Translations under genes and position numbers: made by a program
Part shown: in pieces, positions 1 to 50,577 of the stretch
Position numbering within the stretch: the first letter of the stretch is position 1
Layout of the letters: the number at the start of each line of letters is the position of its first letter
Assembly: GCA_947383095.1 (NCBI GenBank)
Contig: CANDBZ010000002.1
Location: 1-50,577 of the forward strand
Length of the DNA stretch: 50,577 bases
Source of the DNA: an uncultured Clostridia bacterium
GTDB taxonomy: Bacteria > Bacillota > Clostridia > Christensenellales > CAG-917
Reading direction: 5' to 3'
The notes under the pieces: generated by a model
The model's input: the letters and a program-made list of their open reading frames with translations, nothing else
What the model was told of the DNA's origin: nothing
Databases searched by the model: none

Positions 1-85
1 GAACCGCGAGCAACGATAAAATCGCCGCGCCCGCGGATAATATCGCAACAAGTTTTAACGTTTTGCGTTTATCTTTTGTCATCAT
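1..85 (-). CDS. 5' fragment of a CDS running off the left edge. The N-terminus MMTKDKRKTLKLVAILSAGAAILSLLAV looks like a signal or TM anchor.
   Basis: The reverse strand has ATG at 85..83, then a basic stretch and a hydrophobic run. No clear SD. Only 28 codons are visible. Confidence 0.3.
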   Translation of the reverse strand, partial: MMTKDKRKTLKLVAILSAGAAILSLLAV

Positions 86-104
86 TCGTATGCAAGCAGC
101 GATA

Positions 105-308
105 TTATTTGTCGCCTTTTCTTTCCAGCTTTACTTCCCGTCCGTTTTCGTCCAAGGTATACGCGTTGTCAAGCTGTCCGCGCAGATTTCCCACGATACT
201 GTTGACGTATTCTCTGCGCAACCTCGCCTGCTCCTCCTTTTCCTCCGCGGTCAAGCCCTGCGCCTTGGCTTTCTTCGCAAGCTGATTTATCCTTTCAACA
301 TCGACCAT
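105..308 (-). CDS. DUF896 / UPF0291 (YnzC-like) small protein
   Basis: The ORF 105..362 contains MVDVERINQLAKKAKAQGLTAEEKEEQARLRREYV, typical of the DUF896 family. I placed the start at the internal Met, which has AGAGGA about 7 nt upstream and avoids overlap with ung. Confidence 0.7.
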   Translation of the reverse strand: MVDVERINQLAKKAKAQGLTAEEKEEQARLRREYVNSIVGNLRGQLDNAYTLDENGREVKLERKGDK

Positions 309-349
309 ACCGATTTCCTCTTTCCTTCTATTTTTGCAAAATATAGGGT

Positions 350-1012
350 TTAAGTGCGCCAATCAATAGCTTTAACGCCGTTTTTTGTCAAAAACTCATT
401 GCACTTCGAAAAATGTCTGCATCCGAAAAATCCCGCGTAAGCGGACAGCGGAGAAGGATGCGGGCACTCCAAAATCAAATGCTGCGGCGCGTTTATCAAC
501 GCTTTTTTTGAACGAGCGTTGCCGCCCCACAGTATAAACACTATGGGCTCCTTTCGGGCGTTCAGCTTTCTTATTATGCTGTCCGTAAGAACTTCCCACC
601 CCTTATCCTTGTGCGAATTCGGCTGCCCTTCGCGCACTGTGAGCACTGTGTTGAGCAAAAGCACGCCCTGCTTCGCCCAGGGCACGAGATACGGCGACTC
701 GTTGCGTATGCCCAGGTCGTCTTCGATTTCCTTGAAGATATTGATAAGCGACGGCGGCGCGGGAACGTCCGGCTTGACGGAAAAACACATGCCGTGAGCC
801 TGCCCTCGCCCGTGATACGGGTCCTGCCCCAATATGACCGCCTTGACGTTTTCATACGGCGTATACTTGAGCGCGTTGAAAATATCGTGCATATCGGGAT
901 ATATCGTGCGCCGACGGTATTCGTCCGCAAGAAACGCTCTCAATTTTTGATAGCTTTCGCTTTCAAAATCCTCTTTCAGCAATTCGTCCCAGCTGTTTCC
1001 TATGTGTACCAT
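350..1012 (-). CDS. ung: uracil-DNA glycosylase (family 1)
   Basis: The 220-aa product carries the GQDPYH motif, the downstream HPSPLSA motif and overall UNG-like sequence. Confidence 0.95.
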   Translation of the reverse strand: MVHIGNSWDELLKEDFESESYQKLRAFLADEYRRRTIYPDMHDIFNALKYTPYENVKAVILGQDPYHGRGQAHGMCFSVKPDVPAPPSLINIFKEIEDDLGIRNESPYLVPWAKQGVLLLNTVLTVREGQPNSHKDKGWEVLTDSIIRKLNARKEPIVFILWGGNARSKKALINAPQHLILECPHPSPLSAYAGFFGCRHFSKCNEFLTKNGVKAIDWRT

Positions 1013-1150
1013 GTCTTTCCCCTCGGCGCGTTTGCGCGCGTATATCGTTGGAAATATTATAGCACAAATTTTTTAATATGCAACGTATAGAACCGCCCCT
1101 CATAAACCATACTAATATCAAAAGGCGGAAGCCTTAAAAGGAGTAAAAAA

Positions 1151-1285
1151 ATGGCGAAAACAACTACTACAACCAAGCAATCCAAGAAACAGACGAGCGG
1201 CTGTCATTGCAACGAGACCAAGAGCTCCGCAAAATCCAAGTCGCCCAAGACCTCGAAGGAGAGCGACTGTTGCGATTGCAAGTAA
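1151..1285 (+). CDS. 44-aa Cys/Lys/Ser/Thr-rich micro-protein (MAKTTTTTKQSKKQTSGCHCNETKSSAKSKSPKTSKESDCCDCK)
   Basis: Hand translation. AAGGAG lies 7 nt upstream of the ATG and an intrinsic terminator follows directly. The ORF is below the ORF-track size cutoff. Confidence 0.5.
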   Translation: MAKTTTTTKQSKKQTSGCHCNETKSSAKSKSPKTSKESDCCDCK

Positions 1286-1300
1286 GTAAGCTGACAATAA

Positions 1301-1330
1301 AAATCGCGGAAATATCCGCGATTTTTATTT
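1301..1330 (+). terminator. intrinsic terminator after the micro-ORF
   Basis: Hairpin atcgcgga-aata-tccgcgat followed by a T-run. Confidence 0.65.
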
Positions 1331-1335
1331 ATCTA

Positions 1336-1364
1336 TTGAAAATCGACGTTTCTTGCACTATAAT
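1336..1364 (+). promoter_or_regulatory. sigma-A type promoter for the PRTase/U32 operon
   Basis: TTGAAA (1336-1341), a 17-nt spacer, then TATAAT (1359-1364). Confidence 0.6.
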
Positions 1365-1411
1365 ACTTTTGCAAACATATGACCCCGTATTTATCGGGTT
1401 CGGGAGAAAAA

Positions 1412-1954
1412 ATGGACAGAGTACATACAGTGGATATCTGCGGCAGGAAAACAGATCTGCCCGTGCTTGCGTTGCCGTCGGGCATAAGCATATGCTTTTT
1501 CAACCTTCACGGCAATCAGGCGCTCACGGAGTTCTGCGGCAAAAAAATCGCGGAGCGCGTTCGCGGCTGCGACGTTGTGATCACAGCCGAGTCAAAGGGC
1601 TTGCAGCTTGCGCACGTCGTCGCACGAGAATTGGGTCACGAGTTTTACGCGGTATGCCGCAAATCCAAGAAGCTGTATATGCAGGACGGTCTTATGACAA
1701 GCGTGCGGTCCATCACCACGGGCGAAGAGCAGACTCTTTATTTGAGCAAGCACGACGCGGGATTGCTCAATGGCAAGCGCGTGGCGATAGTCGACGACGT
1801 TGTATCGACGGGAGGAAGCCTCAAAGGCATAGAGGAGATCGTCCGTCTAGCAGGCGGCGAAGTCGTGACAAAAGCGTTTGTGCTTGCCGAGGGCGAAGCA
1901 GCGAACCGCGGCGACATCGTTTATCTGGCTTCCATTCCGATTATAAAAGATTGA
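1412..1954 (+). CDS. phosphoribosyltransferase family protein (adenine/xanthine PRT-like)
   Basis: PRPP-binding motif VAIVDDVVSTGGS. I chose the start at the internal Met (MDRVHTV), which is preceded by GGGAGA. The ORF track opens at 1379. Confidence 0.8.
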   Translation: MDRVHTVDICGRKTDLPVLALPSGISICFFNLHGNQALTEFCGKKIAERVRGCDVVITAESKGLQLAHVVARELGHEFYAVCRKSKKLYMQDGLMTSVRSITTGEEQTLYLSKHDAGLLNGKRVAIVDDVVSTGGSLKGIEEIVRLAGGEVVTKAFVLAEGEAANRGDIVYLASIPIIKD

Positions 1955-1957
1955 TGT

Positions 1958-3169
1958 ATGCTTGAGCTTTTAATGCCTGCGGGCAATCTCAAAAAGCTGA
2001 AAACCGCGTTTCATTTCGGCGCGGACGCCGTATATGCGGGAGGCAAAAGCCTCTCGCTGCGCGCTCTTGCGGATAATTTCAGTCGCGAGGACCTTTCGGA
2101 AGGTATAAAATACGCCCATTCTCTTGGCAAAAAGGTTTACGTGACCGCAAACATCTTCGCGCGCAATGCGGAGCTCGAGGAAGCTGCGGACTTTTTTAAA
2201 TATTTGGCCTCCGTAAACGCGGACGCGGTTCTTATCTCCGACATAGGTCTTATCTCGCTGTGCCGCGAGATCGCGCCGTCTCTGACGATACACCTGTCCA
2301 CGCAGGCCAATACCACAAACATGCTCGCGGTAAAGTTCTGGCAAAGCCTCGGGATAAAACGCATAGTTCTCGCAAGAGAGCTTTCGCTTGAAGAAATACG
2401 TCAAATACACGACTGCGCGCCCGATATGGAGCTTGAAGCGTTTGTGCACGGAGCCATGTGCGTGAGCTACAGCGGCAGATGCCTTTTGTCATCGTATTTT
2501 TCACAGCGCAGCTCAAACCGCGGCGAATGCGTGCAGCCCTGCCGGTGGAAATACCGCCTGACGGATACGCGAAAAAACTTATCCGTCGACGTTGAAGAGG
2601 ACGACAAAGGTACATACTTTATGAACAGCTGCGATCTGCGTCTGCTGTCGCGCTTGCCGGAGCTCGCGCAGGCGGGCATAACCTCCTTCAAGGTCGAGGG
2701 CAGGATGAAAAGCGAGTTTTACGTGGCGACCGTGGCGACGGCATATCGCCGCGCGCTTGACGAATATATTTCTTGCGGCGAAATACGCAACGCCGATATA
2801 TATGACCGTATGCTTGAAAACATCTCGCATCGAGCGTATACCGAAGCTTATCTCGACGGCCAAAACAACGACACCGTGTCGCTCGACGTGGAGCGGAGCG
2901 AAGAAAAATATAAGTATATTGCGACCGTGCTCGAAACGGACGGCGCTCATATAAGCGTCGAAATGCGAAACCGTTTTCGCAGCGGAGACAGCCTGATCGC
3001 CATAACGCCGAATGATAATTACGGAGCGCGATTTACGGTCGGCAAGATCCTGCATGCCGACAGCGGCGAGTATACCGACGACGCAAAGCTCGTGCAGCAT
3101 AAATACGTCATAGACTGTCCCCTGCTTCTTTGCGCAGGCGATATACTCGTCATCGAAAACAGCCGATAA
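1958..3169 (+). CDS. peptidase U32 family protein (collagenase-like / YhbU-type)
   Basis: The N-terminus MLELLMPAGNLKKLKTAFHFGADAVYAGG, the E-x-F-x-H-G-A-x-C motif (EAFVHGAMCVSYSGRCLLS) and the length are typical of U32. Confidence 0.9.
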   Translation: MLELLMPAGNLKKLKTAFHFGADAVYAGGKSLSLRALADNFSREDLSEGIKYAHSLGKKVYVTANIFARNAELEEAADFFKYLASVNADAVLISDIGLISLCREIAPSLTIHLSTQANTTNMLAVKFWQSLGIKRIVLARELSLEEIRQIHDCAPDMELEAFVHGAMCVSYSGRCLLSSYFSQRSSNRGECVQPCRWKYRLTDTRKNLSVDVEEDDKGTYFMNSCDLRLLSRLPELAQAGITSFKVEGRMKSEFYVATVATAYRRALDEYISCGEIRNADIYDRMLENISHRAYTEAYLDGQNNDTVSLDVERSEEKYKYIATVLETDGAHISVEMRNRFRSGDSLIAITPNDNYGARFTVGKILHADSGEYTDDAKLVQHKYVIDCPLLLCAGDILVIENSR

Positions 3170-3198
3170 AAAAGCCGCTGGGATACAGCGGCTTTTTT
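3170..3198. terminator. bidirectional intrinsic terminator between the U32 gene and the 809-aa gene
   Basis: Hairpin gccgctg-ggata-cagcggc flanked by an A-run and a T-run. Confidence 0.7.
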
Positions 3199-3204
3199 CA
3201 TGCG

Positions 3205-3800
3205 TCAAACCTCGCTCGGCGTATCGCCGGGAGTGCCCTCCTCGGGTACAGCAACGTCCTCGTCTTTTTTCTTCTTATCGCGCTTGCGCCAACCCTTCGT
3301 TTCCTGCGCCTTAGCATTGTCTGCAGTGACCTCTTCGGCGTCTGCGGCTTCATCCTTCTGCTTCTTGTCGCGTTTGCGCCAGCCCTTGGGCTCTTCCGCG
3401 ACTTCGTCCGCACTCGCTTGCTCTACGGCGTCATCGTCGGATTTTTGCTTTTTATCGCGCTTATGCCAGCCCTTCGTTTCCTGCTCCTCCGCGTTGTCGG
3501 CGGTGACCTCTTCGAGGTCAGCGGCTTCATCTTTCTGCTTCTTGTCGCGTTTGCGCCAGACTTTTTGCTCTTCGACGGCAGCTTCGTCGCTTGCGACTTC
3601 CGCAGCGGCAATATCGTCCGCGTTCTTTTGCTTTTTGTCGCGCTTACGTCTGCCTTTTTCTTCCTCGCCGGACTCTTCTATGGGAGCAAACTTTCCTTCC
3701 GCAGTCACTTCGCCGAATTCCTGCGGCGTTTCCTTACGCTTCTTTTCGCGCTTTTTCCGGCTCTTCTCCTCGATCGCCTGTTCTTCGTCGGCTTGAATAT
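3205..3800 (-). repeat. in-frame tandem DNA repeat encoding the RKRDKK/acidic tail
   Basis: cttcttgtcgcgtttgcgccag occurs at 3361 and 3538, an offset of 177 nt or 59 codons. Related ~88-nt sub-repeats carry cttatcgcgcttgcgccaacccttcgtttcctg-type units. Confidence 0.85.
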
Positions 3801-5634
3801 CTGCGTCGTTTTCCGCCTCGGGATCTATCTCGCCGTTGGCAAGTCTCTCTGCGGTTTGCGCCCTGATTATCCTATCGCGCGATACGGCGGTCCTTTCGCG
3901 CGTTCTTCTGCCGCATTCGCGGAAGACGCCCGCCGCAATAACAAGCACGACTCCAACCGCGCCGAAGATACACAACCAATTTCTCAAACCGAGCACGTTC
4001 ATTACCGCCATAAGCAGATTGTTGGATTGCACCCAGGTCGCCTGCATATATCCGAGCATACCGTATTGCGCGTTCATTGGCGATATGCTGACCGCAAGAT
4101 TGTTGTTATCGTCCATACAGAGATTTATATTGAGCTTTGCGCCGCCGGTTGCAAACTGAATGAGCTCGCTCAAATCGTCCTGCAGCAAACCGCCCACAGA
4201 GTCGAGCAGACCTCCCAGCTTCGCAAGAATACCGTTGACCGCTTCCGCAAGCATATCGGGACTCAAATCGATTGTAATGTCGCCTATGTTCACACCCGCC
4301 AAAATTCCCGACAGCCACGTATAAAGATCGAAATTGACAAGATCCATGGGATCGCCCAGCATATCGAGGACGAGCCACTTCATAGGACGTTTTACTACGC
4401 CGTTTTCAAACACCATCCAACCGTCGTCGTTGATACCGTATCTGACGTCGACCTCTTTGCCGTCGCGGTTCATGAGCTTGCCCGTATAGGTATACTGTCC
4501 GCCGCTTTGCTCGAACGCCTTTTGCGCCTCGGGATCGCGGATCTCATAGAGGAAATTATTGTCCTCCGTATAATACACCTTGCCCGTCTCGTCCTGTACG
4601 CCCTGCGTATAAGACCATCCTTCGTTGAGAATAAGACGAAGCACCACAGGCACCGTCATGCGTCCGTTCATCTGCGCGTACAGTAGCAACGGATCGTCAA
4701 ACGTCTGATAACCGTCTTGATTGAAGTTGTCGTAGTTGTCGTCGAAAAGCTGCTTGATCTTTTTGTTTTTAAAGCCTTCCTTAAGCAGCGTTTCATATCC
4801 GCTGTGTGCGTACTCGTAATCGACAAGAGCTAGCGCAAACGCACGCCTGTCGACATTGTTTATCATGGCGTAGCTGAAATCGTTGAGCACGTAGGTTTTA
4901 TAAATAAACTGATACAGCTCGTATTTTCTCGGTTGCTTCTTTGCCATGGCGTCTATTATGTCCGCCTGAAGCTCCGCCATCGAATAATCTCTGACATACT
5001 CCGATACTCTCTGTTCGATCTCTTCGTTATCGTATTTGCCGTTTTGCTTGTCGCGCTTGGACAAGGTGGCGTACGAATAATCTCCGTTGGGCTTGCCGTC
5101 GTTGTTCAGGCTTCCGTTGAGGAGATTGTACATGATGAAATCTCTGTCAAGCTTCGCGTTTTTCTCCGCCTGCTCGGCGCCGTTATAATAAAGGTCCTCC
5201 GCAAACAAAGTGTTTTGCGTTGCAAAAGAGATCACGTCGGGCAGAATATAAGTCAACAACAGTGCGAAAACGGACGTCAGACAGACAAAGGTTATCGCCA
5301 CCTTTACCGTTTGACCGCCTATATTGCTCTTGCTGTTTTTTCTTGTCACAGCAAGCGTAACGCCCAGGAAAATCAAACCGAACACGCCCGCTATGATAAC
5401 GCCCACAAACGGCCAGAAGGTATAGTACGGCGCAAGCTGATAGCATTTTGCCGCCAACACGATGGTCACCGCCAAAATAGGCACAAACGCCAGAATGTGC
5501 AACAGTACCGCCACCAAAGTATAGCCGACCGACGTCTTGCTTTGGTCTTTTTTGGTGCGCTTGCTCACGGGAAACGCTTCCTCTATTATCTCGCCTTGCT
5601 TATCGAGATTGTAAATTTCTTTATTCTCTTTCAT
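3205..5634 (-). CDS. large multi-pass membrane protein with an extracytoplasmic domain and a repeated basic/acidic C-terminal tail. No family recognised.
   Basis: 809-aa ORF with GAGGAGG upstream. About 4 N-terminal hydrophobic helices, a ~400-aa hydrophilic domain and a late TM (WLCIFGAVGVVLVIAAGVF). The tail has 7 copies of a [KR]KR[DE]KK motif separated by acidic spacers. Confidence 0.85.
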   Translation of the reverse strand: MKENKEIYNLDKQGEIIEEAFPVSKRTKKDQSKTSVGYTLVAVLLHILAFVPILAVTIVLAAKCYQLAPYYTFWPFVGVIIAGVFGLIFLGVTLAVTRKNSKSNIGGQTVKVAITFVCLTSVFALLLTYILPDVISFATQNTLFAEDLYYNGAEQAEKNAKLDRDFIMYNLLNGSLNNDGKPNGDYSYATLSKRDKQNGKYDNEEIEQRVSEYVRDYSMAELQADIIDAMAKKQPRKYELYQFIYKTYVLNDFSYAMINNVDRRAFALALVDYEYAHSGYETLLKEGFKNKKIKQLFDDNYDNFNQDGYQTFDDPLLLYAQMNGRMTVPVVLRLILNEGWSYTQGVQDETGKVYYTEDNNFLYEIRDPEAQKAFEQSGGQYTYTGKLMNRDGKEVDVRYGINDDGWMVFENGVVKRPMKWLVLDMLGDPMDLVNFDLYTWLSGILAGVNIGDITIDLSPDMLAEAVNGILAKLGGLLDSVGGLLQDDLSELIQFATGGAKLNINLCMDDNNNLAVSISPMNAQYGMLGYMQATWVQSNNLLMAVMNVLGLRNWLCIFGAVGVVLVIAAGVFRECGRRTRERTAVSRDRIIRAQTAERLANGEIDPEAENDADIQADEEQAIEEKSRKKREKKRKETPQEFGEVTAEGKFAPIEESGEEEKGRRKRDKKQKNADDIAAAEVASDEAAVEEQKVWRKRDKKQKDEAADLEEVTADNAEEQETKGWHKRDKKQKSDDDAVEQASADEVAEEPKGWRKRDKKQKDEAADAEEVTADNAKAQETKGWRKRDKKKKDEDVAVPEEGTPGDTPSEV

Positions 5635-5636
5635 TT

Positions 5637-8267
5637 TCAGCGCACCTCCTCGTCAGAATTTTGTTCTACAGGCAAGGAGATATCCTCCTCCGCGCCGTTT
5701 TTCTTCTTCTCGCGTTTACGGCGCTTCGGCTGCTCGGCATCCGTTTCGTTTTCTACGTCGCCGTCGACCGCTTTTTTGTCGCGCTTGCGGCGTTTGACCT
5801 TTTCCTCAACGCCTTCCTCTTCAACCTCGGATTCTTGAGTCTCGGCAGCTTCGTCTTTGGCAGCGCCGTCCTTGGATCCGGATTTCTTATCGCGCGCTAC
5901 GCGCATGCCCGTAGCGTATTCTTCCTCTCTCTGCGCGGCGACAAAGCTCAAGAAATAGAACAGTATCGTTATCCCCGTGAAAGAAGCAAGTATGTCGCGC
6001 AAAGCAAACAGCGGGAAGTATTGGGGTTGATAGGACATATCCGCCTTCAGCTGTTGCACGGCTATCAGGCTGTCAAGTCCGAAAGAAGAAGGATAATTGC
6101 CCGTACCGAGCTTATCGCCGATCAACGTGGAGCCTATCATGCCGCCGTATACCTTGCCGAGATACGTCGCTCTTTCAAGCGCGGCATAGTGCTTTTGCAT
6201 CGCATAATAATTGTCTTCTATGAGATTGCCGTCCATGTCGTAAAGCTCTACCTCGTAGAATTCCCACACAGGCTTGATAACCGCGGACTGATAACCGTAC
6301 CAATTTCGCAGCAAATTCTCGAGAATACCCACGATGTCTATTGCGACCTTTTTATTCGCGTCGAAAAGCGGAATGCTTATGCCGCTTATCTCCAAGCCCT
6401 TGTAGGTCTGTCCGTTGAAATCGATATCCTTGAACAAGCCGAACGTGCCGAGCAGGTTGACAACGGTATCCACGACTCCGCTTATATTGTAGGTTTCGAT
6501 AAGATTGTTGAGAACGGTGTTCAAAAACTCGCTCAAATGGTCAAAGTCGAACGCATAATCGGATTCGTCCTTGTCAAGCGCTTCGCCGTTGAAATCTATG
6601 TCGAGGAGAATATCGGTCTCGGGATTGGTGCCGCACGCGCCCTCGCCGTTATCCCTGACGATCGCAAGATAAAGATTGTTTCTCTTGATGCCGAAGCAAT
6701 CGTCCGCTTTGTAGGTGAGGCAGATATAAAGGTCGTTTACCTCAAGCTCCGTTTTGCCCAAGGCCTTTGCCAAAATATCGATAATCGTCGCCATAGTGGC
6801 TTCATTGTTTATGAGAGAGCCCAGACTCAAGCCCTTGCTCAACTGCGTAAGGAAGCTACTCAAGCCGCCGCCGAGGATCGGCACCTTGTTGATAAGGTCG
6901 CCAACACCTATATCGCCAACTATATTGTCGATGTTTGTAAACAGATAATCGAACAGCGCGTTATCGCCCAGCAATGCGCCGACCTGCGCAAGCAGCTCGT
7001 CCAGCTCGTCGCGGGTAAGCGAGAACCTGCCGTTCATATCGAATTCCTGATTGTAAAGAGCAGTGATCCACGGGTCGACCTCGACAAGCTCGCCGTCTTC
7101 GTAAAGACGACCGTTGTAATAATCGTCGCGTCTTTGCAACGCTTCCTCGTGCATCTTTTTGTAATTTTCCTGATACCACTTCGCGTCGGCAAATTCGTCT
7201 CCGTTTTCGATCGCGTCCTTTGCGGCATAGTAATCTTCAAGGATTTCTATGACGTTTTCCATGCTGAATACCCAACCGTCGGACAGCATTCCGTTTTGAT
7301 TGTAAAGTCCCTTGCCGTAAATGCCTTGCGTCGACTTGGCCGTGCCTTCGCCCTTCTTTTCGTCCCAGACCCATGACGTGGGCATCATGTCTTTGGCATA
7401 CCAGGTATATGCGTCGACCCCCTTGACGGAGCCTCTTTTCACATAGAAATAATGCGAATAAACTTCGCCGTTTATGACAAGCCTGCCCTTGCCGTCGGGC
7501 TTTAACTCTACGACCTGCTTGCCCTCGACCGCCTTGTCTATCTTGCCGTCGCCCGCAAACGTATTGCCGTTTGAGGCGTCGCAATCAAGCTTGTGGAAGC
7601 CCGTCGCGTCGTCGCGCACGAATGAAATATCCACGCCCGTCACGCCCGTATCGGAAATGATGTTATAATAAGTGACGGGTTTATTGCTTATGTTGCCCGC
7701 CGTACCGCTTTTATCGATGCCTTCCATCTCGACGTTGTACACGGCTTTTAATGTCTCGATTTGCTTTATAAGACTTTCCGTGACGTTTTTCTTATGCCCG
7801 TTCGACGAAATTGTACGATAATAAGACAATTGCGTTTTATAGTCGTTGACGACAACGCCCTGCGGCGCGTTTTCCGCTATCCCGTCTATCTTCGCGGCAA
7901 GCGTCGCGTCCATAATAAACATGCTACCCAGCATGACGACAAGCGTTGTCGCCGCAACGGACAGCATCCTCGCGCGGCGGCTCTTGACGGTCTTGCTCAA
8001 GACGATGTGCACAATGGCTATAAACGCCCATATGCCAAACGCGATCCAAATGCCGTAAAGCGCCGGTGACGAGAACAGCTTCTCGAAATCCACAAAGAAC
8101 CCAAGTGCCGTCGTCGCTTCCGAGGTGCCCGTAAACGGATCGTGCCCGATAAACTTCACCGCGGAAAGAAACACCGCTATGAAGAAAAGCGGAAGCCCCA
8201 ACATATAGAACGCAACCTTGAGCGCGCGATACGTTTTGACCTTCTGATATTGTCGGTCCTGACTCAT
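5637..8267 (-). CDS. large multi-pass membrane protein with the same architecture as the downstream 809-aa protein. No family recognised.
   Basis: 876-aa ORF with AAGGAGAAG upstream. N-terminal TM helices, a ~600-aa hydrophilic domain, a late TM (ILASFTGITILFYFLSFVAA) and an acidic tail with KRRKRDKK and KRRKREKKK motifs. The stop lies 2 nt before the next gene's ATG. Confidence 0.85.
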   Translation of the reverse strand: MSQDRQYQKVKTYRALKVAFYMLGLPLFFIAVFLSAVKFIGHDPFTGTSEATTALGFFVDFEKLFSSPALYGIWIAFGIWAFIAIVHIVLSKTVKSRRARMLSVAATTLVVMLGSMFIMDATLAAKIDGIAENAPQGVVVNDYKTQLSYYRTISSNGHKKNVTESLIKQIETLKAVYNVEMEGIDKSGTAGNISNKPVTYYNIISDTGVTGVDISFVRDDATGFHKLDCDASNGNTFAGDGKIDKAVEGKQVVELKPDGKGRLVINGEVYSHYFYVKRGSVKGVDAYTWYAKDMMPTSWVWDEKKGEGTAKSTQGIYGKGLYNQNGMLSDGWVFSMENVIEILEDYYAAKDAIENGDEFADAKWYQENYKKMHEEALQRRDDYYNGRLYEDGELVEVDPWITALYNQEFDMNGRFSLTRDELDELLAQVGALLGDNALFDYLFTNIDNIVGDIGVGDLINKVPILGGGLSSFLTQLSKGLSLGSLINNEATMATIIDILAKALGKTELEVNDLYICLTYKADDCFGIKRNNLYLAIVRDNGEGACGTNPETDILLDIDFNGEALDKDESDYAFDFDHLSEFLNTVLNNLIETYNISGVVDTVVNLLGTFGLFKDIDFNGQTYKGLEISGISIPLFDANKKVAIDIVGILENLLRNWYGYQSAVIKPVWEFYEVELYDMDGNLIEDNYYAMQKHYAALERATYLGKVYGGMIGSTLIGDKLGTGNYPSSFGLDSLIAVQQLKADMSYQPQYFPLFALRDILASFTGITILFYFLSFVAAQREEEYATGMRVARDKKSGSKDGAAKDEAAETQESEVEEEGVEEKVKRRKRDKKAVDGDVENETDAEQPKRRKREKKKNGAEEDISLPVEQNSDEEVR

Positions 8268-8538
8268 AATCTTCTCCTTGCGGACACGGCGATTGCACGC
8301 GCATGCCCGTCACCCTAATAGTATATATTATGATAACATATTGCATAATATATTTCAATATACATTTTGTGAGATTTTTGGGATTTTCACTCAACGCGCA
8401 TACTCGGCGCAAAATATCGGACGGGCGAAAAGCGGCGCATAAATTTTCAGGCGGGCGAAAAAAATATTTGCCTGTATGATAAAGGTAGTGTATATTTTTT
8501 ATATAATCAGGCGGGAAAAATAAAAAAGGAGGCTTCAT

Positions 8539-9894
8539 ATGTCATACATCAACGAAGTCATTGAGCAAACCGAGAAAAGAAACGCGGACCAAAAAGAGTT
8601 TTTGCAGACAGTAAAAGAAGTCCTCGGCTCCCTCGCGCCCGTTATTGAGGAAAACGAGGCTTTATATCGCAAATACTGCATTTTGGAAAGAATAGTGGAG
8701 CCCGACCGCCAGATCATTTTCCGCGTGCCGTGGATGGACGACAAGGGAGTCTGCCACGTCAATCGCGGCTACAGAGTGCAATTCAACGGCGCTATTGGTC
8801 CTTATAAAGGCGGACTGCGCTTCCAGCCAAACGTCAATCTTTCGATCATGAAATTTCTGGCGTTCGAGCAAACGTTCAAAAATTCCCTCACCACCCTCCC
8901 CATGGGCGGCGCAAAGGGCGGCAGCGACTTCGACCCGCGCGGCAGAAGCGACGACGAGATCATGCGCTTTTGTCAATCATTCATGAACGAGCTGTATCGT
9001 CACATCGGTCCCAACCTCGACGTTCCCGCAGGAGATATGGGCGTCGGCGGCAGAGAGATAGGATATCTCTTCGGTCAATACAAAAAAATACGCAACGGCT
9101 TCGAGAACGGCGTGCTCACCGGCAAAGGCATGTCGTACGGCGGCAGCAACATAAGACCGGAGGCCACGGGATACGGCGCGGTTTATTTCCTCGAGGAAAT
9201 AATGAAACATCAAAAAGACTCGATTAGAGGCAAGGTTTTTTGCCTTTCGGGTTACGGCAACGTCGCTTGGGGCGCGGCAAAGAAGCTATCCGAATTGGGC
9301 GGAAAGGTCGTCACGATTTCCGGCAGTGAAGGCTATATTTACGATAAGGACGGCATAAGCGGAGAAAAAGTCGATTTCATGACGCATATGCTCGCCTTAC
9401 GCGCGGAGGGAAAGAGCGCGCTGCAAGCATACGTAGAAAAATTCGGCGGCGAATTCCATAAGGGCGAAAAGCCCTGGGGCAAGGTCAAAGCGGACGTATA
9501 TATGCCCTGCGCCATGCAAAACGAGATAAATCTCGACGACGCGAAAAAAATGATCGGGCTCGGCGTAAGATATCTTTGCGAGGTTTCCAATATGCCCACG
9601 GCAAACGACGCATTGGATCTGCTTGTCGAAAACGGGGTAATAGTCGCTCCCGCAAAAGCGGCGAACGCTGGCGGCGTCGCGGTGAGCGGCCTCGAAATGT
9701 CCCAAAACAGCCAACGCTTGAGCTGGTCGTCGCAGCAGGTGGACGATATGCTTAAAAACATCATGAAGAGCATACACGAAAACATCGTGCAAACGCTCGA
9801 AAAATACGACTTGCCCTACAATCTCATTCAGGGGGCGAATCTCGCGGGATTCAAAAAGGTTGCGGACGCAATGCTTGCGCAGGGACTCTATTGA
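8539..9894 (+). CDS. gdhA: NADP-specific glutamate dehydrogenase
   Basis: The 451-aa product has the GGAKGGSDFDP active-site region and the overall Glu/Leu/Phe/Val dehydrogenase pattern. AAGGAGG lies upstream. Confidence 0.95.
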   Translation: MSYINEVIEQTEKRNADQKEFLQTVKEVLGSLAPVIEENEALYRKYCILERIVEPDRQIIFRVPWMDDKGVCHVNRGYRVQFNGAIGPYKGGLRFQPNVNLSIMKFLAFEQTFKNSLTTLPMGGAKGGSDFDPRGRSDDEIMRFCQSFMNELYRHIGPNLDVPAGDMGVGGREIGYLFGQYKKIRNGFENGVLTGKGMSYGGSNIRPEATGYGAVYFLEEIMKHQKDSIRGKVFCLSGYGNVAWGAAKKLSELGGKVVTISGSEGYIYDKDGISGEKVDFMTHMLALRAEGKSALQAYVEKFGGEFHKGEKPWGKVKADVYMPCAMQNEINLDDAKKMIGLGVRYLCEVSNMPTANDALDLLVENGVIVAPAKAANAGGVAVSGLEMSQNSQRLSWSSQQVDDMLKNIMKSIHENIVQTLEKYDLPYNLIQGANLAGFKKVADAMLAQGLY

Positions 9895-9905
9895 CAAACC
9901 TTAAT

Positions 9906-9936
9906 AAAAGCCCCGTCGTCGACGGGGCTTTTTTAT
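9906..9936. terminator. bidirectional intrinsic terminator
   Basis: aaaagccccgtc-gtc-gacggggctttttt. Confidence 0.75.
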
Positions 9937-9951
9937 TTGATATTTGCTTAT

Positions 9952-10836
9952 TCAGTCTCCAAACAAGACGGATTTGCGCACGTCCGTAGTCACATAATCC
10001 ACGCCGTATTCCAAAGCCAAACAGGCGATATCCCTCGCCTTATTCACAGTCCATACGCCGACCTTCAGCCCCGCCTTGTGGAACATATCCGCCAAGCCTT
10101 TCGTGAGATATTTCCAATCGCAGGAAACGTTTATTCTGCTGTCGATAAGCTTTTGCATTTTCTTCTTCACGCTTGCGCCTGCGTCCGCCATATCGCGCGC
10201 CAGACCCATTATCGTGAACTGATGCAGCTCTACTTCCGCGTCTTTGCCGCGAATATATTTCAATATTGAATGATGGAAAGACCCGTACACCGCTCGCACG
10301 CCGGAAGCCGCAACCTTGCTCATGATGACATCAATATCTTCAGTCGAAAGCGACCTGTCTTTGATTTCTACTATAGCGACCTTATTCCCGCCTTTGCAAA
10401 TTTGCAAATAATCTTCAAACCTGACCGCGCGTTCCTTTCGGTTTTTTCGCAGAGGCGTAGACAGCGCGACTTCGAGCGTAACGTCGCTTACGTTTTCTAT
10501 GCCGTTTAGCGAATTCGCGTCATGCATACACACTACGCCCTTATCCGCCGTCACCCACACGTCTGTTTCTATACCCCATGCGTCGGCGTCCTCCGCCGCC
10601 AATTCAAACGCCGTTTTGGTGTTTTGATACGCCTCGACGCTCAAGCCCCTGTGCGCGATAAACTTAATATCGCACGTCCGCGCGTCGAAAGCCGCGTTTA
10701 TTTTCTTATCTGACAACGTCAAAAATTTATAGCTGTTTACCAGCGTAAACAAAAGCGCGATTATCACCGCCGCGAGGACCAACGCCGCGGTCGCTGCTAT
10801 TATCAGCTTTATCCTTTTTGCTTTTTTTGATGTCAT
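9952..10836 (-). CDS. membrane-anchored glycerophosphodiester phosphodiesterase (GDPD) family protein
   Basis: IAHRGLS ... ETDVWVTADKGVVCMHD motifs and an N-terminal TM. I set the start at MTSKKAK, which has GGGAGGAA 4 nt upstream. The usual P-E-N-T motif reads Y-Q-N-T here. Confidence 0.8.
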   Translation of the reverse strand: MTSKKAKRIKLIIAATAALVLAAVIIALLFTLVNSYKFLTLSDKKINAAFDARTCDIKFIAHRGLSVEAYQNTKTAFELAAEDADAWGIETDVWVTADKGVVCMHDANSLNGIENVSDVTLEVALSTPLRKNRKERAVRFEDYLQICKGGNKVAIVEIKDRSLSTEDIDVIMSKVAASGVRAVYGSFHHSILKYIRGKDAEVELHQFTIMGLARDMADAGASVKKKMQKLIDSRINVSCDWKYLTKGLADMFHKAGLKVGVWTVNKARDIACLALEYGVDYVTTDVRKSVLFGD

Positions 10837-11070
10837 GCGTTCCTCCCGTCGCCGAAAAATCATTTATCACCCCGCTATAGGAGGTGATAAATCTGTGTTT
10901 GCTATTGCGTTTTTATAGTATTGATTTTAACACAGACTTTCTTTTTGTCAAGAAATATCGGGAATGATTTTCGCGTCGAACGCGAAAAATTTTTTCTTTG
11001 AACGCGTTTTTCGGCGCATATCTTGCGTCGCAGACGATTTCGCTCGAAATAACACTATTTATGCTTTTAT

Positions 11071-12558
11071 ATGCTCAAAACGGCTTATAAACATGCCGTT
11101 GCGGCAATAATCGTCACTGTGAAAATAGATGAATTTATACCTTTGATAAAACAGACGTTTTGCGAAAGCGACGACCTCAAATGCCGCGAGCTGACGGTGG
11201 CGGGGGTCCGTTGCGCCTTTGCTTACATCGACGGAGGCACGGACAAGCTGCTGCTTGAGCAAAATATAATTATGCCGCTTCGCAATGCGGAGCGGTTTGA
11301 GCCGCCCTATCTCGACGCGCTTACGCAAACAGTCGTATACTCCGAGGATATCACGCCCGTACCTCTTTCCAACTGCGCGGGTCCCGTCGCCGAAGGCGAC
11401 GTGGCGTTTATCATCGAGGACGACGAAACCGCCTACGTATTTTCGTTGCGCAAGCCGGAAAAACGCTCCGTGACGGAGCCGCCCACCTCAAGCGTACTCA
11501 AAGGTCCGCGCGAGGGATTTATAGAGGAGCTTAAGACCAATCTTTCCATATTGCGCCGCCGCATCAAAACGCCGGATCTGGCTGTGAGATTTTTCCAGGT
11601 GGGCAGATATTCCACAACGTCGGTCGCGGTGCTTCATATGCACGGCATTGCCGACGATAAAATAGTCTCCGAAATATGCGACAAGATAAGCCGCATCGAT
11701 ATAGACGGCGTTATCGACAGCGCGTACGTCACTTCTTTCATACAAAGCAAAAAAAATTCCTTCTTTTTGCAGGCCGGCACGACGGAAAAACCCGACGTCG
11801 CGGAGGCTAAACTTCTCGAGGGCCGCATAGTGATCCTCGTGGACGGCTCGCCCATCGCGGTCACGCTGCCCTATCTCGTCTTTGAAGACGTGCAGGACGG
11901 CTACGACTATTATTCGGGCGATTGGCGCGCTTCGATGATAAGGATATTCCGCGTCATGGGCGCGCTTCTGACAATATTTCTGCCGGGCGCGTATATAGCG
12001 TTGCAGACCTACCACTTTCAACTTCTGCCTCTCAAGTTTCTGATGACGCTCATGGCGGCGACGACGGGCATTCCCTTCCCGCCCGCAATAGAGATGCTTG
12101 TGGTGCTCATTCTCTTTGAGATCTTAAACCAAGCGTCCTTGCGCATGCCTCGATACTTGGGCATATCGCTGTCCGTGGTCGGCGCGATAGTGCTCGGAGA
12201 CACCGCGGTGAAATCCGGCCTTATATCCTCGCCATCCGTGCTTGTGATAGCGCTGTCGGCGATAGGCATATTCTGCGTGCCAGATCAGGTCGGCACACTT
12301 TCGATATTGAGACTGCTCTTCCTGTGTATCAGTGCGGTCACCGGCTTTGTGGGCATGATCATACTCGCTATTGTTATAGTCGCCTATCTCTCAAGCCTTG
12401 AAAATTTCGGCGCGCCGTACCTTGCGCCGTACGCGCCGCGTATCAATCCCGACCTTCAGGACGGAATACTGAAGAGCGGAACGTCGACCATAGAAAGACG
12501 ACCTTATTCTATCCCCAACGTCAACCGCACCCGCATGAAAAAAAATCCGAAGAGATAA
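11071..12558 (+). CDS. spore germination protein, GerA-family A subunit
   Basis: The 495-aa product has GerA-family sequence (GFIEELKTNLSILRRRIKTPDL, VDGSPIAVTLPYLVFE) and a C-terminal membrane domain. Confidence 0.9.
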   Translation: MLKTAYKHAVAAIIVTVKIDEFIPLIKQTFCESDDLKCRELTVAGVRCAFAYIDGGTDKLLLEQNIIMPLRNAERFEPPYLDALTQTVVYSEDITPVPLSNCAGPVAEGDVAFIIEDDETAYVFSLRKPEKRSVTEPPTSSVLKGPREGFIEELKTNLSILRRRIKTPDLAVRFFQVGRYSTTSVAVLHMHGIADDKIVSEICDKISRIDIDGVIDSAYVTSFIQSKKNSFFLQAGTTEKPDVAEAKLLEGRIVILVDGSPIAVTLPYLVFEDVQDGYDYYSGDWRASMIRIFRVMGALLTIFLPGAYIALQTYHFQLLPLKFLMTLMAATTGIPFPPAIEMLVVLILFEILNQASLRMPRYLGISLSVVGAIVLGDTAVKSGLISSPSVLVIALSAIGIFCVPDQVGTLSILRLLFLCISAVTGFVGMIILAIVIVAYLSSLENFGAPYLAPYAPRINPDLQDGILKSGTSTIERRPYSIPNVNRTRMKKNPKR

Positions 12559-12566
12559 CAACCGCC

Positions 12567-13826
12567 ATGAAACGAACAAGAGTACAACACGGAATTTACA
12601 AAAACCTGCCGTCCAACGCAATATACAACAGTCAGGCGGCAAACGTCATTTTCGCCATAGGCATAGCGTTCAAGCTTTCCACCGCGCCGAGCGTCATATC
12701 GCAGGAGTACGGTTCGTCCACGCTGTGGGTATATCTCATACTGTCCGCGGCGGAGCTTATCCTCACCGTCTGCATATTCGCTTTTGCGAGAATGCGCGGC
12801 GACGGACTTCTGCGGTCTACGGGCAGCGTATTATACCGCGTTTGCTGCGGGATCGCCGCCCTTTGGCTGACCGCAAAAGGAACGTTTTATTTTTGCTATT
12901 GCGCGGCGTATCTTGCCCACGAGCAATTCGGCGGAGTTGAACCGACCTTGTTTTACCTGCTGCTTTTGGCGCCGATAATCTATCTCGGCATAAAAGGCTC
13001 CCGCTCGATTGCGCGTACGGGCGAAATTTTTGTGCCGGTATTTTTTGCGCTGATCGTGCTCAATCTCATTTTTCTGGAAACAGATTTGGATATAGGCAGA
13101 AATCTGCCCGTGTTCTCCATGGAACCGTCAAGCTTCTTCAAGGGCCTTCCGAAATACGGTCTGTGGCTGGGCGACGCGCTGCCCTTCGCCTTTCTGCGCA
13201 TAAAAAACAAACGTCTGCCGTATGTCACGGGAGGCGTCGCCGTCACCTTCGCGCTTGTCAACATAATAATATTTTTGGGAGTCTCGATATACGGCGAGGC
13301 GCTGAAAACCGTCACGGATCTGCTTATAAGGATAGCGGGCTTCAATCAGCTTTCCATGGATATAGGCAGGATGGAGTGGACGAATCTGTTTGCGGTGATC
13401 GCGCTGTCCATCATCTCGCTGTCGTTCGTATTCTTCGGCTGTACGGCGGCTGCGGAACGCGCAACAGGCTACAGCCTGCCGTCGAAAATAATTTTCCCAG
13501 CTGTCGTCGCAATCACGGTCTTATTCTCGCAATCCTCTCAAGCGGTAGCCCAATTCGCCGTAGGGCTGACGGGCTATATCCTCATGGCGCTTGCGATTGC
13601 GCTGCCGCTGATCCTGCTTGCGTTGGCGATATACACTAAAAAGAAATACGCGGGCTTGTATAAATGCCTTGACGCCGAATATCGACCTCATCCGCCGTTG
13701 AGACCGAGCAATCCGTACAGCCTCGCCGACAACGTGCTCGCAGGCATGAAGGAGAACGCGACGCAAACTCAAAACGTGCTCGAAAACGGCTCGTTACAGC
13801 CCGATACACAGGAGAACGGACAATGA
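12567..13826 (+). CDS. spore germination protein, GerAB-type permease subunit
   Basis: A 419-aa polytopic membrane protein sitting between the A and C subunits. Confidence 0.8.
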   Translation: MKRTRVQHGIYKNLPSNAIYNSQAANVIFAIGIAFKLSTAPSVISQEYGSSTLWVYLILSAAELILTVCIFAFARMRGDGLLRSTGSVLYRVCCGIAALWLTAKGTFYFCYCAAYLAHEQFGGVEPTLFYLLLLAPIIYLGIKGSRSIARTGEIFVPVFFALIVLNLIFLETDLDIGRNLPVFSMEPSSFFKGLPKYGLWLGDALPFAFLRIKNKRLPYVTGGVAVTFALVNIIIFLGVSIYGEALKTVTDLLIRIAGFNQLSMDIGRMEWTNLFAVIALSIISLSFVFFGCTAAAERATGYSLPSKIIFPAVVAITVLFSQSSQAVAQFAVGLTGYILMALAIALPLILLALAIYTKKKYAGLYKCLDAEYRPHPPLRPSNPYSLADNVLAGMKENATQTQNVLENGSLQPDTQENGQ

Positions 13827-14980
13827 AAAAACTAAATATTCCATCGTATCTTGCAAGAACAAAATGGTTTTTGCTGCTCATCGCAGTCTTGCTGCTGATA
13901 GTTTTCGGACGGACCGTCAACAGTCCCGAGCTGACAAAAACGGCGATCGTGCTGGGCGCGGGACTCGATTATTCGGAAGAAACCGAGGAATTTATCGTGA
14001 CTACGCAGTCCGTGCTTATGGCGTCCTCCGCCACCGAGGGCGCGGGGCAAACATCCTATAATACCTACACCGCAAAGGGAAAATCCATTGCCTCTGCGCT
14101 GGACGATATTTCGCGCAAAATGGGGTTAATCGTATCGCTTGCGCACTGTAATGTCATTTTTGTGTCGCAATCCATCCTCAAGCTCGACCACGTGCAGCTT
14201 ATCTATCCGCTCACGGGAATGTACAGTCTGCCCGAGCATGCCGTTATCGTTACAGGCGAAAAAAGCCCGCGGGAAATGCTTGCCGTCCAGATCGGCACGA
14301 CCGTCAGCTCGCCTTATTTTTTGCAGCTCGCACTGTCCACCAAGGAGGGGACCAACGGCATGATAAGGACAAATATCAAGGATTTTCTCGCACGCTCTCT
14401 GTCAAGAAGCCACGCAACCGCGATACCTTATATAACCTTAAAGGAGTTGCCGGACCAGCCGCTCGGTCAGGACGGCGAAAAAGAGGACAATTATGAGTTC
14501 GACCTCTCCAGCGTAATGGTGTTCAACCGTGAAAAAAGCGAGATAGTCGAAGATAAATTGGCAGAAGCGCTGTCGCTGTATATGACAAAATCCACCTTCG
14601 GGGCGATAAACTATAAATCCGAAAACGGCGAAACGGTCGAGTTTCGCATTCTCAACAAAAACATAAATACGAAGGCGGAAGGCAGATCGGTCAAGGCGGA
14701 AATGGAATTGACAGTGGAGCTTCTCGACGTGCAGTTTATAGACACTTCCGATGTGCTTACCGGCGCAGATAAAAAGATAAAAGAAGCCGCCGCCGCGCTC
14801 GGAGAGGAACTGACGGGCATACTCAACAAGCTTTTTGAGCTTTCAAAAGAATGGAATATAGACTTTCTCGGACTTCAGGCAAAAGCATATCAGTCCGTGG
14901 GACGCACTCTCGAGGAAGACTGTCTTAAAACGCTGTCCTTCCAACCGACGGTAAAGCTTCAGGTCAAAGAAACGGCGTGA
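13823..14980 (+). CDS. Ger(x)C-family germinant receptor subunit
   Basis: 385 aa, ATGA overlap with the B subunit and third position in the operon. The N-terminal hydrophobic segment has no lipobox Cys. Confidence 0.75.
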   Translation: MKKLNIPSYLARTKWFLLLIAVLLLIVFGRTVNSPELTKTAIVLGAGLDYSEETEEFIVTTQSVLMASSATEGAGQTSYNTYTAKGKSIASALDDISRKMGLIVSLAHCNVIFVSQSILKLDHVQLIYPLTGMYSLPEHAVIVTGEKSPREMLAVQIGTTVSSPYFLQLALSTKEGTNGMIRTNIKDFLARSLSRSHATAIPYITLKELPDQPLGQDGEKEDNYEFDLSSVMVFNREKSEIVEDKLAEALSLYMTKSTFGAINYKSENGETVEFRILNKNINTKAEGRSVKAEMELTVELLDVQFIDTSDVLTGADKKIKEAAAALGEELTGILNKLFELSKEWNIDFLGLQAKAYQSVGRTLEEDCLKTLSFQPTVKLQVKETA

Positions 14981-15192
14981 CTCCGTCACCTCGGTATCGA
15001 AAAACGAATAAAGTAAATCGAGGTGTTATATGGATTTTTTGCTGCCAGACAATGACACTATGGAGCTGATGCGGCAGGAATTTGCGCGCGTATGCGGCAA
15101 CGGAGCCGCGCGAGCCCTTGCCTGCGGGGAAACGGAGCCCGCGTACATAAACAACGGTATGCCCTTAAGAAATACTGCGTTGCTTTTATTTC

Positions 15193-15221
15193 TTTACTTT
15201 ATATCGCAATTGAGATATAAT
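15193..15221 (+). promoter_or_regulatory. candidate sigma-A promoter ending 7 nt before the ATG at 15229 (possible leaderless transcript)
   Basis: TTTACT, a 17-nt spacer, then TATAAT. There is no SD before the 15229 ATG. Confidence 0.35.
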
Positions 15222-15228
15222 ATGAGCT

Positions 15229-16899
15229 ATGGAACTCAAATTTTTGACTCCGACAGAAGTATGGGACGGCTTCGATCCGTCCGCTCTGCCTTTGGAAAGC
15301 TCAATAATCTCTTCTGAATCCGCGGACAATCTCGTCTGCACGAAGCAGTATTTCACTGCGGAGGAAACGGCGCAGGGGCGCGTCCGCGCATATATGGAGA
15401 TATACTTCGACAGCCGTTGGGCGGACGCCCGCGCGGCGATCATGCTGTTGCCGTCGTGCGCAAGCAAGGACTACGCGCCCATAGTAAGGTCCCTCGTTGC
15501 GGAGGGCTATGCGGTTTGTCTGTTGGATTATTGCGGCGGAATAGTCGACGAAACGGACAAAACAACATTCCCGCAGGACTTGGACTTCGCCTCTTATCCC
15601 GCATGTATGACAAAACTTGACGTCATTGCCGACAATGCGCGAAACACCCCCTGGTTCGTCTGGAGCAAGACTACTCGCCGAGCAATATCTCTTCTCGCCG
15701 AGCAAAATATCGTAGACAGCGCGCATATAGGCATAATAGGCATGGGCGAGGGCGCTCACGTCGCTTGGCAGGTCGCCGCTATGGACGCTCGCGTCCGCGC
15801 GCTTGTCGCGGTTGGCGATTGCGGATACAGATGGGCGAAAAATAAACCCCGTTTTTTGGACGGCAACGTCCCCGCCACAGACGAAGAACGCGCCTTTTCC
15901 ACAGGCGTAGGCGCGGAGACGTACGCCAAATTCGTGCACTGCCCGACCCTGCTCGTCATGCCGCGCTCGTCTCATATGTCAGACGTGGACAGAGCCGGCG
16001 ACATACTCGCTCTTGTAAAATCCGAACGTAAACAGCTTATTATCGGAGGCGGCAACGAGGTGCAATTCACGCGCACGGCTTTCAACGTAATGTTGGGTTG
16101 GCTCCGCGACAGCTTTACAGTCAATCCTGACGCCGCGACGGATTCGCCCTCCGCGTCCTTTGAAAACATAGACGGCAAGCTGTATCTGAAGCTTTTCACC
16201 GCGCACAAGGCGGTAAAATCAGAGGTATACGTCTGCTACGGCGAGGCGATATCCAGCGCAAGGCATTGGGACGTGCTGTCCGATCTGCAAAAAATAGATA
16301 CCCACCTGTACACCGTACGCGTGCCCGTATTCGATCCGAACGAGCTGATCGTCGCATATGCGTCATTTACGTATACGAACGGAAACTGCATTTCTACGCC
16401 CTTACAGGCGGTCGTGCCCGTCAAAACGGGCGTGCAAAAAAGCGATTCTCTGCGCGAATCGTCGCGTATCATCTACGACGGGAGCATGGGACTCGGCTCG
16501 TTCTCATGTCTCAACGGAGAAGCTATCCTTGAAGAAAACTTTTTGAAACAGGAAGTGGGTCCGTTTGACATCAAGGGCATAACCACATCGTCCGGAGGCC
16601 TGTCGCTTTGCCGCAGCGCGGCGGAAGTCGCGTCCCTCGACAACACGTCGACGCTACACTTTGACGCATACTCCGCGGAGGAAAGAGAGCTTTCCGTCTG
16701 CATGTACACTTATCCGGAGCTAAAGAAATACACCGCTTTTGCGGAGCTTATGGGCGGCGAATTCTGGCAAAAACTCATTTTACACTGCGCGGATTTCAAA
16801 AGCGAAGAGGGAAAAACGCTCGCAAAATTTGCGGACGCAAAAATACTGTTTATAAACGACGCAAGCGGCGTTATATTCAACAATTTTTTGTGGATTTAA
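15229..16899 (+). CDS. alpha/beta-hydrolase-fold-like protein (AXE1/dienelactone-hydrolase-like N-terminal half) with an uncharacterised C-terminal half
   Basis: The 556-aa product has a nucleophile-elbow-like segment, HIGIIGMGEGAHVAWQVAAMDARVRALVAVGD, which reads G-M-G-E-G instead of G-x-S-x-G. Confidence 0.55.
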   Translation: MELKFLTPTEVWDGFDPSALPLESSIISSESADNLVCTKQYFTAEETAQGRVRAYMEIYFDSRWADARAAIMLLPSCASKDYAPIVRSLVAEGYAVCLLDYCGGIVDETDKTTFPQDLDFASYPACMTKLDVIADNARNTPWFVWSKTTRRAISLLAEQNIVDSAHIGIIGMGEGAHVAWQVAAMDARVRALVAVGDCGYRWAKNKPRFLDGNVPATDEERAFSTGVGAETYAKFVHCPTLLVMPRSSHMSDVDRAGDILALVKSERKQLIIGGGNEVQFTRTAFNVMLGWLRDSFTVNPDAATDSPSASFENIDGKLYLKLFTAHKAVKSEVYVCYGEAISSARHWDVLSDLQKIDTHLYTVRVPVFDPNELIVAYASFTYTNGNCISTPLQAVVPVKTGVQKSDSLRESSRIIYDGSMGLGSFSCLNGEAILEENFLKQEVGPFDIKGITTSSGGLSLCRSAAEVASLDNTSTLHFDAYSAEERELSVCMYTYPELKKYTAFAELMGGEFWQKLILHCADFKSEEGKTLAKFADAKILFINDASGVIFNNFLWI

Positions 16900-16926
16900 T
16901 GCGGTACGTCGCAATATAATTTACAT

Positions 16927-17541
16927 ATGCAGGAAGAATTTGAACCTATCGATTTAAATCCCAAAGCCACAAACACCCGCAAAATCATCATTGCGGTGAC
17001 GTGCGTTTTGCTTGTGGTTATATTGGCGGTCACAGCCGCCTTGCTTGTCAAGCGCTACGTCATAGAGACGTTTATAGTCGACGGCGTTTCGATGTATCCC
17101 ACTCTCGACGGCGGCAACGGTCCTTATCACGAATCCGGCTCCGACAATTCCCTGCGTCTTAACGGAGAAACGTTGTATCTCAATAAAGTCGCAAAAATAA
17201 AGCGCGGCGATATAGTGGTGTTCGACCGCCCCGACGATTGGTCGCTTTCCGCAACGGCGCTTGTAAAAAGAGTGATCGCCGTCGGCGGAGACCACGTTCA
17301 GATAATCGACAACGAGGTGTATGTCAACGGAGAGAAGCTTGAAGAGAATTATATTTACGAGCCTATGATAACCGACGACCTCGACGTTTGGGTGGAGGAA
17401 GGCAAGATATTTTGCATGGGCGACAACCGCAACAATTCCAGCGACTGCCGTCATCATCCGAGTCTCGTGCCGCTTGACAAGGTCAGGGGCAAATGCTTCC
17501 TTATAAAATCGATGAAAGGAAAGCTGCGCGTTTGCAAGTAG
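16927..17541 (+). CDS. lepB: signal peptidase I (S26)
   Basis: N-terminal TM, GVSMYPTL (Ser box), KRVIAVGGD (Lys box) and GDNRNNSSDCR. Confidence 0.93.
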   Translation: MQEEFEPIDLNPKATNTRKIIIAVTCVLLVVILAVTAALLVKRYVIETFIVDGVSMYPTLDGGNGPYHESGSDNSLRLNGETLYLNKVAKIKRGDIVVFDRPDDWSLSATALVKRVIAVGGDHVQIIDNEVYVNGEKLEENYIYEPMITDDLDVWVEEGKIFCMGDNRNNSSDCRHHPSLVPLDKVRGKCFLIKSMKGKLRVCK

Positions 17542-17642
17542 CTTTTGTCTTGCGGACGCAGCTTTTGAAAGAAAACCGACAGCGGCTAAACGCCGATACG
17601 GCCATGATAAATGATACCGCCGACCTTACGGCCCCGTTGCCG

Positions 17643-18587
17643 TCAGTCGGCGTTTTTATTTTGCTTTTTACCGGCGTGTCTTATAAGAGGCGCGCGTTTC
17701 TTGCCCGTGAGATAAGCGACCAAAACGTATACACCTATGAGCACGATCACCGTCAGCGCCAATACTATGTACGACGCTGCCACCGAGACCTTTGCGCCGA
17801 AAAAATACAGATTGCAATCGACCGAATCTTTTATGCCTTCTATCAACTGCGGCGGCGCGCCCAATTTTTGAACCTCCTGCAACGGCCCTTGCAAAAAGTG
17901 ATTGCGCACCAGCGACGTGCCGTACGTCCCCGGCAAAAGTCCGAAAACCTTCTGCAGCCCGCTGCCCATCGAGGAAATGGGCATATACGCTCCGCAGAAG
18001 AAGCCGTAGCCCGCGCTCACTATCGTGCCGACCGCCGACGACTGACCCTGCGTGCTTATAAAGCAATTGATTATGGACGAAAGCGCCGTGCCGAACAGCG
18101 TCAGCAGGATTATGTCCAGAATTATCAAAAACACGTCGCCCGCCGACAAAAACCAACCCGACGCGCCTACGTAAATAAAGCACACAAGCATAGCGGCAAT
18201 ACAGATGATCAATGTCACCGCAAGCGTCGCCGCAAAATAGGACAGCGCTACCAATGATTTTTTGACCGGAGTGACGGAAAGATCCTTGCTCGCGCCGCTT
18301 ATCTTGTCCTGCACCATGACCATATTGGAGCAAAACGAGACGGTCACGCAAATGACTGCGAGCATCGAGGACGCGACCTCGCCGCTCACCAAACCGCCTA
18401 TGACCTTGTCGGGCATGGCAAATCCCTCGGGCATGCCGCCGGCGATGCCGTCCCGGTACACGTCCGCCAAAAACGTGACGTAAAGCACAAGCAGGATAAT
18501 AGGCGTGATCATGGACACCAAAAACAGGCCCTTATCCTTGAAAAACATCTTCATATTGCGCGCCGCAAGCGTCATAAACGTCTTCAT
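17643..18587 (-). CDS. ABC-2 type transporter permease
   Basis: A 314-aa protein with about 6 TM helices and a 4-nt overlap with the upstream ATPase gene. Confidence 0.85.
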   Translation of the reverse strand: MKTFMTLAARNMKMFFKDKGLFLVSMITPIILLVLYVTFLADVYRDGIAGGMPEGFAMPDKVIGGLVSGEVASSMLAVICVTVSFCSNMVMVQDKISGASKDLSVTPVKKSLVALSYFAATLAVTLIICIAAMLVCFIYVGASGWFLSAGDVFLIILDIILLTLFGTALSSIINCFISTQGQSSAVGTIVSAGYGFFCGAYMPISSMGSGLQKVFGLLPGTYGTSLVRNHFLQGPLQEVQKLGAPPQLIEGIKDSVDCNLYFFGAKVSVAASYIVLALTVIVLIGVYVLVAYLTGKKRAPLIRHAGKKQNKNAD

Positions 18588-19492
18588 TTTACGCCTCCCT
18601 CGAGATTTTTTCCCGTCACTGCAAGAAAAACGTCGTCCATCTTGCCTTTTATAATCTCATAGTCGACAAACAGCTCCTTATGCGCGGATATCAGCTCGGT
18701 AGCTGCCTGCGTATCGCTCACCTCTATACGGTACGAATCGCGCATTTTCTTATACGGAAGCCCGAGCGCCGCAACCGCGGCCTCCTCCACTCCGTAAAGC
18801 GTGACGAAATCTCCCGTATACGCGTTTTTCAGATCCAAAGGCGTACCCTGCGCGACCACCTGCCCCGCGTCAATGATAACGACGTAATCCGCGTCCGCGG
18901 CTTCCTCCATATAATGCGTGGTAAGGAAGATCGTCATGTCATTTTCTCTGCGGAGATCGTCGAGAGCCTGCCAGATATTTTTTCGCGTTTGAGGATCGAG
19001 ACCTGTCGTGGGTTCGTCAAGTATAAGTATTTTCGGCTGCGCTATCAAGGCTCTTGCGATATCCGCGCGCCTGCGCTGGCCGCCCGACAGCTTGCCCACG
19101 GGCCTTTTTAAAATATCGGAGAGATTAAATAGCTCGCAAAGCTCGCGTAATCTGCGCTCGAATTCTTTGCCGCATATTCCGTAACACGCGGCTCTGCTTT
19201 TCAAATTGTCCTTGACCGTCAGATCCTTGTCGAGCGCGCTTGATTGAAACACTACGCCTATCTTGCTTTTTACCTGCGGCGAGCCGACGCTCTCGCCGTC
19301 TATGATCACGGTGCCCGCGTCCTTGGCAAGCGTGCCGCATATTATAGAAATAGTGGTGCTTTTGCCCGCGCCGTTCACTCCCAAAAACGCAAACAGCTCG
19401 CCCTCTTTGACCTTAAAAGAAACGTCCTTCACCGCTTCGATTTCTCCGAAGCTTTTTGAAAGTCCCTCGATTTTTATTATATCCTCTGCCAT
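18584..19492 (-). CDS. ABC transporter ATP-binding protein (DrrA/ABC-2 exporter type)
   Basis: Walker A GVNGAGKST, signature LSGGQRRR and Walker B ILILDEPT. Confidence 0.93.
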   Translation of the reverse strand: MAEDIIKIEGLSKSFGEIEAVKDVSFKVKEGELFAFLGVNGAGKSTTISIICGTLAKDAGTVIIDGESVGSPQVKSKIGVVFQSSALDKDLTVKDNLKSRAACYGICGKEFERRLRELCELFNLSDILKRPVGKLSGGQRRRADIARALIAQPKILILDEPTTGLDPQTRKNIWQALDDLRRENDMTIFLTTHYMEEAADADYVVIIDAGQVVAQGTPLDLKNAYTGDFVTLYGVEEAAVAALGLPYKKMRDSYRIEVSDTQAATELISAHKELFVDYEIIKGKMDDVFLAVTGKNLEGGVK

Positions 19493-19513
19493 GGCTTTCC
19501 TCCCGCAAAATGA

Positions 19514-19539
19514 AAAACACGTTTTGCAACACGTGTTTT
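19514..19539. promoter_or_regulatory. perfect 9-bp inverted repeat (AAAACACGT-N8-ACGTGTTTT) abutting the ABC operon promoter. Candidate operator.
   Basis: Read directly. It lies immediately downstream of the -10 box on the minus strand. Confidence 0.5.
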
Positions 19540-19568
19540 ATTATACTTCGACGCTATGCGCCTGTCAA
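19540..19568 (-). promoter_or_regulatory. consensus sigma-A promoter of the ABC exporter operon
   Basis: The minus strand reads TTGACA, a 17-nt spacer, then TATAAT, with both hexamers perfect. Confidence 0.7.
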
Positions 19569-19686
19569 TATATTTGATTACTTTTTACCGTGACAAAGTT
19601 AAAGACTCGTTGAGTAGAGCGCCGTCGCGAGAGTCGCCTATTTGCGCAACCTTTATCAGTACGCGACTATAATACTCCTCTAAAGC

Positions 19687-19716
19687 GTAAAAATATCGGA
19701 GCAAAGCCCCGATATT
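19687..19716 (-). terminator. intrinsic terminator after yyaC
   Basis: The minus strand reads aatatcgg-ggctttgct-ccgatatt followed by a short T-run. Confidence 0.5.
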
Positions 19717-19724
19717 CTACACTC

Positions 19725-20402
19725 TTATCCAATGCACGATAACGCCTGTTTTATCACAACGCATATTTTATCCGCCATATTTTGCACATAAAGAGGCGAT
19801 ACAGACATAAGCTGCATGAGCGGATCGTCTCCGTTTTGAGCGACGACGCCGAGGATCCCCACGTCGCCGAATCTTGTTTTCTTGCCCTTTATTGCCGCGG
19901 GACAAACGCCGTCCGCCCTGAACACTATCTGCCCCACCTTATCATCCTGACCGAGACTTGCGTCGACAGATATAAAAAGCGCTCCGGCGTGTACGCTTGT
20001 GATGAAATCAAGCCATTCGCCCATATTCTTCCCGTTTACGGCATGCTCTTCCGTGCCGTAAACGAATGCCGGCACGTTATATTTTTGCCGCAATAGGCTT
20101 CCAACCTGCGGCCCCAACGAATCGCCGGAAATCGCCGTTGTCCCGAAACAGACAATGACCACCTGTCTGTCGTCCTCGTCGGTGACGGCGCGGAACATTG
20201 CGTTTATAAACGGCGTCAAAGCCGCGTCCTCGCAAACGTCGTTTCGGCTTGTGCGACGCGGTTTGTGCGCCCCGCTCGCCGCGGTTTGTTTTGCTGCGGT
20301 CGGCAATGCCGACGTTTGATTGAGTTCTGTCTTTTTCATTGTTCGATTATGGACAGATCCGTCAAGATTTAAACAGGATGCGAACGCATATATCCCGTTC
20401 AC
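19725..20402 (-). CDS. yyaC: putative sporulation protein YyaC (DUF1256)
   Basis: VVIVCFGTTAISGDSLGPQVGSLL is typical of YyaC. The start is uncertain: GTG at 20402 or the internal ATG at 20339. Confidence 0.8.
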   Translation of the reverse strand: MNGIYAFASCLNLDGSVHNRTMKKTELNQTSALPTAAKQTAASGAHKPRRTSRNDVCEDAALTPFINAMFRAVTDEDDRQVVIVCFGTTAISGDSLGPQVGSLLRQKYNVPAFVYGTEEHAVNGKNMGEWLDFITSVHAGALFISVDASLGQDDKVGQIVFRADGVCPAAIKGKKTRFGDVGILGVVAQNGDDPLMQLMSVSPLYVQNMADKICVVIKQALSCIG

Positions 20403-20534
20403 GAAAAAAGTTGCGCTAAAAGCATAATTTGGTTATAATAGAATTGTTACGCTATATTATTATTAAGATAGCTATAATGATATTCTTCAAACACACACGG
20501 GCGCGCGGCGAAAACCGCTTGAACAGAGGATAAT

Positions 20535-21308
20535 ATGTTTTTGACATTAACTTCAGCAATATCGTATGCGGACATAGCTTTTTTCGTCATACTCGGATTG
20601 GGATTGCTCGGCGGGCTTATCGGAGGTCTTGCGCGCGCCTTCAAGGGCTTTTTCAAATCGATCGCGATAATTCTGATCTCTCTACTCATCGTGGGCGTGA
20701 CCGTCGCCCCCTTGAGCAAAATAGGCTTTGTGCAGAATATGACGTCGATGTTTGAAAGCAAAACGTCGTCCTGGGGCGAGGTATTCAATCAACCCGTGCA
20801 TATCGCCGACGACGGGTCCTATTATATCGAGGTGGAATACGACGGCACCAAAAACAAAGTCAAGCTGGAGGATGCGGGCGGCAGCGGTCTTGTGGACCGT
20901 TCAAAGGCAAAATTCGCAAATTGGCTCGCAAAACGGTTTATCGACGCGGAAAACGAAGGACAAACTCTCGGCGAGGCGGCTGCGAATATGCTCACGACGA
21001 TTATCGTAGCCGCGGTAGCGTTTGTCGTATATTGCATATTGCTGGGCATACTGTGTTGGATATTGCGCAAGCTTTTCAGGCCCCTGCACGACTCGGACAG
21101 CGGCGCCGTTCGCATCGTGGACAGGACGCTCGGCGCTATCATCGCCGCAGGTCTCGCGTTTATCTTCCTGCTGCTCGTGCTCGCGATACTTCATACGTTT
21201 GCAGGCAAGATACCCGTGCTCGAGGAGCATTTGACTTCATCGCCCGTTTGCGGATATTTTTATGAACACAATCCGATAAGCGACGTATTTGCCGCCATAT
21301 TCGGCTGA
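20535..21308 (+). CDS. CvpA-family membrane protein with an inserted extracytoplasmic segment
   Basis: The N-terminus DIAFFVILGLGLLGGLIGGLARAFKGFFKSIAIILISLLIVG resembles the CvpA family, and there are 4 hydrophobic helices. Confidence 0.7.
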   Translation: MFLTLTSAISYADIAFFVILGLGLLGGLIGGLARAFKGFFKSIAIILISLLIVGVTVAPLSKIGFVQNMTSMFESKTSSWGEVFNQPVHIADDGSYYIEVEYDGTKNKVKLEDAGGSGLVDRSKAKFANWLAKRFIDAENEGQTLGEAAANMLTTIIVAAVAFVVYCILLGILCWILRKLFRPLHDSDSGAVRIVDRTLGAIIAAGLAFIFLLLVLAILHTFAGKIPVLEEHLTSSPVCGYFYEHNPISDVFAAIFG

Positions 21309-21346
21309 CGTGCTTTTGCCGCGCCCGTCGCGGAAAAGGAGCTTAT

Positions 21347-24300
21347 ATGAAAGTTTTACGCGGAACATTGACTTTTGTGCTCGGGATGCTCATAGGCATC
21401 ATACTGTTTGTGGTGGCAATAGGCGGAACGGTTGTGATAATCGGCACGCAGCTCACCGTGGGCGATCTGCAGGATTCCCTTATAAAAAACGAAGTGATCT
21501 CTCCCGACAGCGATCTGTATAACAGCACCGTCATCGACGCCGTCAAGGGCATTTTAGGCGATATAAAAAACTTCGACGGCCTGTCTCTCAAAACTTTATA
21601 TGCTCATTACGGAATAGAATTGCTTAACGGCATCAGCGGCATCGATTTCACGAATAAGGATTTTTACGATGTGCCGATCGTCACGATCGCAAAAGACCTT
21701 TCCATTCTGGTCAATTCTTTTACCCTCGAGGACATAGGGAAAATCGCGGGCGTGGATTTTTCGTCCTACGATCTGCCGATACTGACGGATAACGTCGGTA
21801 ACAACGTGTCAACCGCCGTAGACAATATTTTGAAAACGATAAAGGGAGACATGTCCATTCGAGTTATAAAGGACGAATTCGGCGTCGATATAGGCGTAAA
21901 CAACAACGGGCTTATCGCCGCACTTCAAGACGTAAAAGTGTCGCAATTCGGCAACGTGATAAACGTACTGCGGGCAAACCAGATCATCAAAACGGACGTC
22001 GACGCGTTTATTCCCGTCAAAGGCGAAATCAAGCTTTACGTAGAAGCGGACGAATATGAAGAGGTGAGCAAGCAACAGCTTGCAAGCTCCGCATACTCCC
22101 CCGCCGCAGGGGTAGAGACCTGCATGCTGGGCGGCAAGGATACCGACGGCGACGGCAAGGTCGACGCGCAGGACATACGCGAGCTGCGCTACGTAAAAAA
22201 ATCCGCGGAGGTCGACGGCGCAACAAAGGAGATATTTGTGCCCGATCTTTCCTGCTATAAGGACGGCTTCGACGCAAACGATAGCGCAAAAACCTTTTAT
22301 CGGCACATAATTTACAGAGAAATCGCAAGCTTGAGCGAGGCGCAAAGCAACCCCGTTTACATCATCGCCTATGCTAACCGCATACAAAAGCTCGGCGCGA
22401 CCGCGGACGCGTGCACGCTTGTGCAAAGAGGCTTTATGCCTCTTGCGGAGGTCGACCTCAACGCAAAGGATTTTTGGGGCGTCGTCGACGAAACGATCAC
22501 CAAGGACAGCGGATTAAAGCAGCTTGAAAACACGGCGGGCTTCGACCGTCCCGTTTACAGACGCATATATGCCGGCACGTCCTCCGCGCTTATTCAAAAG
22601 ATCGCGTATTACACCGTGGCGGAGCTACAGGACGCGGACGGCTTGCTTGACAGCCTCACGATAGGCGACGTCGTTGAAATAAACGAGGATACCGCAAAGA
22701 TAATAATATCTCTTAAGGACAGCACGCTCAAAACCGTCGGCTCCGACATAAACGACCTGACGCTGGATAAAATCCTCGATATAAAATTCGATAACTACGC
22801 CGAAGACGCGCACGGACTGTATGTCCGCGTTCAGGACGAAAACGGCAGTTACTATACGCCGTATAACGCCGCGTTGCACGACGGACTGACAAGATATTCG
22901 CGCAATAAAGCGGACGGCTCCTCGTCGCCTATACTTCAACGCTTCGCAGGCTCTACTCTGAACGGGTTTTCATCCGCGTTCGACTCGCTGCTGCTTGCCG
23001 ACGTTCTCGATATGGACGGCGACGTTTATGCGACAGTCGACAGCGCGTATATGGAAGAAAATCCCGACGAACGCTATTACTGCTATGACGAGGAAACTCG
23101 CGTATACCGCGTTGCAAACGCCGAATATCGCAAACAAAATCCCGATAAAACTTATTATCGCGTCATAAGGACGGGAGAAAGCCCCTCTCTTCTCAAAAAG
23201 CTCGCCTACGTTCGCGTTGACGGCATGTCACGCGCTATAGACGCAGTAGTTGACGATCTGATGCTCTCCGAGGTCTTGGACGTATACAGCGAAAGCGCGA
23301 TCAAGCTGCTCCCGTCGGACACGTCCTTTGACGAAAACGCGAGATATTTTATCGAGTACGATGAAACCGCAAACTATTGCGGCGAGGACGAGCGCGGCAA
23401 ATACGCGTACGTTTGCGACGCCAGCGGCTCGTACGTCATGAGCAACTTCACATTCGTCCCCGTCGAAGCGACCTCCGTCAATAGCATTTTTTATACCTAC
23501 GGCGATTATACCGCCCTATCGGAAACCGCCGCCGCAGAGCAAATGGCTTGCGGCAATCTCTATTACAGAGATAAAAAGACCGGCGAATACAAGCGCAACA
23601 TCGTGCTTTGCTCGTATATGTACACCTACGCCGACGAGCACGGCGAGCACCCATACCGCGCGGAGGTATACCGCCGCGTGCTCTCATCCGCAACGCATGC
23701 CGACGAGGAAAACGGAATTTACGAGGGAAAGCAGTATAAATACGAAAGCGAGCTCCCCGCATACGGACTTTACATCAAAGACAATTATCGCGGCTTCCTT
23801 TCATACGACGGAACGACCGCCAATCCCGCTTTTGCCGACAAGCCGCTTTACGCTCTGAAAAAATCCGCCGACAACTCCCTTAAATACTTTATTTTGCAGG
23901 GCGATTTCAACTTTATCAAGGCGCTTAAGGGCACGGAGCTTATGCAAGGTCCGCTCTACGGCGAGGATGTCGTTTCCAACGGCGTGCTCTATGACAAACG
24001 CTCCTGCGAAGACGTTTACGTGCAAGCCGACGAAGGAAGATACGTCTTTGTCGACGGAAATTACGTGGAATTCGACACGGAGCTGCACGATGTCTCCGCC
24101 CCGAGATTTGACAAAAGGTTCGGCTATATCGCATATGCCAACGAAGCCTATTTCGAAGACGAGGACGCGCATATATCCGTCCTGTCTCCCGTCAAGCTCT
24201 CCTTCATACGCGAAAAGAGCGTGCCCGTGCTGCGCTTACTTGCGGGCGGCACCCTCTCTGAAATGAACGGGGTGATCTCAAACGCGACTATCGGCGACGT

Positions 24301-24577
24301 TATTGAAGCGGAGCACGGAAGCCTGTTCGACAGCCCTCTGATCAAGCAAACGAAAATAACCGATATCGGCAACGTCTTTAAAACCATCCTCGCAGATATG
24401 ACCGTCGGCGAGCTAATGACCTGGTCAAAGATGACGAAGGTGGACGACCGAGTGAGGATCGCGCTTGCGGATATCACCGTCGAGAGACTGTTCAACAGCA
24501 TTGAGATAACGCCCCGCAACACCTTTGAAATAAACATGTTCAAGCTCTACGGATACATCGATGATAAGACGGTATAA
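21347..24577 (+). CDS. 1076-aa N-terminally anchored protein, no family recognised
   Basis: AAGGAG upstream and a single N-terminal TM (LTFVLGMLIGIILFVVAIGGTVVIIG). A short motif of the form T-[IVL]-G-D-[VIL] recurs along the protein. Confidence 0.85.
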   Translation: MKVLRGTLTFVLGMLIGIILFVVAIGGTVVIIGTQLTVGDLQDSLIKNEVISPDSDLYNSTVIDAVKGILGDIKNFDGLSLKTLYAHYGIELLNGISGIDFTNKDFYDVPIVTIAKDLSILVNSFTLEDIGKIAGVDFSSYDLPILTDNVGNNVSTAVDNILKTIKGDMSIRVIKDEFGVDIGVNNNGLIAALQDVKVSQFGNVINVLRANQIIKTDVDAFIPVKGEIKLYVEADEYEEVSKQQLASSAYSPAAGVETCMLGGKDTDGDGKVDAQDIRELRYVKKSAEVDGATKEIFVPDLSCYKDGFDANDSAKTFYRHIIYREIASLSEAQSNPVYIIAYANRIQKLGATADACTLVQRGFMPLAEVDLNAKDFWGVVDETITKDSGLKQLENTAGFDRPVYRRIYAGTSSALIQKIAYYTVAELQDADGLLDSLTIGDVVEINEDTAKIIISLKDSTLKTVGSDINDLTLDKILDIKFDNYAEDAHGLYVRVQDENGSYYTPYNAALHDGLTRYSRNKADGSSSPILQRFAGSTLNGFSSAFDSLLLADVLDMDGDVYATVDSAYMEENPDERYYCYDEETRVYRVANAEYRKQNPDKTYYRVIRTGESPSLLKKLAYVRVDGMSRAIDAVVDDLMLSEVLDVYSESAIKLLPSDTSFDENARYFIEYDETANYCGEDERGKYAYVCDASGSYVMSNFTFVPVEATSVNSIFYTYGDYTALSETAAAEQMACGNLYYRDKKTGEYKRNIVLCSYMYTYADEHGEHPYRAEVYRRVLSSATHADEENGIYEGKQYKYESELPAYGLYIKDNYRGFLSYDGTTANPAFADKPLYALKKSADNSLKYFILQGDFNFIKALKGTELMQGPLYGEDVVSNGVLYDKRSCEDVYVQADEGRYVFVDGNYVEFDTELHDVSAPRFDKRFGYIAYANEAYFEDEDAHISVLSPVKLSFIREKSVPVLRLLAGGTLSEMNGVISNATIGDVIEAEHGSLFDSPLIKQTKITDIGNVFKTILADMTVGELMTWSKMTKVDDRVRIALADITVERLFNSIEITPRNTFEINMFKLYGYIDDKTV

Positions 24578-25097
24578 ACAATCGGACGCAAATGCGGTCA
24601 AAGTCATAGCACATTCGGAGGATAAGCAGCGCTCCATGCGCTGCGCGTCCTCGTTGCGTTGCGATTATTTCATCGACAACGAACCGGAGCATTGCTTCGT
24701 CATGACGGACGAGTTCGACAAGCCTACGGGTTATATACTTTGCAGCACAAGCCGCGATCGCTTTGCCGCGCTCTTCCCCGCCTATCTTTCGATCGTCAGG
24801 CAAGAGGACAAACGTCTTTATGCCGCGCAAAAGAAGCTGTTTAAAAAAATAATATCGGCGCGAAGCGCATATGCGTATTTCACCCTCGACGTTTTGCCCT
24901 CCTTCCGCGACAAAGGCGGCGGAAAGGAGCTTGTAAACACGCTTATACGGCATCTGACGGATATCGAGGTCATGGGCGCGTGTACGCTGGCGGATACGCC
25001 GTCCGCGATTGCGTTTTGCGAGCGTATCGGCTTCGAGCGCATACTGCGCGTATCAAAAACGAGCGGAATATACCTATTTAAGATCAACACGATATAA
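24561..25097 (+). CDS. GNAT family N-acetyltransferase
   Basis: 178 aa with an acetyl-CoA motif-like RDKGGGKELV. It overlaps the upstream gene by 17 nt. Confidence 0.75.
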   Translation: MIRRYKQSDANAVKVIAHSEDKQRSMRCASSLRCDYFIDNEPEHCFVMTDEFDKPTGYILCSTSRDRFAALFPAYLSIVRQEDKRLYAAQKKLFKKIISARSAYAYFTLDVLPSFRDKGGGKELVNTLIRHLTDIEVMGACTLADTPSAIAFCERIGFERILRVSKTSGIYLFKINTI

Positions 25098-25156
25098 AAA
25101 TTCACAAATTCGCTGTTTATCTGTCAAAAAACGATATTTAAACGCTGGATATGAGA

Positions 25157-25182
25157 AAAGCGAGGCAATGCCTCGCTTTTCA
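25157..25182. terminator. bidirectional intrinsic terminator
   Basis: aaaagcgagg-caat-gcctcgctttt. Confidence 0.75.
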
Positions 25183-25199
25183 TTTGCTGCGCGTTTTAT

Positions 25200-28100
25200 T
25201 TATTGATCGTTCTTCGTGAGCGTGACGTTTGCTGTGCCGTAGCCCGTGACGGTGTATTCTCCGACGGTAAACGTCGCGTCTTCTTGCCATATTACCGCGC
25301 CGCCGACGGTCAGCGTGCCGCCGTAGCTGTCGAGCGTATATATCGCAACGCTGCTCTTTGCATCGTTAAACCAAGCGAAATAGTACGTTTCGCCGTCTAT
25401 CGTTGCGGTGACGACCTCGGCATATTGTTCAAAGGGCGTTATCTCCGCTTTGAATATACCGTCCGTTTCCGTAAACACGATACGGTACGTTGCCGTGATA
25501 GGCGTTTCGCCCTTCTTCACTGTATACTCGAACGTCGCCGTCGCGCCGTCCGCCAAACTATCGATTTCCACCATAGCGAAAACGTTGTTATAGGTTGAAA
25601 TAAACAGCGTGCCGTATGCGTAATATATGTTGAACGACGGCGACGTGGACACGATTTTATCGCCGTCCTCCGCGCAGATGAACGTTGTTGAAGAAATGCT
25701 CATGCTCGTGCCGTAGCTTGTTTTAAATGTCTCAAACGGTCGTCCTTGGGACAATGCCATATACGTATCGCCCCACCTGTCGTAAACCATATATCCTCTG
25801 TATTTTTCAAGGTCCAACATGCCGTTCGTTTGAGTTTCGTTGCCCTCGACGGTAGTATTGAGCGCGCCCGTCGATATGTCAAACGTATACGTGCCGCTCT
25901 TGTATTCGCTGCCGTCAAAGTACAGCAAATTGCCCAAACCGTCAAACGCGACAAATCTGTTTGCACCCGCCGATACAAACCAGCCGCACGCCTCGGGCGC
26001 GGAAACACCCGCAAGCTTGAATTTGTTGTCAGGCAAAAGATACAACACTTTGATTTCGGCATCGCCATCATCTTTAGAAGCTATAAGCAAAATCGCACCC
26101 GATTGCTTGAAAACATAATATCTGAATTTGTCCGTTATCTCTCCATCAATCATTTCCGCCGTAAAATACCCGTCAAGCGTTATTTGAATACGCTCGTCAT
26201 CTTCAAACGTATACGTGCCTTCGCCGGATTTAGTAACTATTTTGAATTGGAGCATATTATCATAGCTGCCGGGTCCGAAATAGCCTCTCACCACATAGTC
26301 CTCCGACGTGGTGGAGTAATCCCACTTTCTTTCCATGCCGTTGAGATTGAAAATTATTTCGCTGAATTGCACACTGTAGCCGACAGTTATCTTTTCATCT
26401 TTATACTCCAGCGTGAGCTTGCCGCTGTAGGTTTTCTCGTCATTCCCCGAGCCGACGGTGTATTGCTTGCCATCGAGCGTAATTTTCGCCGCGTTGTCCA
26501 AGTCGTAATACACGCCCGCCTCTCCTCCGAGCGCAGTCATGACGTTTCCTTTATACGTCACGGTGGAGTTATCCGCGTCAAACGTAGCCGTCGCGCTTTC
26601 CATGCCTACGAGCTCGATCGTATTACCCGTCACACTGTACGTTCCTGTCGAAACGCTTCCTAATTCGCTGACAAACGTATATTTGCCAAAGCCGTCAAGC
26701 GTCAGTTTATCCGCGTCAAACGCGCCGTACGAGCCGGCTTCCGCTCCGCGTAAAATAAGCTTGCCGCCCGAAAACATGCCCTGCACGTCAAACTTATCGA
26801 TATATCCGCCGTCGGAGCTATCGACAAAACGCGTATAAATGCTTAATTTTTTTGGCGCGTTGCTTTCGGTATAACCGGGCAGGTTCATGCTGCTGTAATA
26901 CACGTATCCCAATCCCGTATAGCCGCTGTCCTCGCCGAACTCAATCAACGCGTATCCCGTATCCGTGCCCGTAAACTTTATAGCGCCGTAGGGCGTCGAC
27001 GCGCTGCCGCCCGCGGCGAAAGTCCCGTCCGTTTCCAGCTTTTTAAATTCGCCTTCGTATCCCATCTTGTAAGTTATGGGGTCGTTATTTCCGTCCATAG
27101 GCAAATTGTCTATGGTCGCGATGCTCGCGTTGAACGCCTCGACGAACGCGCTCGCGTTGACGTCGTCATAGGACGCGGTGCTCAACGGAGTGTAAATATA
27201 TGCGTATACGCCGAACTGCGACAACGAGTTGTACATAAACGTAGGGCAAACGCCGATCTGGCTCAATACGCAAAACGCCGCTTCTCCTATAGTCGGAGGC
27301 GTCGTGCCTCTGAAAACGACCTGCTGCAGATATGATTGATTGAGGAACGCTCCGCCGCCGATAGAACGTATTCCTGTGCCGAACTCGATCCCGAAGAGCT
27401 GTCCCATCGCAAATGCGTAGTCGCCGACGGACGCAACGCCGTCTCCCAATATAAGGAAACGGGTCGTTCCATTGTTTATGCACGCTCCGCTTGCAACGGC
27501 GGTTACGCCGTCGGGCACGCGATAAACCAGATCGCTGCCTTGATAATCATAAAGCGTATTATCGGAAACGGTCTCGCCCTTTTGATTTTTTGCAAGCATG
27601 GTAAGCGTCGACGCGGTATAATCTATAAGATAGGTATCGCGCACGCCGTCTTCGTCCTCGATATAAACGTGCGTATCCGCATACATCTCCGTCGTTGCGA
27701 CTTGAGCGAAATCGTATATCACCGCCGTCATGCTATAACCCCGATATAAAGTCAAGTCCCGCGAATCGTTTTTGAAAATGCCTTGCGTAACTTCGCTCTG
27801 ATCCATTTCCTCGTCGGAGAATGAATACGGATCCACCTCTTCAACCTGCAAAAACCGTCTCACGATTTGCATCGTTCCCGTTTCCGCGCCCGCCAACACG
27901 GCGTCCCACGCGCAGGCCCTCGCCACGATCTGTAACGCTTCGTCTCCTCGTACGCCGTTTCCGAAAACGTCGTTGCCCAAAGTCGGGAAAGCCGCGCCCG
28001 CAAAGCCTATTTCAAAAGTATCGAGGCTTTTAAACGCCTTGTCTCCGATCCTCGTCACCGTAGACGGTATTGCGAAAATAACGACCTTGGTATTTTCAAA

Positions 28101-28964
28101 CGCCTTTTCGCATATCTCCGTCGCGCCGCCGAGGTCTATTATCTTCACTTCGTTGTTGGCAAACGCGCTTGCTCCTATCTTGCCCGCAAACTCGGACATA
28201 TCTACGATCTCCACGTTTTCGTTGGATGCGAACGCGCTTGCTCCGATCTCTGTGACGGACGAAGGTATTTTTACCTCCGCCGCGTTGAGATATCTCATCG
28301 AGCCGATTTTCGTGACGGGCTTGCCGTCATAGCTCGACGGAATGACGACCTCCGTGGGATAGGAATATTTGCTTATCGCCGATATCTCCCACTCGCCGTT
28401 TGCGAGCTGCTTATACTGCCAGCCGTTTTTTATTATGTCGTCGTTGGGCTTATCCTGCCAGATCGCGACGGCGGTTATATTTTCCGTAAGACTCCACGCG
28501 GACAAGGACGCGCCGTCCTTATTTGTTATCGCGCTGCCTCCGTACGACCACCCGCCGAATATCTTATCCGCTTTCGTCGCCGTACCGAGATCGTATTGCG
28601 CGCCGAACGTCACTTGCTTCGTCGTCTGCGTAAGCGCGTCGCCGCCGTTGACGTCGAGCGTAACGGTAAATTTCTTTGCCGACCATTTTGCGACAAGCGA
28701 GATATTGCCGTTGACGGTCGAAGCAAAATCAAAGGTCGCGCCGTCCAAAAGCCATTCTTCAAAATCATATCCCGTCCTTTGCGGGTCCTGCGGCTTCTCA
28801 ACGGTTTTGCCCTTTACAACGGTTTTTTCAAACGACTGCACGCCCTCTCCGCTAAACGTTACCTTCACGTTTTCGGGCGGATCGTCGTTGCATGCGGCAA
28901 GCGTAAGGGCACACAACGCGACGATAAGTAAACAAACAATGAAAATCAAGCCTCTTTTTTTCAT
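25200..28964 (-). CDS. large surface lipoprotein with InlB B-repeats (Listeria-Bacteroides repeat) and BspA-type leucine-rich repeats
   Basis: Lipobox LTLAAC. There are two units of the form TGYxFxxW...G..FDF...V.....L.A.W, plus repeated IPSSVTEIGASAFA-type LRR_5 units. I set the start at the ATG (MKKRG), which has GAGGTG upstream. Confidence 0.85.
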   Translation of the reverse strand: MKKRGLIFIVCLLIVALCALTLAACNDDPPENVKVTFSGEGVQSFEKTVVKGKTVEKPQDPQRTGYDFEEWLLDGATFDFASTVNGNISLVAKWSAKKFTVTLDVNGGDALTQTTKQVTFGAQYDLGTATKADKIFGGWSYGGSAITNKDGASLSAWSLTENITAVAIWQDKPNDDIIKNGWQYKQLANGEWEISAISKYSYPTEVVIPSSYDGKPVTKIGSMRYLNAAEVKIPSSVTEIGASAFASNENVEIVDMSEFAGKIGASAFANNEVKIIDLGGATEICEKAFENTKVVIFAIPSTVTRIGDKAFKSLDTFEIGFAGAAFPTLGNDVFGNGVRGDEALQIVARACAWDAVLAGAETGTMQIVRRFLQVEEVDPYSFSDEEMDQSEVTQGIFKNDSRDLTLYRGYSMTAVIYDFAQVATTEMYADTHVYIEDEDGVRDTYLIDYTASTLTMLAKNQKGETVSDNTLYDYQGSDLVYRVPDGVTAVASGACINNGTTRFLILGDGVASVGDYAFAMGQLFGIEFGTGIRSIGGGAFLNQSYLQQVVFRGTTPPTIGEAAFCVLSQIGVCPTFMYNSLSQFGVYAYIYTPLSTASYDDVNASAFVEAFNASIATIDNLPMDGNNDPITYKMGYEGEFKKLETDGTFAAGGSASTPYGAIKFTGTDTGYALIEFGEDSGYTGLGYVYYSSMNLPGYTESNAPKKLSIYTRFVDSSDGGYIDKFDVQGMFSGGKLILRGAEAGSYGAFDADKLTLDGFGKYTFVSELGSVSTGTYSVTGNTIELVGMESATATFDADNSTVTYKGNVMTALGGEAGVYYDLDNAAKITLDGKQYTVGSGNDEKTYSGKLTLEYKDEKITVGYSVQFSEIIFNLNGMERKWDYSTTSEDYVVRGYFGPGSYDNMLQFKIVTKSGEGTYTFEDDERIQITLDGYFTAEMIDGEITDKFRYYVFKQSGAILLIASKDDGDAEIKVLYLLPDNKFKLAGVSAPEACGWFVSAGANRFVAFDGLGNLLYFDGSEYKSGTYTFDISTGALNTTVEGNETQTNGMLDLEKYRGYMVYDRWGDTYMALSQGRPFETFKTSYGTSMSISSTTFICAEDGDKIVSTSPSFNIYYAYGTLFISTYNNVFAMVEIDSLADGATATFEYTVKKGETPITATYRIVFTETDGIFKAEITPFEQYAEVVTATIDGETYYFAWFNDAKSSVAIYTLDSYGGTLTVGGAVIWQEDATFTVGEYTVTGYGTANVTLTKNDQ

Positions 28965-29261
28965 AAACACCTCGACAAATTATAACTTTTACGAGTCAAA
29001 GCTTCTTTCGTTTTTCTCTTATAATGAATATAAGATTTATAAATATAATATATCACATATTATGATTTGTCAATTTGCCCGCCGTGTATGAATAATTATA
29101 AAATTTTGCCAATAAATATGAATAAGCTTTGACCCTGAAACATGCAAGATAATGCAGATTTGCAAATTCCGTTTCTTTAATTCTCGTTTGATCAATAATT
29201 TATGTATACGGTTCATAATACGCGTATAGCGGAGAGACCGTCCTTATGCGCGAAAATATAT

Positions 29262-29771
29262 TTAATACGAATATTCCAGACCGTAGCACCCGTCGTCGAT
29301 TTCGTTTTGCACATGATCAAAGCCGTTTTCGTCTATGATTTTAAATCCGCATTTTTTATGTGCGCATAATGAGGATATATTTTTCTTGGACACGCAATCG
29401 TAAATCGTAAATTTACCGCTTGTTTTTAACTCGTTTATCATTTCTGTCAACAACCCGGTCGCGTACCCTTTATTTCTTAATTTCGGCATTGTTTCCAGCG
29501 CTTCGAGATAGTAAAACCGCTCTCTGATAAGATAAAGCCGCAATGCGCAAACCCATTTGCCGTTTTCTTCCAGCACATAATATATGTTGCCTCCGTTTAA
29601 AAACTCTTCTTTGATATATCTGCAATATTCGATTTCGACCGCTTTTATGGCTTCGGCTTCGTTTGTTATTTGCGGATAAAATACGGCCGCGTTTTCTCTG
29701 TTGCTTTCTTCATACACGGACATCAGCTTTTCGCAGTCGATCTCGTTCGGATTTGAAATTTTGAATACCAT
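29262..29771 (-). CDS. GNAT family N-acetyltransferase
   Basis: 169 aa with LRNKGYATGLL (an R/Q-x-x-G-x-A/G-like motif). AAGAGG lies upstream. Confidence 0.8.
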   Translation of the reverse strand: MVFKISNPNEIDCEKLMSVYEESNRENAAVFYPQITNEAEAIKAVEIEYCRYIKEEFLNGGNIYYVLEENGKWVCALRLYLIRERFYYLEALETMPKLRNKGYATGLLTEMINELKTSGKFTIYDCVSKKNISSLCAHKKCGFKIIDENGFDHVQNEIDDGCYGLEYSY

Positions 29772-29783
29772 GCTTTACCTCTT

Positions 29784-30359
29784 TCAATAATCAAGCAGCC
29801 GACCGTTATCGTTCCATTCGCCGAACATTATATTTTGTCTGGTGTTATCAATAAGCTTTTTTAGCCGTCTGTTAAATAATTCGGGATCGTTTTTCTTGAT
29901 CTGTATCGTATCCACTCTCACCCGTTGATATAGCGGCGGAAAATTTAAAAAGTTTTTCCACGTTATATCGTCCTCCTGCAACGCGGATAAAATTTCCCCG
30001 TCAACAGTAAAACCGGACGGGGACATGTCCGGCAAAACCGCGCGACCGCTGTCCGTCATCAAGCCCAACTTCTCCAATCTGCGGCACCGTTCTTTGTTCA
30101 ATTCCGACCACTCCGAATTTTTTCTGCGCCGCGCAAGCCTTTGCGCCGTAACTCCATTATCAAGCGTCTTTGTCGTGCTGTCTATCCATCCGAAACACAT
30201 CGCTTCTTCTACGGCGTCTATATACCAAAAAACATCGCCGTTTGTAGGCTTGCCGCGTTTGACGATCACCCAGCACTCCTTCTCCTTATCGTGGTTTTCA
30301 ATAAGCCACCGACGCAGCTCTTCACGGTTTTTGTCTTTCAATAAATTCTTCGGTTGCAT
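29784..30359 (-). CDS. YdeI/OmpD-associated family protein
   Basis: The N-terminal region ELRRWLIENHDKEKECWVIVKRGKP ... WYIDAVEEAMCFGWIDS is typical of the YdeI/OmdA family. Confidence 0.75.
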   Translation of the reverse strand: MQPKNLLKDKNREELRRWLIENHDKEKECWVIVKRGKPTNGDVFWYIDAVEEAMCFGWIDSTTKTLDNGVTAQRLARRRKNSEWSELNKERCRRLEKLGLMTDSGRAVLPDMSPSGFTVDGEILSALQEDDITWKNFLNFPPLYQRVRVDTIQIKKNDPELFNRRLKKLIDNTRQNIMFGEWNDNGRLLDY

Positions 30360-30365
30360 GTTTTT

Positions 30366-30393
30366 ATTATACAGTTTTTATATTGTAAAGCAA
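30366..30393 (-). promoter_or_regulatory. candidate promoter ending 6 nt before the ydeI-like ATG (possible leaderless transcript)
   Basis: The minus strand reads TTGCTT, a 16-nt spacer, TATAAT, then aaaaac-ATG. There is no SD. Confidence 0.35.
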
Positions 30394-30812
30394 AATAAAA
30401 TATCGCATAAACAACGATTAGTTTTATAAGTTTCTAATTGTATATTTGTTTTAGTTAACGCCGCCAACCGCCCCTGTTTTAAGACGTTGTTTCGCAAAAT
30501 AACGAGACAATGTTGACAAGCAAGTTGCATTTTCAAAAGAAAAGCACAATGCACTGCATTTTTCATTATCAATAGTTTAAAATGACAAGCATAAAAGCAG
30601 GGAGCTATGAGAAAAACCGCGTGGCATAGTCCGCTTTTTATAGAAAAAATACCTCGCGTAAAAGCCGATGTCTAAAAGCGCGGAACGCGCCAACCAAACA
30701 AAAGATTATGCGAAACGAATTTCGAGGCGTGCATCTTTGATTGTTATGCTAGCTATAATCTTTTGCGCGGAGTGACGAGAAAACGCGCTTGCATAGGTCA
30801 CGCTTTTTTAAA

Positions 30813-30838
30813 TGAAAAAGCGCACCCGGCGATGCGCG
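30813..30838 (-). terminator. intrinsic terminator after the tRNA-like element
   Basis: The minus strand reads gcgca-tcgccggg-tgcgc followed by ttttt. Confidence 0.55.
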
Positions 30839-30845
30839 TTTTCGA

Positions 30846-30990
30846 GTAGCGCCTGTTGAGGGACTTGAACCCCCGTGTAATAGCAGCGTTGCGTGAGCTT
30901 GCTCACTCTTGCAACCTGCGCCCACTTCGGTAGAAGTGTCGGCAGGCATAGCCTGCGCCGCATTGCGGCTTGGGGTACAGTCCCTCTCGT
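30846..30990 (-). ncRNA. tRNA-like structured element. Its 3' end is an exact copy of the tRNA-Asn T-arm plus 3' acceptor strand, and its 5' two-thirds are unrelated GC-rich hairpins.
   Basis: 30849-30875 is identical to 31024-31050 (27 nt). Nested hairpins are visible (GCCGC-AAU-GCGGC, GCAGGC-UAU-GCCUGC, CACUUC-UACC-GAAGUG, GUUGC..GUGAGC-AA-GCUCAC..GCAAC). Terminator-like hairpins bracket it on both sides. Confidence 0.45.
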
Positions 30991-30992
30991 AC

Positions 30993-31018
30993 AAAAAAAA
31001 GCACACCTTCGTGTGCTT
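30993..31018 (-). terminator. hairpin plus U-run between tRNA-Asn and the tRNA-like element
   Basis: The minus strand reads gcacac-gaag-gtgtgc followed by tttttttt. Confidence 0.6.
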
Positions 31019-31021
31019 CTC

Positions 31022-31097
31022 TGGCGCCTGTTGAGGGACTTGAACCCCCGACACTTCGGTTAACAGCCGAATGCTCTACCGACTGAGCTAAACAGGC
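31022..31097 (-). tRNA. tRNA-Asn (anticodon GTT), CCA encoded
   Basis: The hand-folded cloverleaf has acceptor GCCUGUU/AACAGGC, D arm GCUC-AGUCGGUA-GAGC, anticodon loop CUGUUAA and T arm GGGGG-UUCAAGU-CCCUC. Length is 76 nt. Confidence 0.92.
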
Positions 31098-31185
31098 ACT
31101 CATTTATAATGCTTGATTATAATAATATTTTATGCGGATTTTGTCAAGAAGTTTTTGCTGATTGCTCTTTTCTTTTTGCTTTGTA

Positions 31186-31740
31186 TTATCGCCCGCTTCT
31201 CATCACCTTGCATCTCGCAAATTTTGAGACGCACAGCTTGTCGATATCCGTTTGACATGTCAAACGCTCACTCAAAAGCTCTCCCGCCTCTTTATCAAGA
31301 TTTGCTATACCGAAAACGACAAGACACTTCAGGTCCTCGTCTGTACTGCCGAAAAAACATGCGCATGCTCTGTCTTTCGCCTTCTTCGATAGTTTTTGTA
31401 TCCTGCGGCAGCGAAGCTCGTCGCATATAAGATGGGACATAATCTTATCGTCTATCCTGTAATAAATACAGTTTTTATTTTCGTTCTTATATTGCGCTAT
31501 AAGCCCGTCAAGCGACTGCCCGTCCGACAGCTCGATTTCATTTTCCTCATCAAAGCAATCGTCTTGCGCAATGCTCAATATGCACTCCAAAAACATTCTG
31601 TCGCCTTCGCTTTGAAGCTGATATTTGTAAATCACGTAAGTCCCGTCCGGAGAGGCGTTACAACCTATCTCCGCAAACGCGTCGGCCAATATAAGTTTAA
31701 TGTGCTGTTCGTTTAGCAACATACAATAAAGATTTTTCAT
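31186..31740 (-). CDS. hypothetical 184-aa Cys-rich cytoplasmic protein (last gene of the 4-gene cassette)
   Basis: AGAGGGA SD, 13 Cys, no signal peptide or TM, no recognisable motif. Confidence 0.7.
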   Translation of the reverse strand: MKNLYCMLLNEQHIKLILADAFAEIGCNASPDGTYVIYKYQLQSEGDRMFLECILSIAQDDCFDEENEIELSDGQSLDGLIAQYKNENKNCIYYRIDDKIMSHLICDELRCRRIQKLSKKAKDRACACFFGSTDEDLKCLVVFGIANLDKEAGELLSERLTCQTDIDKLCVSKFARCKVMRSGR

Positions 31741-31782
31741 TTTTCCCTCTTTTTCTCACTTCTAATCGGGCGATTTTTCCGT

Positions 31783-32658
31783 CTATTTATTTTCTCTTCC
31801 AAACGCCTCGATATATGCTTTTTCAAGTTGTCTTTTATCTGCTGGAATGTTCTTCCCAAAAGGGCTTTGAACGCAAGCTTTAAGCAAATCGTCGATATTT
31901 GCCTTTATGTCTTCAACGACCCATTTCGCCTCTCCGCCGAGATATAACGGACCCGTCGTCACAAAATATTTAAACCGCAACTCAACGTCTCTCGACCCGT
32001 CCGTACGCGTTATCCCGCAAAGATTGAAATACTTATTGTCTAATTTATGCGCGACTTTCAAAAACAGGACATCGTCCGTCCGCATATCTATAGCAAACAT
32101 GTAGCCGTTGTCGTACGCCAACAAAAAATACTCGTTCAATCTGTCGACGGCAATGCCTGTGAGCGTATCTCCGGATACTTTATATTTGAATATGTTTTTG
32201 ACTACTCTACCGCTCTTTGCGCTTATCAACGACAGTCCGCCCGAGGACGACGACCACTCGCAAAAAATTTTGTCTTGATATACAAACACTTTAGTCAATC
32301 TGTTTATGGGGCTTTTCCACAACACTTCGTTTGTGCATAAATCGACGCACTTCGTTTCATTCCTTAAGTACGACGGCACTATGGCGTATTTGTCGAGCAG
32401 TATGCTTATACCCTTTTTCGCTTCGCAAAGAGCGAGCGCCTCTATATTTGTAAGTTGTATGCTTCCCGCAATCTTGCCGTACGCATCGTAAAAGTCGCAT
32501 TTTGCAAGCTCGTTCATACGCGCGCCGCTTTCTTTGCTGAACATTGGATTGACAAACTCGCACTCGCATCTTAAAAACCGCGATGAATCAAACGACTCGT
32601 ATATCGCTTCAAAATTGCCTATCTCCCTGCTTCTTTCAAAATCCGACTTAAAAATCAT
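31783..32658 (-). CDS. hypothetical 291-aa protein, paralog of the 32675-33550 product
   Basis: Alignable blocks against its neighbour: TNEVLWKSP vs TNKLLWSWP, CEWSSSSGGLSL vs TEWCFTGRGGLTV, VDRLNEYFLLAYDNGYMFAIDMRTD vs INRLNEQFMFIYSEGGVFLLDMHTD, and EKAYIEAFG vs ERAYKKLFG. Confidence 0.75.
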   Translation of the reverse strand: MIFKSDFERSREIGNFEAIYESFDSSRFLRCECEFVNPMFSKESGARMNELAKCDFYDAYGKIAGSIQLTNIEALALCEAKKGISILLDKYAIVPSYLRNETKCVDLCTNEVLWKSPINRLTKVFVYQDKIFCEWSSSSGGLSLISAKSGRVVKNIFKYKVSGDTLTGIAVDRLNEYFLLAYDNGYMFAIDMRTDDVLFLKVAHKLDNKYFNLCGITRTDGSRDVELRFKYFVTTGPLYLGGEAKWVVEDIKANIDDLLKACVQSPFGKNIPADKRQLEKAYIEAFGRENK

Positions 32659-32674
32659 ACGCTTTTTTTAAAAT

Positions 32675-33550
32675 TTACGCCTCCGCGCCGAACAACTTTT
32701 TATATGCTCTTTCCACTCCTACTATAGTTGTTGGAATTCTTATTCCTAAAGGACTTTCTTTAATTTCATCAATTATTTCTTTTATCGGCACGGTTATCTC
32801 TTTTTTCTCCCATCCCAACGGGTCTGTTGAATACACGCGAACATATCCCTTGTTAACAAATGTGAACGTTAAATTCCCGTCGTTGTTTTCAACATTCGTT
32901 AAAACTACAAACTCCGCGTCTTGAGTCATAAATTCGCGGAAAAGTTTTTTAGACATATATAGTTTATCCGTATGCATGTCAAGCAAAAACACACCGCCTT
33001 CCGAATATATAAACATAAATTGCTCATTCAATCTGTTTATATAAGGATGATGCATTTTTGTATTGTAGGTCATTACCTGCCGCAGTATCTCGCCGGTTTC
33101 CAAATCAAATACGGTCAGTCCTCCCCTACCTGTAAAACACCATTCCGTGTAAACGTCTTTACCTCTGACATAAACATAATAAAACTCATTTGCGGGCCAG
33201 GACCACAACAGTTTGTTAGTCTTTATCTCAAAACATGCTGCTGCGCCTTTATATGCGCCGGGAAAAATCAAATGCTTTCCGTTTTCCGCTACAGCAATAG
33301 GTTTTTCCCATGCAAAACAACTCCACGCCTCCGAGTTTGGAAGCATAAGACGACTCACTTCGTTATCGTCGTCATCGTATAATCTACACTCCGCAATTAT
33401 GCCCTTATTTGTGAAATATTTGCAGTCGCATACGCTTTTTCTTATTTTTTCCGACTCATATTTTTCATATGTTGTAATAACGCGCCCCTCTTCCTGCCGC
33501 GGTAAGCCTCCACTTATCAATGATTTATCTATATTTGATTGCGCTTTCAT
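32675..33550 (-). CDS. hypothetical 291-aa protein, paralog of the 31783-32658 product
   Basis: AGGGGAAA SD, identical length and shared blocks with its neighbour. The strand-rich repeat pattern hints at a beta-propeller-like fold, which is inference only. Confidence 0.75.
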   Translation of the reverse strand: MKAQSNIDKSLISGGLPRQEEGRVITTYEKYESEKIRKSVCDCKYFTNKGIIAECRLYDDDDNEVSRLMLPNSEAWSCFAWEKPIAVAENGKHLIFPGAYKGAAACFEIKTNKLLWSWPANEFYYVYVRGKDVYTEWCFTGRGGLTVFDLETGEILRQVMTYNTKMHHPYINRLNEQFMFIYSEGGVFLLDMHTDKLYMSKKLFREFMTQDAEFVVLTNVENNDGNLTFTFVNKGYVRVYSTDPLGWEKKEITVPIKEIIDEIKESPLGIRIPTTIVGVERAYKKLFGAEA

Positions 33551-33561
33551 TTATTTTTCCC

Positions 33562-34311
33562 CTACATTGTCTCGAGGTCTAAAATCTTCTTCTTTTTGCC
33601 GCAATTTGCGCACTCGAGCTTTATTGTTATCCAATCAAATGCGTCTCTCCAATTCTCTTCCGTCACGACGTCCGTGCCGTCGCCGACGTTGTCGCAAAGC
33701 AGCTGCTCCTTGCCTATATTTGAAAACGTCAAAAATATTTTGTATCCCGCATCCTTGCAATGTTCTCTTTTTGTCTTCATATTCCCGTCCGCCGCATATT
33801 GCTTATCCGGTTCGTCAAAATGATTGCACATGCCGTCGTACCCGTGACATCTGCTGTCAAACAGCACAATTTCTTTGCCGCACTTTTTACACTTTGCAAC
33901 AAGATATTCATAAATCGTGGGGCTGTCGTCGTCTTCCATGAAAAAATGTCCTATATAGTTTTTATCCTTTATTGCCTCCTCAAGCGAGCCGTAATCTTTA
34001 CCCAACTCGCCAATAACATACATCCAGCAGTTTTTACCAAGCTCGCCGCCGCCCGTCCAAAGACACATATACTTTATCTCGTTTTCCTCGGTATAATTTT
34101 TAAAAGGTCCTATTCTTTTATCTCTCATCTCCTCGGCTTTTTTCTCTATTTCAGCCATCTTTTCCATAAAAGGATAACTGCGCTTGAAGTATATATATCT
34201 ATACTTAAAAACATCGCTTCCGCAATCGCAAATTATTTCGCACGTTTCTGTTTCACCTTTGACGGATACCGTGCGCGCATTATTTTTTATATATTTTGGA
34301 ATTATCGACAT
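33562..34311 (-). CDS. hypothetical 249-aa protein with paired CxxC motifs (zinc-ribbon-like)
   Basis: AGGTGG SD. Cys motifs are C-x3-C-x-C (CEIICDC), CKKCGKE, CHGYDGMC and CANCGKK. Confidence 0.75.
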   Translation of the reverse strand: MSIIPKYIKNNARTVSVKGETETCEIICDCGSDVFKYRYIYFKRSYPFMEKMAEIEKKAEEMRDKRIGPFKNYTEENEIKYMCLWTGGGELGKNCWMYVIGELGKDYGSLEEAIKDKNYIGHFFMEDDDSPTIYEYLVAKCKKCGKEIVLFDSRCHGYDGMCNHFDEPDKQYAADGNMKTKREHCKDAGYKIFLTFSNIGKEQLLCDNVGDGTDVVTEENWRDAFDWITIKLECANCGKKKKILDLETM

Positions 34312-34458
34312 ATTGCCACCTGCTTTTCATTTGTAGTAATATAGCTGTTATATTTAAATTTTATAGTTATTTTTATAAAAAGTAAATATGCTTTCTTGCT
34401 TTTTTTGCTCAAAGAATTTATATTTAATAAATAAGAAAACATGGTATTTTAAAAAGCT

Positions 34459-35487
34459 ATGGCAGAAGTTTTACTCGATTCGTTTATAGACAGCCTTAAA
34501 ATTCTTGCGGTCGTTGCGGTATGCACTTATATAGTTGCCGCAATAGAGCCGTTTTTGGCAAAGAAAATAAGGCTGCACGGCAAACTCGCTCCGCTTATAG
34601 GGGTGAGCGTTGCCCTTTTGCCTCAATGCGGTTTTTCTGTTGTCGCAGCCGACCTATATCAAAAGCGTCATTTAACTATCGGCACTCTTATAGGCGTTTT
34701 TATAGCGACTTCCGACGAAGCGTTGCCAATCTTCTTGAGCTATCCAGAAAAAGCTCTGCACGTGTTGCCTTTAATCGCTTTAAAATTCGCAATAGGTTTA
34801 GTTCTCGGCTACTCTATAGATTTGATATTGACGAAAAGCAGGCGCGCCGTCGCTCATCATTTGGAGCATTGCGCTGACGATTATCAAATAAAGCTCATGC
34901 ATTGCGACAGCGCGGAGCTTGTCGTAAAAGAACAACTTTCCTCTCCCTGCAACTGCGATGAATGCGCCCATTCCGATTGCCCTCATATAAAGGACGAATT
35001 TTCAAAACCGCAAAAATACGGTATTCTATACGATTATTCGGTTTTGTTTGATAAAAAAAGAGACAAACGCAAAAAAATAGACAGATTTTTTATACGTCCT
35101 TTGCTTCACTCTCTTGAAATATTTATTTACGTCCTTATCGTCAATATAATTTTCGGCATTATTATTTATTATATCGGCGAAGATAAAATAATAGATTTTC
35201 TTCTTTTAAACAAATATATAGCGCCGTTGATATCCGTTCTGATCGGAGCCGTGCCAAACTGCGTTTCTTCAATTGTATTGAGCGAGCTTTATATTATGGG
35301 AGGGCTTGGCTTCGGGGCCGCGCTTGGCGGTCTTTGCATGAACGCGGGACTTGGATTTATGATACTTTTCAAAAACGCAAAGCATTTAAAACGAAATATT
35401 TTGATATTTTTATCAATGCTTTTTATAAGCGTTTGCATTTCTTATATCTTCTCCGCAATATTCTCCTTCGGCAGTTTGAATATATAA
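34459..35487 (+). CDS. polytopic membrane protein, putative metal-ion permease (ArsP_2-like 10-TM family)
   Basis: The 342-aa product has an LPQCGFS motif in TM2. A central cytoplasmic loop is rich in His and Cys (HHLEHCADD...HCD...CNCDECAHSDCPH). The two membrane halves are repeated. Confidence 0.6.
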   Translation: MAEVLLDSFIDSLKILAVVAVCTYIVAAIEPFLAKKIRLHGKLAPLIGVSVALLPQCGFSVVAADLYQKRHLTIGTLIGVFIATSDEALPIFLSYPEKALHVLPLIALKFAIGLVLGYSIDLILTKSRRAVAHHLEHCADDYQIKLMHCDSAELVVKEQLSSPCNCDECAHSDCPHIKDEFSKPQKYGILYDYSVLFDKKRDKRKKIDRFFIRPLLHSLEIFIYVLIVNIIFGIIIYYIGEDKIIDFLLLNKYIAPLISVLIGAVPNCVSSIVLSELYIMGGLGFGAALGGLCMNAGLGFMILFKNAKHLKRNILIFLSMLFISVCISYIFSAIFSFGSLNI

Positions 35488-35499
35488 AGGAAGCGCGTC

Positions 35500-35508
35500 T
35501 GTGGACAA
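35500..35508. promoter_or_regulatory. DnaA box, 8/9 match (TGTGGACAA vs TGTGGATAA)
   Basis: Direct read upstream of dnaN. Confidence 0.5.
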
Positions 35509-35550
35509 CGCAAAACACATGTTTATCTTTTGTTGAAAACAAGCACGGGG

Positions 35551-35559
35551 TTATCCACA
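35551..35559. promoter_or_regulatory. DnaA box, perfect TTATCCACA
   Basis: Direct read 149 nt upstream of the dnaN ATG. I found no other perfect box by eye. Confidence 0.65.
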
Positions 35560-35707
35560 CCGCTTTTTTGATATAAATCTATATATTGATATTTTGTCGA
35601 AGTAGCAGCACTATCGATAGATTTATTGTGTTTTTTTCCACTTGTCAACATGGCTTATTTATGTTATCATTATTAAAAATAAATATAATAAATATCAGGT
35701 GAAGAAA

Positions 35708-36808
35708 ATGAAGGTTTTATGTCAGGGAAAAGAGTTGAGCGACGCTCTCTCGAAAGTTGTAAAGGCATTGCCTCAAAAGAGAAATAATCCTATACTCGAA
35801 GGCGTTAAATTGTCCGCATACGGCGATACACTCACACTCTTCGCAACAGATCTCGAGCTTGCTATAGAAAAGAAAATAAACGCGCAGGTCTTGATAGAAG
35901 GAGAAATCGTAGTTCCGGGCAAGCTGTTTGCCGACTATGCTAAAAAGATAGAAGAAGAACAGGTTGAATTGGACGGGACGACGATAACCAAGCTCGTCAT
36001 AAGATATCTTGAAAGCGAGCTTCAAATGAAAAGCCTGACAAGCGACGAATATCCGCTCTTTCAGGAGATAAACGCGGACAACTCTTTCACGATACTCAAG
36101 AAGGACTTTAAGGAAATCATAAACAAAGTGTTGCTTGCCGTGAGCGTCGACGACAGCAGGCCTGCTTTGAGAGGCGTTTGTCTCAATATAAAAGACGAAG
36201 AGGTCGAAGCCGTTGCAACTGACGGATACCGTCTCGGCTCCGCAAAGGCGTTGATCAAGAAAAACGGTATCGTCGGAAAGCTTGTCGTGCCGTCGAAGAG
36301 TATCACGGAGATAAGCAGACTTATAGACGACAGCGACGAGACGGTTACGGTGTTTGTAGAAAAGCATTATATCATGGTGGATCTTTTCCATACGAAAATC
36401 GTCACGCGTCTCATCAGCGAGGAGTTTTTAAATTACTCGAAGGTCATTCCGACTTCTTTCGAGACGACAGTTACGGTAGATAAGCAGGTTTTTGAAAAAG
36501 CGATCGATCGCGCTTCCCTTATCAACAGAAACGAGCGCAATTCTATCGTAAAGATCGATGTAAAAGAAAAGGAAATACTTCTCAATGCGCGCAGCGAGGA
36601 CGGCGAAATAAACGAGCGTATAACCGCAGGCATAAACGGAAAGGATATCACGATTGGTTTTACGGTCAAATATATTAGCGAATGCTTGCGCGCCATCGAC
36701 GATCCGTTTATAACGCTCAACTTCAACACATCCACTTCTCCATGCATTATAAACAGCGAAAACGGAAATTGGCTTTATCTGATTTTGCCGATCAGGGTCA
36801 TAGGTTAA
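35708..36808 (+). CDS. dnaN: DNA polymerase III beta subunit (sliding clamp)
   Basis: MKVLCQGKELSDALSKVVKALPQKRNNPILEGVKL...TDLELAIE is typical of DnaN. I set the start at the Met with AGGTGAAG upstream. The ORF track opens at 35642. Confidence 0.95.
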   Translation: MKVLCQGKELSDALSKVVKALPQKRNNPILEGVKLSAYGDTLTLFATDLELAIEKKINAQVLIEGEIVVPGKLFADYAKKIEEEQVELDGTTITKLVIRYLESELQMKSLTSDEYPLFQEINADNSFTILKKDFKEIINKVLLAVSVDDSRPALRGVCLNIKDEEVEAVATDGYRLGSAKALIKKNGIVGKLVVPSKSITEISRLIDDSDETVTVFVEKHYIMVDLFHTKIVTRLISEEFLNYSKVIPTSFETTVTVDKQVFEKAIDRASLINRNERNSIVKIDVKEKEILLNARSEDGEINERITAGINGKDITIGFTVKYISECLRAIDDPFITLNFNTSTSPCIINSENGNWLYLILPIRVIG

Positions 36809-36810
36809 AA

Positions 36811-36842
36811 AAAGCCGCTCATCGGGAGCGGCTTTAATTTTT
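36811..36842. terminator. bidirectional terminator between convergent dnaN and dnaA
   Basis: aaagccgctc-atcg-ggagcggcttt flanked by A and T runs. Confidence 0.75.
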
Positions 36843-38210
36843 TTATCTGTTTAAAAGCATGTTTTTTATGTCTGCTACGGTTATCTTTATACGCGTGTTG
36901 GTTTTGATCTCATCGGTTATTTTATCGCGCGCATGGATAATAGTAGTATGATCTCTGCCGCCGAAAATCTCACCTATTTGAGCGAGAGGCATCGGGAGTA
37001 AATCCGTGATGAGATAAATTGCGATCATCCTCGGCTCCACAAGATTTTTTGTCTTTTTCTTTGAAAACAAATCATCCGTAGAGATTTTATAGAATTTGCA
37101 GACAGCGCCAATAATATCGCTTGCGTCGATCGCTCCGTCTTTATCCTCGATAAAATCGCTCAACGCTTCCGCGGCGAGCTCTCGCGTGTTTATGACATTG
37201 TTTGTAAGAGAACTGAAAAACACGATTTTGTTTAACAAACCTTCCATTTCTCGTATATTAGAAGTTGCGTTTTCCGCGATATAATCGGCAACCTCGTCCG
37301 ATAGCTGAAATTTTGCCTGCGCCGCTTTATTTTTCAAGATAGCGACTCTCGTTTCCATATCCGGCGGCTGTATGTCTACAGTCAATCCCCAGCTGAAGCG
37401 AGTGCGCAATCTATCCTCGAGTGTGGTCAGTTCTTTTGGAGAGCGGTCGGAGGTGATTATAATCTGTTTATTTGTTTGATATAAATCGTTGAATATATGG
37501 AAAAATGCTTCCTGCGTTGCGTCTTTTCCTATCAAAAATTGAATATCGTCGATCATAAGAACGTCGCAGGATCGATATTTTTCTCTGAATTTATTGTTTT
37601 CTTCGTTCGATTTTGTTCTTATGACCGAAATAAGCTCCGTGACAAGCGTTTCCGCGCTGACATAAAGAACGCTCAAATTACTTCTATCCTTGCAAATAAG
37701 ATTACCTATTGCGTGAAGCAAGTGGGTCTTGCCGAGTCCTACTCCCGAATATATAAACAGCGGATTGTATTTTTGACCCGGAGTGTCCGCGACCGTCTTG
37801 CATGCAGCCAAAGCATAGGCGTTGGACTTGCCCTCGATAAAAGTGTCGAACGTATATTTGTCGAGAAAGGGCGATTTTGTTTTTTGAGTGTCGGCCATCG
37901 GCCTTTTTTCAGATTGAGGAGAAACAAGAGAATCCGTCTGTTTGTTTATATATTCTTCCTTTTGAGAAGGGAGAATGACCAACACGTCCGTTATAGACGA
38001 ATTTAAAGACGAAACGACTTCTTTTATAATTTCCAGATATTTGTGATCGATAGTTCTTTTGGCGCTTGCTGCAACGGTAGATAAAACAATCGTGTTATCG
38101 ACAAAACAAACAGGCTCGAGTGCTTCTATCCAAACCTCGTAGTATATAGCCTGTATCGATTTTGAAAGCTCGTATTTGGCGTCCGACCAAAATTTTTCTA
38201 TGTTTATCAT
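36843..38210 (-). CDS. dnaA: chromosomal replication initiator protein DnaA
   Basis: Walker A GVGLGKTHLLHAIGN, DDIQFLIGKDATQEAFFHIFN and the C-terminal DNA-binding HTTIIHARDKI. I set the start at MINIEKFWSD. The 36-codon upstream extension looks like translated AT-rich spacer. Confidence 0.93.
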   Translation of the reverse strand: MINIEKFWSDAKYELSKSIQAIYYEVWIEALEPVCFVDNTIVLSTVAASAKRTIDHKYLEIIKEVVSSLNSSITDVLVILPSQKEEYINKQTDSLVSPQSEKRPMADTQKTKSPFLDKYTFDTFIEGKSNAYALAACKTVADTPGQKYNPLFIYSGVGLGKTHLLHAIGNLICKDRSNLSVLYVSAETLVTELISVIRTKSNEENNKFREKYRSCDVLMIDDIQFLIGKDATQEAFFHIFNDLYQTNKQIIITSDRSPKELTTLEDRLRTRFSWGLTVDIQPPDMETRVAILKNKAAQAKFQLSDEVADYIAENATSNIREMEGLLNKIVFFSSLTNNVINTRELAAEALSDFIEDKDGAIDASDIIGAVCKFYKISTDDLFSKKKTKNLVEPRMIAIYLITDLLPMPLAQIGEIFGGRDHTTIIHARDKITDEIKTNTRIKITVADIKNMLLNR

Positions 38211-38216
38211 AATTGA

Positions 38217-38244
38217 ATTATAGCAAAAACAAGGAATAAAACAA
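38217..38244 (-). promoter_or_regulatory. candidate dnaA promoter with its -10 box ending 6 nt before the ATG
   Basis: The minus strand reads TTGTTT, a 16-nt spacer, TATAAT, then tcaatt-ATG. There is no SD. Confidence 0.35.
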
Positions 38245-38317
38245 GCAAAAATCCGAAAATAAAAAACAAAAGCATTATGTTGAAAAAAAATCGAGGTTAA
38301 TATATACTTATTGTGCA

Positions 38318-39406
38318 ATGAAAATCATCTCGCTGGAGCTAAATAATTTCAGAAACTATAAGCACGCGTTTGCGGAGTTTGACGACGGGCTTAACGTTTT
38401 ATATGGAAAAAACGCAAGCGGAAAGACAAATATGATTGAAAGTATTTATTTATGCTCTATTTTTCACAGCCCGCGCACAACCAAAGATAAAGAGATGGTT
38501 TTGATCGGAGAAGCAAAGGCAAATATAAATCTTATTTTGCAAAAGAAATACAGAAAGCACAGTATAAATTTGCAAATAGACGAAAAAGGCAAAAAGAAAA
38601 TATTGGTTGACAATATTCCTCTTAACAGAGCCGGCGAATTGTTTGGAGTACTCGGCGTGGTTTATTTCTCACCCGACGAAATGAAGCTTGTAAAAGAGTC
38701 GCCGCAAGAAAGACGCAGATTTATGGACGTCGGGTTGAGTCAACAGCAGCGAAGCTATTTTTATGCGTTGCAGCGGTATAACAAAACGCTCAAGCAAAAA
38801 AACAATCTTTTAAAGGAATGGAGAAATAATAAAAATATAGATTCTATGCTCGACGTGTGGGATATGGGGCTCGCAAAGGAAGGCGCGGAGATAATTTTCA
38901 AAAGGATAGAATACGTCAAGGTGTTGAACGACGCGGCAAGCAAATTTCATACCGCGATGAGCGAAGCAAAAGAAGAGTTGAGATTGACGTATGAATGCGC
39001 CGCTGATATTTCTGATAAAAACGAGCTCAAGCAATCATTATATGAAGAGATAGTAAAAACGCGAGCAAAAGACAAGGAATTGGGATACTGCACGGTGGGT
39101 CCTCACAGAGACGATATAAAAATAGAGATAAACGGAAAGGACAGCAGAAAATTTGCTTCTCAAGGACAGCAGAGAACTATCGCGCTTGCACTTAAGCTCG
39201 GCGAAGTTATAATATACAAAAACGAAATAGGCGAACCGCCCGTACTTTTGCTTGACGACGTATTGAGCGAGCTCGATATGCAAAGACAAAAGCTTTTGCT
39301 TGAGATGACGGCAGGGTTTCAAACTATACTGACCTGTACAGAGTTTGATATGAATGAAAAAGCAAACAAAATACAAATAAGCGACGGCGCCGTTATTCCA
39401 GGATAA
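38318..39406 (+). CDS. recF: DNA replication and repair protein RecF
   Basis: MKIISLELNNFRNYKHA, Walker A GKNASGKTN, and the C-terminal signature and Walker B regions (SQGQQRT, LLLDDVLSELD). Confidence 0.93.
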   Translation: MKIISLELNNFRNYKHAFAEFDDGLNVLYGKNASGKTNMIESIYLCSIFHSPRTTKDKEMVLIGEAKANINLILQKKYRKHSINLQIDEKGKKKILVDNIPLNRAGELFGVLGVVYFSPDEMKLVKESPQERRRFMDVGLSQQQRSYFYALQRYNKTLKQKNNLLKEWRNNKNIDSMLDVWDMGLAKEGAEIIFKRIEYVKVLNDAASKFHTAMSEAKEELRLTYECAADISDKNELKQSLYEEIVKTRAKDKELGYCTVGPHRDDIKIEINGKDSRKFASQGQQRTIALALKLGEVIIYKNEIGEPPVLLLDDVLSELDMQRQKLLLEMTAGFQTILTCTEFDMNEKANKIQISDGAVIPG

Positions 39407-39461
39407 TTGCTTAAACACAGCTTTAAGTATGTAAAATGATAATATAAAAGGCTTAATTAAA

Positions 39462-39485
39462 AAACCGCTCTTTTGAGCGGTTTAA
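39462..39485. terminator. bidirectional terminator between recF and parB
   Basis: aaaccgctc-tttt-gagcggttt. Confidence 0.75.
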
Positions 39486-39487
39486 AT

Positions 39488-40402
39488 TTAGTCTTTCTTT
39501 TCTTTGTTTGAAATCTGAAGCAATTGCATTATCGCATGTATGCGCTCGAGGTCGTCGTCTGTGAAATAATCAATCACGATTCTTCCCTTCGAGCCTTTTC
39601 TTATCAACGTGACCTTTGTGGAAAACAGTCGTTTCATATCGTTGACGAAATTTTTATATTCGAGAGGCAGCTGTTCTTTTTGTTTGCGTTTTGCGCCTGC
39701 CTGGCGTGAAGGACTTGCAAAATAGTTTTGCACCATTCTTTCCAGATCGCGTACGGATATATCTTGCGCGCACGCAGTCTTTGCCATCTCGATAAGCTTT
39801 TCTTTGTTGTCGACCGTGAGTATGGTGCGGGCGTGTCCCGGAGAAAGCTTGCCCGATTGAACCATTTCTTTGACTTCGTCGGGAAGCTGCAACAGGCGGA
39901 GAGTATTTGTGACGTACGGACGGGATTTGCCTATGCGTTGAGCCACCTCCTCCTGTGTGAGATTGTGGTTTTCCATCAGCTCGCGAATACCCTCCGCGGC
40001 TTCGATAGCGTTTAGGTTTTCGCGATGAAGGTTTTCAATAAGGGATATTTCCTGTATCTGTTGAGGGGTGAGCTCGCGCACGATGGCGGGGATTTTTTTA
40101 AGACCGGCAAGCAGGCTTGCCCTGAAGCGGCGCTCGCCTGCGATGATAAGATATCTGCCGCCTTCGCTCTTGACAAGCAGAATGGGTTGCAAAACTCCGT
40201 ACATGGAAATGGAAGTCGCCATTGACTTAAGGCTTTCTTCGTCAAAGGTTTTTCTCGGCTGATTGGGATTGCGGTCGATAAGCTGTATGTCGATTTCCTG
40301 CGTAGGGACGTCGTCGGCAATATCCACCCTGATGTTTTCCGTATTATCTCTGAATAGAGCGCTCATGCCTCTCTGTCCGAGGCCGCCTTTAGTATTTGCC
40401 AT
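39488..40402 (-). CDS. parB: ParB/Spo0J chromosome partitioning protein
   Basis: NPNQPRKTFDEESL, the GERRFRA box and an HTH region. Confidence 0.93.
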   Translation of the reverse strand: MANTKGGLGQRGMSALFRDNTENIRVDIADDVPTQEIDIQLIDRNPNQPRKTFDEESLKSMATSISMYGVLQPILLVKSEGGRYLIIAGERRFRASLLAGLKKIPAIVRELTPQQIQEISLIENLHRENLNAIEAAEGIRELMENHNLTQEEVAQRIGKSRPYVTNTLRLLQLPDEVKEMVQSGKLSPGHARTILTVDNKEKLIEMAKTACAQDISVRDLERMVQNYFASPSRQAGAKRKQKEQLPLEYKNFVNDMKRLFSTKVTLIRKGSKGRIVIDYFTDDDLERIHAIMQLLQISNKEKKD

Positions 40403-40410
40403 GTTTCACC

Positions 40411-41178
40411 TCACAGTCCTTTTGAACAAAATTCGTCTGCCAACGCGGAGTATGCAGTAGCTCCCGCGCATTTTTTATCGTACAATGCCACCGGTTTGCC
40501 GTAGCTCGGCGCTTCCGCAAGTCTTATATTTCTCGGTATTTTTGTTTGGAATACCTTGTCGCCGAACACGTTTAATACCTCTTCCAACACGCCCTTTGCA
40601 AGCTTCGATCTGCTGTCGAACATTGTGAGAACTACGCCGAATATCTCAAGGTCTTTGTTGAGAAACTTTTTTACGAGCTTTATGGTGTTGAGCATCTGAC
40701 TCAAGCCCTCGAGCGCGTAAAACTCGCTTTGTATGGGAACGATCACTCCGTGAGAAGCCGTGAGAGCGTTGACCGTGAGCAGTCCCAGAGACGGAGGGCA
40801 GTCGATAAATATATAATCGTATTCGTTTTCAATTTCCGCAAGCTTGCCCTGCAAAACGCTTTCTCTGCCGATCACGATCTGCGATAGCTCGAGCTCCGCT
40901 CCCGCGAGATCGCAGGATGACGGGATATAAAACAGATTTTTGATTTCCGCCTCGCGCACGGCTTCTTTTGTGGGGAGATCGTCGCAAAGAACCTCATATA
41001 CGGATTTCTCCACTGTCTTTTGAAATTCGCCGAGCGCGCTCGACGCGTTGCATTGCGCGTCGAAATCCACGACGAGAACGCGCTTTCCGTTTAGCGCCAA
41101 AGCAGCCGCGAGATTTACGCAAGTCGTAGTTTTGCCTACGCCGCCTTTTTGATTTGAAAAAGAAATAATGCGTGCCAT
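40411..41178 (-). CDS. parA: ParA/Soj chromosome partitioning ATPase
   Basis: Deviant Walker A NQKGGVGKTTT. 255 aa. Confidence 0.93.
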   Translation of the reverse strand: MARIISFSNQKGGVGKTTTCVNLAAALALNGKRVLVVDFDAQCNASSALGEFQKTVEKSVYEVLCDDLPTKEAVREAEIKNLFYIPSSCDLAGAELELSQIVIGRESVLQGKLAEIENEYDYIFIDCPPSLGLLTVNALTASHGVIVPIQSEFYALEGLSQMLNTIKLVKKFLNKDLEIFGVVLTMFDSRSKLAKGVLEEVLNVFGDKVFQTKIPRNIRLAEAPSYGKPVALYDKKCAGATAYSALADEFCSKGL

Positions 41179-41246
41179 ACGACGAGTTTATCACACTCCC
41201 GATTTTTTTTCAACAAGGTAATTTATAATTTATAAGCAAATAACGG

Positions 41247-41939
41247 TTATAACGGCTTTTTCTTTATTACGCCGTATTGGCGCGGGTATTGAGGCGGAGT
41301 GACGGCGACTTTTTCAAATACGATTATCGCGCGTCTGTCTCCGCCGGGCAGAGCGCAAAGCTTTGTGTTTTTATGTATCGCGCCCAAAGTCTTCATTGCG
41401 GAGGTCGTGCCCGCCAATTCGCTTTCGTCCGTTTTATATGCTACAAACACCCCGCCTGTTTTCAAAAGCGGCATGCTCAATTCAAGCAGGACGGGCAGCG
41501 AGGATACGGCTCTTGCGGTAACCGCGTCGAATTTTCCGAACAGCTTTTTTTGCTCCTCCGCTCTGCCTGATATTGCGGTTAGATTTGAAATATCAAGCAT
41601 ATTTGCGGAGCTTTGTACAAAATTTATTTTTTTTGCCGTGGAGTCAAGCGCCGTCACGGATATATCCTTGCGAGCGATAGCAAGCGGAACGGCGGGAAAG
41701 CCTGCGCCCGAGCCTATATCGCAGACGTTTGCGCCGCGCGGGATTTCGCTTGCGCCTATAAGAGAATCAACGATGTGCTTCACGATAAAATCGTTTACGT
41801 CTGTGATCGCCGTGAGGTTGAAGCTTTTGTTTGCTTCCAACACCAAATCGACGTAGCGTAAAAGAGCGCTACGCATTGTTTCGTCTAGAGGTACGTTTAT
41901 TTGGTTTGAATAAATCAAAAGCGCGTCTGACGGGTACAT
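41247..41939 (-). CDS. rsmG: 16S rRNA (guanine527-N7)-methyltransferase
   Basis: SFNLTAI...KHIVDSL and the SAM motif DIGSGAGFPAVPLAI. Confidence 0.9.
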   Translation of the reverse strand: MYPSDALLIYSNQINVPLDETMRSALLRYVDLVLEANKSFNLTAITDVNDFIVKHIVDSLIGASEIPRGANVCDIGSGAGFPAVPLAIARKDISVTALDSTAKKINFVQSSANMLDISNLTAISGRAEEQKKLFGKFDAVTARAVSSLPVLLELSMPLLKTGGVFVAYKTDESELAGTTSAMKTLGAIHKNTKLCALPGGDRRAIIVFEKVAVTPPQYPRQYGVIKKKPL

Positions 41940-42038
41940 ACTTAAATTTTAACAGTTATCGGAATATAAAGCAAGCATATTGAATTTTCAGGATAACGGT
42001 GATATCATTAAAACAACAAGCCGAAAAGGAGAATGAAG

Positions 42039-42764
42039 ATGAGGATAGGTATTATTACCGCGCTTGCGGAAGAAATGATGCCGATATACGGCAAGCTTGG
42101 CAACGTTGCCGCAGAGACCGTGATACACGGCGTGCGCATAAGACATATAAAGCTCGGCGCGGACAGCATATATCTCGCAACGGGCGGCGTCGGCGAGGTC
42201 AACGCGGCGCTCACACTGCAAATGCTTGTTGACATGTTCGATATAGAGGTTGCGCTCAATTTCGGATTTGTAGGGACGCTCAATCCGGCTATAGGTATAG
42301 GCGAGCTTGTGATTGCCGACAGAGTTTGCCATTATCAATTCGACACTTCGCAGATAGACGGGACGAAGCCCGGACAGTATCTTGACAACGACGATATCTA
42401 TTTTTATCTTGACGGATCGCTTGTCGAAAAAACGCTCGCCGCAATCGGCAAGCCCATAAAAAGAGTCGCCGTCGCGAGCGGAGACGTGTTTGTAGCGGAC
42501 GGCGCGACAAAGCGCAGATTGGCGGATGAGTTCGGATGCGACATATGCGAAATGGAGTTGGCCGGGCTGGCTATAGCGTGCAACAGAAACGGGATCCCGT
42601 TGCTTTCTGTAAAAGCCGTATCCGACAGAGCCGACGACGGCGCGCCCGTAAGCTTTGACGAGGCGTTGGCAAAAGGGCTTTCGAGATATGACGAAATACT
42701 GCCGGCGGTGATTGCCGCCGTTACGGGAAAGACGTCGCCGTTGCCGCCCGTAAAGAATAGATAG
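42039..42764 (+). CDS. mtnN: 5'-methylthioadenosine/S-adenosylhomocysteine nucleosidase
   Basis: MRIGIITALAEEM and EMELAGLA...KAVSDRAD motifs. I chose the second ATG for its SD spacing (AAGGAG 7 nt upstream). Confidence 0.85.
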   Translation: MRIGIITALAEEMMPIYGKLGNVAAETVIHGVRIRHIKLGADSIYLATGGVGEVNAALTLQMLVDMFDIEVALNFGFVGTLNPAIGIGELVIADRVCHYQFDTSQIDGTKPGQYLDNDDIYFYLDGSLVEKTLAAIGKPIKRVAVASGDVFVADGATKRRLADEFGCDICEMELAGLAIACNRNGIPLLSVKAVSDRADDGAPVSFDEALAKGLSRYDEILPAVIAAVTGKTSPLPPVKNR

Positions 42765-42817
42765 CCGCAAAAACGATAGTTAAAATACCGGTTTTGTCTA
42801 TTTAAACAGGTAAATGA

Positions 42818-42852
42818 GAAAACGGCGGGCTGTCAGCCCGCCGTTTGATTTT
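42818..42852. terminator. bidirectional terminator between mtnN and gyrA
   Basis: aacggcgggc-tgtca-gcccgccgtt followed by tgatttt. Confidence 0.75.
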
Positions 42853-42866
42853 GCGTGAATATAGGT

Positions 42867-45422
<2,556 letters not shown>

Positions 45423-45437
45423 GATCTCCTCCCAATA

Positions 45438-47372
<1,935 letters not shown>

Positions 47373-48241
47373 TTATATAAATTATATATACAATAATATA
47401 GTTTAAATAATTATATCAGTATAATATATAAAAAGCAAGCTCTTTTAAAAAACAAATTAAATGGTTAACTTGTGAATTAAAATAACACATTTAAATGCAT
47501 TGAAAATATTCAAACATAAGCTGAATAACAATTATAAATGTCGTCAATTTTTTATCGAAATTTTAAAACGTACAAATTTTAAAAATATAAAATAAATATT
47601 AAAGCCTGGTTATCGCGTGCAACCGAAGCCGTCAAATTATATGGTATACTATTTATAAAGAAGCGGTCTTCAGTGATATTTTTATTATGAGAGCTGCGTG
47701 CAAGTAAACTGAAGCTCAATTAAAACAAACAATTAAAACGAGTCGGTGTGCAAAATTTATTACATCATTTGTTATAATCCTACTATGTTTTATAATGCTG
47801 CGCAAATTTATCACCGTAATGATGCAATTAATGTTAAGCAATTTATCGCTATAGCAATGCAATATAATATTGAGTTGCGACGCATTTGGTTTTATGGCCT
47901 TTGAATTTCAGCCGTATTAAATATGTAATAATGCGTATAAGAAATACAAACAATATTAAATAAATCGTAGGCGAATGCGTTAATATTGTATGATGATTTT
48001 TACGCTATTTACCATGCCGTAACTTGCGAGCATTCATTACGCGATTAATAGCGTAATCCCGTTTCGTATATACAAAGCGGCGTCGGAGAGGCATTTTTCT
48101 GTATAACGGTTTTATGTTCGGGAAGTCTGTAGATATTAAAAATGCACGGCATGCTAACGTCGCAATCAACCGATTTGCACAATAAACTTTAAATGTGCTT
48201 GAATGATAGAGACGGCGACGCTATGGTGAGTCTGGTTATAT

Positions 48242-48257
48242 TGTTTCCCGTGAAACA
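48242..48257. promoter_or_regulatory. parS site, 15/16 (TGTTTCCCGTGAAACA)
   Basis: One mismatch to the Firmicutes parS consensus TGTTNCACGTGAAACA. Confidence 0.75.
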
Positions 48258-48388
48258 TTTTTTTATTAGCGTAGATGATTTAAATACATAATTAACACAA
48301 ATAATGCCTGTGAATGTCGGAATGGTCGACGTGCGAGATTCTTTAAATAAGCAATGAGAAAACCATCGTATTTGCGCGCGTTTATATA

Positions 48389-48404
48389 TGTTCCACGTGA
48401 AACA
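48389..48404. promoter_or_regulatory. parS site, perfect (TGTTCCACGTGAAACA)
   Basis: Exact 16-nt match to the B. subtilis-type parS consensus. Confidence 0.9.
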
Positions 48405-48420
48405 TTTTTAGCTTGGCAAA

Positions 48421-48436
48421 AGTTTCTCGTGAAACC
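48421..48436. promoter_or_regulatory. degenerate parS-like site (AGTTTCTCGTGAAACC)
   Basis: 13/16 to the consensus, 17 nt downstream of the perfect site. Confidence 0.5.
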
Positions 48437-48712
48437 ATTGGGCGATTTTACCTACTAAATAGTAGCATTTTTATACTAAACAGAGGCGCTGTGATAAAAT
48501 TTTGCGTTTCTCCGTTATTGGCATTTTAGCAAAATTTAGCATTTTGCTCCCAAATTTTTTTATAACGAATGTTTTGCAAGAAATCGCATGATTTTTTATT
48601 GGTTTCACACAGCTAACGATTGTTTGATTTGCGTCATATTGAGTATAAATCTGCATTCAAAAGCTAAAGCGTCTTTAATTATAGAAATTAAGTTTACAAG
48701 TAAACCTATTTG

Positions 48713-48743
48713 GCCGAATAATAGCATTTTGCTATTATTCGGC
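48713..48743. repeat. perfect 13-bp inverted repeat with a 5-nt loop (gccgaataatagc-atttt-gctattattcggc)
   Basis: Direct read. It is followed on the plus strand by ggcgtttt, so it could be a weak terminator or a protein-binding palindrome. Confidence 0.6.
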
Positions 48744-48865
48744 GGCGTTTTGAACATGTTAGACCGCAGAAAATTGAATTTATGCTTGAAATTGAAGGTT
48801 TAAACTGATATATTTTATATAACTACTATATGTGCGCTGTGCGGGCGCATTGAGGGAGGAGGTTT

Positions 48866-50566
48866 ATGGAAGAGAGAAAATGGTTTAAGGAGATGTCGGT
48901 ATATCAAATCTGGCCGCGTTCGTTTTGCGACGGTAACAATGACGGAATAGGCGATTTGAAGGGCGTGCTGACAAAGCTCGAATATATTAAAAGCGTCGGC
49001 GTTGACGCAATATGGTTTTCGCCGCTGTACGTATCTCCGCAGGCGGACTATGGATATGACATCGCCGATTATTGCGATATAAATCCCGAGTACGGTACCT
49101 TGGACGATTTCAAGGAGGTGCTTGAAAAGGCGCACTCTTTGGGATTGAAGGTGATAATGGATCTGGTGATAAACCATACGTCCGACCAACACGAGTGGTT
49201 TAAAAAGAGCGTCAAGCGCGAAGCGCCGTATACTGATTTTTATATATGGAGCAAGGGCAAAGGTAAGAACGGCAAAAAGGCCCCCAATAATTGGATGTCC
49301 ACCTTCCCCGGTTCCGCATGGGAATATAACGAGGAGAGAGGCGAGTTTTATCTGCACCTTTACGCCAAGGAGCAGCCCGACCTCAATCACGACAATCCCG
49401 CTGTCAGAGAGGCTATCAAGAGCGTCATGCGTTTTTGGCTGGATATGGGCGTAGACGGCTTCAGAGAGGACGTTATAACGCAGATAAGCAAGGCGGAGGG
49501 GCTGCCCAACGGCAATCCGATAATGCCTGCGTCGAGAGGCTTGGAACATTATAATTGCGGTCCGCATATCCACGAGTATTTGAGCGAATATCGCGAGGTA
49601 TTGAAGGATTACGACGCGTTTCAGGTGGGCGAGGCTCCGTTTATGACGCCTAAAAAGGCGCTTACCTTCGTCAACGAAAACAAAAAAGAGCTCGATATGA
49701 TGATATCCTTCCAACATATGGAGGCGGATTGCATCATGATAGAGTGGGTGCATCTGCCCTTTAATCTTGTCAAGCTCAAAAAGATCTACGACAAGTGGCA
49801 GACGATGCTTTTCGGCAGAGCGTGGAACGTGAATTATCTCGAAAACCACGACCATGCAAGGATAATCACGCGTTACGGCAGCGAAAAATACCGCGTGGAA
49901 AGCGGCAAATGTCTTGCCTTGATGTATACGTTCTTAAGCGGCACACAGTTTGTCTATCAAGGGCAGGAGATAGGCATGACCTCGCTGCATTACGACAAGT
50001 ATCCCAAGGGCAGCGACCCGTGGACGCAGTTCAAGGACGTGTCCACCTTCTGCGTGAGAGACCTCATGAAGAAATTCGGTTTCAGCGAAAAGCATATCCT
50101 CAAGGTCGCGCCGCATGCGGCAAGGGACAACGCGCGCACGCCCGTGCAGTGGTCGGCGCAGAAGAACGCGGGCTTCAGCGATGTCGAGCCGTGGTTTACC
50201 GTCAATCCCAACTATAAGGAAGTCAACGTGGAAGCGGCGGAAAACGACCCCAAATCCCTGCTCAATTTTTATCGCAAGCTGCTTGCGCTACGCAAGGAAT
50301 ATAAGGAAGCGGCGATTTACGGCGAATTTGTCATACATCGCAAGAGAGACAAACATCTGTTTGTATACGACAAGATCGCAAAGGACGGCGCAAAGCTCAC
50401 GGTCATTCTCAATGTCAGCGACAAGCCCGTGCCCTGCAAGCGCGTCAAGAAGTACATCGATAAAAACGCGAAGGAGATCGCTTCCGTGTACGACGGCAGC
50501 TTTGCGGAGCTTATGAGACCTTATGCGGGCAAGGTGTTTTACACAGATCGGAAGAGCGTCGTGTAG
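48866..50566 (+). CDS. GH13 alpha-glucosidase / oligo-1,6-glucosidase family. The 3' end is not trustworthy because the last 22 nt and the stop codon lie in adapter sequence.
   Basis: WWKEAVVYQIYPRSF-type N-terminus (here WFKEMSVYQIWPRSF), DLVINHTSDQHEWF, GVDGFREDV, the FVNENKKELDMM/ISFQHME region and YLENHDHAR. GGGAGGAGG SD. Confidence 0.9.
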   Translation: MEERKWFKEMSVYQIWPRSFCDGNNDGIGDLKGVLTKLEYIKSVGVDAIWFSPLYVSPQADYGYDIADYCDINPEYGTLDDFKEVLEKAHSLGLKVIMDLVINHTSDQHEWFKKSVKREAPYTDFYIWSKGKGKNGKKAPNNWMSTFPGSAWEYNEERGEFYLHLYAKEQPDLNHDNPAVREAIKSVMRFWLDMGVDGFREDVITQISKAEGLPNGNPIMPASRGLEHYNCGPHIHEYLSEYREVLKDYDAFQVGEAPFMTPKKALTFVNENKKELDMMISFQHMEADCIMIEWVHLPFNLVKLKKIYDKWQTMLFGRAWNVNYLENHDHARIITRYGSEKYRVESGKCLALMYTFLSGTQFVYQGQEIGMTSLHYDKYPKGSDPWTQFKDVSTFCVRDLMKKFGFSEKHILKVAPHAARDNARTPVQWSAQKNAGFSDVEPWFTVNPNYKEVNVEAAENDPKSLLNFYRKLLALRKEYKEAAIYGEFVIHRKRDKHLFVYDKIAKDGAKLTVILNVSDKPVPCKRVKKYIDKNAKEIASVYDGSFAELMRPYAGKVFYTDRKSVV

Positions 50567-50577
50567 GGAAAGAGTGT
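50545..50577. other. Illumina TruSeq adapter (AGATCGGAAGAGCGTCGTGTAGGGAAAGAGTGT), non-biological
   Basis: Exact 33-nt match to the standard read-2 adapter trimming sequence at the very end of the window. Confidence 0.97.

Follow-up and report, generated by a model that had tools for sequence, protein, structure and literature searches.

Genes A and B, which lie side by side on the minus strand of the window (the whole stretch of DNA analysed, 50,577 nt), form a two-gene operon and appear to encode a cell-surface complex of a real, previously undescribed family without a characterised relative, since the two genes co-occur, are sometimes fused and match no known family or solved structure. We regard it as an evenly balanced possibility that A and B are partner subunits of an obligate, heteromeric integral-membrane complex that carries out extracytoplasmic work in the envelope.

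5637..8267, minus strand: gene A, an ORF for an 876-aa membrane protein with 3+1 transmembrane (TM) helices and a 631-aa ectodomain
3205..5634, minus strand: gene B, an ORF for an 809-aa membrane protein with 3+1 TM helices and a 422-aa ectodomain

The sequence-only reading had described two ORFs of 876 and 809 aa, 2 nt apart, and the same coordinates were recovered on the minus strand, with the stop codon TGA of A (5639-5637) separated from the start codon ATG of B (5634-5632) by this 2-nt gap. That reading had also noted a terminator of the pair's own, a divergent promoter and translational coupling. The operon signals are the following.

8330..8358, minus strand: putative promoter of the A-B operon (TTGAAA and TATCAT 17 nt apart, extended -10 TG)
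8274..8279, minus strand: Shine-Dalgarno of gene A, AAGGAG, 6 nt before the ATG, read from the sequence
5643..5651, minus strand: Shine-Dalgarno of gene B, GAGGAGGTG, within the last codons of A (E-E-V), with the ATG 8 nt downstream
3168..3198, both strands: intrinsic terminator, composed of an A-tract, a GC-rich stem (GCCGCUG/CAGCGGC) and a U-tract

The promoter-like site, located about 60 nt 5' of the ATG of A, is the top-scoring one in 2900..8700 (10/12 positions plus the TG), this being a consensus match only. The terminator is strong (dG -21.6 kcal/mol, z -4.77; 0/200 shuffles fold equally well) and bidirectional, and is common to the A-B operon and the convergent peptidase-U32 gene. The operon thus consists of two genes only, between its own promoter-like site and terminator. 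The pair is present in a single copy in the window, flanked by GDH and peptidase U32 genes and about 30 kb from the dnaA/dnaN region.

Related loci were surveyed in about 60 species-level MAGs (25-65% identity), and wherever a locus has enough upstream DNA, gene A immediately precedes B on the same strand, even in the most divergent compact forms (loci L061-L069). The stop of A and the start of B are spaced by -4 to +4 nt in about 55/60 loci, and a GGAGG-type Shine-Dalgarno lies inside the last 3-5 codons of A in 53/60. The sequence-only reading had asked whether the two genes always co-occur; they do so in these loci, as an adjacent, tightly coupled pair. In the main clade the synteny of the whole neighbourhood is kept (GDH, U32 peptidase, UDG and more). 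The neighbours in the distant loci are entirely different (MatE/GH43/M6/GH20, PHO4/PhoU, NfeD/FloA, PAP2, DUF1538), and therefore no third gene is conserved beside the pair; one was sought there and none was found. An exhaustive search of 1.84 billion representatives returned only 145 relatives. The family is seen mainly in gut and rumen MAGs and, as far as MAG labels show, belongs to uncultured Christensenellales-type Clostridia from guts and digesters; organism names like 'Bacteroides sp.' and 'Phascolarctobacterium' were not trusted. An LptD domain in one remote relative (P0317) was judged to come from a chimeric assembly.

Single-chain A-B fusions occur in seven distant 50%-identity representatives of 784-1081 aa. 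By profile comparison, their N-terminal half is A-type (99.9%, E 6e-32) and their C-terminal half is B-type (99.2%, E 6e-20 over 340 columns). The TM pattern is 3+1+(1 or 3)+1 with a basic linker, which keeps the topology consistent; several fusions are apparently devoid of the TM1-TM2 hairpin of B. In one case the fusion is encoded by a single gene of a 21-kb contig. Sequencing errors joining neighbour genes could in principle create such proteins, but this is disfavoured because there are seven divergent representatives with a remodelled linker and TM count. The natural fusions argue indirectly for a physical complex of A and B, and so give independent support to the complex suggested by the sequence-only reading.

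Both proteins are predicted, from hydropathy and the positive-inside rule, to follow a common plan: a cytoplasmic N-terminus, TM1, a short outer loop, TM2, a short basic inner loop, TM3, a large ectodomain, TM4 and a cytoplasmic tail. The N-terminal TM bundle, the large hydrophilic domain and the single late TM helix of the sequence-only reading are all present in both, and the number of helices in the bundle can now be given as three. By hydropathy, the TM helices of A are at about 22-40, 72-90, 101-127 and 759-777 around an ectodomain at 128-758, and those of B at 41-59, 76-94, 112-130 and 553-571 around an ectodomain at 131-552. The 3+1 pattern was also seen in sampled members of the A and B families. 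The ectodomains (420-630 aa) are acidic, with a net charge of -43 in A and -24 in B, and D+N+G+Y make up 32-33% of both, with 6.3-6.9% Tyr, while Cys is rare (A 0.6%, B 0.2%). Only ectodomain size classes are described, as several loci gave noisy TM calls by hydropathy; a correlation between A and B ectodomain sizes across genomes was discarded for this reason. The topology and fold of A and B are predictions; for the candidate envelope-spanning complex of the sequence-only reading, they support membrane anchoring and large outward-facing domains and nothing further.

Protein A has 151 homologs at 35-57% identity, and its AF2 model has a pLDDT of 80.9 and a pTM of 0.70. Its parts are as follows.

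7887..8204, minus strand: A TM1-TM3 scaffold, residues 22-127 (hydropathy, invariant columns, homology to B TM1-3)
5994..7886, minus strand: A extracytoplasmic domain, residues 128-758 (AF2 secondary structure, core/insertion map, composition)
5937..5993, minus strand: A TM4, residues 759-777, directly after the invariant R757 and the nearly invariant D758
5640..5936, minus strand: A cytoplasmic tail, residues 778-876, disordered and charged, 99 aa

The scaffold carries conserved G24/P26 in TM1 and W80/H87 in TM2, and an invariant D120 at the outer end of TM3. The core/insertion map, made with MAFFT --add, divides the ectodomain into a helical core and beta-rich insertions at about 181-321, 503-556 and 584-657, which are missing from compact relatives.

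The homologs of B share 50-86% identity over a core of about 620 aa, and its AF2 model is of moderate confidence (pLDDT 60).

5245..5514, minus strand: B TM1-TM3 scaffold, residues 41-130 (hydropathy, invariant columns)
3979..5244, minus strand: B extracytoplasmic domain, residues 131-552 (invariant columns)
3922..3978, minus strand: B TM4, residues 553-571 (hydropathy)
3208..3921, minus strand: B residues 572-809, a conserved basic juxtamembrane helix followed by a disordered polyampholyte tail

P52 lies in TM1, an invariant P132-D133 directly behind TM3, and the invariant R551 just ahead of TM4. The strongly conserved ectodomain motifs (NGxLN, NQDGYQTFDDPLLLYAQ, WLVLDMLGDPM and PMNAxYGMLGYMQATWVQSNNLL) recur in the compact forms. 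The juxtamembrane helix reads RECGxKTRxRTAVSRDRIIRA.

The two proteins had been called paralog-like, which holds for the TM scaffold, although the ectodomains have no detectable relation. Compact A and compact B align by hhalign at 93% (E 3.4e-7), with confident columns in TM1 (the lGFPl motif), TM3 and the segment of the pre-TM4 Arg and TM4, and the compact-B HMM also matches the N-termini of many A-type proteins. Large-form profiles give no scaffold homology in hhalign, and no ectodomain homology was detected by BLASTP or by hhalign of large-form profiles. Direct BLASTP similarity of A and B lies only in the low-complexity tails; a 26% match (A439-542/B435-523) had no support from profiles and was set aside. 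A homologous 3+1 TM scaffold is hence probable, at the 93% that hhalign gives for compact members, which is short of certainty. All four alignments show an invariant Asp and an invariant Arg at the membrane boundary (D120/R757 in A, D133/R551 in B and their compact equivalents), and residues equivalent to the TM1 Gly/Pro motif (A G24/P26, B P52) are invariant in the compact alignments.

Neither protein was recognised as belonging to a known family when first read, and the searches agree. No curated family of Pfam or NCBIfam was above threshold for A or B, nor any Pfam family for ten compact A'/B' proteins, and the sub-threshold curated-family matches were all in TM segments or low-complexity tails. 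Sequence-profile searches of PDB with four alignments gave only tail or low-complexity noise (e.g. the YukC tail, E 0.028), and Foldseek of the A and B AF2 models against PDB, and of the A model against BFVD, gave nothing below E about 0.8; its rows at E 7-9 (the alpha-pore-forming toxins HblL1, SmhA and XaxB; TTYH1; SecDF) were taken as chance. A literature search found nothing relevant to the pair, and a cluster look-up of the relatives gave no meaningful names. The JGI label 'heme/copper-type cytochrome/quinol oxidase subunit 4' on one compact B looks like an automatic, TM-driven mis-annotation. There were zero matches to PADLOC anti-phage defence profiles (E<=0.1) and to PHROGs phage families (E<=0.01). 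The setting of the pair is housekeeping-like, given its single copy, its conserved synteny, dnaA/dnaN about 30 kb off and this lack of defence and phage matches. No catalytic motif, known domain or functionally informative conserved neighbour of A/B was found.

In the heteromer that we propose, A and B would be co-transcribed from one promoter, and ribosomes would start B at the Shine-Dalgarno built into the last codons of A, giving matched amounts of both. Each subunit would insert with both termini cytoplasmic, and the distantly homologous 3+1 TM scaffolds, each with a conserved Asp and a conserved Arg on the outer side, at the end of TM3 and the start of TM4 respectively, may pack as a pseudo-symmetric bundle, which would expose two dissimilar ectodomains, both acidic and Tyr/Asn/Asp/Gly-rich, outside the membrane. 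The work would take place in the region of the cell wall, most likely as the binding, organising or processing of an envelope glycopolymer, while the disordered cytoplasmic tails would be dispensable, lineage-specific additions. We infer this geometry and this envelope function. In the A, B and compact alignments the invariant residues are mostly in the ectodomains, and the tails are variable and nearly absent in compact forms, so the action is probably outside the membrane; what suggests the glycopolymer is just the composition (aromatic/Asn/Asp/Gly-rich, acidic) and the location. A further-reaching and distinctly tentative view is that A/B represent a new kind of bacterial membrane machine, a pseudo-symmetric heterodimer with a tetraspanin-like 3+1 TM scaffold and ectodomains without a solved counterpart, serving a core step of envelope biogenesis or organisation specific to Christensenellales-type gut Clostridia.

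The same scaffolds might instead make up a channel, transporter or flippase, in which two 4-TM units form a pseudo-symmetric 8-TM pore or groove, the boundary Asp/Arg engage an ion or lipid-linked substrate and the ectodomains serve to gate the passage or to receive the substrate. Transporters typically contain repeats of a homologous TM scaffold, and the invariance of the boundary Asp/Arg in four alignments and the conserved Gly-Pro in TM1 would fit. We nevertheless find this unlikely, as few polar residues are conserved within the TM helices, the ectodomains account for most of the conservation and of the mass, no transporter family or fold shows similarity, and a fixed 8-TM pore is hard to reconcile with fusions that apparently have no TM1-TM2 hairpin of B.

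A surface receptor or adhesin for contacts with the gut host or with partners, its ectodomains diversified by insertions and its charged tails signalling or anchoring, would suit a family found mainly in gut and rumen MAGs, with lineage-specific beta-rich ectodomain insertions and repeat-rich, fast-evolving tails. Unlike those of typical adhesins, however, the ectodomains show good conservation between species (50-65% identity in B, with many invariant residues), the genes are single-copy at a syntenic core-genome position, and the tails lack an output domain and all but disappear in compact members, which makes such a role quite improbable. Hardly more can be said for a complex specific to sporulation or germination, e.g. 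at the forespore or spore membrane. It is suggested by a GerA/GerAC germinant-receptor operon about 3 kb from the pair, in a layout conserved in the main clade, but this adjacency carries little information, because synteny there extends over the entire neighbourhood; moreover, the distant loci have no sporulation neighbours beside the pair, and the promoter-like site matches the sigma-70/sigma-A type. That A and B are independent membrane proteins, adjacent by inherited synteny and without joint function, is very improbable: main-clade synteny is strong, and A-B adjacency alone is therefore weak evidence there, but the pair persists in loci that have lost all other synteny, the junction is conserved together with the Shine-Dalgarno embedded in it, natural fusions exist and the A and B tails share genome-specific repeats.

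Among known systems, the eukaryotic tetraspanins (CD9/CD81/CD63, PF00335) have the same plan as that predicted for A/B, with four TM helices and cytoplasmic termini, an outer loop that is small after TM1 and large between TM3 and TM4, and a short inner loop, and act as membrane organisers via lateral association. The outer loop is 420-630 aa in A/B versus about 80-130 aa in tetraspanins, and A/B differ in being bacterial, an obligate two-gene pair and, in some lineages, equipped with long disordered tails. The large loop of tetraspanins carries a CCG motif and 4-8 conserved disulfide cysteines, whereas A/B have no CCG motif, disulfide framework or invariant ectodomain Cys, the ectodomains being almost Cys-free, and no tetraspanin match was found in sequence (Pfam) or fold (Foldseek PDB). 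The resemblance is one of topology only. The permeases of the LolC/LolE and FtsX/MacB type (type VII ABC) are, like A/B, bacterial 4-TM proteins with a large extracytoplasmic domain, and LolC and LolE are adjacent paralogs whose heterodimer acts on envelope components. Their large domain, however, lies between TM1 and TM2 rather than between TM3 and TM4, neither large nor compact A/B forms match FtsX (PF02687) or MacB_PCD (PF12704) in Pfam, and no cognate ABC ATPase, which type VII permeases require, is adjacent to A/B in loci L001-L003 or L061-L069.

SecD and SecF are likewise distant paralogs from adjacent genes, with large periplasmic domains, that form one complex and are fused in some bacteria. 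They are RND-superfamily proteins with six TM helices per subunit, whereas A and B have four each; SecD_SecF (PF02355) gave no Pfam/NCBIfam match in A/B, and SecDF (3aqp) appeared only at E=9.4 in Foldseek of B, so that only the gene organisation is comparable. CcsB/ResB of system II cytochrome c biogenesis is a Firmicute protein with N-terminal TMs, a large extracytoplasmic loop, a late TM and a partner membrane protein, and resembles A/B in this TM/loop plan and in the membrane partner. ResB (PF05140) had no match in A, B or the compact forms, no CcsA/ResC partner or thiol-redox genes were found near A/B, and the conserved TM histidines that define the ResB family are absent, as H87 of A is replaced by Gln in compact forms.

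Christensenellales-type Clostridia are widespread, health-associated and mostly uncultured gut bacteria, and their envelope biology is, to our knowledge, essentially unknown. The A/B operon offers a cleanly delimited module there, paired, coupled and occasionally fused, in which the predicted structure of A matches nothing solved. If it encodes a core envelope complex, this would be a new type of membrane scaffold, a bacterial analogue of the tetraspanin topology in the form of a heterodimer, and also a lineage-specific marker or target. MAGs hold many unknown membrane families, and without a phenotype the significance of A/B stays potential. The family yields three hypotheses, namely the A-B heteromer, a functional boundary Asp/Arg site and the dispensability of the tails, and the fusions provide a natural single-chain form suited to structural work.

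As to the tails, the RKRDKK-type basic boxes of the sequence-only reading are indeed present, two in A (RRKRDKK and RRKREKKK) and six in B, but they are a lineage-specific decoration and no family trait. Across the family the tails range from 14 to 487 aa, nearly vanish in compact forms, and are repeat-rich and fast-evolving. Residues 797-876 of A and 635-809 of B have pLDDT below 50 in AF2. In the 238-aa tail of B the boxes recur with a period of about 30 aa (90 nt), with acidic spacers between them.

3266..3773, minus strand: six diverged copies of a roughly 90-nt unit in the B tail (repeat family D1, spacings 87-108 nt)

Each copy encodes a basic box of the K-G-W-R-K-R-D-K-K-Q-K type and then an acidic spacer; the diverged 90-nt repeat was missed by Tandem Repeats Finder and detected by a separate repeat search. 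The tails of A and B carry common genome-specific repeats, and the tail of A closes with a conserved C-terminal end, '...LPVxxNSD(K/E)EV'.

Genes A and B are, as the sequence-only reading had described them, ORFs of 876 and 809 aa that lie 2 nt apart; both occupy the minus strand, and the 2 nt separate the stop codon of A from the ATG of B. The following elements define their transcription unit.

5637..8267, minus strand: gene A, 876-aa ORF
3205..5634, minus strand: gene B, 809-aa ORF
8358..8330, upstream of A: promoter-like TTGAAA-17-TATCAT with an extended -10 TG
upstream of A: AAGGAG ribosome-binding site
inside the last codons of A (E-E-V), 8 nt 5' of the B ATG: strong Shine-Dalgarno (SD) sequence of B, GAGGAGGTG
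35-nt gap between B and the convergent peptidase-U32 gene: bidirectional intrinsic terminator of textbook form (dG -21.6 kcal/mol, z -4.8)

With a promoter-like site and a ribosome-binding site 5' of A and a terminator 3' of B, the pair forms a self-contained operon; a promoter and a terminator around it had been proposed from the sequence. Among related loci from other genomes, the A-to-B spacing is -4 to +4 nt in about 55 of 60, and a GGAGG-type SD lies within the last 3-5 codons of A in 53 of 60. The codons behind the (K/E)EV C-terminus of the A family, AAGGAGGT/GAGGAGGT, are at the same time the SD of B (window 5640-5654; same position in loci L001-L069), 'KEV' being AAG GAG GTn; A', the short divergent (compact) form of A, ends in 'GG[KR]', encoded with GGAGG. 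Since the junction SD is so highly conserved, the 'KEV' end of A is at least in part an imprint of the B ribosome-binding site, a protein 'motif' that largely reflects nucleotide-level constraint.

Kyte-Doolittle hydropathy together with the positive-inside rule predicted for both proteins a cytoplasmic N-terminus, TM1, a short outer loop, TM2, a short basic inner loop, TM3, a large ectodomain (A 128-758; B 131-552), TM4 and a cytoplasmic tail. Both termini are predicted to be inside, the large domains to face outward and the tails to be disordered. This 3+1 TM plan is kept in the sampled homologs of both families. The ectodomains are acidic, with 32-33% D+N+G+Y, 6-7% Tyr and almost no Cys. 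The tails are polyampholytes, with two RRKR(D/E)KK boxes in A and six basic boxes of about 30-aa period in B, the latter corresponding to a 90-nt coding unit that is present in six diverged copies. The common architecture and the basic boxes with acidic spacers noted at first reading are therefore borne out.

A collection of 5.8 billion proteins yielded 151 matches to A and more than 1200 to B, all of them unnamed or 'hypothetical' and none with a meaningful Pfam tag; an exhaustive A-profile HMM search covering 1.84 billion representatives brought up just 145 relatives. When one genome was scanned per GTDB species, 66 loci came up, virtually all of them in MAGs from gut, rumen and digester samples that carry the labels Christensenella sp., Clostridia or Clostridiales. 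The survey of co-occurrence suggested by the sequence-only reading placed an A homolog directly 5' of B, on the same strand, in every locus with sufficient upstream DNA; in two loci where tblastn missed A (L061, L062), a right-sized 3+1-TM ORF occupies its position. Synteny in the main clade extends over the entire neighbourhood (GDH, A, B, peptidase U32, DUF896, UDG, GerA operon), so context there is uninformative. The pair persists in the most divergent loci, whose neighbouring genes are wholly different and mutually inconsistent, and A-B is therefore an autonomous two-gene module. The family is narrow and lineage-specific, and its members co-occur obligately, are tightly coupled in one operon and are sometimes fused. 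In a single divergent locus (L069 9242-10913), genes for NfeD and for the flotillin-like FloA, a membrane-microdomain scaffold, lie directly 3' of compact A'-B' on the same strand, an adjacency that may be coincidental.

Single-chain A-B fusions of 784-1081 aa account for 7 of the 145 relatives (P0340, P0344, P0350, P0352, P0356, P0358, P0398). In profile comparison the N-terminal half is of compact-A type (99.9%, E 6e-32), and the C-terminal half aligns with the B profile over 340 columns from TM3 to TM4 (99.2%, E 6e-20). The helices are arranged as 3+1+(1 or 3)+1, an order that, with a basic linker following TM4 of A, leaves both ectodomains outside; several fusions appear to have lost the B TM1-TM2 hairpin, giving 3+1+1+1. 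One fusion is a single 978-aa gene (L070 6001-8937) on a 21-kb contig of 59% GC on which no separate A or B gene was found nearby; the fusions come from a lineage of higher GC. Fusions of this Rosetta-stone kind classically indicate a physical complex. One other representative, P0317 (749 aa), carries a strongly matching LptD outer-membrane barrel domain (E 3.4e-68) joined to an A-type N-terminal half, most likely through chimeric metagenome assembly.

A second, independent hint that A and B act as one unit comes from the tails, which share a genome-specific repeat within each of the four long-tailed genomes (window 3208-3921 for B and 5640-5936 for A, L004, L005 and L047): RKRDKK in the window, EKKGLFG[KR]KKKK in L004 and a KPKKKRFGKKEKP-like repeat in L005. 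The A and B tails have 37, 21, 11 and 8 4-mers in common in these genomes, against a cross-genome mean of 0.33, and in the window they match at the DNA level only in box-coding segments of 14-23 nt. The sharing of a repeat within each genome suggests concerted evolution or a common partner.

The description of the pair as 'paralog-like' probably holds for the TM scaffold, and it is not borne out for the ectodomains. The large forms gave BLASTP matches in the tails only, and their family profiles 24% probability in hhalign, whereas the compact forms (A' 464-553 aa, B' 413-587 aa) aligned with 93% probability (E 3.4e-7), with confident columns in TM1 (common lGFPl motif), TM3 and the pre-TM4 Arg with TM4. 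The TM1-3 region of the compact-B HMM also matches the N-termini of many A-type proteins. In all four alignments, both subunits have an invariant Asp where TM3 ends on the outer side (A D120, B D133) and an invariant Arg directly before TM4 (A R757, B R551). Thus, the 3+1 scaffolds are probably homologous, and the ectodomains would be either unrelated or diverged past recognition. Relative to the compact forms, window A gained beta-rich insertions (about 181-321, 503-556, 584-657) and window B a helical one (183-282).

The impression that the pair belongs to no known family held up: Pfam, NCBIfam, PADLOC and PHROGs gave no match, Pfam for ten compact proteins as well, nor did PDB sequence profiles for the four alignments, nor whole-chain Foldseek searches of both AF2 models against PDB and of the A model against BFVD. 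The A model is good (mean pLDDT 80.9, pTM 0.70, 62-sequence alignment), so its lack of matches below E=1 is meaningful; the B model is mediocre (pLDDT 60), which weakens its negative. Tetraspanins are alike in topology, but A and B failed the tests of their defining cysteine motif, profile and fold. LolC/LolE and SecD/SecF have a similar gene organisation (adjacent paralogs, sometimes fused), but A and B failed the tests for these families too. By sequence and model comparison, A-B makes up a protein family and module of its own, without detectable kinship to described families or solved folds.

The sequence-only interpretation of the pair as a candidate complex stands, and we consider it very probable that A and B form an obligate complex. 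It might be a pseudo-symmetric heterodimer held together through its homologous TM scaffolds; each subunit would place a conserved Asp/Arg site at the outer boundary of the membrane, and the ectodomains would work on an envelope polymer within the wall zone. What points to this envelope role is that conservation lies in the ectodomains, that their composition is carbohydrate-binding-like, that the setting is core-genome and that the tails seem dispensable; the chances that complex and extracytoplasmic role both hold are roughly even. A transporter or flippase is improbable, and a surface receptor or adhesin, or a sporulation-specific role, somewhat more so; specific evidence counts against all three. 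It also counts against A and B being unrelated neighbours, which is highly improbable. Unknown membrane families are common in MAGs; the A-B module, confined to a mostly uncultured lineage, is unusually well delimited among uncharacterised ones and open to clear experiments.

Elsewhere in the window, the replication-origin region (35642-39406) is arranged unusually: where dnaA and dnaN normally follow one another in the same direction, dnaN (+, 35642..36808) and dnaA (-, 36843..38318) here converge, and recF (+) begins at 38318, overlapping the first base of dnaA on the opposite strand. Minus-strand gyrB and gyrA are at 42.9-47.3 kb, and cumulative GC skew reaches its minimum at about 34-36 kb. 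GC is clearly lower over 28000-40000 (38-44% vs about 50% elsewhere), a stretch including the origin genes and three consecutive minus-strand ORFs without Pfam match (31783..34311; 291, 291 and 249 aa). A predicted 1256-aa surface protein (25200-28970, -) carries BspA-type leucine-rich repeats and a Listeria-Bacteroides repeat domain. Two large plus-strand ORFs (21347-24577, 1076 aa; 15229-16899, 556 aa) have no Pfam match; in loci L001 and L003, a 554-557-aa ORF, also without Pfam match, takes the same position as the latter, adjoining the S26 signal peptidase gene.

Follow-up and report, generated by a model that had tools for sequence, protein, structure and literature searches.

Bacterial non-coding RNAs that resemble tRNAs or derive from them include tmRNA, the Y-RNA-like YrlA and tRNA-spacer RNAs of the 3'ETS-leuZ type; tmRNA joins a tRNA-Ala-like domain to a tag reading frame and pseudoknots. 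Among mobile DNA, cis-mobilizable elements (CIMEs) are flanked by att sites, carry no recombination genes and show tandem accretion at tRNA sites, as exemplified by ICESt1/3 of Streptococcus thermophilus. Integron attC sites have the form 5'-RYYYAAC, variable centre, GTTRRRY-3' and belong to cassettes with ORFs that are served by the IntI integrase. The single-strand origin ssoA comprises the motifs RSB (TTATGCCGAGAAAATTT) and CS-6 (TAGCGT) in a long hairpin (PMC4598088). Genomic islands that reside in tRNA genes are bounded by displaced tRNA 3' fragments, which constitute attL and attR (Islander, PMC4383910), and the attB of phage Ms6 lies in a T-loop (PMC1762012).

Here, we analysed a stretch of 50,577 nucleotides from an uncultured Clostridia bacterium (contig CANDBZ010000002.1 of assembly GCA_947383095.1), hereafter called the window. 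A preliminary description of this DNA had pointed to a tRNA-Asn gene followed by an exact copy of its own 3' end, and had read the GC-rich sequence in front of this copy either as the remnant of an att-type duplication or as a tRNA-derived or tRNA-mimicking small RNA. Our analysis of related genomes indicates with high confidence that a clade-wide module, found in uncultured gut Clostridia directly behind tRNA-Asn and on the same strand, is present in the window as one partly decayed copy. This module is real, conserved, tRNA-derived and structured, and for its molecular role we can make a proposal only.

Organisation of the tRNA-Asn locus

The window contains a single tRNA gene, tRNA-Asn(GTT), recognised by both ARAGORN and Rfam. 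Behind it follow, in this order, a first terminator (T1), a GC-rich stretch, a 27-nt copy of the tRNA 3' end and a second terminator (T2):

31119..31147, minus strand: sigma-70-like promoter of tRNA-Asn (TTGACA, 17 nt, TATTAT), 11 of 12 consensus positions matched
31022..31097, minus strand: tRNA-Asn(GTT), running from 31097 to 31022, CCA encoded (ARAGORN; Rfam RF00005, 72 bits)
30993..31016, minus strand: terminator T1, hairpin GCACAC-GAAG-GUGUGC (31016..31001) followed by U8 (31000..30993), read from the sequence and folded
30849..30875, minus strand: exact 27-nt copy of the tRNA 3' end, followed by UA and not CA (repeat search); together with T2 orthologous to the tRNA end and terminator of the related locus L027
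30810..30837, minus strand: terminator T2, GCGCAUCGCCGGGUGCGC plus U-run, hairpin at 30837..30820 and then a T-run (terminator scan; alignment with L027)

The 27-mer GCGCCTGTTGAGGGACTTGAACCCCCG occurs exactly twice (30849-30875 and 31024-31050), and none of 100 shuffles contained such a match. Its distal copy (30875..30849) begins 147 nt downstream of tRNA-Asn, as described before, and no ORF of note lies in the 147 nt that separate the repeats. In tRNA orientation, the repeat spans the T-arm, the 3' acceptor strand and the discriminator G73, which had been noticed already, and in addition C48 and C74; immediately beyond it, the tRNA reads CA and the distal copy TA (UA in RNA). The element shares a second stretch with the tRNA, the 9-mer ACCGAAGTG, and the order of the two stretches is that of the tRNA. 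The earlier statements that no D or anticodon arm precedes the tail copy (ARAGORN, Rfam) and that the element is bracketed by hairpins with U-runs (T1 and T2) were both borne out. The two terminators are mutually unrelated. T1 was missing from the list of our consensus terminator scan and was identified by reading and folding the sequence; members of its family also stand behind tRNA-Asn in the related loci L012, L054, L014 and L008. The region upstream of tRNA-Asn is likewise conserved among relatives.

The distal copy together with T2 aligns closely with the genuine tRNA 3' end and terminator of L027, to which it is orthologous, and T1 belongs to the terminator family of tRNA-Asn. These alignments thus point to an insertion or reshuffling between repeated tRNA tails as the origin of the window topology, and not to a simple, fresh tandem duplication. 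With islands in tRNA genes the locus has in common the intact tRNA, the direct repeat of its 3' end and a distal copy that carries the ancestral downstream terminator; moreover, the same tail is a live integration site in relatives. It differs from them in that the repeats are only 147 nt apart with neither an integrase gene nor cargo between them, and in that the interior is a conserved covarying module common to many species and not island DNA. The island found in relatives also differs from this scheme, as it employs a serine and not a tyrosine recombinase and makes no long repeat.

The element had further been taken to mark the edge of a low-GC cassette. This view found no support: low GC extends over both sides of the element, from ~29 to 42 kb, and includes the replication origin region, where DnaA boxes cluster at 35500-35559 and the skew minimum is likewise found at ~35.5 kb. 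A segment next to the element, at ~30700-30790, was considered as an inverton, since it has 11-bp inverted ends and lies in opposite orientation in L027; the flanks past these ends are inverted as well, and the segment is therefore not established as a switch. Where metagenome contigs of the same organism span the region, they agree with it without change, and the sequencing runs that contain it are mouse-gut metagenomes.

A module shared by related Clostridia

Since a neighbouring protein of 184 aa has no homologue at all, dnaN was chosen as the anchor for retrieval of corresponding loci. This yielded 44 loci from related uncultured Clostridia, including 'Christensenella sp.' MAGs and CAG:238/475, with DnaN identities of 61-75%; 29 of them have tRNA-Asn near dnaN. 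A repeat of the tRNA tail, 178-238 nt downstream of tRNA-Asn, is exact in L012, L013, L022 and L031 and has one mismatch in L054. Second or third tail copies are present in these loci, and each copy carries the T-loop variant of its own host species (TTCAAGT, TTCGAGT or TCCGAGT). Many more copies are marked by a conserved core, CGACACTTCTTCCGAAnTGGACGC, with which 30 further metagenome loci were retrieved. A covariance model (R1) built from 27 units then found 69 copies in 75 sources, all loci of related uncultured gut Clostridia. One weak match in L032 (20343-20457) lies inside a coding sequence and was rejected as a false positive.

The units form arrays of 1 to 3. In all arrays with an adjoining tRNA-Asn, the units are found downstream of this gene and on its strand, and the context, where readable, is always p1076 ... 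tRNA-Asn ... ArsP2-dnaN-dnaA. In many species the block of tRNA and array is inverted relative to dnaN, and the co-orientation of units and tRNA is kept. Neighbouring units within an array are divergent: the R1 score drops as the distance from the tRNA grows, the best-preserved unit adjoins the tRNA and distal units decay. Across species with DnaN identities of 61-75% a core of 24 nt is identical or nearly so, which we take as a sign of selection, whereas no alignment is possible for flanks and terminators. An intrinsic terminator on the tRNA strand stands behind each unit, and the boundaries of the module are the same in many species.

Variants of the arrangement were found as well. Acceptor-only mini-units occur, and four loci (L032, L037, L041 and L042) carry a second, unrelated interior at the same site and with the same terminal design. 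In this family 2, the closing helix comprises 10 bp (GAGGGACTCG/CGAGTCCCTC) and is accompanied by a long covarying hairpin. The design shared by families 1 and 2 consists of an inverted T-arm copy, an interior and a direct copy of the tRNA tail. The tRNA with its terminator and no unit is found in L048 and in the right-hand part of L008, both from distant species, of which L008 is possibly a chimeric assembly. Four further loci that appeared to be empty sites (L019, L023, L045 and L052) are actually occupied by the left end of an island.

When the window element, a canonical unit (L033) and family 2 were searched against Rfam, at gathering thresholds as well as up to E <= 10, only tRNA was returned, and ARAGORN in its default, intron and tmRNA modes assigned the element to no known family either. 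Our literature searches yielded nothing relevant that describes the module, with Rfam 15 likewise negative. Three pattern scans of viral contigs and blastn against phage and plasmid records gave 0 matches to the unit.

Structure of the unit

On the tRNA strand, a unit is composed of a terminator with its T-run, the 5' arm, hairpins H1 and H2, CGA, hairpin H3, GAC, hairpin H4, GCTAyTwCA, the T-arm, the 3' acceptor strand, G and CCA, and a terminator. As a single strand, it is predicted to fold into a five-way junction, in which the closing helix joins the 5' arm to the T-arm copy. The 5' arm repeats the tRNA 3' end in inverted orientation, has GCCTGTTGAGGGACTCGGACCCCC as its ideal form and is variously degenerate among units. 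The invariant core reads CGA-CACUUCUUCCGAAGUG-GAC. Within it, H3 (CACTTC-TTCC-GAAGTG in the family) contains as its 3' half the tRNA's own CCGAAGTG and hence incorporates the anticodon-stem 3' strand of the tRNA. Given this inverted 3' end in the 5' arm and the re-use of ACCGAAGTG in H3, we conclude from the sequences that the module derives from the tRNA. In L054, tRNA and H3 change in step: the tRNA reads CCGAAGCG, and its units match this version and carry a compensating CGCTTC, by which an A-U pair of H3 became G-C. H4 is missing in L056.

The hairpins covary strongly. In a plain MAFFT alignment 85% of the cells were paired, compared to 34-47% in slid controls, and double changes were seen in 23 pairs (12.4 +/- 1.9 in shuffles). 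In the model-fitted alignment, which leans toward the structure of the model, the corresponding values were 87.8% against 36-53% for the paired cells, 29 of 37 pairs against 17.3 +/- 1.8 for the double changes and 0.287 against 0.097 for the covariation score, and none of 500 shuffles reached either the number of double changes or the score. Covariation was found for all pairs of H1 (7/7), H2 (5/5) and inner H4 (5/5), and the outer H4 helix covaries, too; the closing helix P1, H3 and the junction bases are nearly invariant. A pairing of UUCCG with CGGGG, which RNAalifold proposed from the plain alignment, was rejected, as it is without covariation support.

At their 3' ends the units take one of three forms, namely a canonical tRNA tail (as in the window), a tail with an insertion of ~45 nt, or a decayed tail of equal length. 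The closing ACCCC/GGGGU helix and the core are retained in all units; the tRNA-like end is not, with CCA present in most relatives. Units that seemed to be cut after GGGGGTYC had at one point suggested a crossover in the T-loop. Position-by-position comparison identified them as an equal-length decayed tRNA tail plus terminator, and the reading as recombination junctions was therefore dropped.

The copy in the window shows the same anatomy:

30867..30979, minus strand: match to covariance model R1 (family-1 core, from closing helix P1 to the 5' strand of the T-stem), 90.8 bits, E = 2.8e-23
30972..30988, minus strand: 5' arm (IR-L) GAGAGGGACUGUACCCC, degenerate inverted copy of the tRNA T-arm region and strand of the closing helix (inverted repeat I23; MFE fold)
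30957..30969, minus strand: hairpin H1, GCCGC-AAU-GCGGC (MFE fold; in the family, 7/7 model pairs with compensatory changes)
30942..30956, minus strand: hairpin H2, GCAGGC-UAU-GCCUGC (MFE fold; in the family, 5/5 pairs covary)
30917..30941, minus strand: conserved core CGA-CACUUC-UACC-GAAGUG-GGCGC, junction bases and H3 (near-invariant in the family)
30883..30919, minus strand: long hairpin H4 at the variable-loop position of the tRNA (MFE fold; outer and inner helices covary in the family)

The R1 match is the only one in the window. In agreement with the GC-rich hairpins described earlier, the segment has an MFE of -69 kcal/mol (z = -5.6 compared to shuffles). Both the inverted repeat and the MFE fold suggest a closing helix in which the 5' arm GAGGGACUGUACCCC pairs with the T-arm copy and encloses four hairpins; aligned with its own 3' arm, the 5' arm reaches a Smith-Waterman score of 11 (shuffles 5.4). 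The 3' half of H3 is the tRNA's ACCGAAGUG. The copy is worn nonetheless, with a score of 90.8 bits where the best units reach up to 130.7: the 5' arm has lost its acceptor-complementary part, the loop of H3 reads UACC, three positions of the core differ from the family consensus CGACACTTCTTCCGAAGTGGACGCT and CCA has become CUA. The 27-nt repeat, which had first drawn attention to the locus, is the tRNA-tail copy that belongs to the unit itself. One detail of the earlier description, in which GCCUGCC pairs with the acceptor 3' strand as an alternative to H2, found no counterpart in relatives. The H2 sequence varies freely in them; the pairing is thus not conserved and is probably a coincidence.

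Integration of an island at the tRNA tail

Ten loci have, in front of the array, no tRNA but ...TATCCAAAGGCGC/GCCA (the slash marks the junction) and a terminator. The int-proximal junction of the island in relatives reads ...TCCAAAGGCGC/GCCA and is followed by T1. Upstream of the junction, the island DNA is 93-98% identical between hosts with differing units. It ends in a gene for a large serine recombinase of ~510 aa (Resolvase, Recombinase and Zn_ribbon_recom domains), the reading frame of which crosses the junction into host sequence, and also bears an AAA_21/RloB gene pair and a Rep_ORF2-G2P gene. The other end of the island directly follows GCGCCA in L019, L023, L045 and L052, and in contig OYYI01000044 it follows a unit tail, with the island between two identical units. 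The same attachment site is unoccupied in sister genomes of these relatives, and insertion of the island between tRNA and array is common.

As the junctions lie at the tRNA tail or at the unit's copy of it, each of these tails, plus the first part of the terminator behind it, forms an attB of a large-serine-recombinase island in the relatives. The units themselves are DNA of the host lineage and not of the island, since island DNA of 93-98% identity is found in hosts with different modules. In the window, tblastn detected no homologue of the relatives' serine recombinase, and the terminator flanks of its own two sites differ from the relatives' attB. For the proposal that the window element is an att remnant, the consequences are mixed: the orthology with L027 and the use of the tail as a working integration site in relatives support it, but the interior is a discrete covarying module and not the random remnant of a deletion.

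Transcript or DNA element

What is the function of a structured copy of a tRNA tail behind the tRNA itself? Our preferred answer, to which we assign a probability of roughly 0.45, is that the unit is a tRNA-derived structured transcript made by read-through. Transcription would start at the strong tRNA-Asn promoter, pass the tRNA terminator and end at the unit's own terminator, and the transcript would adopt the fold of the closed junction. The invariant bases of H3 and of the junction may then serve as a putative binding site, with a protein or tRNA-Asn itself as the partner; both the 5' arm and the 5' strand of H3 have a sequence antisense to the tRNA 3' half. Only the tRNA-proximal unit would be kept intact, with the distal ones left to decay. 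The strict co-orientation and the position behind a strong tRNA promoter, which persist despite inversion of the block relative to dnaN, argue for an RNA, and so do the terminator after each unit, the multi-helix junction with its invariant unpaired bases and the better preservation of the tRNA-proximal unit.

Several observations speak against an RNA. Between T1 and the unit there is no promoter, and T1 looks strong (6-bp GC-rich stem plus U8). None of the RNA runs searched contains the window element. Metatranscriptome contigs of a relative are flat, with a depth of 3-10 over genes, spacers and units alike, which looks like a DNA background and not like an abundant RNA species; 'RNA' contigs from rat and mouse were uninformative for expression. 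The tRNA-like 3' end decays in many units in which closing helix and core persist, and tRNA-type end processing is thus not essential. Likewise, the island often separates the tRNA from the array, hence expression by read-through is not essential. The second interior at the same site (family 2) fits a DNA insertion mechanism at least as well. One argument was withdrawn: the pairs of H1, H2 and inner H4 comprise 660 Watson-Crick, 3 G.U and 9 A.C combinations, and this near-absence of G.U had been taken as evidence against RNA in a strand test of G.U versus A.C. Terminator hairpins at the same loci, which served as a control, behave alike (194, 3 and 4, respectively), so that the test is uninformative. 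The small-RNA proposal of the preliminary description therefore stands in part, as the element is structured, belongs to no known family and has hairpins that covary in relatives, but it is weakened by the terminator in front of the unit and the lack of a promoter of its own.

A transcript of this kind would share with the tRNA-derived RNAs mentioned at the outset its derivation from or mimicry of a tRNA (T-arm, acceptor, CCA), its position beside a tRNA on the same strand and its strong structure. It would differ from them in several respects. The unit lies after and not before the tRNA terminator, it matches no Rfam model and its transcript is a prediction; its T-arm copy pairs with the 5' arm and forms no T-arm in the conserved fold; and there is no rsr or smpB context at the unit.

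A serious rival explanation, which we regard as less probable than the transcript, is that unit and terminator form a non-autonomous, att-flanked mini-element, similar to a CIME or an integron cassette, that a recombinase acting in trans stacks at the tRNA-Asn 3' end, and that arms and hairpins act in the DNA, as a folded single strand or in protein binding. The topology of the window, where a distal copy with CCA mutated to CTA and its T2 are orthologous to the tRNA end of L027, is that of an insertion, and the unrelated T1 and T2, the two unrelated interiors on one design and the acceptor-only mini-units agree with it. The same applies to the divergence of neighbouring units with the best-preserved one adjoining the tRNA, to the location of the unit behind a terminator and to stems that are almost purely Watson-Crick. 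In addition, the site has proved to be a hot spot of recombination, and many species have the tRNA block in inverted orientation. Such an element would resemble CIMEs in its att-like flanking repeats, the absence of a recombinase, the tandem arrays and the island in tandem with the units, with the differences that units are about ten times smaller and their mobility is a candidate property only. Other observations are harder to accommodate. Arrays have no adjoining recombinase except that of the serine-recombinase island, which is a separate, later insertion without a unit in its own DNA, and the units follow the host lineage and not the island. Viral contigs, phages, plasmids and metagenome loci with readable context revealed neither an autonomous element sharing the ends nor dispersed copies, as would be expected for a CIME or a MITE-like element; a single chromosomal context was found in every locus where it was readable. 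A circle of ~175 bp would be an unlikely substrate for recombination, and the suspected T-loop junctions are decayed copies of equal length instead of crossovers.

The comparison with folded single-stranded DNA leads to a similar picture. As in attC arrays or CALINs and in ssoA, structure is conserved over sequence, the inverted-repeat ends are imperfect, and the units are arrayed. In contrast to attC, however, the order of the boxes is reversed (GTTGAGG ... CCTCAAC), the centre is invariant, which also counts against the cassette explanation, and no ORFs lie between units. With ssoA, many units of the relatives share a TAGCG(T/A), located at the foot of H4 in the opposite strand, that resembles CS-6 (the window has TAGCAG), but RSB, TTATGCCGAGAAAATTT, is absent from the units and the orientation relative to oriC is not conserved. 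An identity with ssoA was therefore rejected, as the resemblance is confined to a hexamer and no RSB-like sequence is present. A replication-linked function in single-stranded DNA was discarded for related reasons: the orientation of units relative to dnaN and oriC flips between species, and DnaA boxes and skew minimum lie elsewhere, at ~35.5 kb, which makes such a role of the unit unlikely.

It is improbable, in our view, that the window element is a functionless relic of an old duplication or integration at the tRNA tail, the tRNA similarity of which would be maintained by gene conversion and its palindromes by hairpin-templated repair. The degraded state of the window copy described above (score, lost 5' acceptor-complementary arm, CTA and three core changes), the clear decay of distal array units, the equal rarity of G.U and A.C mismatches and the lack of expression evidence in the RNA runs and metatranscriptome contigs searched would be expected of a relic. 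Against this stand a 24-nt core that hardly varies in the family and five helices in which dozens of changes are compensatory, amid otherwise unalignable spacers, which neutral decay does not produce, and the 100% identity of the window element in every contig of its own population that covers it. An unusual tRNA or tmRNA gene (intron-containing, long-armed or permuted) can practically be dismissed: a T-arm and an acceptor 3' strand like those of a tRNA, a CCA in most relatives and, in some units, a GCCUGUU able to pair with the acceptor 3' strand would fit, but ARAGORN is silent in default and intron mode (0-200 nt) and finds no tmRNA in the window or in relatives' units, giving only inconsistent pseudo-calls at a relaxed threshold, the Rfam tRNA and tmRNA models have no match, an anticodon loop is missing (the H3 loop has 4 nt) and the 5' strand of the T-stem is taken up by the conserved closing helix.

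Implications

Taken as RNA or as DNA, the units may constitute an undescribed class of tRNA-derived structured nucleic acid, a suggestion that we make tentatively. Its members would be either stable RNAs that pair with or mimic the tRNA-Asn 3' half or folded-DNA cassettes, arrayed behind a single tRNA gene by the replication origin, with at least two unrelated interiors on the design of an inverted and a direct tail copy, and with each copy doubling as attB. If the unit acts as DNA, it would be a very small site-specific module aimed at a tRNA tail and an instance of cassette-like stacking in a Gram-positive lineage. For programs that search for islands and prophages, the locus implies that a direct repeat of a tRNA 3' end 175 bp from the gene is not necessarily the scar of an island. 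Such tail repeats create several alternative attB sites at one tRNA, as directly shown by the island between two identical units. If, as we favour, the unit acts as RNA, it would represent a new class of tRNA-derived structured RNA of ~120-150 nt with a five-way junction and an invariant core, for which a covariance model is ready, and would raise the question of the role played by a molecule that is antisense to the tRNA-Asn 3' half and mimics it at the same time. The carriers of the module are abundant but uncultured Clostridia of the gut.

Genomic surroundings of the tRNA-Asn locus

The genes and regions neighbouring tRNA-Asn and its unit, the hairpin-rich module of about 150 nt that lies downstream of the tRNA and ends in a copy of its tail, are as follows (window coordinates).

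25200-28970, minus strand: protein of 1256 aa carrying BspA-type leucine-rich repeats plus a Listeria-Bacteroides repeat domain
31186-34311, minus strand: four low-GC genes (184, 291, 291 and 249 aa), upstream of the tRNA
34300-38400: replication-origin region

The gene for the BspA-type protein adjoins the tRNA-Asn/unit locus, and homologues of it flank tRNA-Asn in two loci of related uncultured gut Clostridia, L027 and L054. Searches of the four low-GC genes against Pfam, PHROGs and PADLOC gave weak sub-threshold hits and no significant match; a search of 5.8 billion proteins with the 184-aa protein returned no homologue but itself. At the corresponding position, relatives carry other genes or none. 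In the origin region, cumulative GC skew is lowest near 35 kb, and a cluster of DnaA boxes occupies 35500-35559 in the interval between ArsP2 and dnaN. dnaN on the plus strand and dnaA on the minus strand are convergent, which is unusual and is kept across the clade.

Mobile and structured inserts at the tRNA tail

In relatives, we found a mobile island, over 10 kb long, integrated at the tRNA-Asn tail or at a unit's copy of that tail. Its genes are a large serine recombinase gene that reads across the att junction, the AbiL-like pair AAA_21/RloB, and a rolling-circle Rep gene (Rep_ORF2-G2P); island copies from different host species are 93-98% identical. Island ends, and the mini-units described below, were located in the following loci.

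Island right end: L020, L060, L061, L064, L065, L067, L072, L080, L081, L083, L084
Island left end: L019, L023, L045, L052, L070
Mini-units, between tRNA-Asn and the units: L017, L018, L023, L025, L026, L029, L030, L036, L013

The mini-units (about 33 nt, e.g. GCGCGTGTTGAGCGTCCCGATACAAGCGCGCCA) are inverted plus direct remnants of the tRNA tail that lack the interior, each followed by its own terminator; the mini-unit ending GCGCGCCA matches the attR junction of the island. A structured insert of about 170 nt that is unrelated to the unit, here termed family 2, occupies the same site downstream of tRNA-Asn in rabbit-gut MAGs (L032, L037, L041, L042). Its closing helix of 10 bp is formed from an inverted and a direct copy of the 3' half of the T-arm, and no matching family was found in Rfam.

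Orientation of the locus

The orientation of tRNA-Asn and its array of units relative to the conserved ArsP2-dnaN-dnaA block changes among related species (window 31022-31097 compared with L012-L054).

Plus: L014, L015, L022, L027, L033, L034, L054
Minus: the window and at least 13 others

The tRNA-Asn locus has therefore undergone repeated small inversions. The window (~30700-30790) and L027 (~4190-4265) share a conserved segment, roughly 90 nt long with inverted ends of 11 bp (CAAAAGATTAT ... ATAATCTTTTG), whose orientation with respect to the unit is reversed in L027. An invertible switch at this segment is unsupported, because at least 7 nt of flank outside the inverted ends are inverted as well.

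The metagenome contig L008 matches the window at 99.5% identity as far as the tRNA T-loop, but at just 70-76% past that point, where its tRNA-Asn lies directly upstream of ArsP2. L008 is probably a chimeric assembly joined within the shared tRNA; if so, it reveals a related species without the unit.

Follow-up and report, generated by a model that had tools for sequence, protein, structure and literature searches.

Organization of the cassette

The window analyzed is a 50,577-nucleotide stretch of contig CANDBZ010000002.1 from a Christensenella-like Clostridia genome, and within it four open reading frames, g1 to g4, lie between a tRNA-Asn gene and the gene for an ArsP_2 permease (Table 1). 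All four are on the minus strand, with intergenic gaps of 11 (g1/g2), 16 (g2/g3) and 42 nt (g3/g4), and g4 ends 88 nt from the tRNA-Asn gene on the same strand; these coordinates agree with those of an earlier note made from the DNA letters alone. A Shine-Dalgarno motif (AGGTGG) precedes g1. The spacer between g1 and the permease gene is the probable promoter region of the array as well as its probable right insertion boundary; it contains a weak sigma-70-like site at 34386-34358 (9/12 matches) and is too short to accommodate a toxin remnant. At the opposite end, the spacer between g4 and the tRNA carries a TTGACA-17-TATTAT site (11/12 matches) at 31147-31119, and ~40-60 nt of this spacer, at or near the tRNA, are 78-86% conserved in three relatives without the cassette (L022, L024 and L025).

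Table 1. Positions of the four genes, the neighboring tRNA gene and the two bounding spacers in the window
Feature	Coordinates	Strand	Size and remarks
g1	34311-33562	(-)	249 aa
g2	33550-32675	(-)	291 aa
g3	32658-31783	(-)	291 aa
g4	31740-31186	(-)	184 aa
tRNA-Asn(GTT)	31097-31022	(-)	ARAGORN and Rfam; landmark beside the variable site
g1/ArsP_2 spacer	34312-34458	(-)	147 nt, AT-rich; ArsP_2 permease gene divergent
g4/tRNA-Asn spacer	31098-31185	(-)	left insertion boundary; contains the tRNA promoter

The four products are predicted to be cytoplasmic and have no catalytic motifs. Neither a transmembrane helix nor a signal peptide is assigned to any of them, because the hydropathy maximum in a 19-residue window reaches only 0.5-1.0 across g1 to g4, in line with what had been read from the sequence before. 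The lack of annotation that had also been remarked on persists in database searches: scanning Pfam and NCBIfam gives no match at curated cut-offs (best E ~0.003), PADLOC-DB gives zero matches at E up to 1, and there is no match in the PDB. In PHROGs the matches are confined to short ones of the zinc-ribbon type, all to uncharacterized families. When g4 or the profiles A1, A2 and A5 were compared with PDB sequences, the outcome was either nothing or spurious designed TIM barrels, and none of g1 to g4 significantly matches a profile of the immunity families already in catalogs (Pfam Imm*, SUKH/SMI1, SuFu, WapI and CdiI). Scans of viral contigs for relatives of g1, g2/g3 and g4 were all negative, on which grounds a phage origin of the cassette was dropped. 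g1, g2 and g3 are real genes with homologs elsewhere.

A variable site beside the replication origin

The gene order big-surface-protein/GNAT/tRNA-Asn/ArsP_2/dnaN/dnaA/recF is kept in five Christensenella-like MAGs, and g1 to g4 are absent from all five. The tRNA-Asn gene is found at the same syntenic position in four loci, where the interval between it and ArsP_2 is either ~210 bp long (L026) or holds a DUF308 membrane protein (L024), a TIR protein and a surface protein (L022) or an acyl-CoA ligase and a peptidase-like protein (L025). The site in relatives is thus empty or occupied by other cargo, which bears out the proposal that the cassette is an accessory islet.

One hallmark used earlier for that proposal, atypical base composition, proves invalid. 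The cassette was said to be more AT-rich than the flanking core genes, and at a GC of 0.39-0.44 it is so with respect to the genes left of 29 kb (0.50-0.55) but not to the adjacent ArsP_2 permease (0.40), dnaN (0.43), dnaA (0.40) and recF (0.40) genes. Low GC is a property of the whole block at positions ~29-40 kb, which surrounds the replication origin, rather than of the cassette in particular, and a compositional argument for horizontal transfer was rejected because neighboring core genes have the same GC. An integrative island targeted to the tRNA was likewise rejected. No recombinase or integrase is found in the cassette flanks, no flanking repeats that would account for acquisition of the array bracket the cassette, and, with respect to the tRNA-Asn gene, the cassette is 5' and the sole repeat of the tRNA 3' end (30849-30875) is on the opposite side.

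The position beside replication-origin genes and the shared local base composition would fit spurious reading frames or core or housekeeping genes whose function is unknown. Such a reading is scarcely credible given the absence of the genes from 5/5 syntenic relatives, the extreme rarity of the families (24 representatives among 1.84 billion proteins), the conservation of g1, g2 and g3 homologs and a g4 length that is unlikely by chance.

The g1 family and its neighboring toxins

The g1 protein holds 13 Cys, with a CxC motif at 28-30 and CxxC motifs at 141 and 234, so that the paired CxxC motifs recognized earlier are present together with an additional CxC. An HGYDG motif is located at 156-160, and the conserved C terminus reads AFDWITIxLEC..C...DLETM. 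In the family alignment A2 the Cys columns and the HGYDG motif are invariant. Homologs are limited to 3 clusters among 5.8 billion proteins and 7 metagenome loci. The structure model of g1 is poor (pLDDT 58), and Foldseek with this model gives only meaningless matches (insulin receptor and similar) at probabilities <0.1.

The genomic context of the homologs is more informative. Toxin C termini are placed directly upstream of g1 homologs in L015/L036, L031 and L037, with stop and start codons overlapping or abutting, and these C termini share the pattern H..H..R..TAGL.G.QRPDI..D..E.AS. The toxin domain upstream of the g1 homologs comprises ~105 aa with an invariant QRPD motif and has no match to anything in family and PDB profile searches. 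A fourth locus, L014, has the g1 homolog P0008 after a PT-HINT toxin fragment, in an array that also includes a PT-HINT+LHH cassette. In L031 the g1 homolog is followed by an RHS-like reading frame whose RHS_repeat score of 18.2 bits is below the cut-off of 22. Readings of the QRPD domain as PD-(D/E)xK (from RPD...E) and of the L014 toxin domain as GIY-YIG were made by eye and are guesses, as no tool backs either. From its neighborhood g1 is predicted to be an immunity protein.

g2 and g3 are paralogs with a probable propeller-like fold

The paralogy of the two 291-aa proteins claimed in the earlier note is clear from an alignment of g2 and g3 with 26% identity over 290 aa (E 3e-24). Homologs of g2 form six clusters among 5.8 billion proteins, and a metagenome scan with the g3-subfamily alignment A4 found no relative. 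Two toxin-linked members, P0005 (L005) and P0006 (L011), are of the same length as g2, cytoplasmic and 48-50% identical to it over the full length; g3 is more distant (24-27% identity). The starts of P0005 and P0006 are located 4 nt upstream, or 11 nt downstream, of the stop codons of toxin genes (products of 1949 and 1943 aa), to which they are translationally coupled, whereas no toxin partner for g2 or g3 is encoded in the window. Both toxins carry an N-terminal signal or anchor, Flg_new and PT-HINT (E 8e-27) regions and a ~100-aa C-terminal domain with the motif D[VI]HHQIPQ, which matches AHH at an E of 0.009, below the Pfam cut-off. The window also codes for large Flg_new/LRR surface proteins of a type resembling the N-terminal parts of these toxins. 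g2 is predicted to be an immunity protein related to the cognate immunity protein of an AHH-like PT-HINT toxin, and g3 a predicted immunity protein of a specificity other than that of g2. At such levels of identity to P0005/P0006, specificity of either protein for the AHH-like toxin is not assured, and the divergence may reflect other specificities.

Toxin-linked loci of the g2/g3 family are L005 to L011, L013 and L039. Elsewhere, the g2 relative P0003 adjoins a WapI-family immunity gene (27.4 bits, cut-off 27), and downstream of the g3 relative P0013 comes an orphan PT-HINT cassette. P0004 and P0012 each occur alone amid housekeeping genes, P0012 (46% identity to g3) being located after PNPase. 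P0021 is a fusion of the polyimmunity type, in which a g2/g3-like domain is combined with one that shares 31% identity (E 4e-37) with the product of the reading frame after the g1 homolog in L016. One locus, L012, in which the 3' end of FtsH and the last 56 nt of a toxin gene precede the immunity gene, was set aside as proof of an orphaned copy because over 1142 nt its sequence matches L011 at 100% identity and it may be an assembly chimera.

The AF2 model of g3 (pLDDT 78, pTM 0.76) matches BamB, YncE, designed propellers and WD40 proteins in Foldseek with a probability of 1.0 but TM scores of only 0.35-0.44. The PQQ_2 profile reaches 17.6 bits on g2/g3, below its cut-off of 27.6, and the distant profile matches that were scanned (P0024 and P0031) are PQQ/WD40 proteins with E values of 1e-8 to 1e-4. 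The fold is probably a small or partial propeller. A propeller-like fold is of a protein-binding type, and it was counted in favor of an immunity role. A precedent for a propeller inhibitor is Tsi1, the immunity protein to the T6SS amidase Tse1, whose (partial) β-propeller occludes its toxin (PMC3391265). Unlike the cytoplasmic g2 and g3, which are linked to a putative nuclease, Tsi1 resides in the periplasm, is roughly half as large and is directed against a peptidoglycan hydrolase, and it is unrelated to them in sequence.

g4 is an ORFan

The description of g4 as a 184-aa protein with 13 Cys is correct. A homolog search of 5.8 billion proteins returns only the self-match, and g4 has no similarity to g1, g2 or g3 or to any reading frame in the fetched loci. 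A reading frame of its length is unlikely to arise by chance, as an ATG-initiated ORF of at least 184 aa occurs in only 2/2000 shuffles of its 685-nt slot; a Shine-Dalgarno-like AGAGGG lies upstream, and the GC1/2/3 values are of the coding type. As g4 has no homolog at all, its candidate place in an immunity array is given by position only.

Discussion

The locus has the features that define polyimmunity loci, in which co-oriented genes lie close together, a toxin is missing and the content varies from one relative to another (Zhang, Aravind et al. 2012, PMC3482391). The genes of the cassette are co-directional with small gaps, the gene content at the site varies among relatives, and the locus holds no toxin. 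tblastn of both toxins against the 50-kb window gives no match, and a Pfam scan of 24 window ORFs reveals no toxin, HINT, LXG or RHS domain. A further feature, the presence of family members elsewhere directly 3' of a toxin C-terminal domain, is found for g1 and g2/g3 and not for g4. The independent toxin-linked loci are few (~3 for g2/g3 and ~4 for g1), and most of them are on short contigs from metagenomes. Taken together, we consider it likely that the cassette is a heterogeneous polyimmunity (orphan-immunity) islet against polymorphic toxins. An orphan array of immunity genes was one of two candidates raised in the earlier note, and the g1 and g2/g3 homologs placed directly 3' of polymorphic-toxin C termini or in orphan toxin/immunity arrays speak for it; the other, a new defense module, finds no support.

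In the proposed mechanism g1 to g4 would be mutually independent immunity genes with cytoplasmic products; they run in one direction, are probably co-transcribed and occupy a variable hotspot between tRNA-Asn and the origin-proximal permease gene. Each product would neutralize a secreted polymorphic toxin from other bacteria by binding to its C-terminal domain and blocking it, and the targeted domains are probably nucleases. g2 and g3 may cover two variants related to the AHH/HNH-like toxin domain carried on a Sec-exported Flg_new/PT-HINT protein, g1, as a zinc-ribbon protein, the unclassified QRPD domain, and g4, by position only, a fourth specificity. Should a cognate toxin be encoded elsewhere in the genome, of which 50 kb were analyzed, the genes would be immunity genes yet not orphan.

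The array could instead be the remnant of a resident polymorphic-toxin locus, with the genes as cognate leftovers of a toxin now lost or located elsewhere rather than protection acquired against toxins of foreign origin. We regard this as unlikely. Arrays of orphan cassettes commonly trail toxin loci (L014 and L039), the Flg_new/LRR surface proteins of the window recall toxin N-terminal regions in type, and the analysis covers 50 kb of the genome; however, neither the cassette nor its immediate surroundings contain a PT-HINT or toxin fragment, the gap from g1 to the divergent permease gene is only 147 nt, and the syntenic sites of relatives show no toxin locus.

The distribution of the families bears on whether the four genes act together. 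The co-occurrence raised in the earlier note is not observed for the four genes as a unit, the only exception being a diverged g1-g2-g3 block in L021 with the same order and 72, 73 and 64% identity; outside L021 the g1 and g2/g3 families occur singly, each beside a toxin or alone. By the criterion of that note the lack of co-occurrence as a unit argues against a multi-component system, and the same pattern is to be expected if the immunity genes of the array are independent of one another. A single multi-component conflict or anti-phage system, for example a propeller-pair sensor with a zinc-ribbon protein and a Cys-rich partner, would agree with the tight operon-like packing, the gene order kept in L021, the TIR-domain protein at the same hotspot in L022 and the lack of annotation throughout. 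It is nonetheless quite improbable, as PADLOC returns nothing, no NTPase, nuclease or other effector domain is present, relatives are absent from viral contigs, the families are single outside L021 and g4 is found nowhere else. The L021 block could also mean joint action, and a rather unlikely variant is a co-adapted g1-g2-g3(-g4) module, kept together in at least two organisms (those of the window and of L021), or, in a milder version, a Gram-positive counterpart of the Bacteroidales AID clusters. In the former, two propellers and a zinc-ribbon protein, all of them binders derived from immunity proteins, could together with the Cys-rich ORFan g4 constitute a new multi-protein conflict or defense system; in the latter, a β-propeller immunity fold would be directed against a toxin that is spread on a conjugative element.

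The shared neighborhood with toxins, and the use of β-propellers as general scaffolds, would also suit proteins that serve toxin systems in some way other than immunity, for instance as chaperones, adaptors or export helpers, and that came along with toxin cassettes. This is very improbable, since a position directly 3' of the toxin C-terminal domain with stop and start overlapping is the canonical immunity position (PMC3482391), solo copies are frequent and helpers would be useless in toxin-less loci, and the toxins are of the Sec type with signal peptides, for which no dedicated adaptor is expected.

As an immunity islet, the cassette resembles the described polyimmunity loci (PMC3482391) in its tandem, co-directional and closely spaced immunity-equivalent genes with no toxin gene, in the mixing of unrelated families with paralogs, in a content that varies between related genomes and in the occurrence of fused polyimmunity proteins, of which P0021 is an example. 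It differs in that g1 to g4 fall outside the catalogued Imm, SUKH and SuFu families, no recombinase is adjacent and g4 has no toxin-linked relative; the β-propeller fold class was not found among immunity proteins in the 2012 census (PMC3482391). A second parallel is provided by the AID/rAID-1 clusters of gut Bacteroidales (Ross et al. 2019, 10.1101/471110), orphan immunity arrays against toxins of co-resident bacteria. A further point of likeness, which also favors the orphan-immunity reading, is that the cassette (L003 and L004) and the toxin-bearing locus with P0006 (L012 and L013) both come from metagenomes 3300006213 and 3300006147. The AID/rAID-1 clusters act against T6SS effectors in Gram-negative hosts, are located on mobile elements or beside a recombinase with repeats and are experimentally validated (10.1101/471110), whereas the present cassette has a Gram-positive Christensenella-like host, Sec/PT-HINT toxins and neither recombinase nor repeats, and is known from sequence.

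The kind of locus is therefore already known, and the protein families of g1 to g4 have not been described before. No concept is overturned, and the practical value lies in better annotation of islets of hypothetical genes and in concrete toxin/antidote pairs. If confirmed, the cassette would add two uncatalogued immunity families, one β-propeller-like and one of the zinc-ribbon type, and an unclassified toxin domain characterized by an invariant QRPD motif to the polymorphic-toxin repertoire. Most work on orphan immunity to date concerns the T6SS systems of Bacteroidales, and the cassette would indicate that stand-alone immunity arrays are also kept near the replication origin in Christensenella-like gut Clostridia.

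Gene Structure of the Cassette

The four cassette genes are same-strand ORFs separated by spacers of 11, 16 and 42 nt and end 88 nt before tRNA-Asn, exactly as first read from the sequence, with Shine-Dalgarno-like motifs upstream of g1, g2 and g4. The two 291-aa products are indeed paralogs (g2 and g3 are 26% identical, E 3e-24), g4 contains the 13 Cys counted previously, as does g1, and the paired CxxC motifs of g1 lie at positions 141 and 234 with a further CxC at 28. The invariant Cys pairs of g1 suggest Zn-ribbon-type knuckles. Hydropathy never exceeds 1.0 in any 19-residue window of g1-g4, and therefore the products have neither a TM helix nor a signal peptide, in agreement with the earlier note. 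Its description of the proteins as unrecognizable also holds, as Pfam and NCBIfam scans of g1-g4 give no match at the curated cut-offs, a PADLOC search gives 0 matches, and matches in PHROGs are limited to short zinc-ribbon-type ones in families without a known function. All four proteins lie outside every catalogued Imm family. An ORF as long as g4 arises in 2 of 2000 shuffles of the g4 slot, and it is barely credible that g1-g4 are core or spurious genes.

Positions of the cassette genes and of neighboring and related features (window coordinates unless a fetched locus, L, is named)
Feature	Position or length	Strand	Description
g1	34311-33562	minus	ORF, 249 aa
g2	33550-32675	minus	ORF, 291 aa
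g3	32658-31783	minus	ORF, 291 aa
g4	31740-31186	minus	ORF, 184 aa
tRNA-Asn(GTT)	31097-31022		88 nt past g4
Promoter-like site of tRNA	31147-31119		strong
27-nt direct repeat	30849-30875 and 31024-31050		exact; T-arm and acceptor
Terminator-like hairpin and T-run	30837-30820		after 27-nt repeat
GNAT and YdeI/OmdA genes	29262-30359		3' side of tRNA-Asn
Low-GC block	29000-40000		GC 0.36-0.45
Permease-dnaN spacer	35488-35641
Perfect DnaA box	35551-35559
One-mismatch DnaA box	35500-35508
dnaN, dnaA, recF	35642-39406	plus, minus, plus
Stretch upstream of gyrB	47349-48814		GC ~0.36
Three very large ORFs	3205-8267 and 21347-24577		809, 876 and 1076 aa
L022 TIR protein	8580-9830	minus	416 aa
L005 genes past toxin pair	9949-19931
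L011 genes past toxin pair	8887-18633
L012 FtsH-toxin junction with P0006	1-870
L014 KptA/Tpt1-type fragments	1738-2151
L039 LlaJI-type system	4257-9824
tRNA-Asn-to-permease interval, L026	~210 bp
tRNA-Asn-to-permease interval, L024	870 bp		DUF308 membrane protein
tRNA-Asn-to-permease interval, L022	4.8 kb		TIR_2-domain protein (E 2e-16) and Flg_new surface protein
tRNA-Asn-to-permease interval, L025	4.4 kb		acyl-CoA ligase and 663-aa protein with HEFGH motif

Insertion Site and Origin Neighborhood

The cassette is present in four metagenome contigs at 99.97-100% DNA identity. To its right lie a divergent ArsP_2-type permease and then dnaN, dnaA, recF, parB, parA and gidB, and to its left tRNA-Asn, YdeI/OmdA, GNAT and an LRR_5/Flg_new surface protein of 1256 aa. 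With the permease as query, Christensenella-like MAGs are retrieved in which the permease is 57-69% identical and dnaN to parA, the remaining origin-proximal genes, are 66-83% identical, with the order large surface protein, GNAT, tRNA-Asn, permease, dnaN, dnaA, recF retained. The genes g1-g4 are absent from all the relatives compared (five syntenic), and the tRNA-Asn-to-permease interval is different in every one of L022, L024, L025 and L026, which bears out the proposal of a real accessory islet, with the cassette as accessory cargo of a variable hotspot. The TIR protein of L022, a Christensenella MAG, has an N-terminal TIR_2/ThsB-like TIR domain and shows that the hotspot gathers conflict genes of different kinds; the 663-aa protein of L025 is by eye peptidase-like on its HEFGH motif. 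Some 40-60 nt of the g4-tRNA spacer, abutting or near the tRNA and overlapping its promoter-like site, are conserved in relatives, placing the insertion limits at ~31160 and ~34458.

The window GNAT acetyltransferase (GC 0.40) and YdeI/OmdA "bacteriocin-protection" protein (GC 0.46) are without counterpart in all five syntenic relatives, and the region is thus variable on either side of the tRNA. tRNA-Asn has its 3' end repeated in direct orientation 175 nt downstream, on the side away from the cassette, and this copy is followed by a hairpin that by eye resembles one after tRNA-Asn itself. The repeat looks like an att-site scar left when an integrative element excised or decayed; several copies of the tRNA 3'-end repeat lie near the tRNA-Asn of L024. 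Elsewhere in the window, the three very large ORFs have no Pfam match at E <=1e-5 and may encode clade-specific surface proteins, the 1076-aa protein being conserved in relatives at 30-44% identity.

The AT-richness ascribed to the cassette is confirmed against genes left of 29 kb (GC 0.39-0.44 versus 0.50-0.55) but not against the adjacent core genes, which are the same (ArsP_2 permease 0.40, dnaN 0.43, dnaA 0.40, recF 0.40). Low GC is a trait of the whole origin-proximal block from ~29 to 40 kb, core genes included, compared with ~0.51 for the rest of the genome region. The cumulative GC skew minimum near 35 kb and the two DnaA boxes of the permease-dnaN spacer place the islet at most ~1 kb from the likely oriC. 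The usual operon order is dnaA-dnaN-recF; by comparison dnaA is inverted in the window and converges on dnaN with a gap of 34 nt. L022, L023, L024 and L026 share this arrangement, which is therefore a clade feature, not an assembly error. Upstream of gyrB, ~1.4 kb contain no ORF of at least 120 aa and no Rfam match.

Toxin Neighbors of the g2/g3 and g1 Families

The cassette families are extremely rare, with 6 clusters for g2, 3 distant clusters for g1 (plus 7 metagenome loci) and no homolog of g4 but g4 itself among 5.8 billion proteins, and 24 representatives for the g2/g3 profile among 1.84 billion. The function of the g1 and g2/g3 families is read from the genomic context of their homologs. 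The starts of P0005 and P0006, 48-50% identical to g2, lie either 4 nt ahead of or 11 nt past the stop codon of 1949-/1943-aa proteins, in which an N-terminal signal or anchor is combined with Flg_new repeats, PT-HINT at residues 1720-1849 (E 8e-27) and a final ~100-aa domain with a D[VI]HHQIPQ motif and a sub-threshold match to the AHH HNH/EndoVII nuclease family (E 0.009). Such an order, toxin first and its immunity gene next, is the canonical polymorphic-toxin layout (PMC3482391). P0003 (61% identical to g2) adjoins a WapI-family immunity gene, g3-like P0013 precedes an orphan PT-HINT cassette plus small ORFs, and P0004 and P0012 are single genes among housekeeping genes.

Past the toxin-immunity pair, L005 and L011 encode a Big_3/Flg_new protein of 1665 aa and a possible second toxin, a 1206-aa protein in which a Hint module lies close to the C terminus, followed by PcfJ in L005 and an N6 methyltransferase in L011; carriage of the toxin locus on a conjugative element is suggested. 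L012, 100% identical to L011 from the junction onward, has the FtsH 3' end in frame with the last 17 toxin-gene codons and then P0006, and is either a genuine orphanized copy or a metagenome assembly chimera. In L039 an LlaJI-type restriction-modification system (RE_LlaJI, AAA_5 and two DNA methylases) directly adjoins an orphan toxin/immunity array with a g3-like gene, clustering anti-phage and inter-bacterial defense genes.

Homologs of g1 abut or overlap toxin C termini in L015/L036, L031 and L037. These C termini share a ~105-aa domain with invariant H, H, R, TAGL.G.QRPDI, D and E.AS that has no match in Pfam or PDB; in L031 an RHS-like ORF is next (RHS_repeat sub-threshold at 18.2 bits, cut-off 22). 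The g1-family protein P0008 comes directly after a PT-HINT fragment in an array also containing a PT-HINT+LHH cassette. Frame-shifted fragments of a KptA/Tpt1-type RNA 2'-phosphotransferase lie inside the toxin/immunity cassette array of L014, between a g1 homolog and the PT-HINT+LHH cassette. P0021 has a g2/g3-like domain fused to a domain 31% identical (E 4e-37) to the ORF after the g1 homolog of L016, and is a predicted "polyimmunity protein" as Zhang et al. (PMC3482391) use the term.

The g3 model (pLDDT 78, pTM 0.76) is almost entirely β, and Foldseek aligns it with BamB, YncE, CJ1041C, designed 8-blade propellers and WD40 proteins (probability 1.0, TM 0.35-0.44); the g1 model is unreliable. 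Pfam PQQ_2 matches g2 sub-threshold, and scanning two distant hits of the g2/g3 profile identifies them as PQQ and WD40 proteins. These matches suggest that g2 and g3 are small or partial β-propeller-like binders. β-Propellers were not found among immunity proteins by Zhang et al. (PMC3482391), and a later description of Tsi1 gives it a partial propeller (PMC3391265), making the fold uncommon among immunity proteins but with precedent.

Discussion

With homologs of g1 and g2/g3 adjoining toxins and no toxin found in the 50-kb window, the cassette is probably a heterogeneous polyimmunity (orphan-immunity) array, the first candidate named in the earlier note and the best explanation. As in polyimmunity loci (Zhang et al., PMC3482391), the genes are tandem, co-directional, closely spaced, toxin-less and strain-variable. 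That the genes are leftovers of a resident toxin locus, or are cognate to a toxin encoded elsewhere in a genome of which 50 kb are seen, is unlikely. A single multi-component defense system would fit the diverged g1-g2-g3 block of L021, but outside L021 the two families occur separately, and g1-g4 have no effector domain, PADLOC match or viral-contig link, leaving it improbable; that the products are non-immunity helper proteins is very unlikely.

In an orphan immunity array of this kind, transcription would start in the AT-rich spacer ahead of g1, and each product would bind and block an incoming toxin domain in the cytoplasm, these domains being presumed nucleases freed by PT-HINT processing of a surface toxin from another strain. 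We infer this binding, the toxin activity, the specificity and any role of g4; g2 is only ~50% identical to the cognate proteins. Two metagenomes each yielded assemblies of both the cassette and a toxin locus with P0006, which fits protection against co-resident producers. The cassette may work like Bacteroidales AID clusters (10.1101/471110), outside that group. It differs from those clusters in lacking a recombinase, a mobile element and any repeat structure, and its linked toxins are of the Sec/PT-HINT type, in a Gram-positive host, rather than T6SS toxins. The concept of an orphan immunity array is already known; new here are two predicted, undescribed immunity families, one unclassified toxin domain and the taxon, Christensenella-like Clostridia.

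Follow-up and report, generated by a model that had tools for sequence, protein, structure and literature searches.

In Bacillus subtilis the parS sites are often located inside genes, and one of them is found in spo0J. Most parS sites lie near ori, as in the Caulobacter cluster approximately 8 kb from it, and this clustering has been proposed to raise the local concentration of ParB (PMC5815017). Clusters near ori are found in Caulobacter, Pseudomonas aeruginosa and Streptomyces, and Listeria innocua, a Firmicute, has 22 parS sites (PMC5815017, PMC7022226). In P. aeruginosa, segregation needs no more than one parS of the origin-proximal cluster (PMC4368675, PMC7022226); half-sites are bound too, and ParB can repress adjacent genes (PMC7022226, PMC4368675, PMC5961200). 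ParB variants specific to parS have the residues R-X-X-G (R173, G201), while Noc has Q-K-K-R (Jalal et al., PMC7383237). Binding of Noc, with its residues Q..K..K..R, goes together with an A at position 1 and a C at position 6 of the site (PMC7383237).

Here we compare with these systems a cluster of three parS-like motifs from an uncultured Clostridia bacterium of the mouse gut. The whole stretch of DNA analysed, 50,577 nucleotides in length, is below called the window. The motifs were first pointed out in a preliminary description of the window.

Origin Region and Gene Order

The gene order was assigned with Pfam and NCBIfam (Table 1). The minimum of the cumulative GC skew, near 34-35 kb, coincides with a cluster of DnaA boxes, in which the sole perfect TTATCCACA of the window is at 35551 and further, weaker boxes are at 35500, 35531, 35634 and 35642. 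Because the skew minimum and the box cluster are found together upstream of dnaN, we infer that oriC is located at about 35.5-35.7 kb. From this putative oriC to the parS cluster the distance is approximately 13 kb (12.7 kb), and dnaA, dnaN, recF and gyrBA are all within 13 kb of the cluster.

Table 1. Features of the window and, in the last five rows, groups of parS sites in other gyrB neighborhoods (positions in the respective sequence).
Feature	Position	Strand	Remarks
ArsP-like gene		+	before dnaN
Putative oriC core	35490..35700	.	DnaA-box cluster followed by AT-rich stretch, upstream of dnaN
dnaN	ORF from 35642, ends 36808	+	JGI gene call of 366 aa implies start near 35708
dnaA	36843-38210	-	
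recF	38318-39406	+	
parB	39488..40402	-	chromosomal-type ParB, 304 aa; Pfam ParB_N + HTH_ParB
parA	40411..41178	-	soj-type Walker ATPase, 255 aa; Pfam AAA_31, CbiA, ParA; immediately upstream of parB
rsmG	41247-41939	-	
MTA/SAH nucleosidase gene	42033-42764	+	
gyrA	42867-45422	-	
gyrB	45438-47348	-	
Intergenic gap	47349..48865	.	1517 bp, between gyrB (-) and alpha-glucosidase gene (+); holds the parS cluster
parS-1	48242..48257	.	TGTTTCCCGTGAAACA, 1 mismatch to TGTTNCACGTGAAACA (A>C, core position 6, one half-site)
parS-2	48389..48404	.	TGTTCCACGTGAAACA, perfect match to TGTTNCACGTGAAACA
parS-3	48421..48436	.	AGTTTCTCGTGAAACC, degenerate, 3 mismatches to TGTTNCACGTGAAACA
parS half-site GTTTCAC	48602..48608	+	context GGTTTCACACAG; approximately 180 bp beyond parS-3
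Alpha-glucosidase gene	48866-50566	+	
L021 (Clostridiales MAG)	14695-14915		three perfect sites in 205 bp, 329-bp intergenic gap
L059 (Bacilli MAG)	14484-14583		three perfect sites with an exact 42-bp period, just after gyrA
L079 (Melioribacteraceae MAG)	10970-11042		perfect pair at a distance of 57 bp, directly upstream of gyrB
L035 (Ruthenibacterium)			pair separated by 58 bp
L022 ([Eubacterium] hominis)			pair separated by 212 bp

The origin genes (35642-47348) are scrambled in comparison with the usual order dnaA-dnaN-recF-gyrB-gyrA. The dnaA gene is on the strand opposite to dnaN and recF, convergent with the former and divergent from the latter, with approximately 107 bp between dnaA and recF. 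Between recF and gyrA lie parB-parA-rsmG, and transcription of gyrBA is directed at the putative origin. The same scrambled order is present in independent JGI and ENA contigs. In L002, a more distant relative, gyrB comes directly after recF. A DnaA-box-like doublet, TTTCCACTTRTCAACA, occupies positions 35635-35650 of the window, within the putative oriC upstream of dnaN. The three sister genomes described below have it approximately 5 nt beyond the final parS of their arrays (L001 4724, L086 4793, L087 1349), where it may be an extra DnaA-box element beside the centromere.

Elsewhere in the window there is a 27-nt exact direct repeat (30849-30875 and 31024-31050). It corresponds to the 3' portion of tRNA-Asn (31022-31097, minus strand) and recurs 175 bp downstream of the tRNA; it may be a remnant attachment site. 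The GC content drops from approximately 50% to 37-45% beginning near 29 kb. Several long ORFs have no Pfam match, namely two adjacent ones of 809 and 876 aa on the minus strand (in 3205-8267), one of 1076 aa on the plus strand (in 21347-24577) and, beside the putative origin, four consecutive minus-strand genes of 184, 291, 291 and 249 aa (31186-34311). A surface protein of 1256 aa with BspA-type LRR/Listeria-Bacteroides repeats is encoded at 25200-28970.

parS Sites and Their Spacer

According to the preliminary description, three sites with zero, one and three mismatches to the parS consensus are located within 195 bp of non-coding DNA. All of this was confirmed: 16-bp inverted repeats matching TGTTNCACGTGAAACA are present at the three places, from 48242 to 48436, in a gap that contains no ORF of 100 aa or more. 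The mismatches of parS-3 concern the two outermost bases and core position 6 (A>T). Measured from center to center, parS-1 and parS-2 are 147 bp apart, and parS-2 and parS-3 32 bp; parS-1 and parS-2 also have a 21-nt repeat, TGTTYCMCGTGAAACATTTTT, in common. The first spacing corresponds to 14 helical turns and the second, conserved at 32-33 bp, to about three, which we mention as curiosities and not as evidence.

At up to three mismatches, the 50.6-kb window has seven strand-matches to parS against 1.16 expected, a number reached in none of 100 dinucleotide-preserving shuffles. Six of the seven are the two strands of the three near-palindromic sites, and the sole match outside the cluster, at 21352, has three mismatches. 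For a three-mismatch match to occur by chance within 200 bp on either side of a true site the probability is approximately 1%. The degenerate parS-3 may be non-functional. No other parS within two mismatches was found in approximately 67 kb of contiguous sequence around the origin, comprising the window, 10 kb to its left (L166) and 6.8 kb to its right (L169). This local uniqueness fits with the cluster being the main local centromere, although the remainder of the genome may have more sites or better ones.

The GC content of the gap is approximately 36%, compared to approximately 50% for the window. Its sequence is letter-for-letter the same in four independent assemblies (one from JGI and three from ENA) and is therefore real sequence and not an assembly artefact. 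It is also identical in Logan contigs from several mouse-gut runs, and no strain variation was seen at the parS sites in any independent contig. All runs containing the sequence are DNA-type runs from mouse gut. There are no Rfam matches, either at the gathering threshold in the whole window or at E<=1 in the gap. In the gap no terminators were called, and promoter-like sites do not exceed the shuffled expectation. No DnaA box within one mismatch of TTATCCACA is present in 47349-48865. Searches of the gap by blastn against 72,556 plasmids and 50,697 phage records gave no similarity. Small ORFs conserved with relatives were absent from the gap in an all-against-all blastp comparison of frames of at least 25 aa from the homologous regions of five genomes, and neither the TrhA-like nor the OmdA-like protein of L001 had a remnant in the gap by tblastn.

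The preliminary description equated the whole AT-rich spacer with the centromere. While the parS identity of the sites is supported, this claim is overstated, as parS is confined to approximately 200 bp of the 1.5-kb spacer and the stretch of approximately 800 bp from gyrB to parS-1 is not conserved even in sister species.

ParA and ParB

The distance between parAB and the cluster, described earlier as 7-9 kb, was measured as 7.06-8.95 kb. The window ParB passes the NCBIfam model parB_part with 192 bits (cutoff 58) and stays below the cutoff of the Noc model (225 bits, cutoff 315). Its best matches among solved structures are the chromosomal ParBs of Myxococcus, B. subtilis, Thermus and Caulobacter. 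The CTP-binding box is present as GERRFRA (GERRxRA type). Aligned to the DNA-binding domain of Caulobacter ParB (6S6H), the protein has R-T-Q-G at the positions of R173/T179/A184/G201, and to judge from these residues it is a ParB of the parS-specific class (RXXG). Thus, parS-specific helix-turn-helix residues and a CTP box occur in one protein, and a partner ParA with Walker-type ATPase features is encoded in the adjoining gene. No SMC or ScpAB genes are located in the window.

Both imperfect sites of the window (48242 and 48421) deviate from the core at the same place, position 6. Since G201 of ParB makes no base-specific contact at parS position 6 (PMC7383237), tolerance of such variants is plausible. 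The outermost bases that are mismatched in parS-3 are variable also among the conserved sites of the sister genomes.

A scan for sites agreed with the earlier statement that parB has no full parS. The half-site reported at the 5' end of parB does exist, as GTGAAAC at 40403-40409, but it is outside the parB ORF, between the stop codon of parA and the ATG of parB. There it overlaps the likely Shine-Dalgarno sequence (gaGGTGaaacATG) and for that reason need not relate to parS; it is probably part of the ribosome-binding region and not a parS remnant.

Related Genomes

Searches anchored on GyrB yielded three sister genomes, of which L001 comes from a genome collection and the other two, L086 and L087, come from metagenomes. 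Their GyrB proteins are 93-94% identical to that of the window and their coding DNA is approximately 79% identical, whereas the intergenic DNA is almost unalignable to the window by blastn. The closest genome record, L001 (CAVANK010000022.1; GyrB 94%), carries the label Butyrivibrio crossotus. Christensenellaceae/Clostridia MAGs give the next-best GyrB matches (69-75%) and true Butyrivibrio hungatei reaches 60%; the label of the L001 bin looks wrong, or at the least doubtful.

Each of the three sister genomes has five parS-like sites in an ORF-poor island adjoining gyrB, in arrays that extend over 1.1-2.8 kb and have captured genes inside the island. The comparison with related genomes proposed in the preliminary description showed that the 48389/48421 pair is conserved in all three, with the sites kept and the flanks diverged. 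The positional homologue of parS-2 is TGTTTCACGTGGAACA in L001 (4115), L086 (4068) and L087 (843), and in the alignment of this region (A2) 16 of the 18 columns, the 16-mer and two bases 5' of it, are invariant. The homologues of parS-3, CGTTTCACGTGGAACG in L001, CGTTTCACGTGGAACA in L086 and GGTTTCACGTGAAACG in L087, all have an intact 14-bp core and are 33 bp from the partner site, compared to 32 bp in the window; 12 of the 14 core columns are invariant, compared to a mean column identity of 56%. Because intact cores are kept at this spacing in the sisters, parS-3 did not arise as a match by chance but descends, in decayed form, from a good parS. Further conserved blocks follow downstream of the pair, one of which includes the GTTTCAC half-site. 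The block GTTTCACAC around it is invariant between the window and L001 (alignment A1), and L086 and L087 have GTTTCAC at the equivalent position. This conserved motif at 48602 may be a candidate half-site for ParB. For parS-1 no positional homologue was found in the sister genomes, which have other upstream sites at variable distances. In L088, a more distant relative (GyrB 88%), there is no parS near gyrB, so the location is not deeply conserved.

The order in the sisters is parS island, trhA-like gene, gyrB>, gyrA> and alpha-glucosidase>. Thus gyrBA lies across the island from its place in the window and is inverted (window 42867-47439 versus L001 5761-10254, L086 5925-10389 and L087 2541-7020), and the orientation of the island relative to the nucleosidase and alpha-glucosidase genes is the same in the window and the sisters. 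To account for this placement of gyrBA, at least two inversions or a transposition accompanied by inversion are needed, and the island would be where their breakpoints lie. The parS variant TGTTTCACGTGTAACG is present in two identical copies with similar flanks in L001 (2826-2852 and 3687-3713; flanks TATAGAAAA) and likewise in L086 (1956 and 3386). In L001 the copies bracket an inserted gene (3045-3683, minus strand), the protein of which is 66% identical to that of a DUF8412/OmdA-family gene at 29784-30359 of the window. Such copies suggest that the parS array grows by segmental duplication.

A perfect 14-bp palindrome, GTTTACAAGTAAAC, is found in the window at 48692-48705 and in L001 at 2434-2447 and 4800-4813, within a 19-nt identical block. 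The two L001 copies flank the parS array and the palindrome is absent from the other 166 loci, but the single match in the window is not above chance and overlaps a promoter-like -35 element. A perfect hairpin with a 14-bp stem (48713-48743, GCCGAATAATAGCA-TTT-TGCTATTATTCGGC; -21.6 kcal/mol, z = -4 to -5 on either strand) separates the palindrome from the promoter region of the alpha-glucosidase gene; it was not called a terminator because of its weak T-run.

One could speculate from these comparisons that the centromere of the clade is a dedicated, largely gene-free and fast-evolving parS island of 1.5-5 kb, although at present we consider this rather improbable. It would grow by duplication, given the TGTTTCACGTGTAACG copies in L001 and L086 that in L001 bracket a captured gene, and shrink, given three sites in the window against five in the sisters. 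It would also act as a rearrangement breakpoint, given the opposite side and orientation of gyrBA and the GTTTACAAGTAAAC copies flanking the L001 array. If true, the island would offer a natural setting in which to study the expansion and movement of bacterial centromeres, which has been called an open question (Tran et al., PMC5815017).

The parS Cluster as a Probable Centromere

With a probability of about 0.85, the three motifs are genuine chromosomal parS, which as centromere-like sites load the ParB whose gene is 8 kb away. The identification is based on the excess of the motif, the cognate ParA and ParB, the proximity of the putative origin and the conservation of the pair. For ParB occupancy and spreading, segregation driven by ParA and SMC loading at the cluster we rely on analogy with the studied ParABS systems (the ParBs of B. 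subtilis, Caulobacter and Myxococcus). By this analogy, the 16-bp palindromes would be recognized by ParB dimers via their helix-turn-helix domains, and parS binding would lead to CTP-dependent closing of the N-terminal gate of ParB. The resulting clamps would slide onto flanking DNA and form a partition complex on the kb scale, covering the gap between gyrB and the alpha-glucosidase gene together with its neighbors. ParA-ATP on the nucleoid would then pull the complex and separate newly replicated origins. The complex would be a likely entry point of SMC condensin, which makes the cluster a probable SMC loading site. The main nucleation point would be the perfect site at 48389, and the position-6 variants at 48242 and 48421 would probably provide weaker, added loading capacity.

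No new mechanism is implied by these data. They allow the centromere and the origin region of an uncultured gut Clostridia lineage to be annotated with confidence. In addition, the number of sites and the neighboring genes change fast between sister species and the cores of the sites are preserved, and this comparative picture bears on the origin and upkeep of parS clusters.

Other explanations of the motifs were considered. It is unlikely that the sites are mainly a transcriptional operator by which ParB tunes gyrBA and/or the alpha-glucosidase gene, with segregation being secondary. The cluster is indeed placed between divergent units, the start of gyrB being 0.9 kb and that of the alpha-glucosidase gene 0.43 kb away, and P. 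aeruginosa ParB represses genes beside the intergenic parS3 and parS4 (PMC7022226). However, at 430-900 bp from the start codons the sites are not over the promoter-like elements found. The neighbors in the sisters are different (TrhA-like and OmdA-like genes, inverted gyrBA), yet the parS pair persists, so that conservation goes with the sites rather than with a particular regulated gene. Regulation of this kind would also be compatible with the centromere reading rather than exclusive of it. Very unlikely, in our opinion, is a decaying relic, in which one functional or formerly functional parS and two degenerate copies would be left in junk DNA from the gyrBA inversion and the working centromere would be elsewhere. 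Two of the three sites are imperfect, the sisters have five, the 800 bp beside gyrB are unique and non-conserved, and gyrBA is across the island and inverted relative to the sisters, all of which could be expected of a relic. Nevertheless, one site is perfect and another has its single mismatch at a weakly read position, and a single parS suffices in P. aeruginosa (PMC4368675). Furthermore, the approximately 67 kb around the putative origin offer no alternative site, and the gap is identical in four independent samples.

The low GC content (36% versus approximately 50%) and the lack of genes in the gap could also be explained if the gap were left over from an integrated plasmid or phage, the partition sites of which would be unrelated to the chromosomal ParB. 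Centromeres of plasmids are typically tandem arrays, which would agree with such an origin. Yet neither the plasmid nor the phage records gave a blastn match and the gap has no ORF remnants, so that what would be expected of a plasmid or phage partition site, a setting of mobile-element DNA with partition genes of its own, is missing. The motif is moreover the chromosomal consensus, and the island is in the same neighborhood in three sisters, which makes a mobile origin extremely improbable. Finally, the chance that the motifs serve a role without ParB, as Noc sites, as part of oriC or as weak terminator hairpins, is next to negligible. At position 6 TGTTTCCC resembles the NBS half-site ATTTCCC (PMC7383237), but an NBS, a ATTTCCCGGGAAAT-type palindrome, needs A at position 1, whereas all sites of the window have G there, and C at position 6 occurs in one half-site only. 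The sole ParB-family protein of the window is below the Noc cutoff and has R..G instead of Q..R. With no DnaA box within one mismatch, the gap does not qualify as oriC; the box cluster is at 35500-35650 instead. At 48242 and 48389 the site precedes the run ATTTTT and is able to fold into a 6-bp hairpin whose z-score is significant, but this hairpin has only -4 kcal/mol, was not called as a terminator, and its T-run is not conserved in relatives.

Comparison with Described parS Systems

The Spo0J/parS system of B. subtilis has the same 16-bp consensus, TGTTNCACGTGAAACA, as the window, and Spo0J (6SDK) matches the window ParB with E = 4.5e-51, the GERRxRA box and the conserved helix-turn-helix being present in both. 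In both cases the sites are origin-proximal and parA-parB follow rsmG. Unlike in B. subtilis, the sites of the window are in non-coding DNA, parB is without a site, and there is no Noc paralogue between rsmG and parA. Distances of 5-39 kb separate the strongest sites of B. subtilis (PMC5815017), whereas the window has three within 195 bp. In Caulobacter crescentus sites of unequal strength are clustered kilobases from ori similarly to the window, at approximately 8 kb versus 13 kb, but there at least five sites extend over approximately 5 kb within essential or high-fitness-cost genes, whereas the window has three in 195 bp of an ORF-free gap (PMC5815017). The parS1-4 sites of P. aeruginosa resemble the window in forming an origin-proximal cluster with some sites intergenic (PMC7022226, PMC4368675, PMC5961200). 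That species belongs to another phylum, and the available sections of these reports describe no pair or triplet tens of bp apart.

The closest counterparts are the sister arrays, with the same island, a pair 32-33 bp apart and downstream conserved blocks including the half-site; relative to the five sites of L001, L086 and L087 the window is a reduced three-site version. Outside this clade, a survey of 160 gyrB neighborhoods from diverse prokaryotes revealed parS with at most one mismatch in 13, of which 11 have two or more sites. Pairs within 250 bp are present in six of the 13, or in eight when two-mismatch sites are counted. In L021, L059, L035 and L022, two or three perfect sites are found within 42-212 bp in intergenic DNA near gyrB or gyrA, as in the window. 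The earlier view that in model Firmicutes the sites are mostly single and dispersed holds for B. subtilis, which does not stand for the Firmicutes in general. Similarly, the implication of the preliminary description that a tight intergenic triplet is unusual did not survive the survey, as 6-8 of the 13 unrelated gyrB neighborhoods with parS have tight intergenic pairs or triplets. Beyond the B. subtilis model, parS pairs and triplets packed closely between genes are common and not unusual, and the cluster of the window is an ordinary example of a well-known arrangement.
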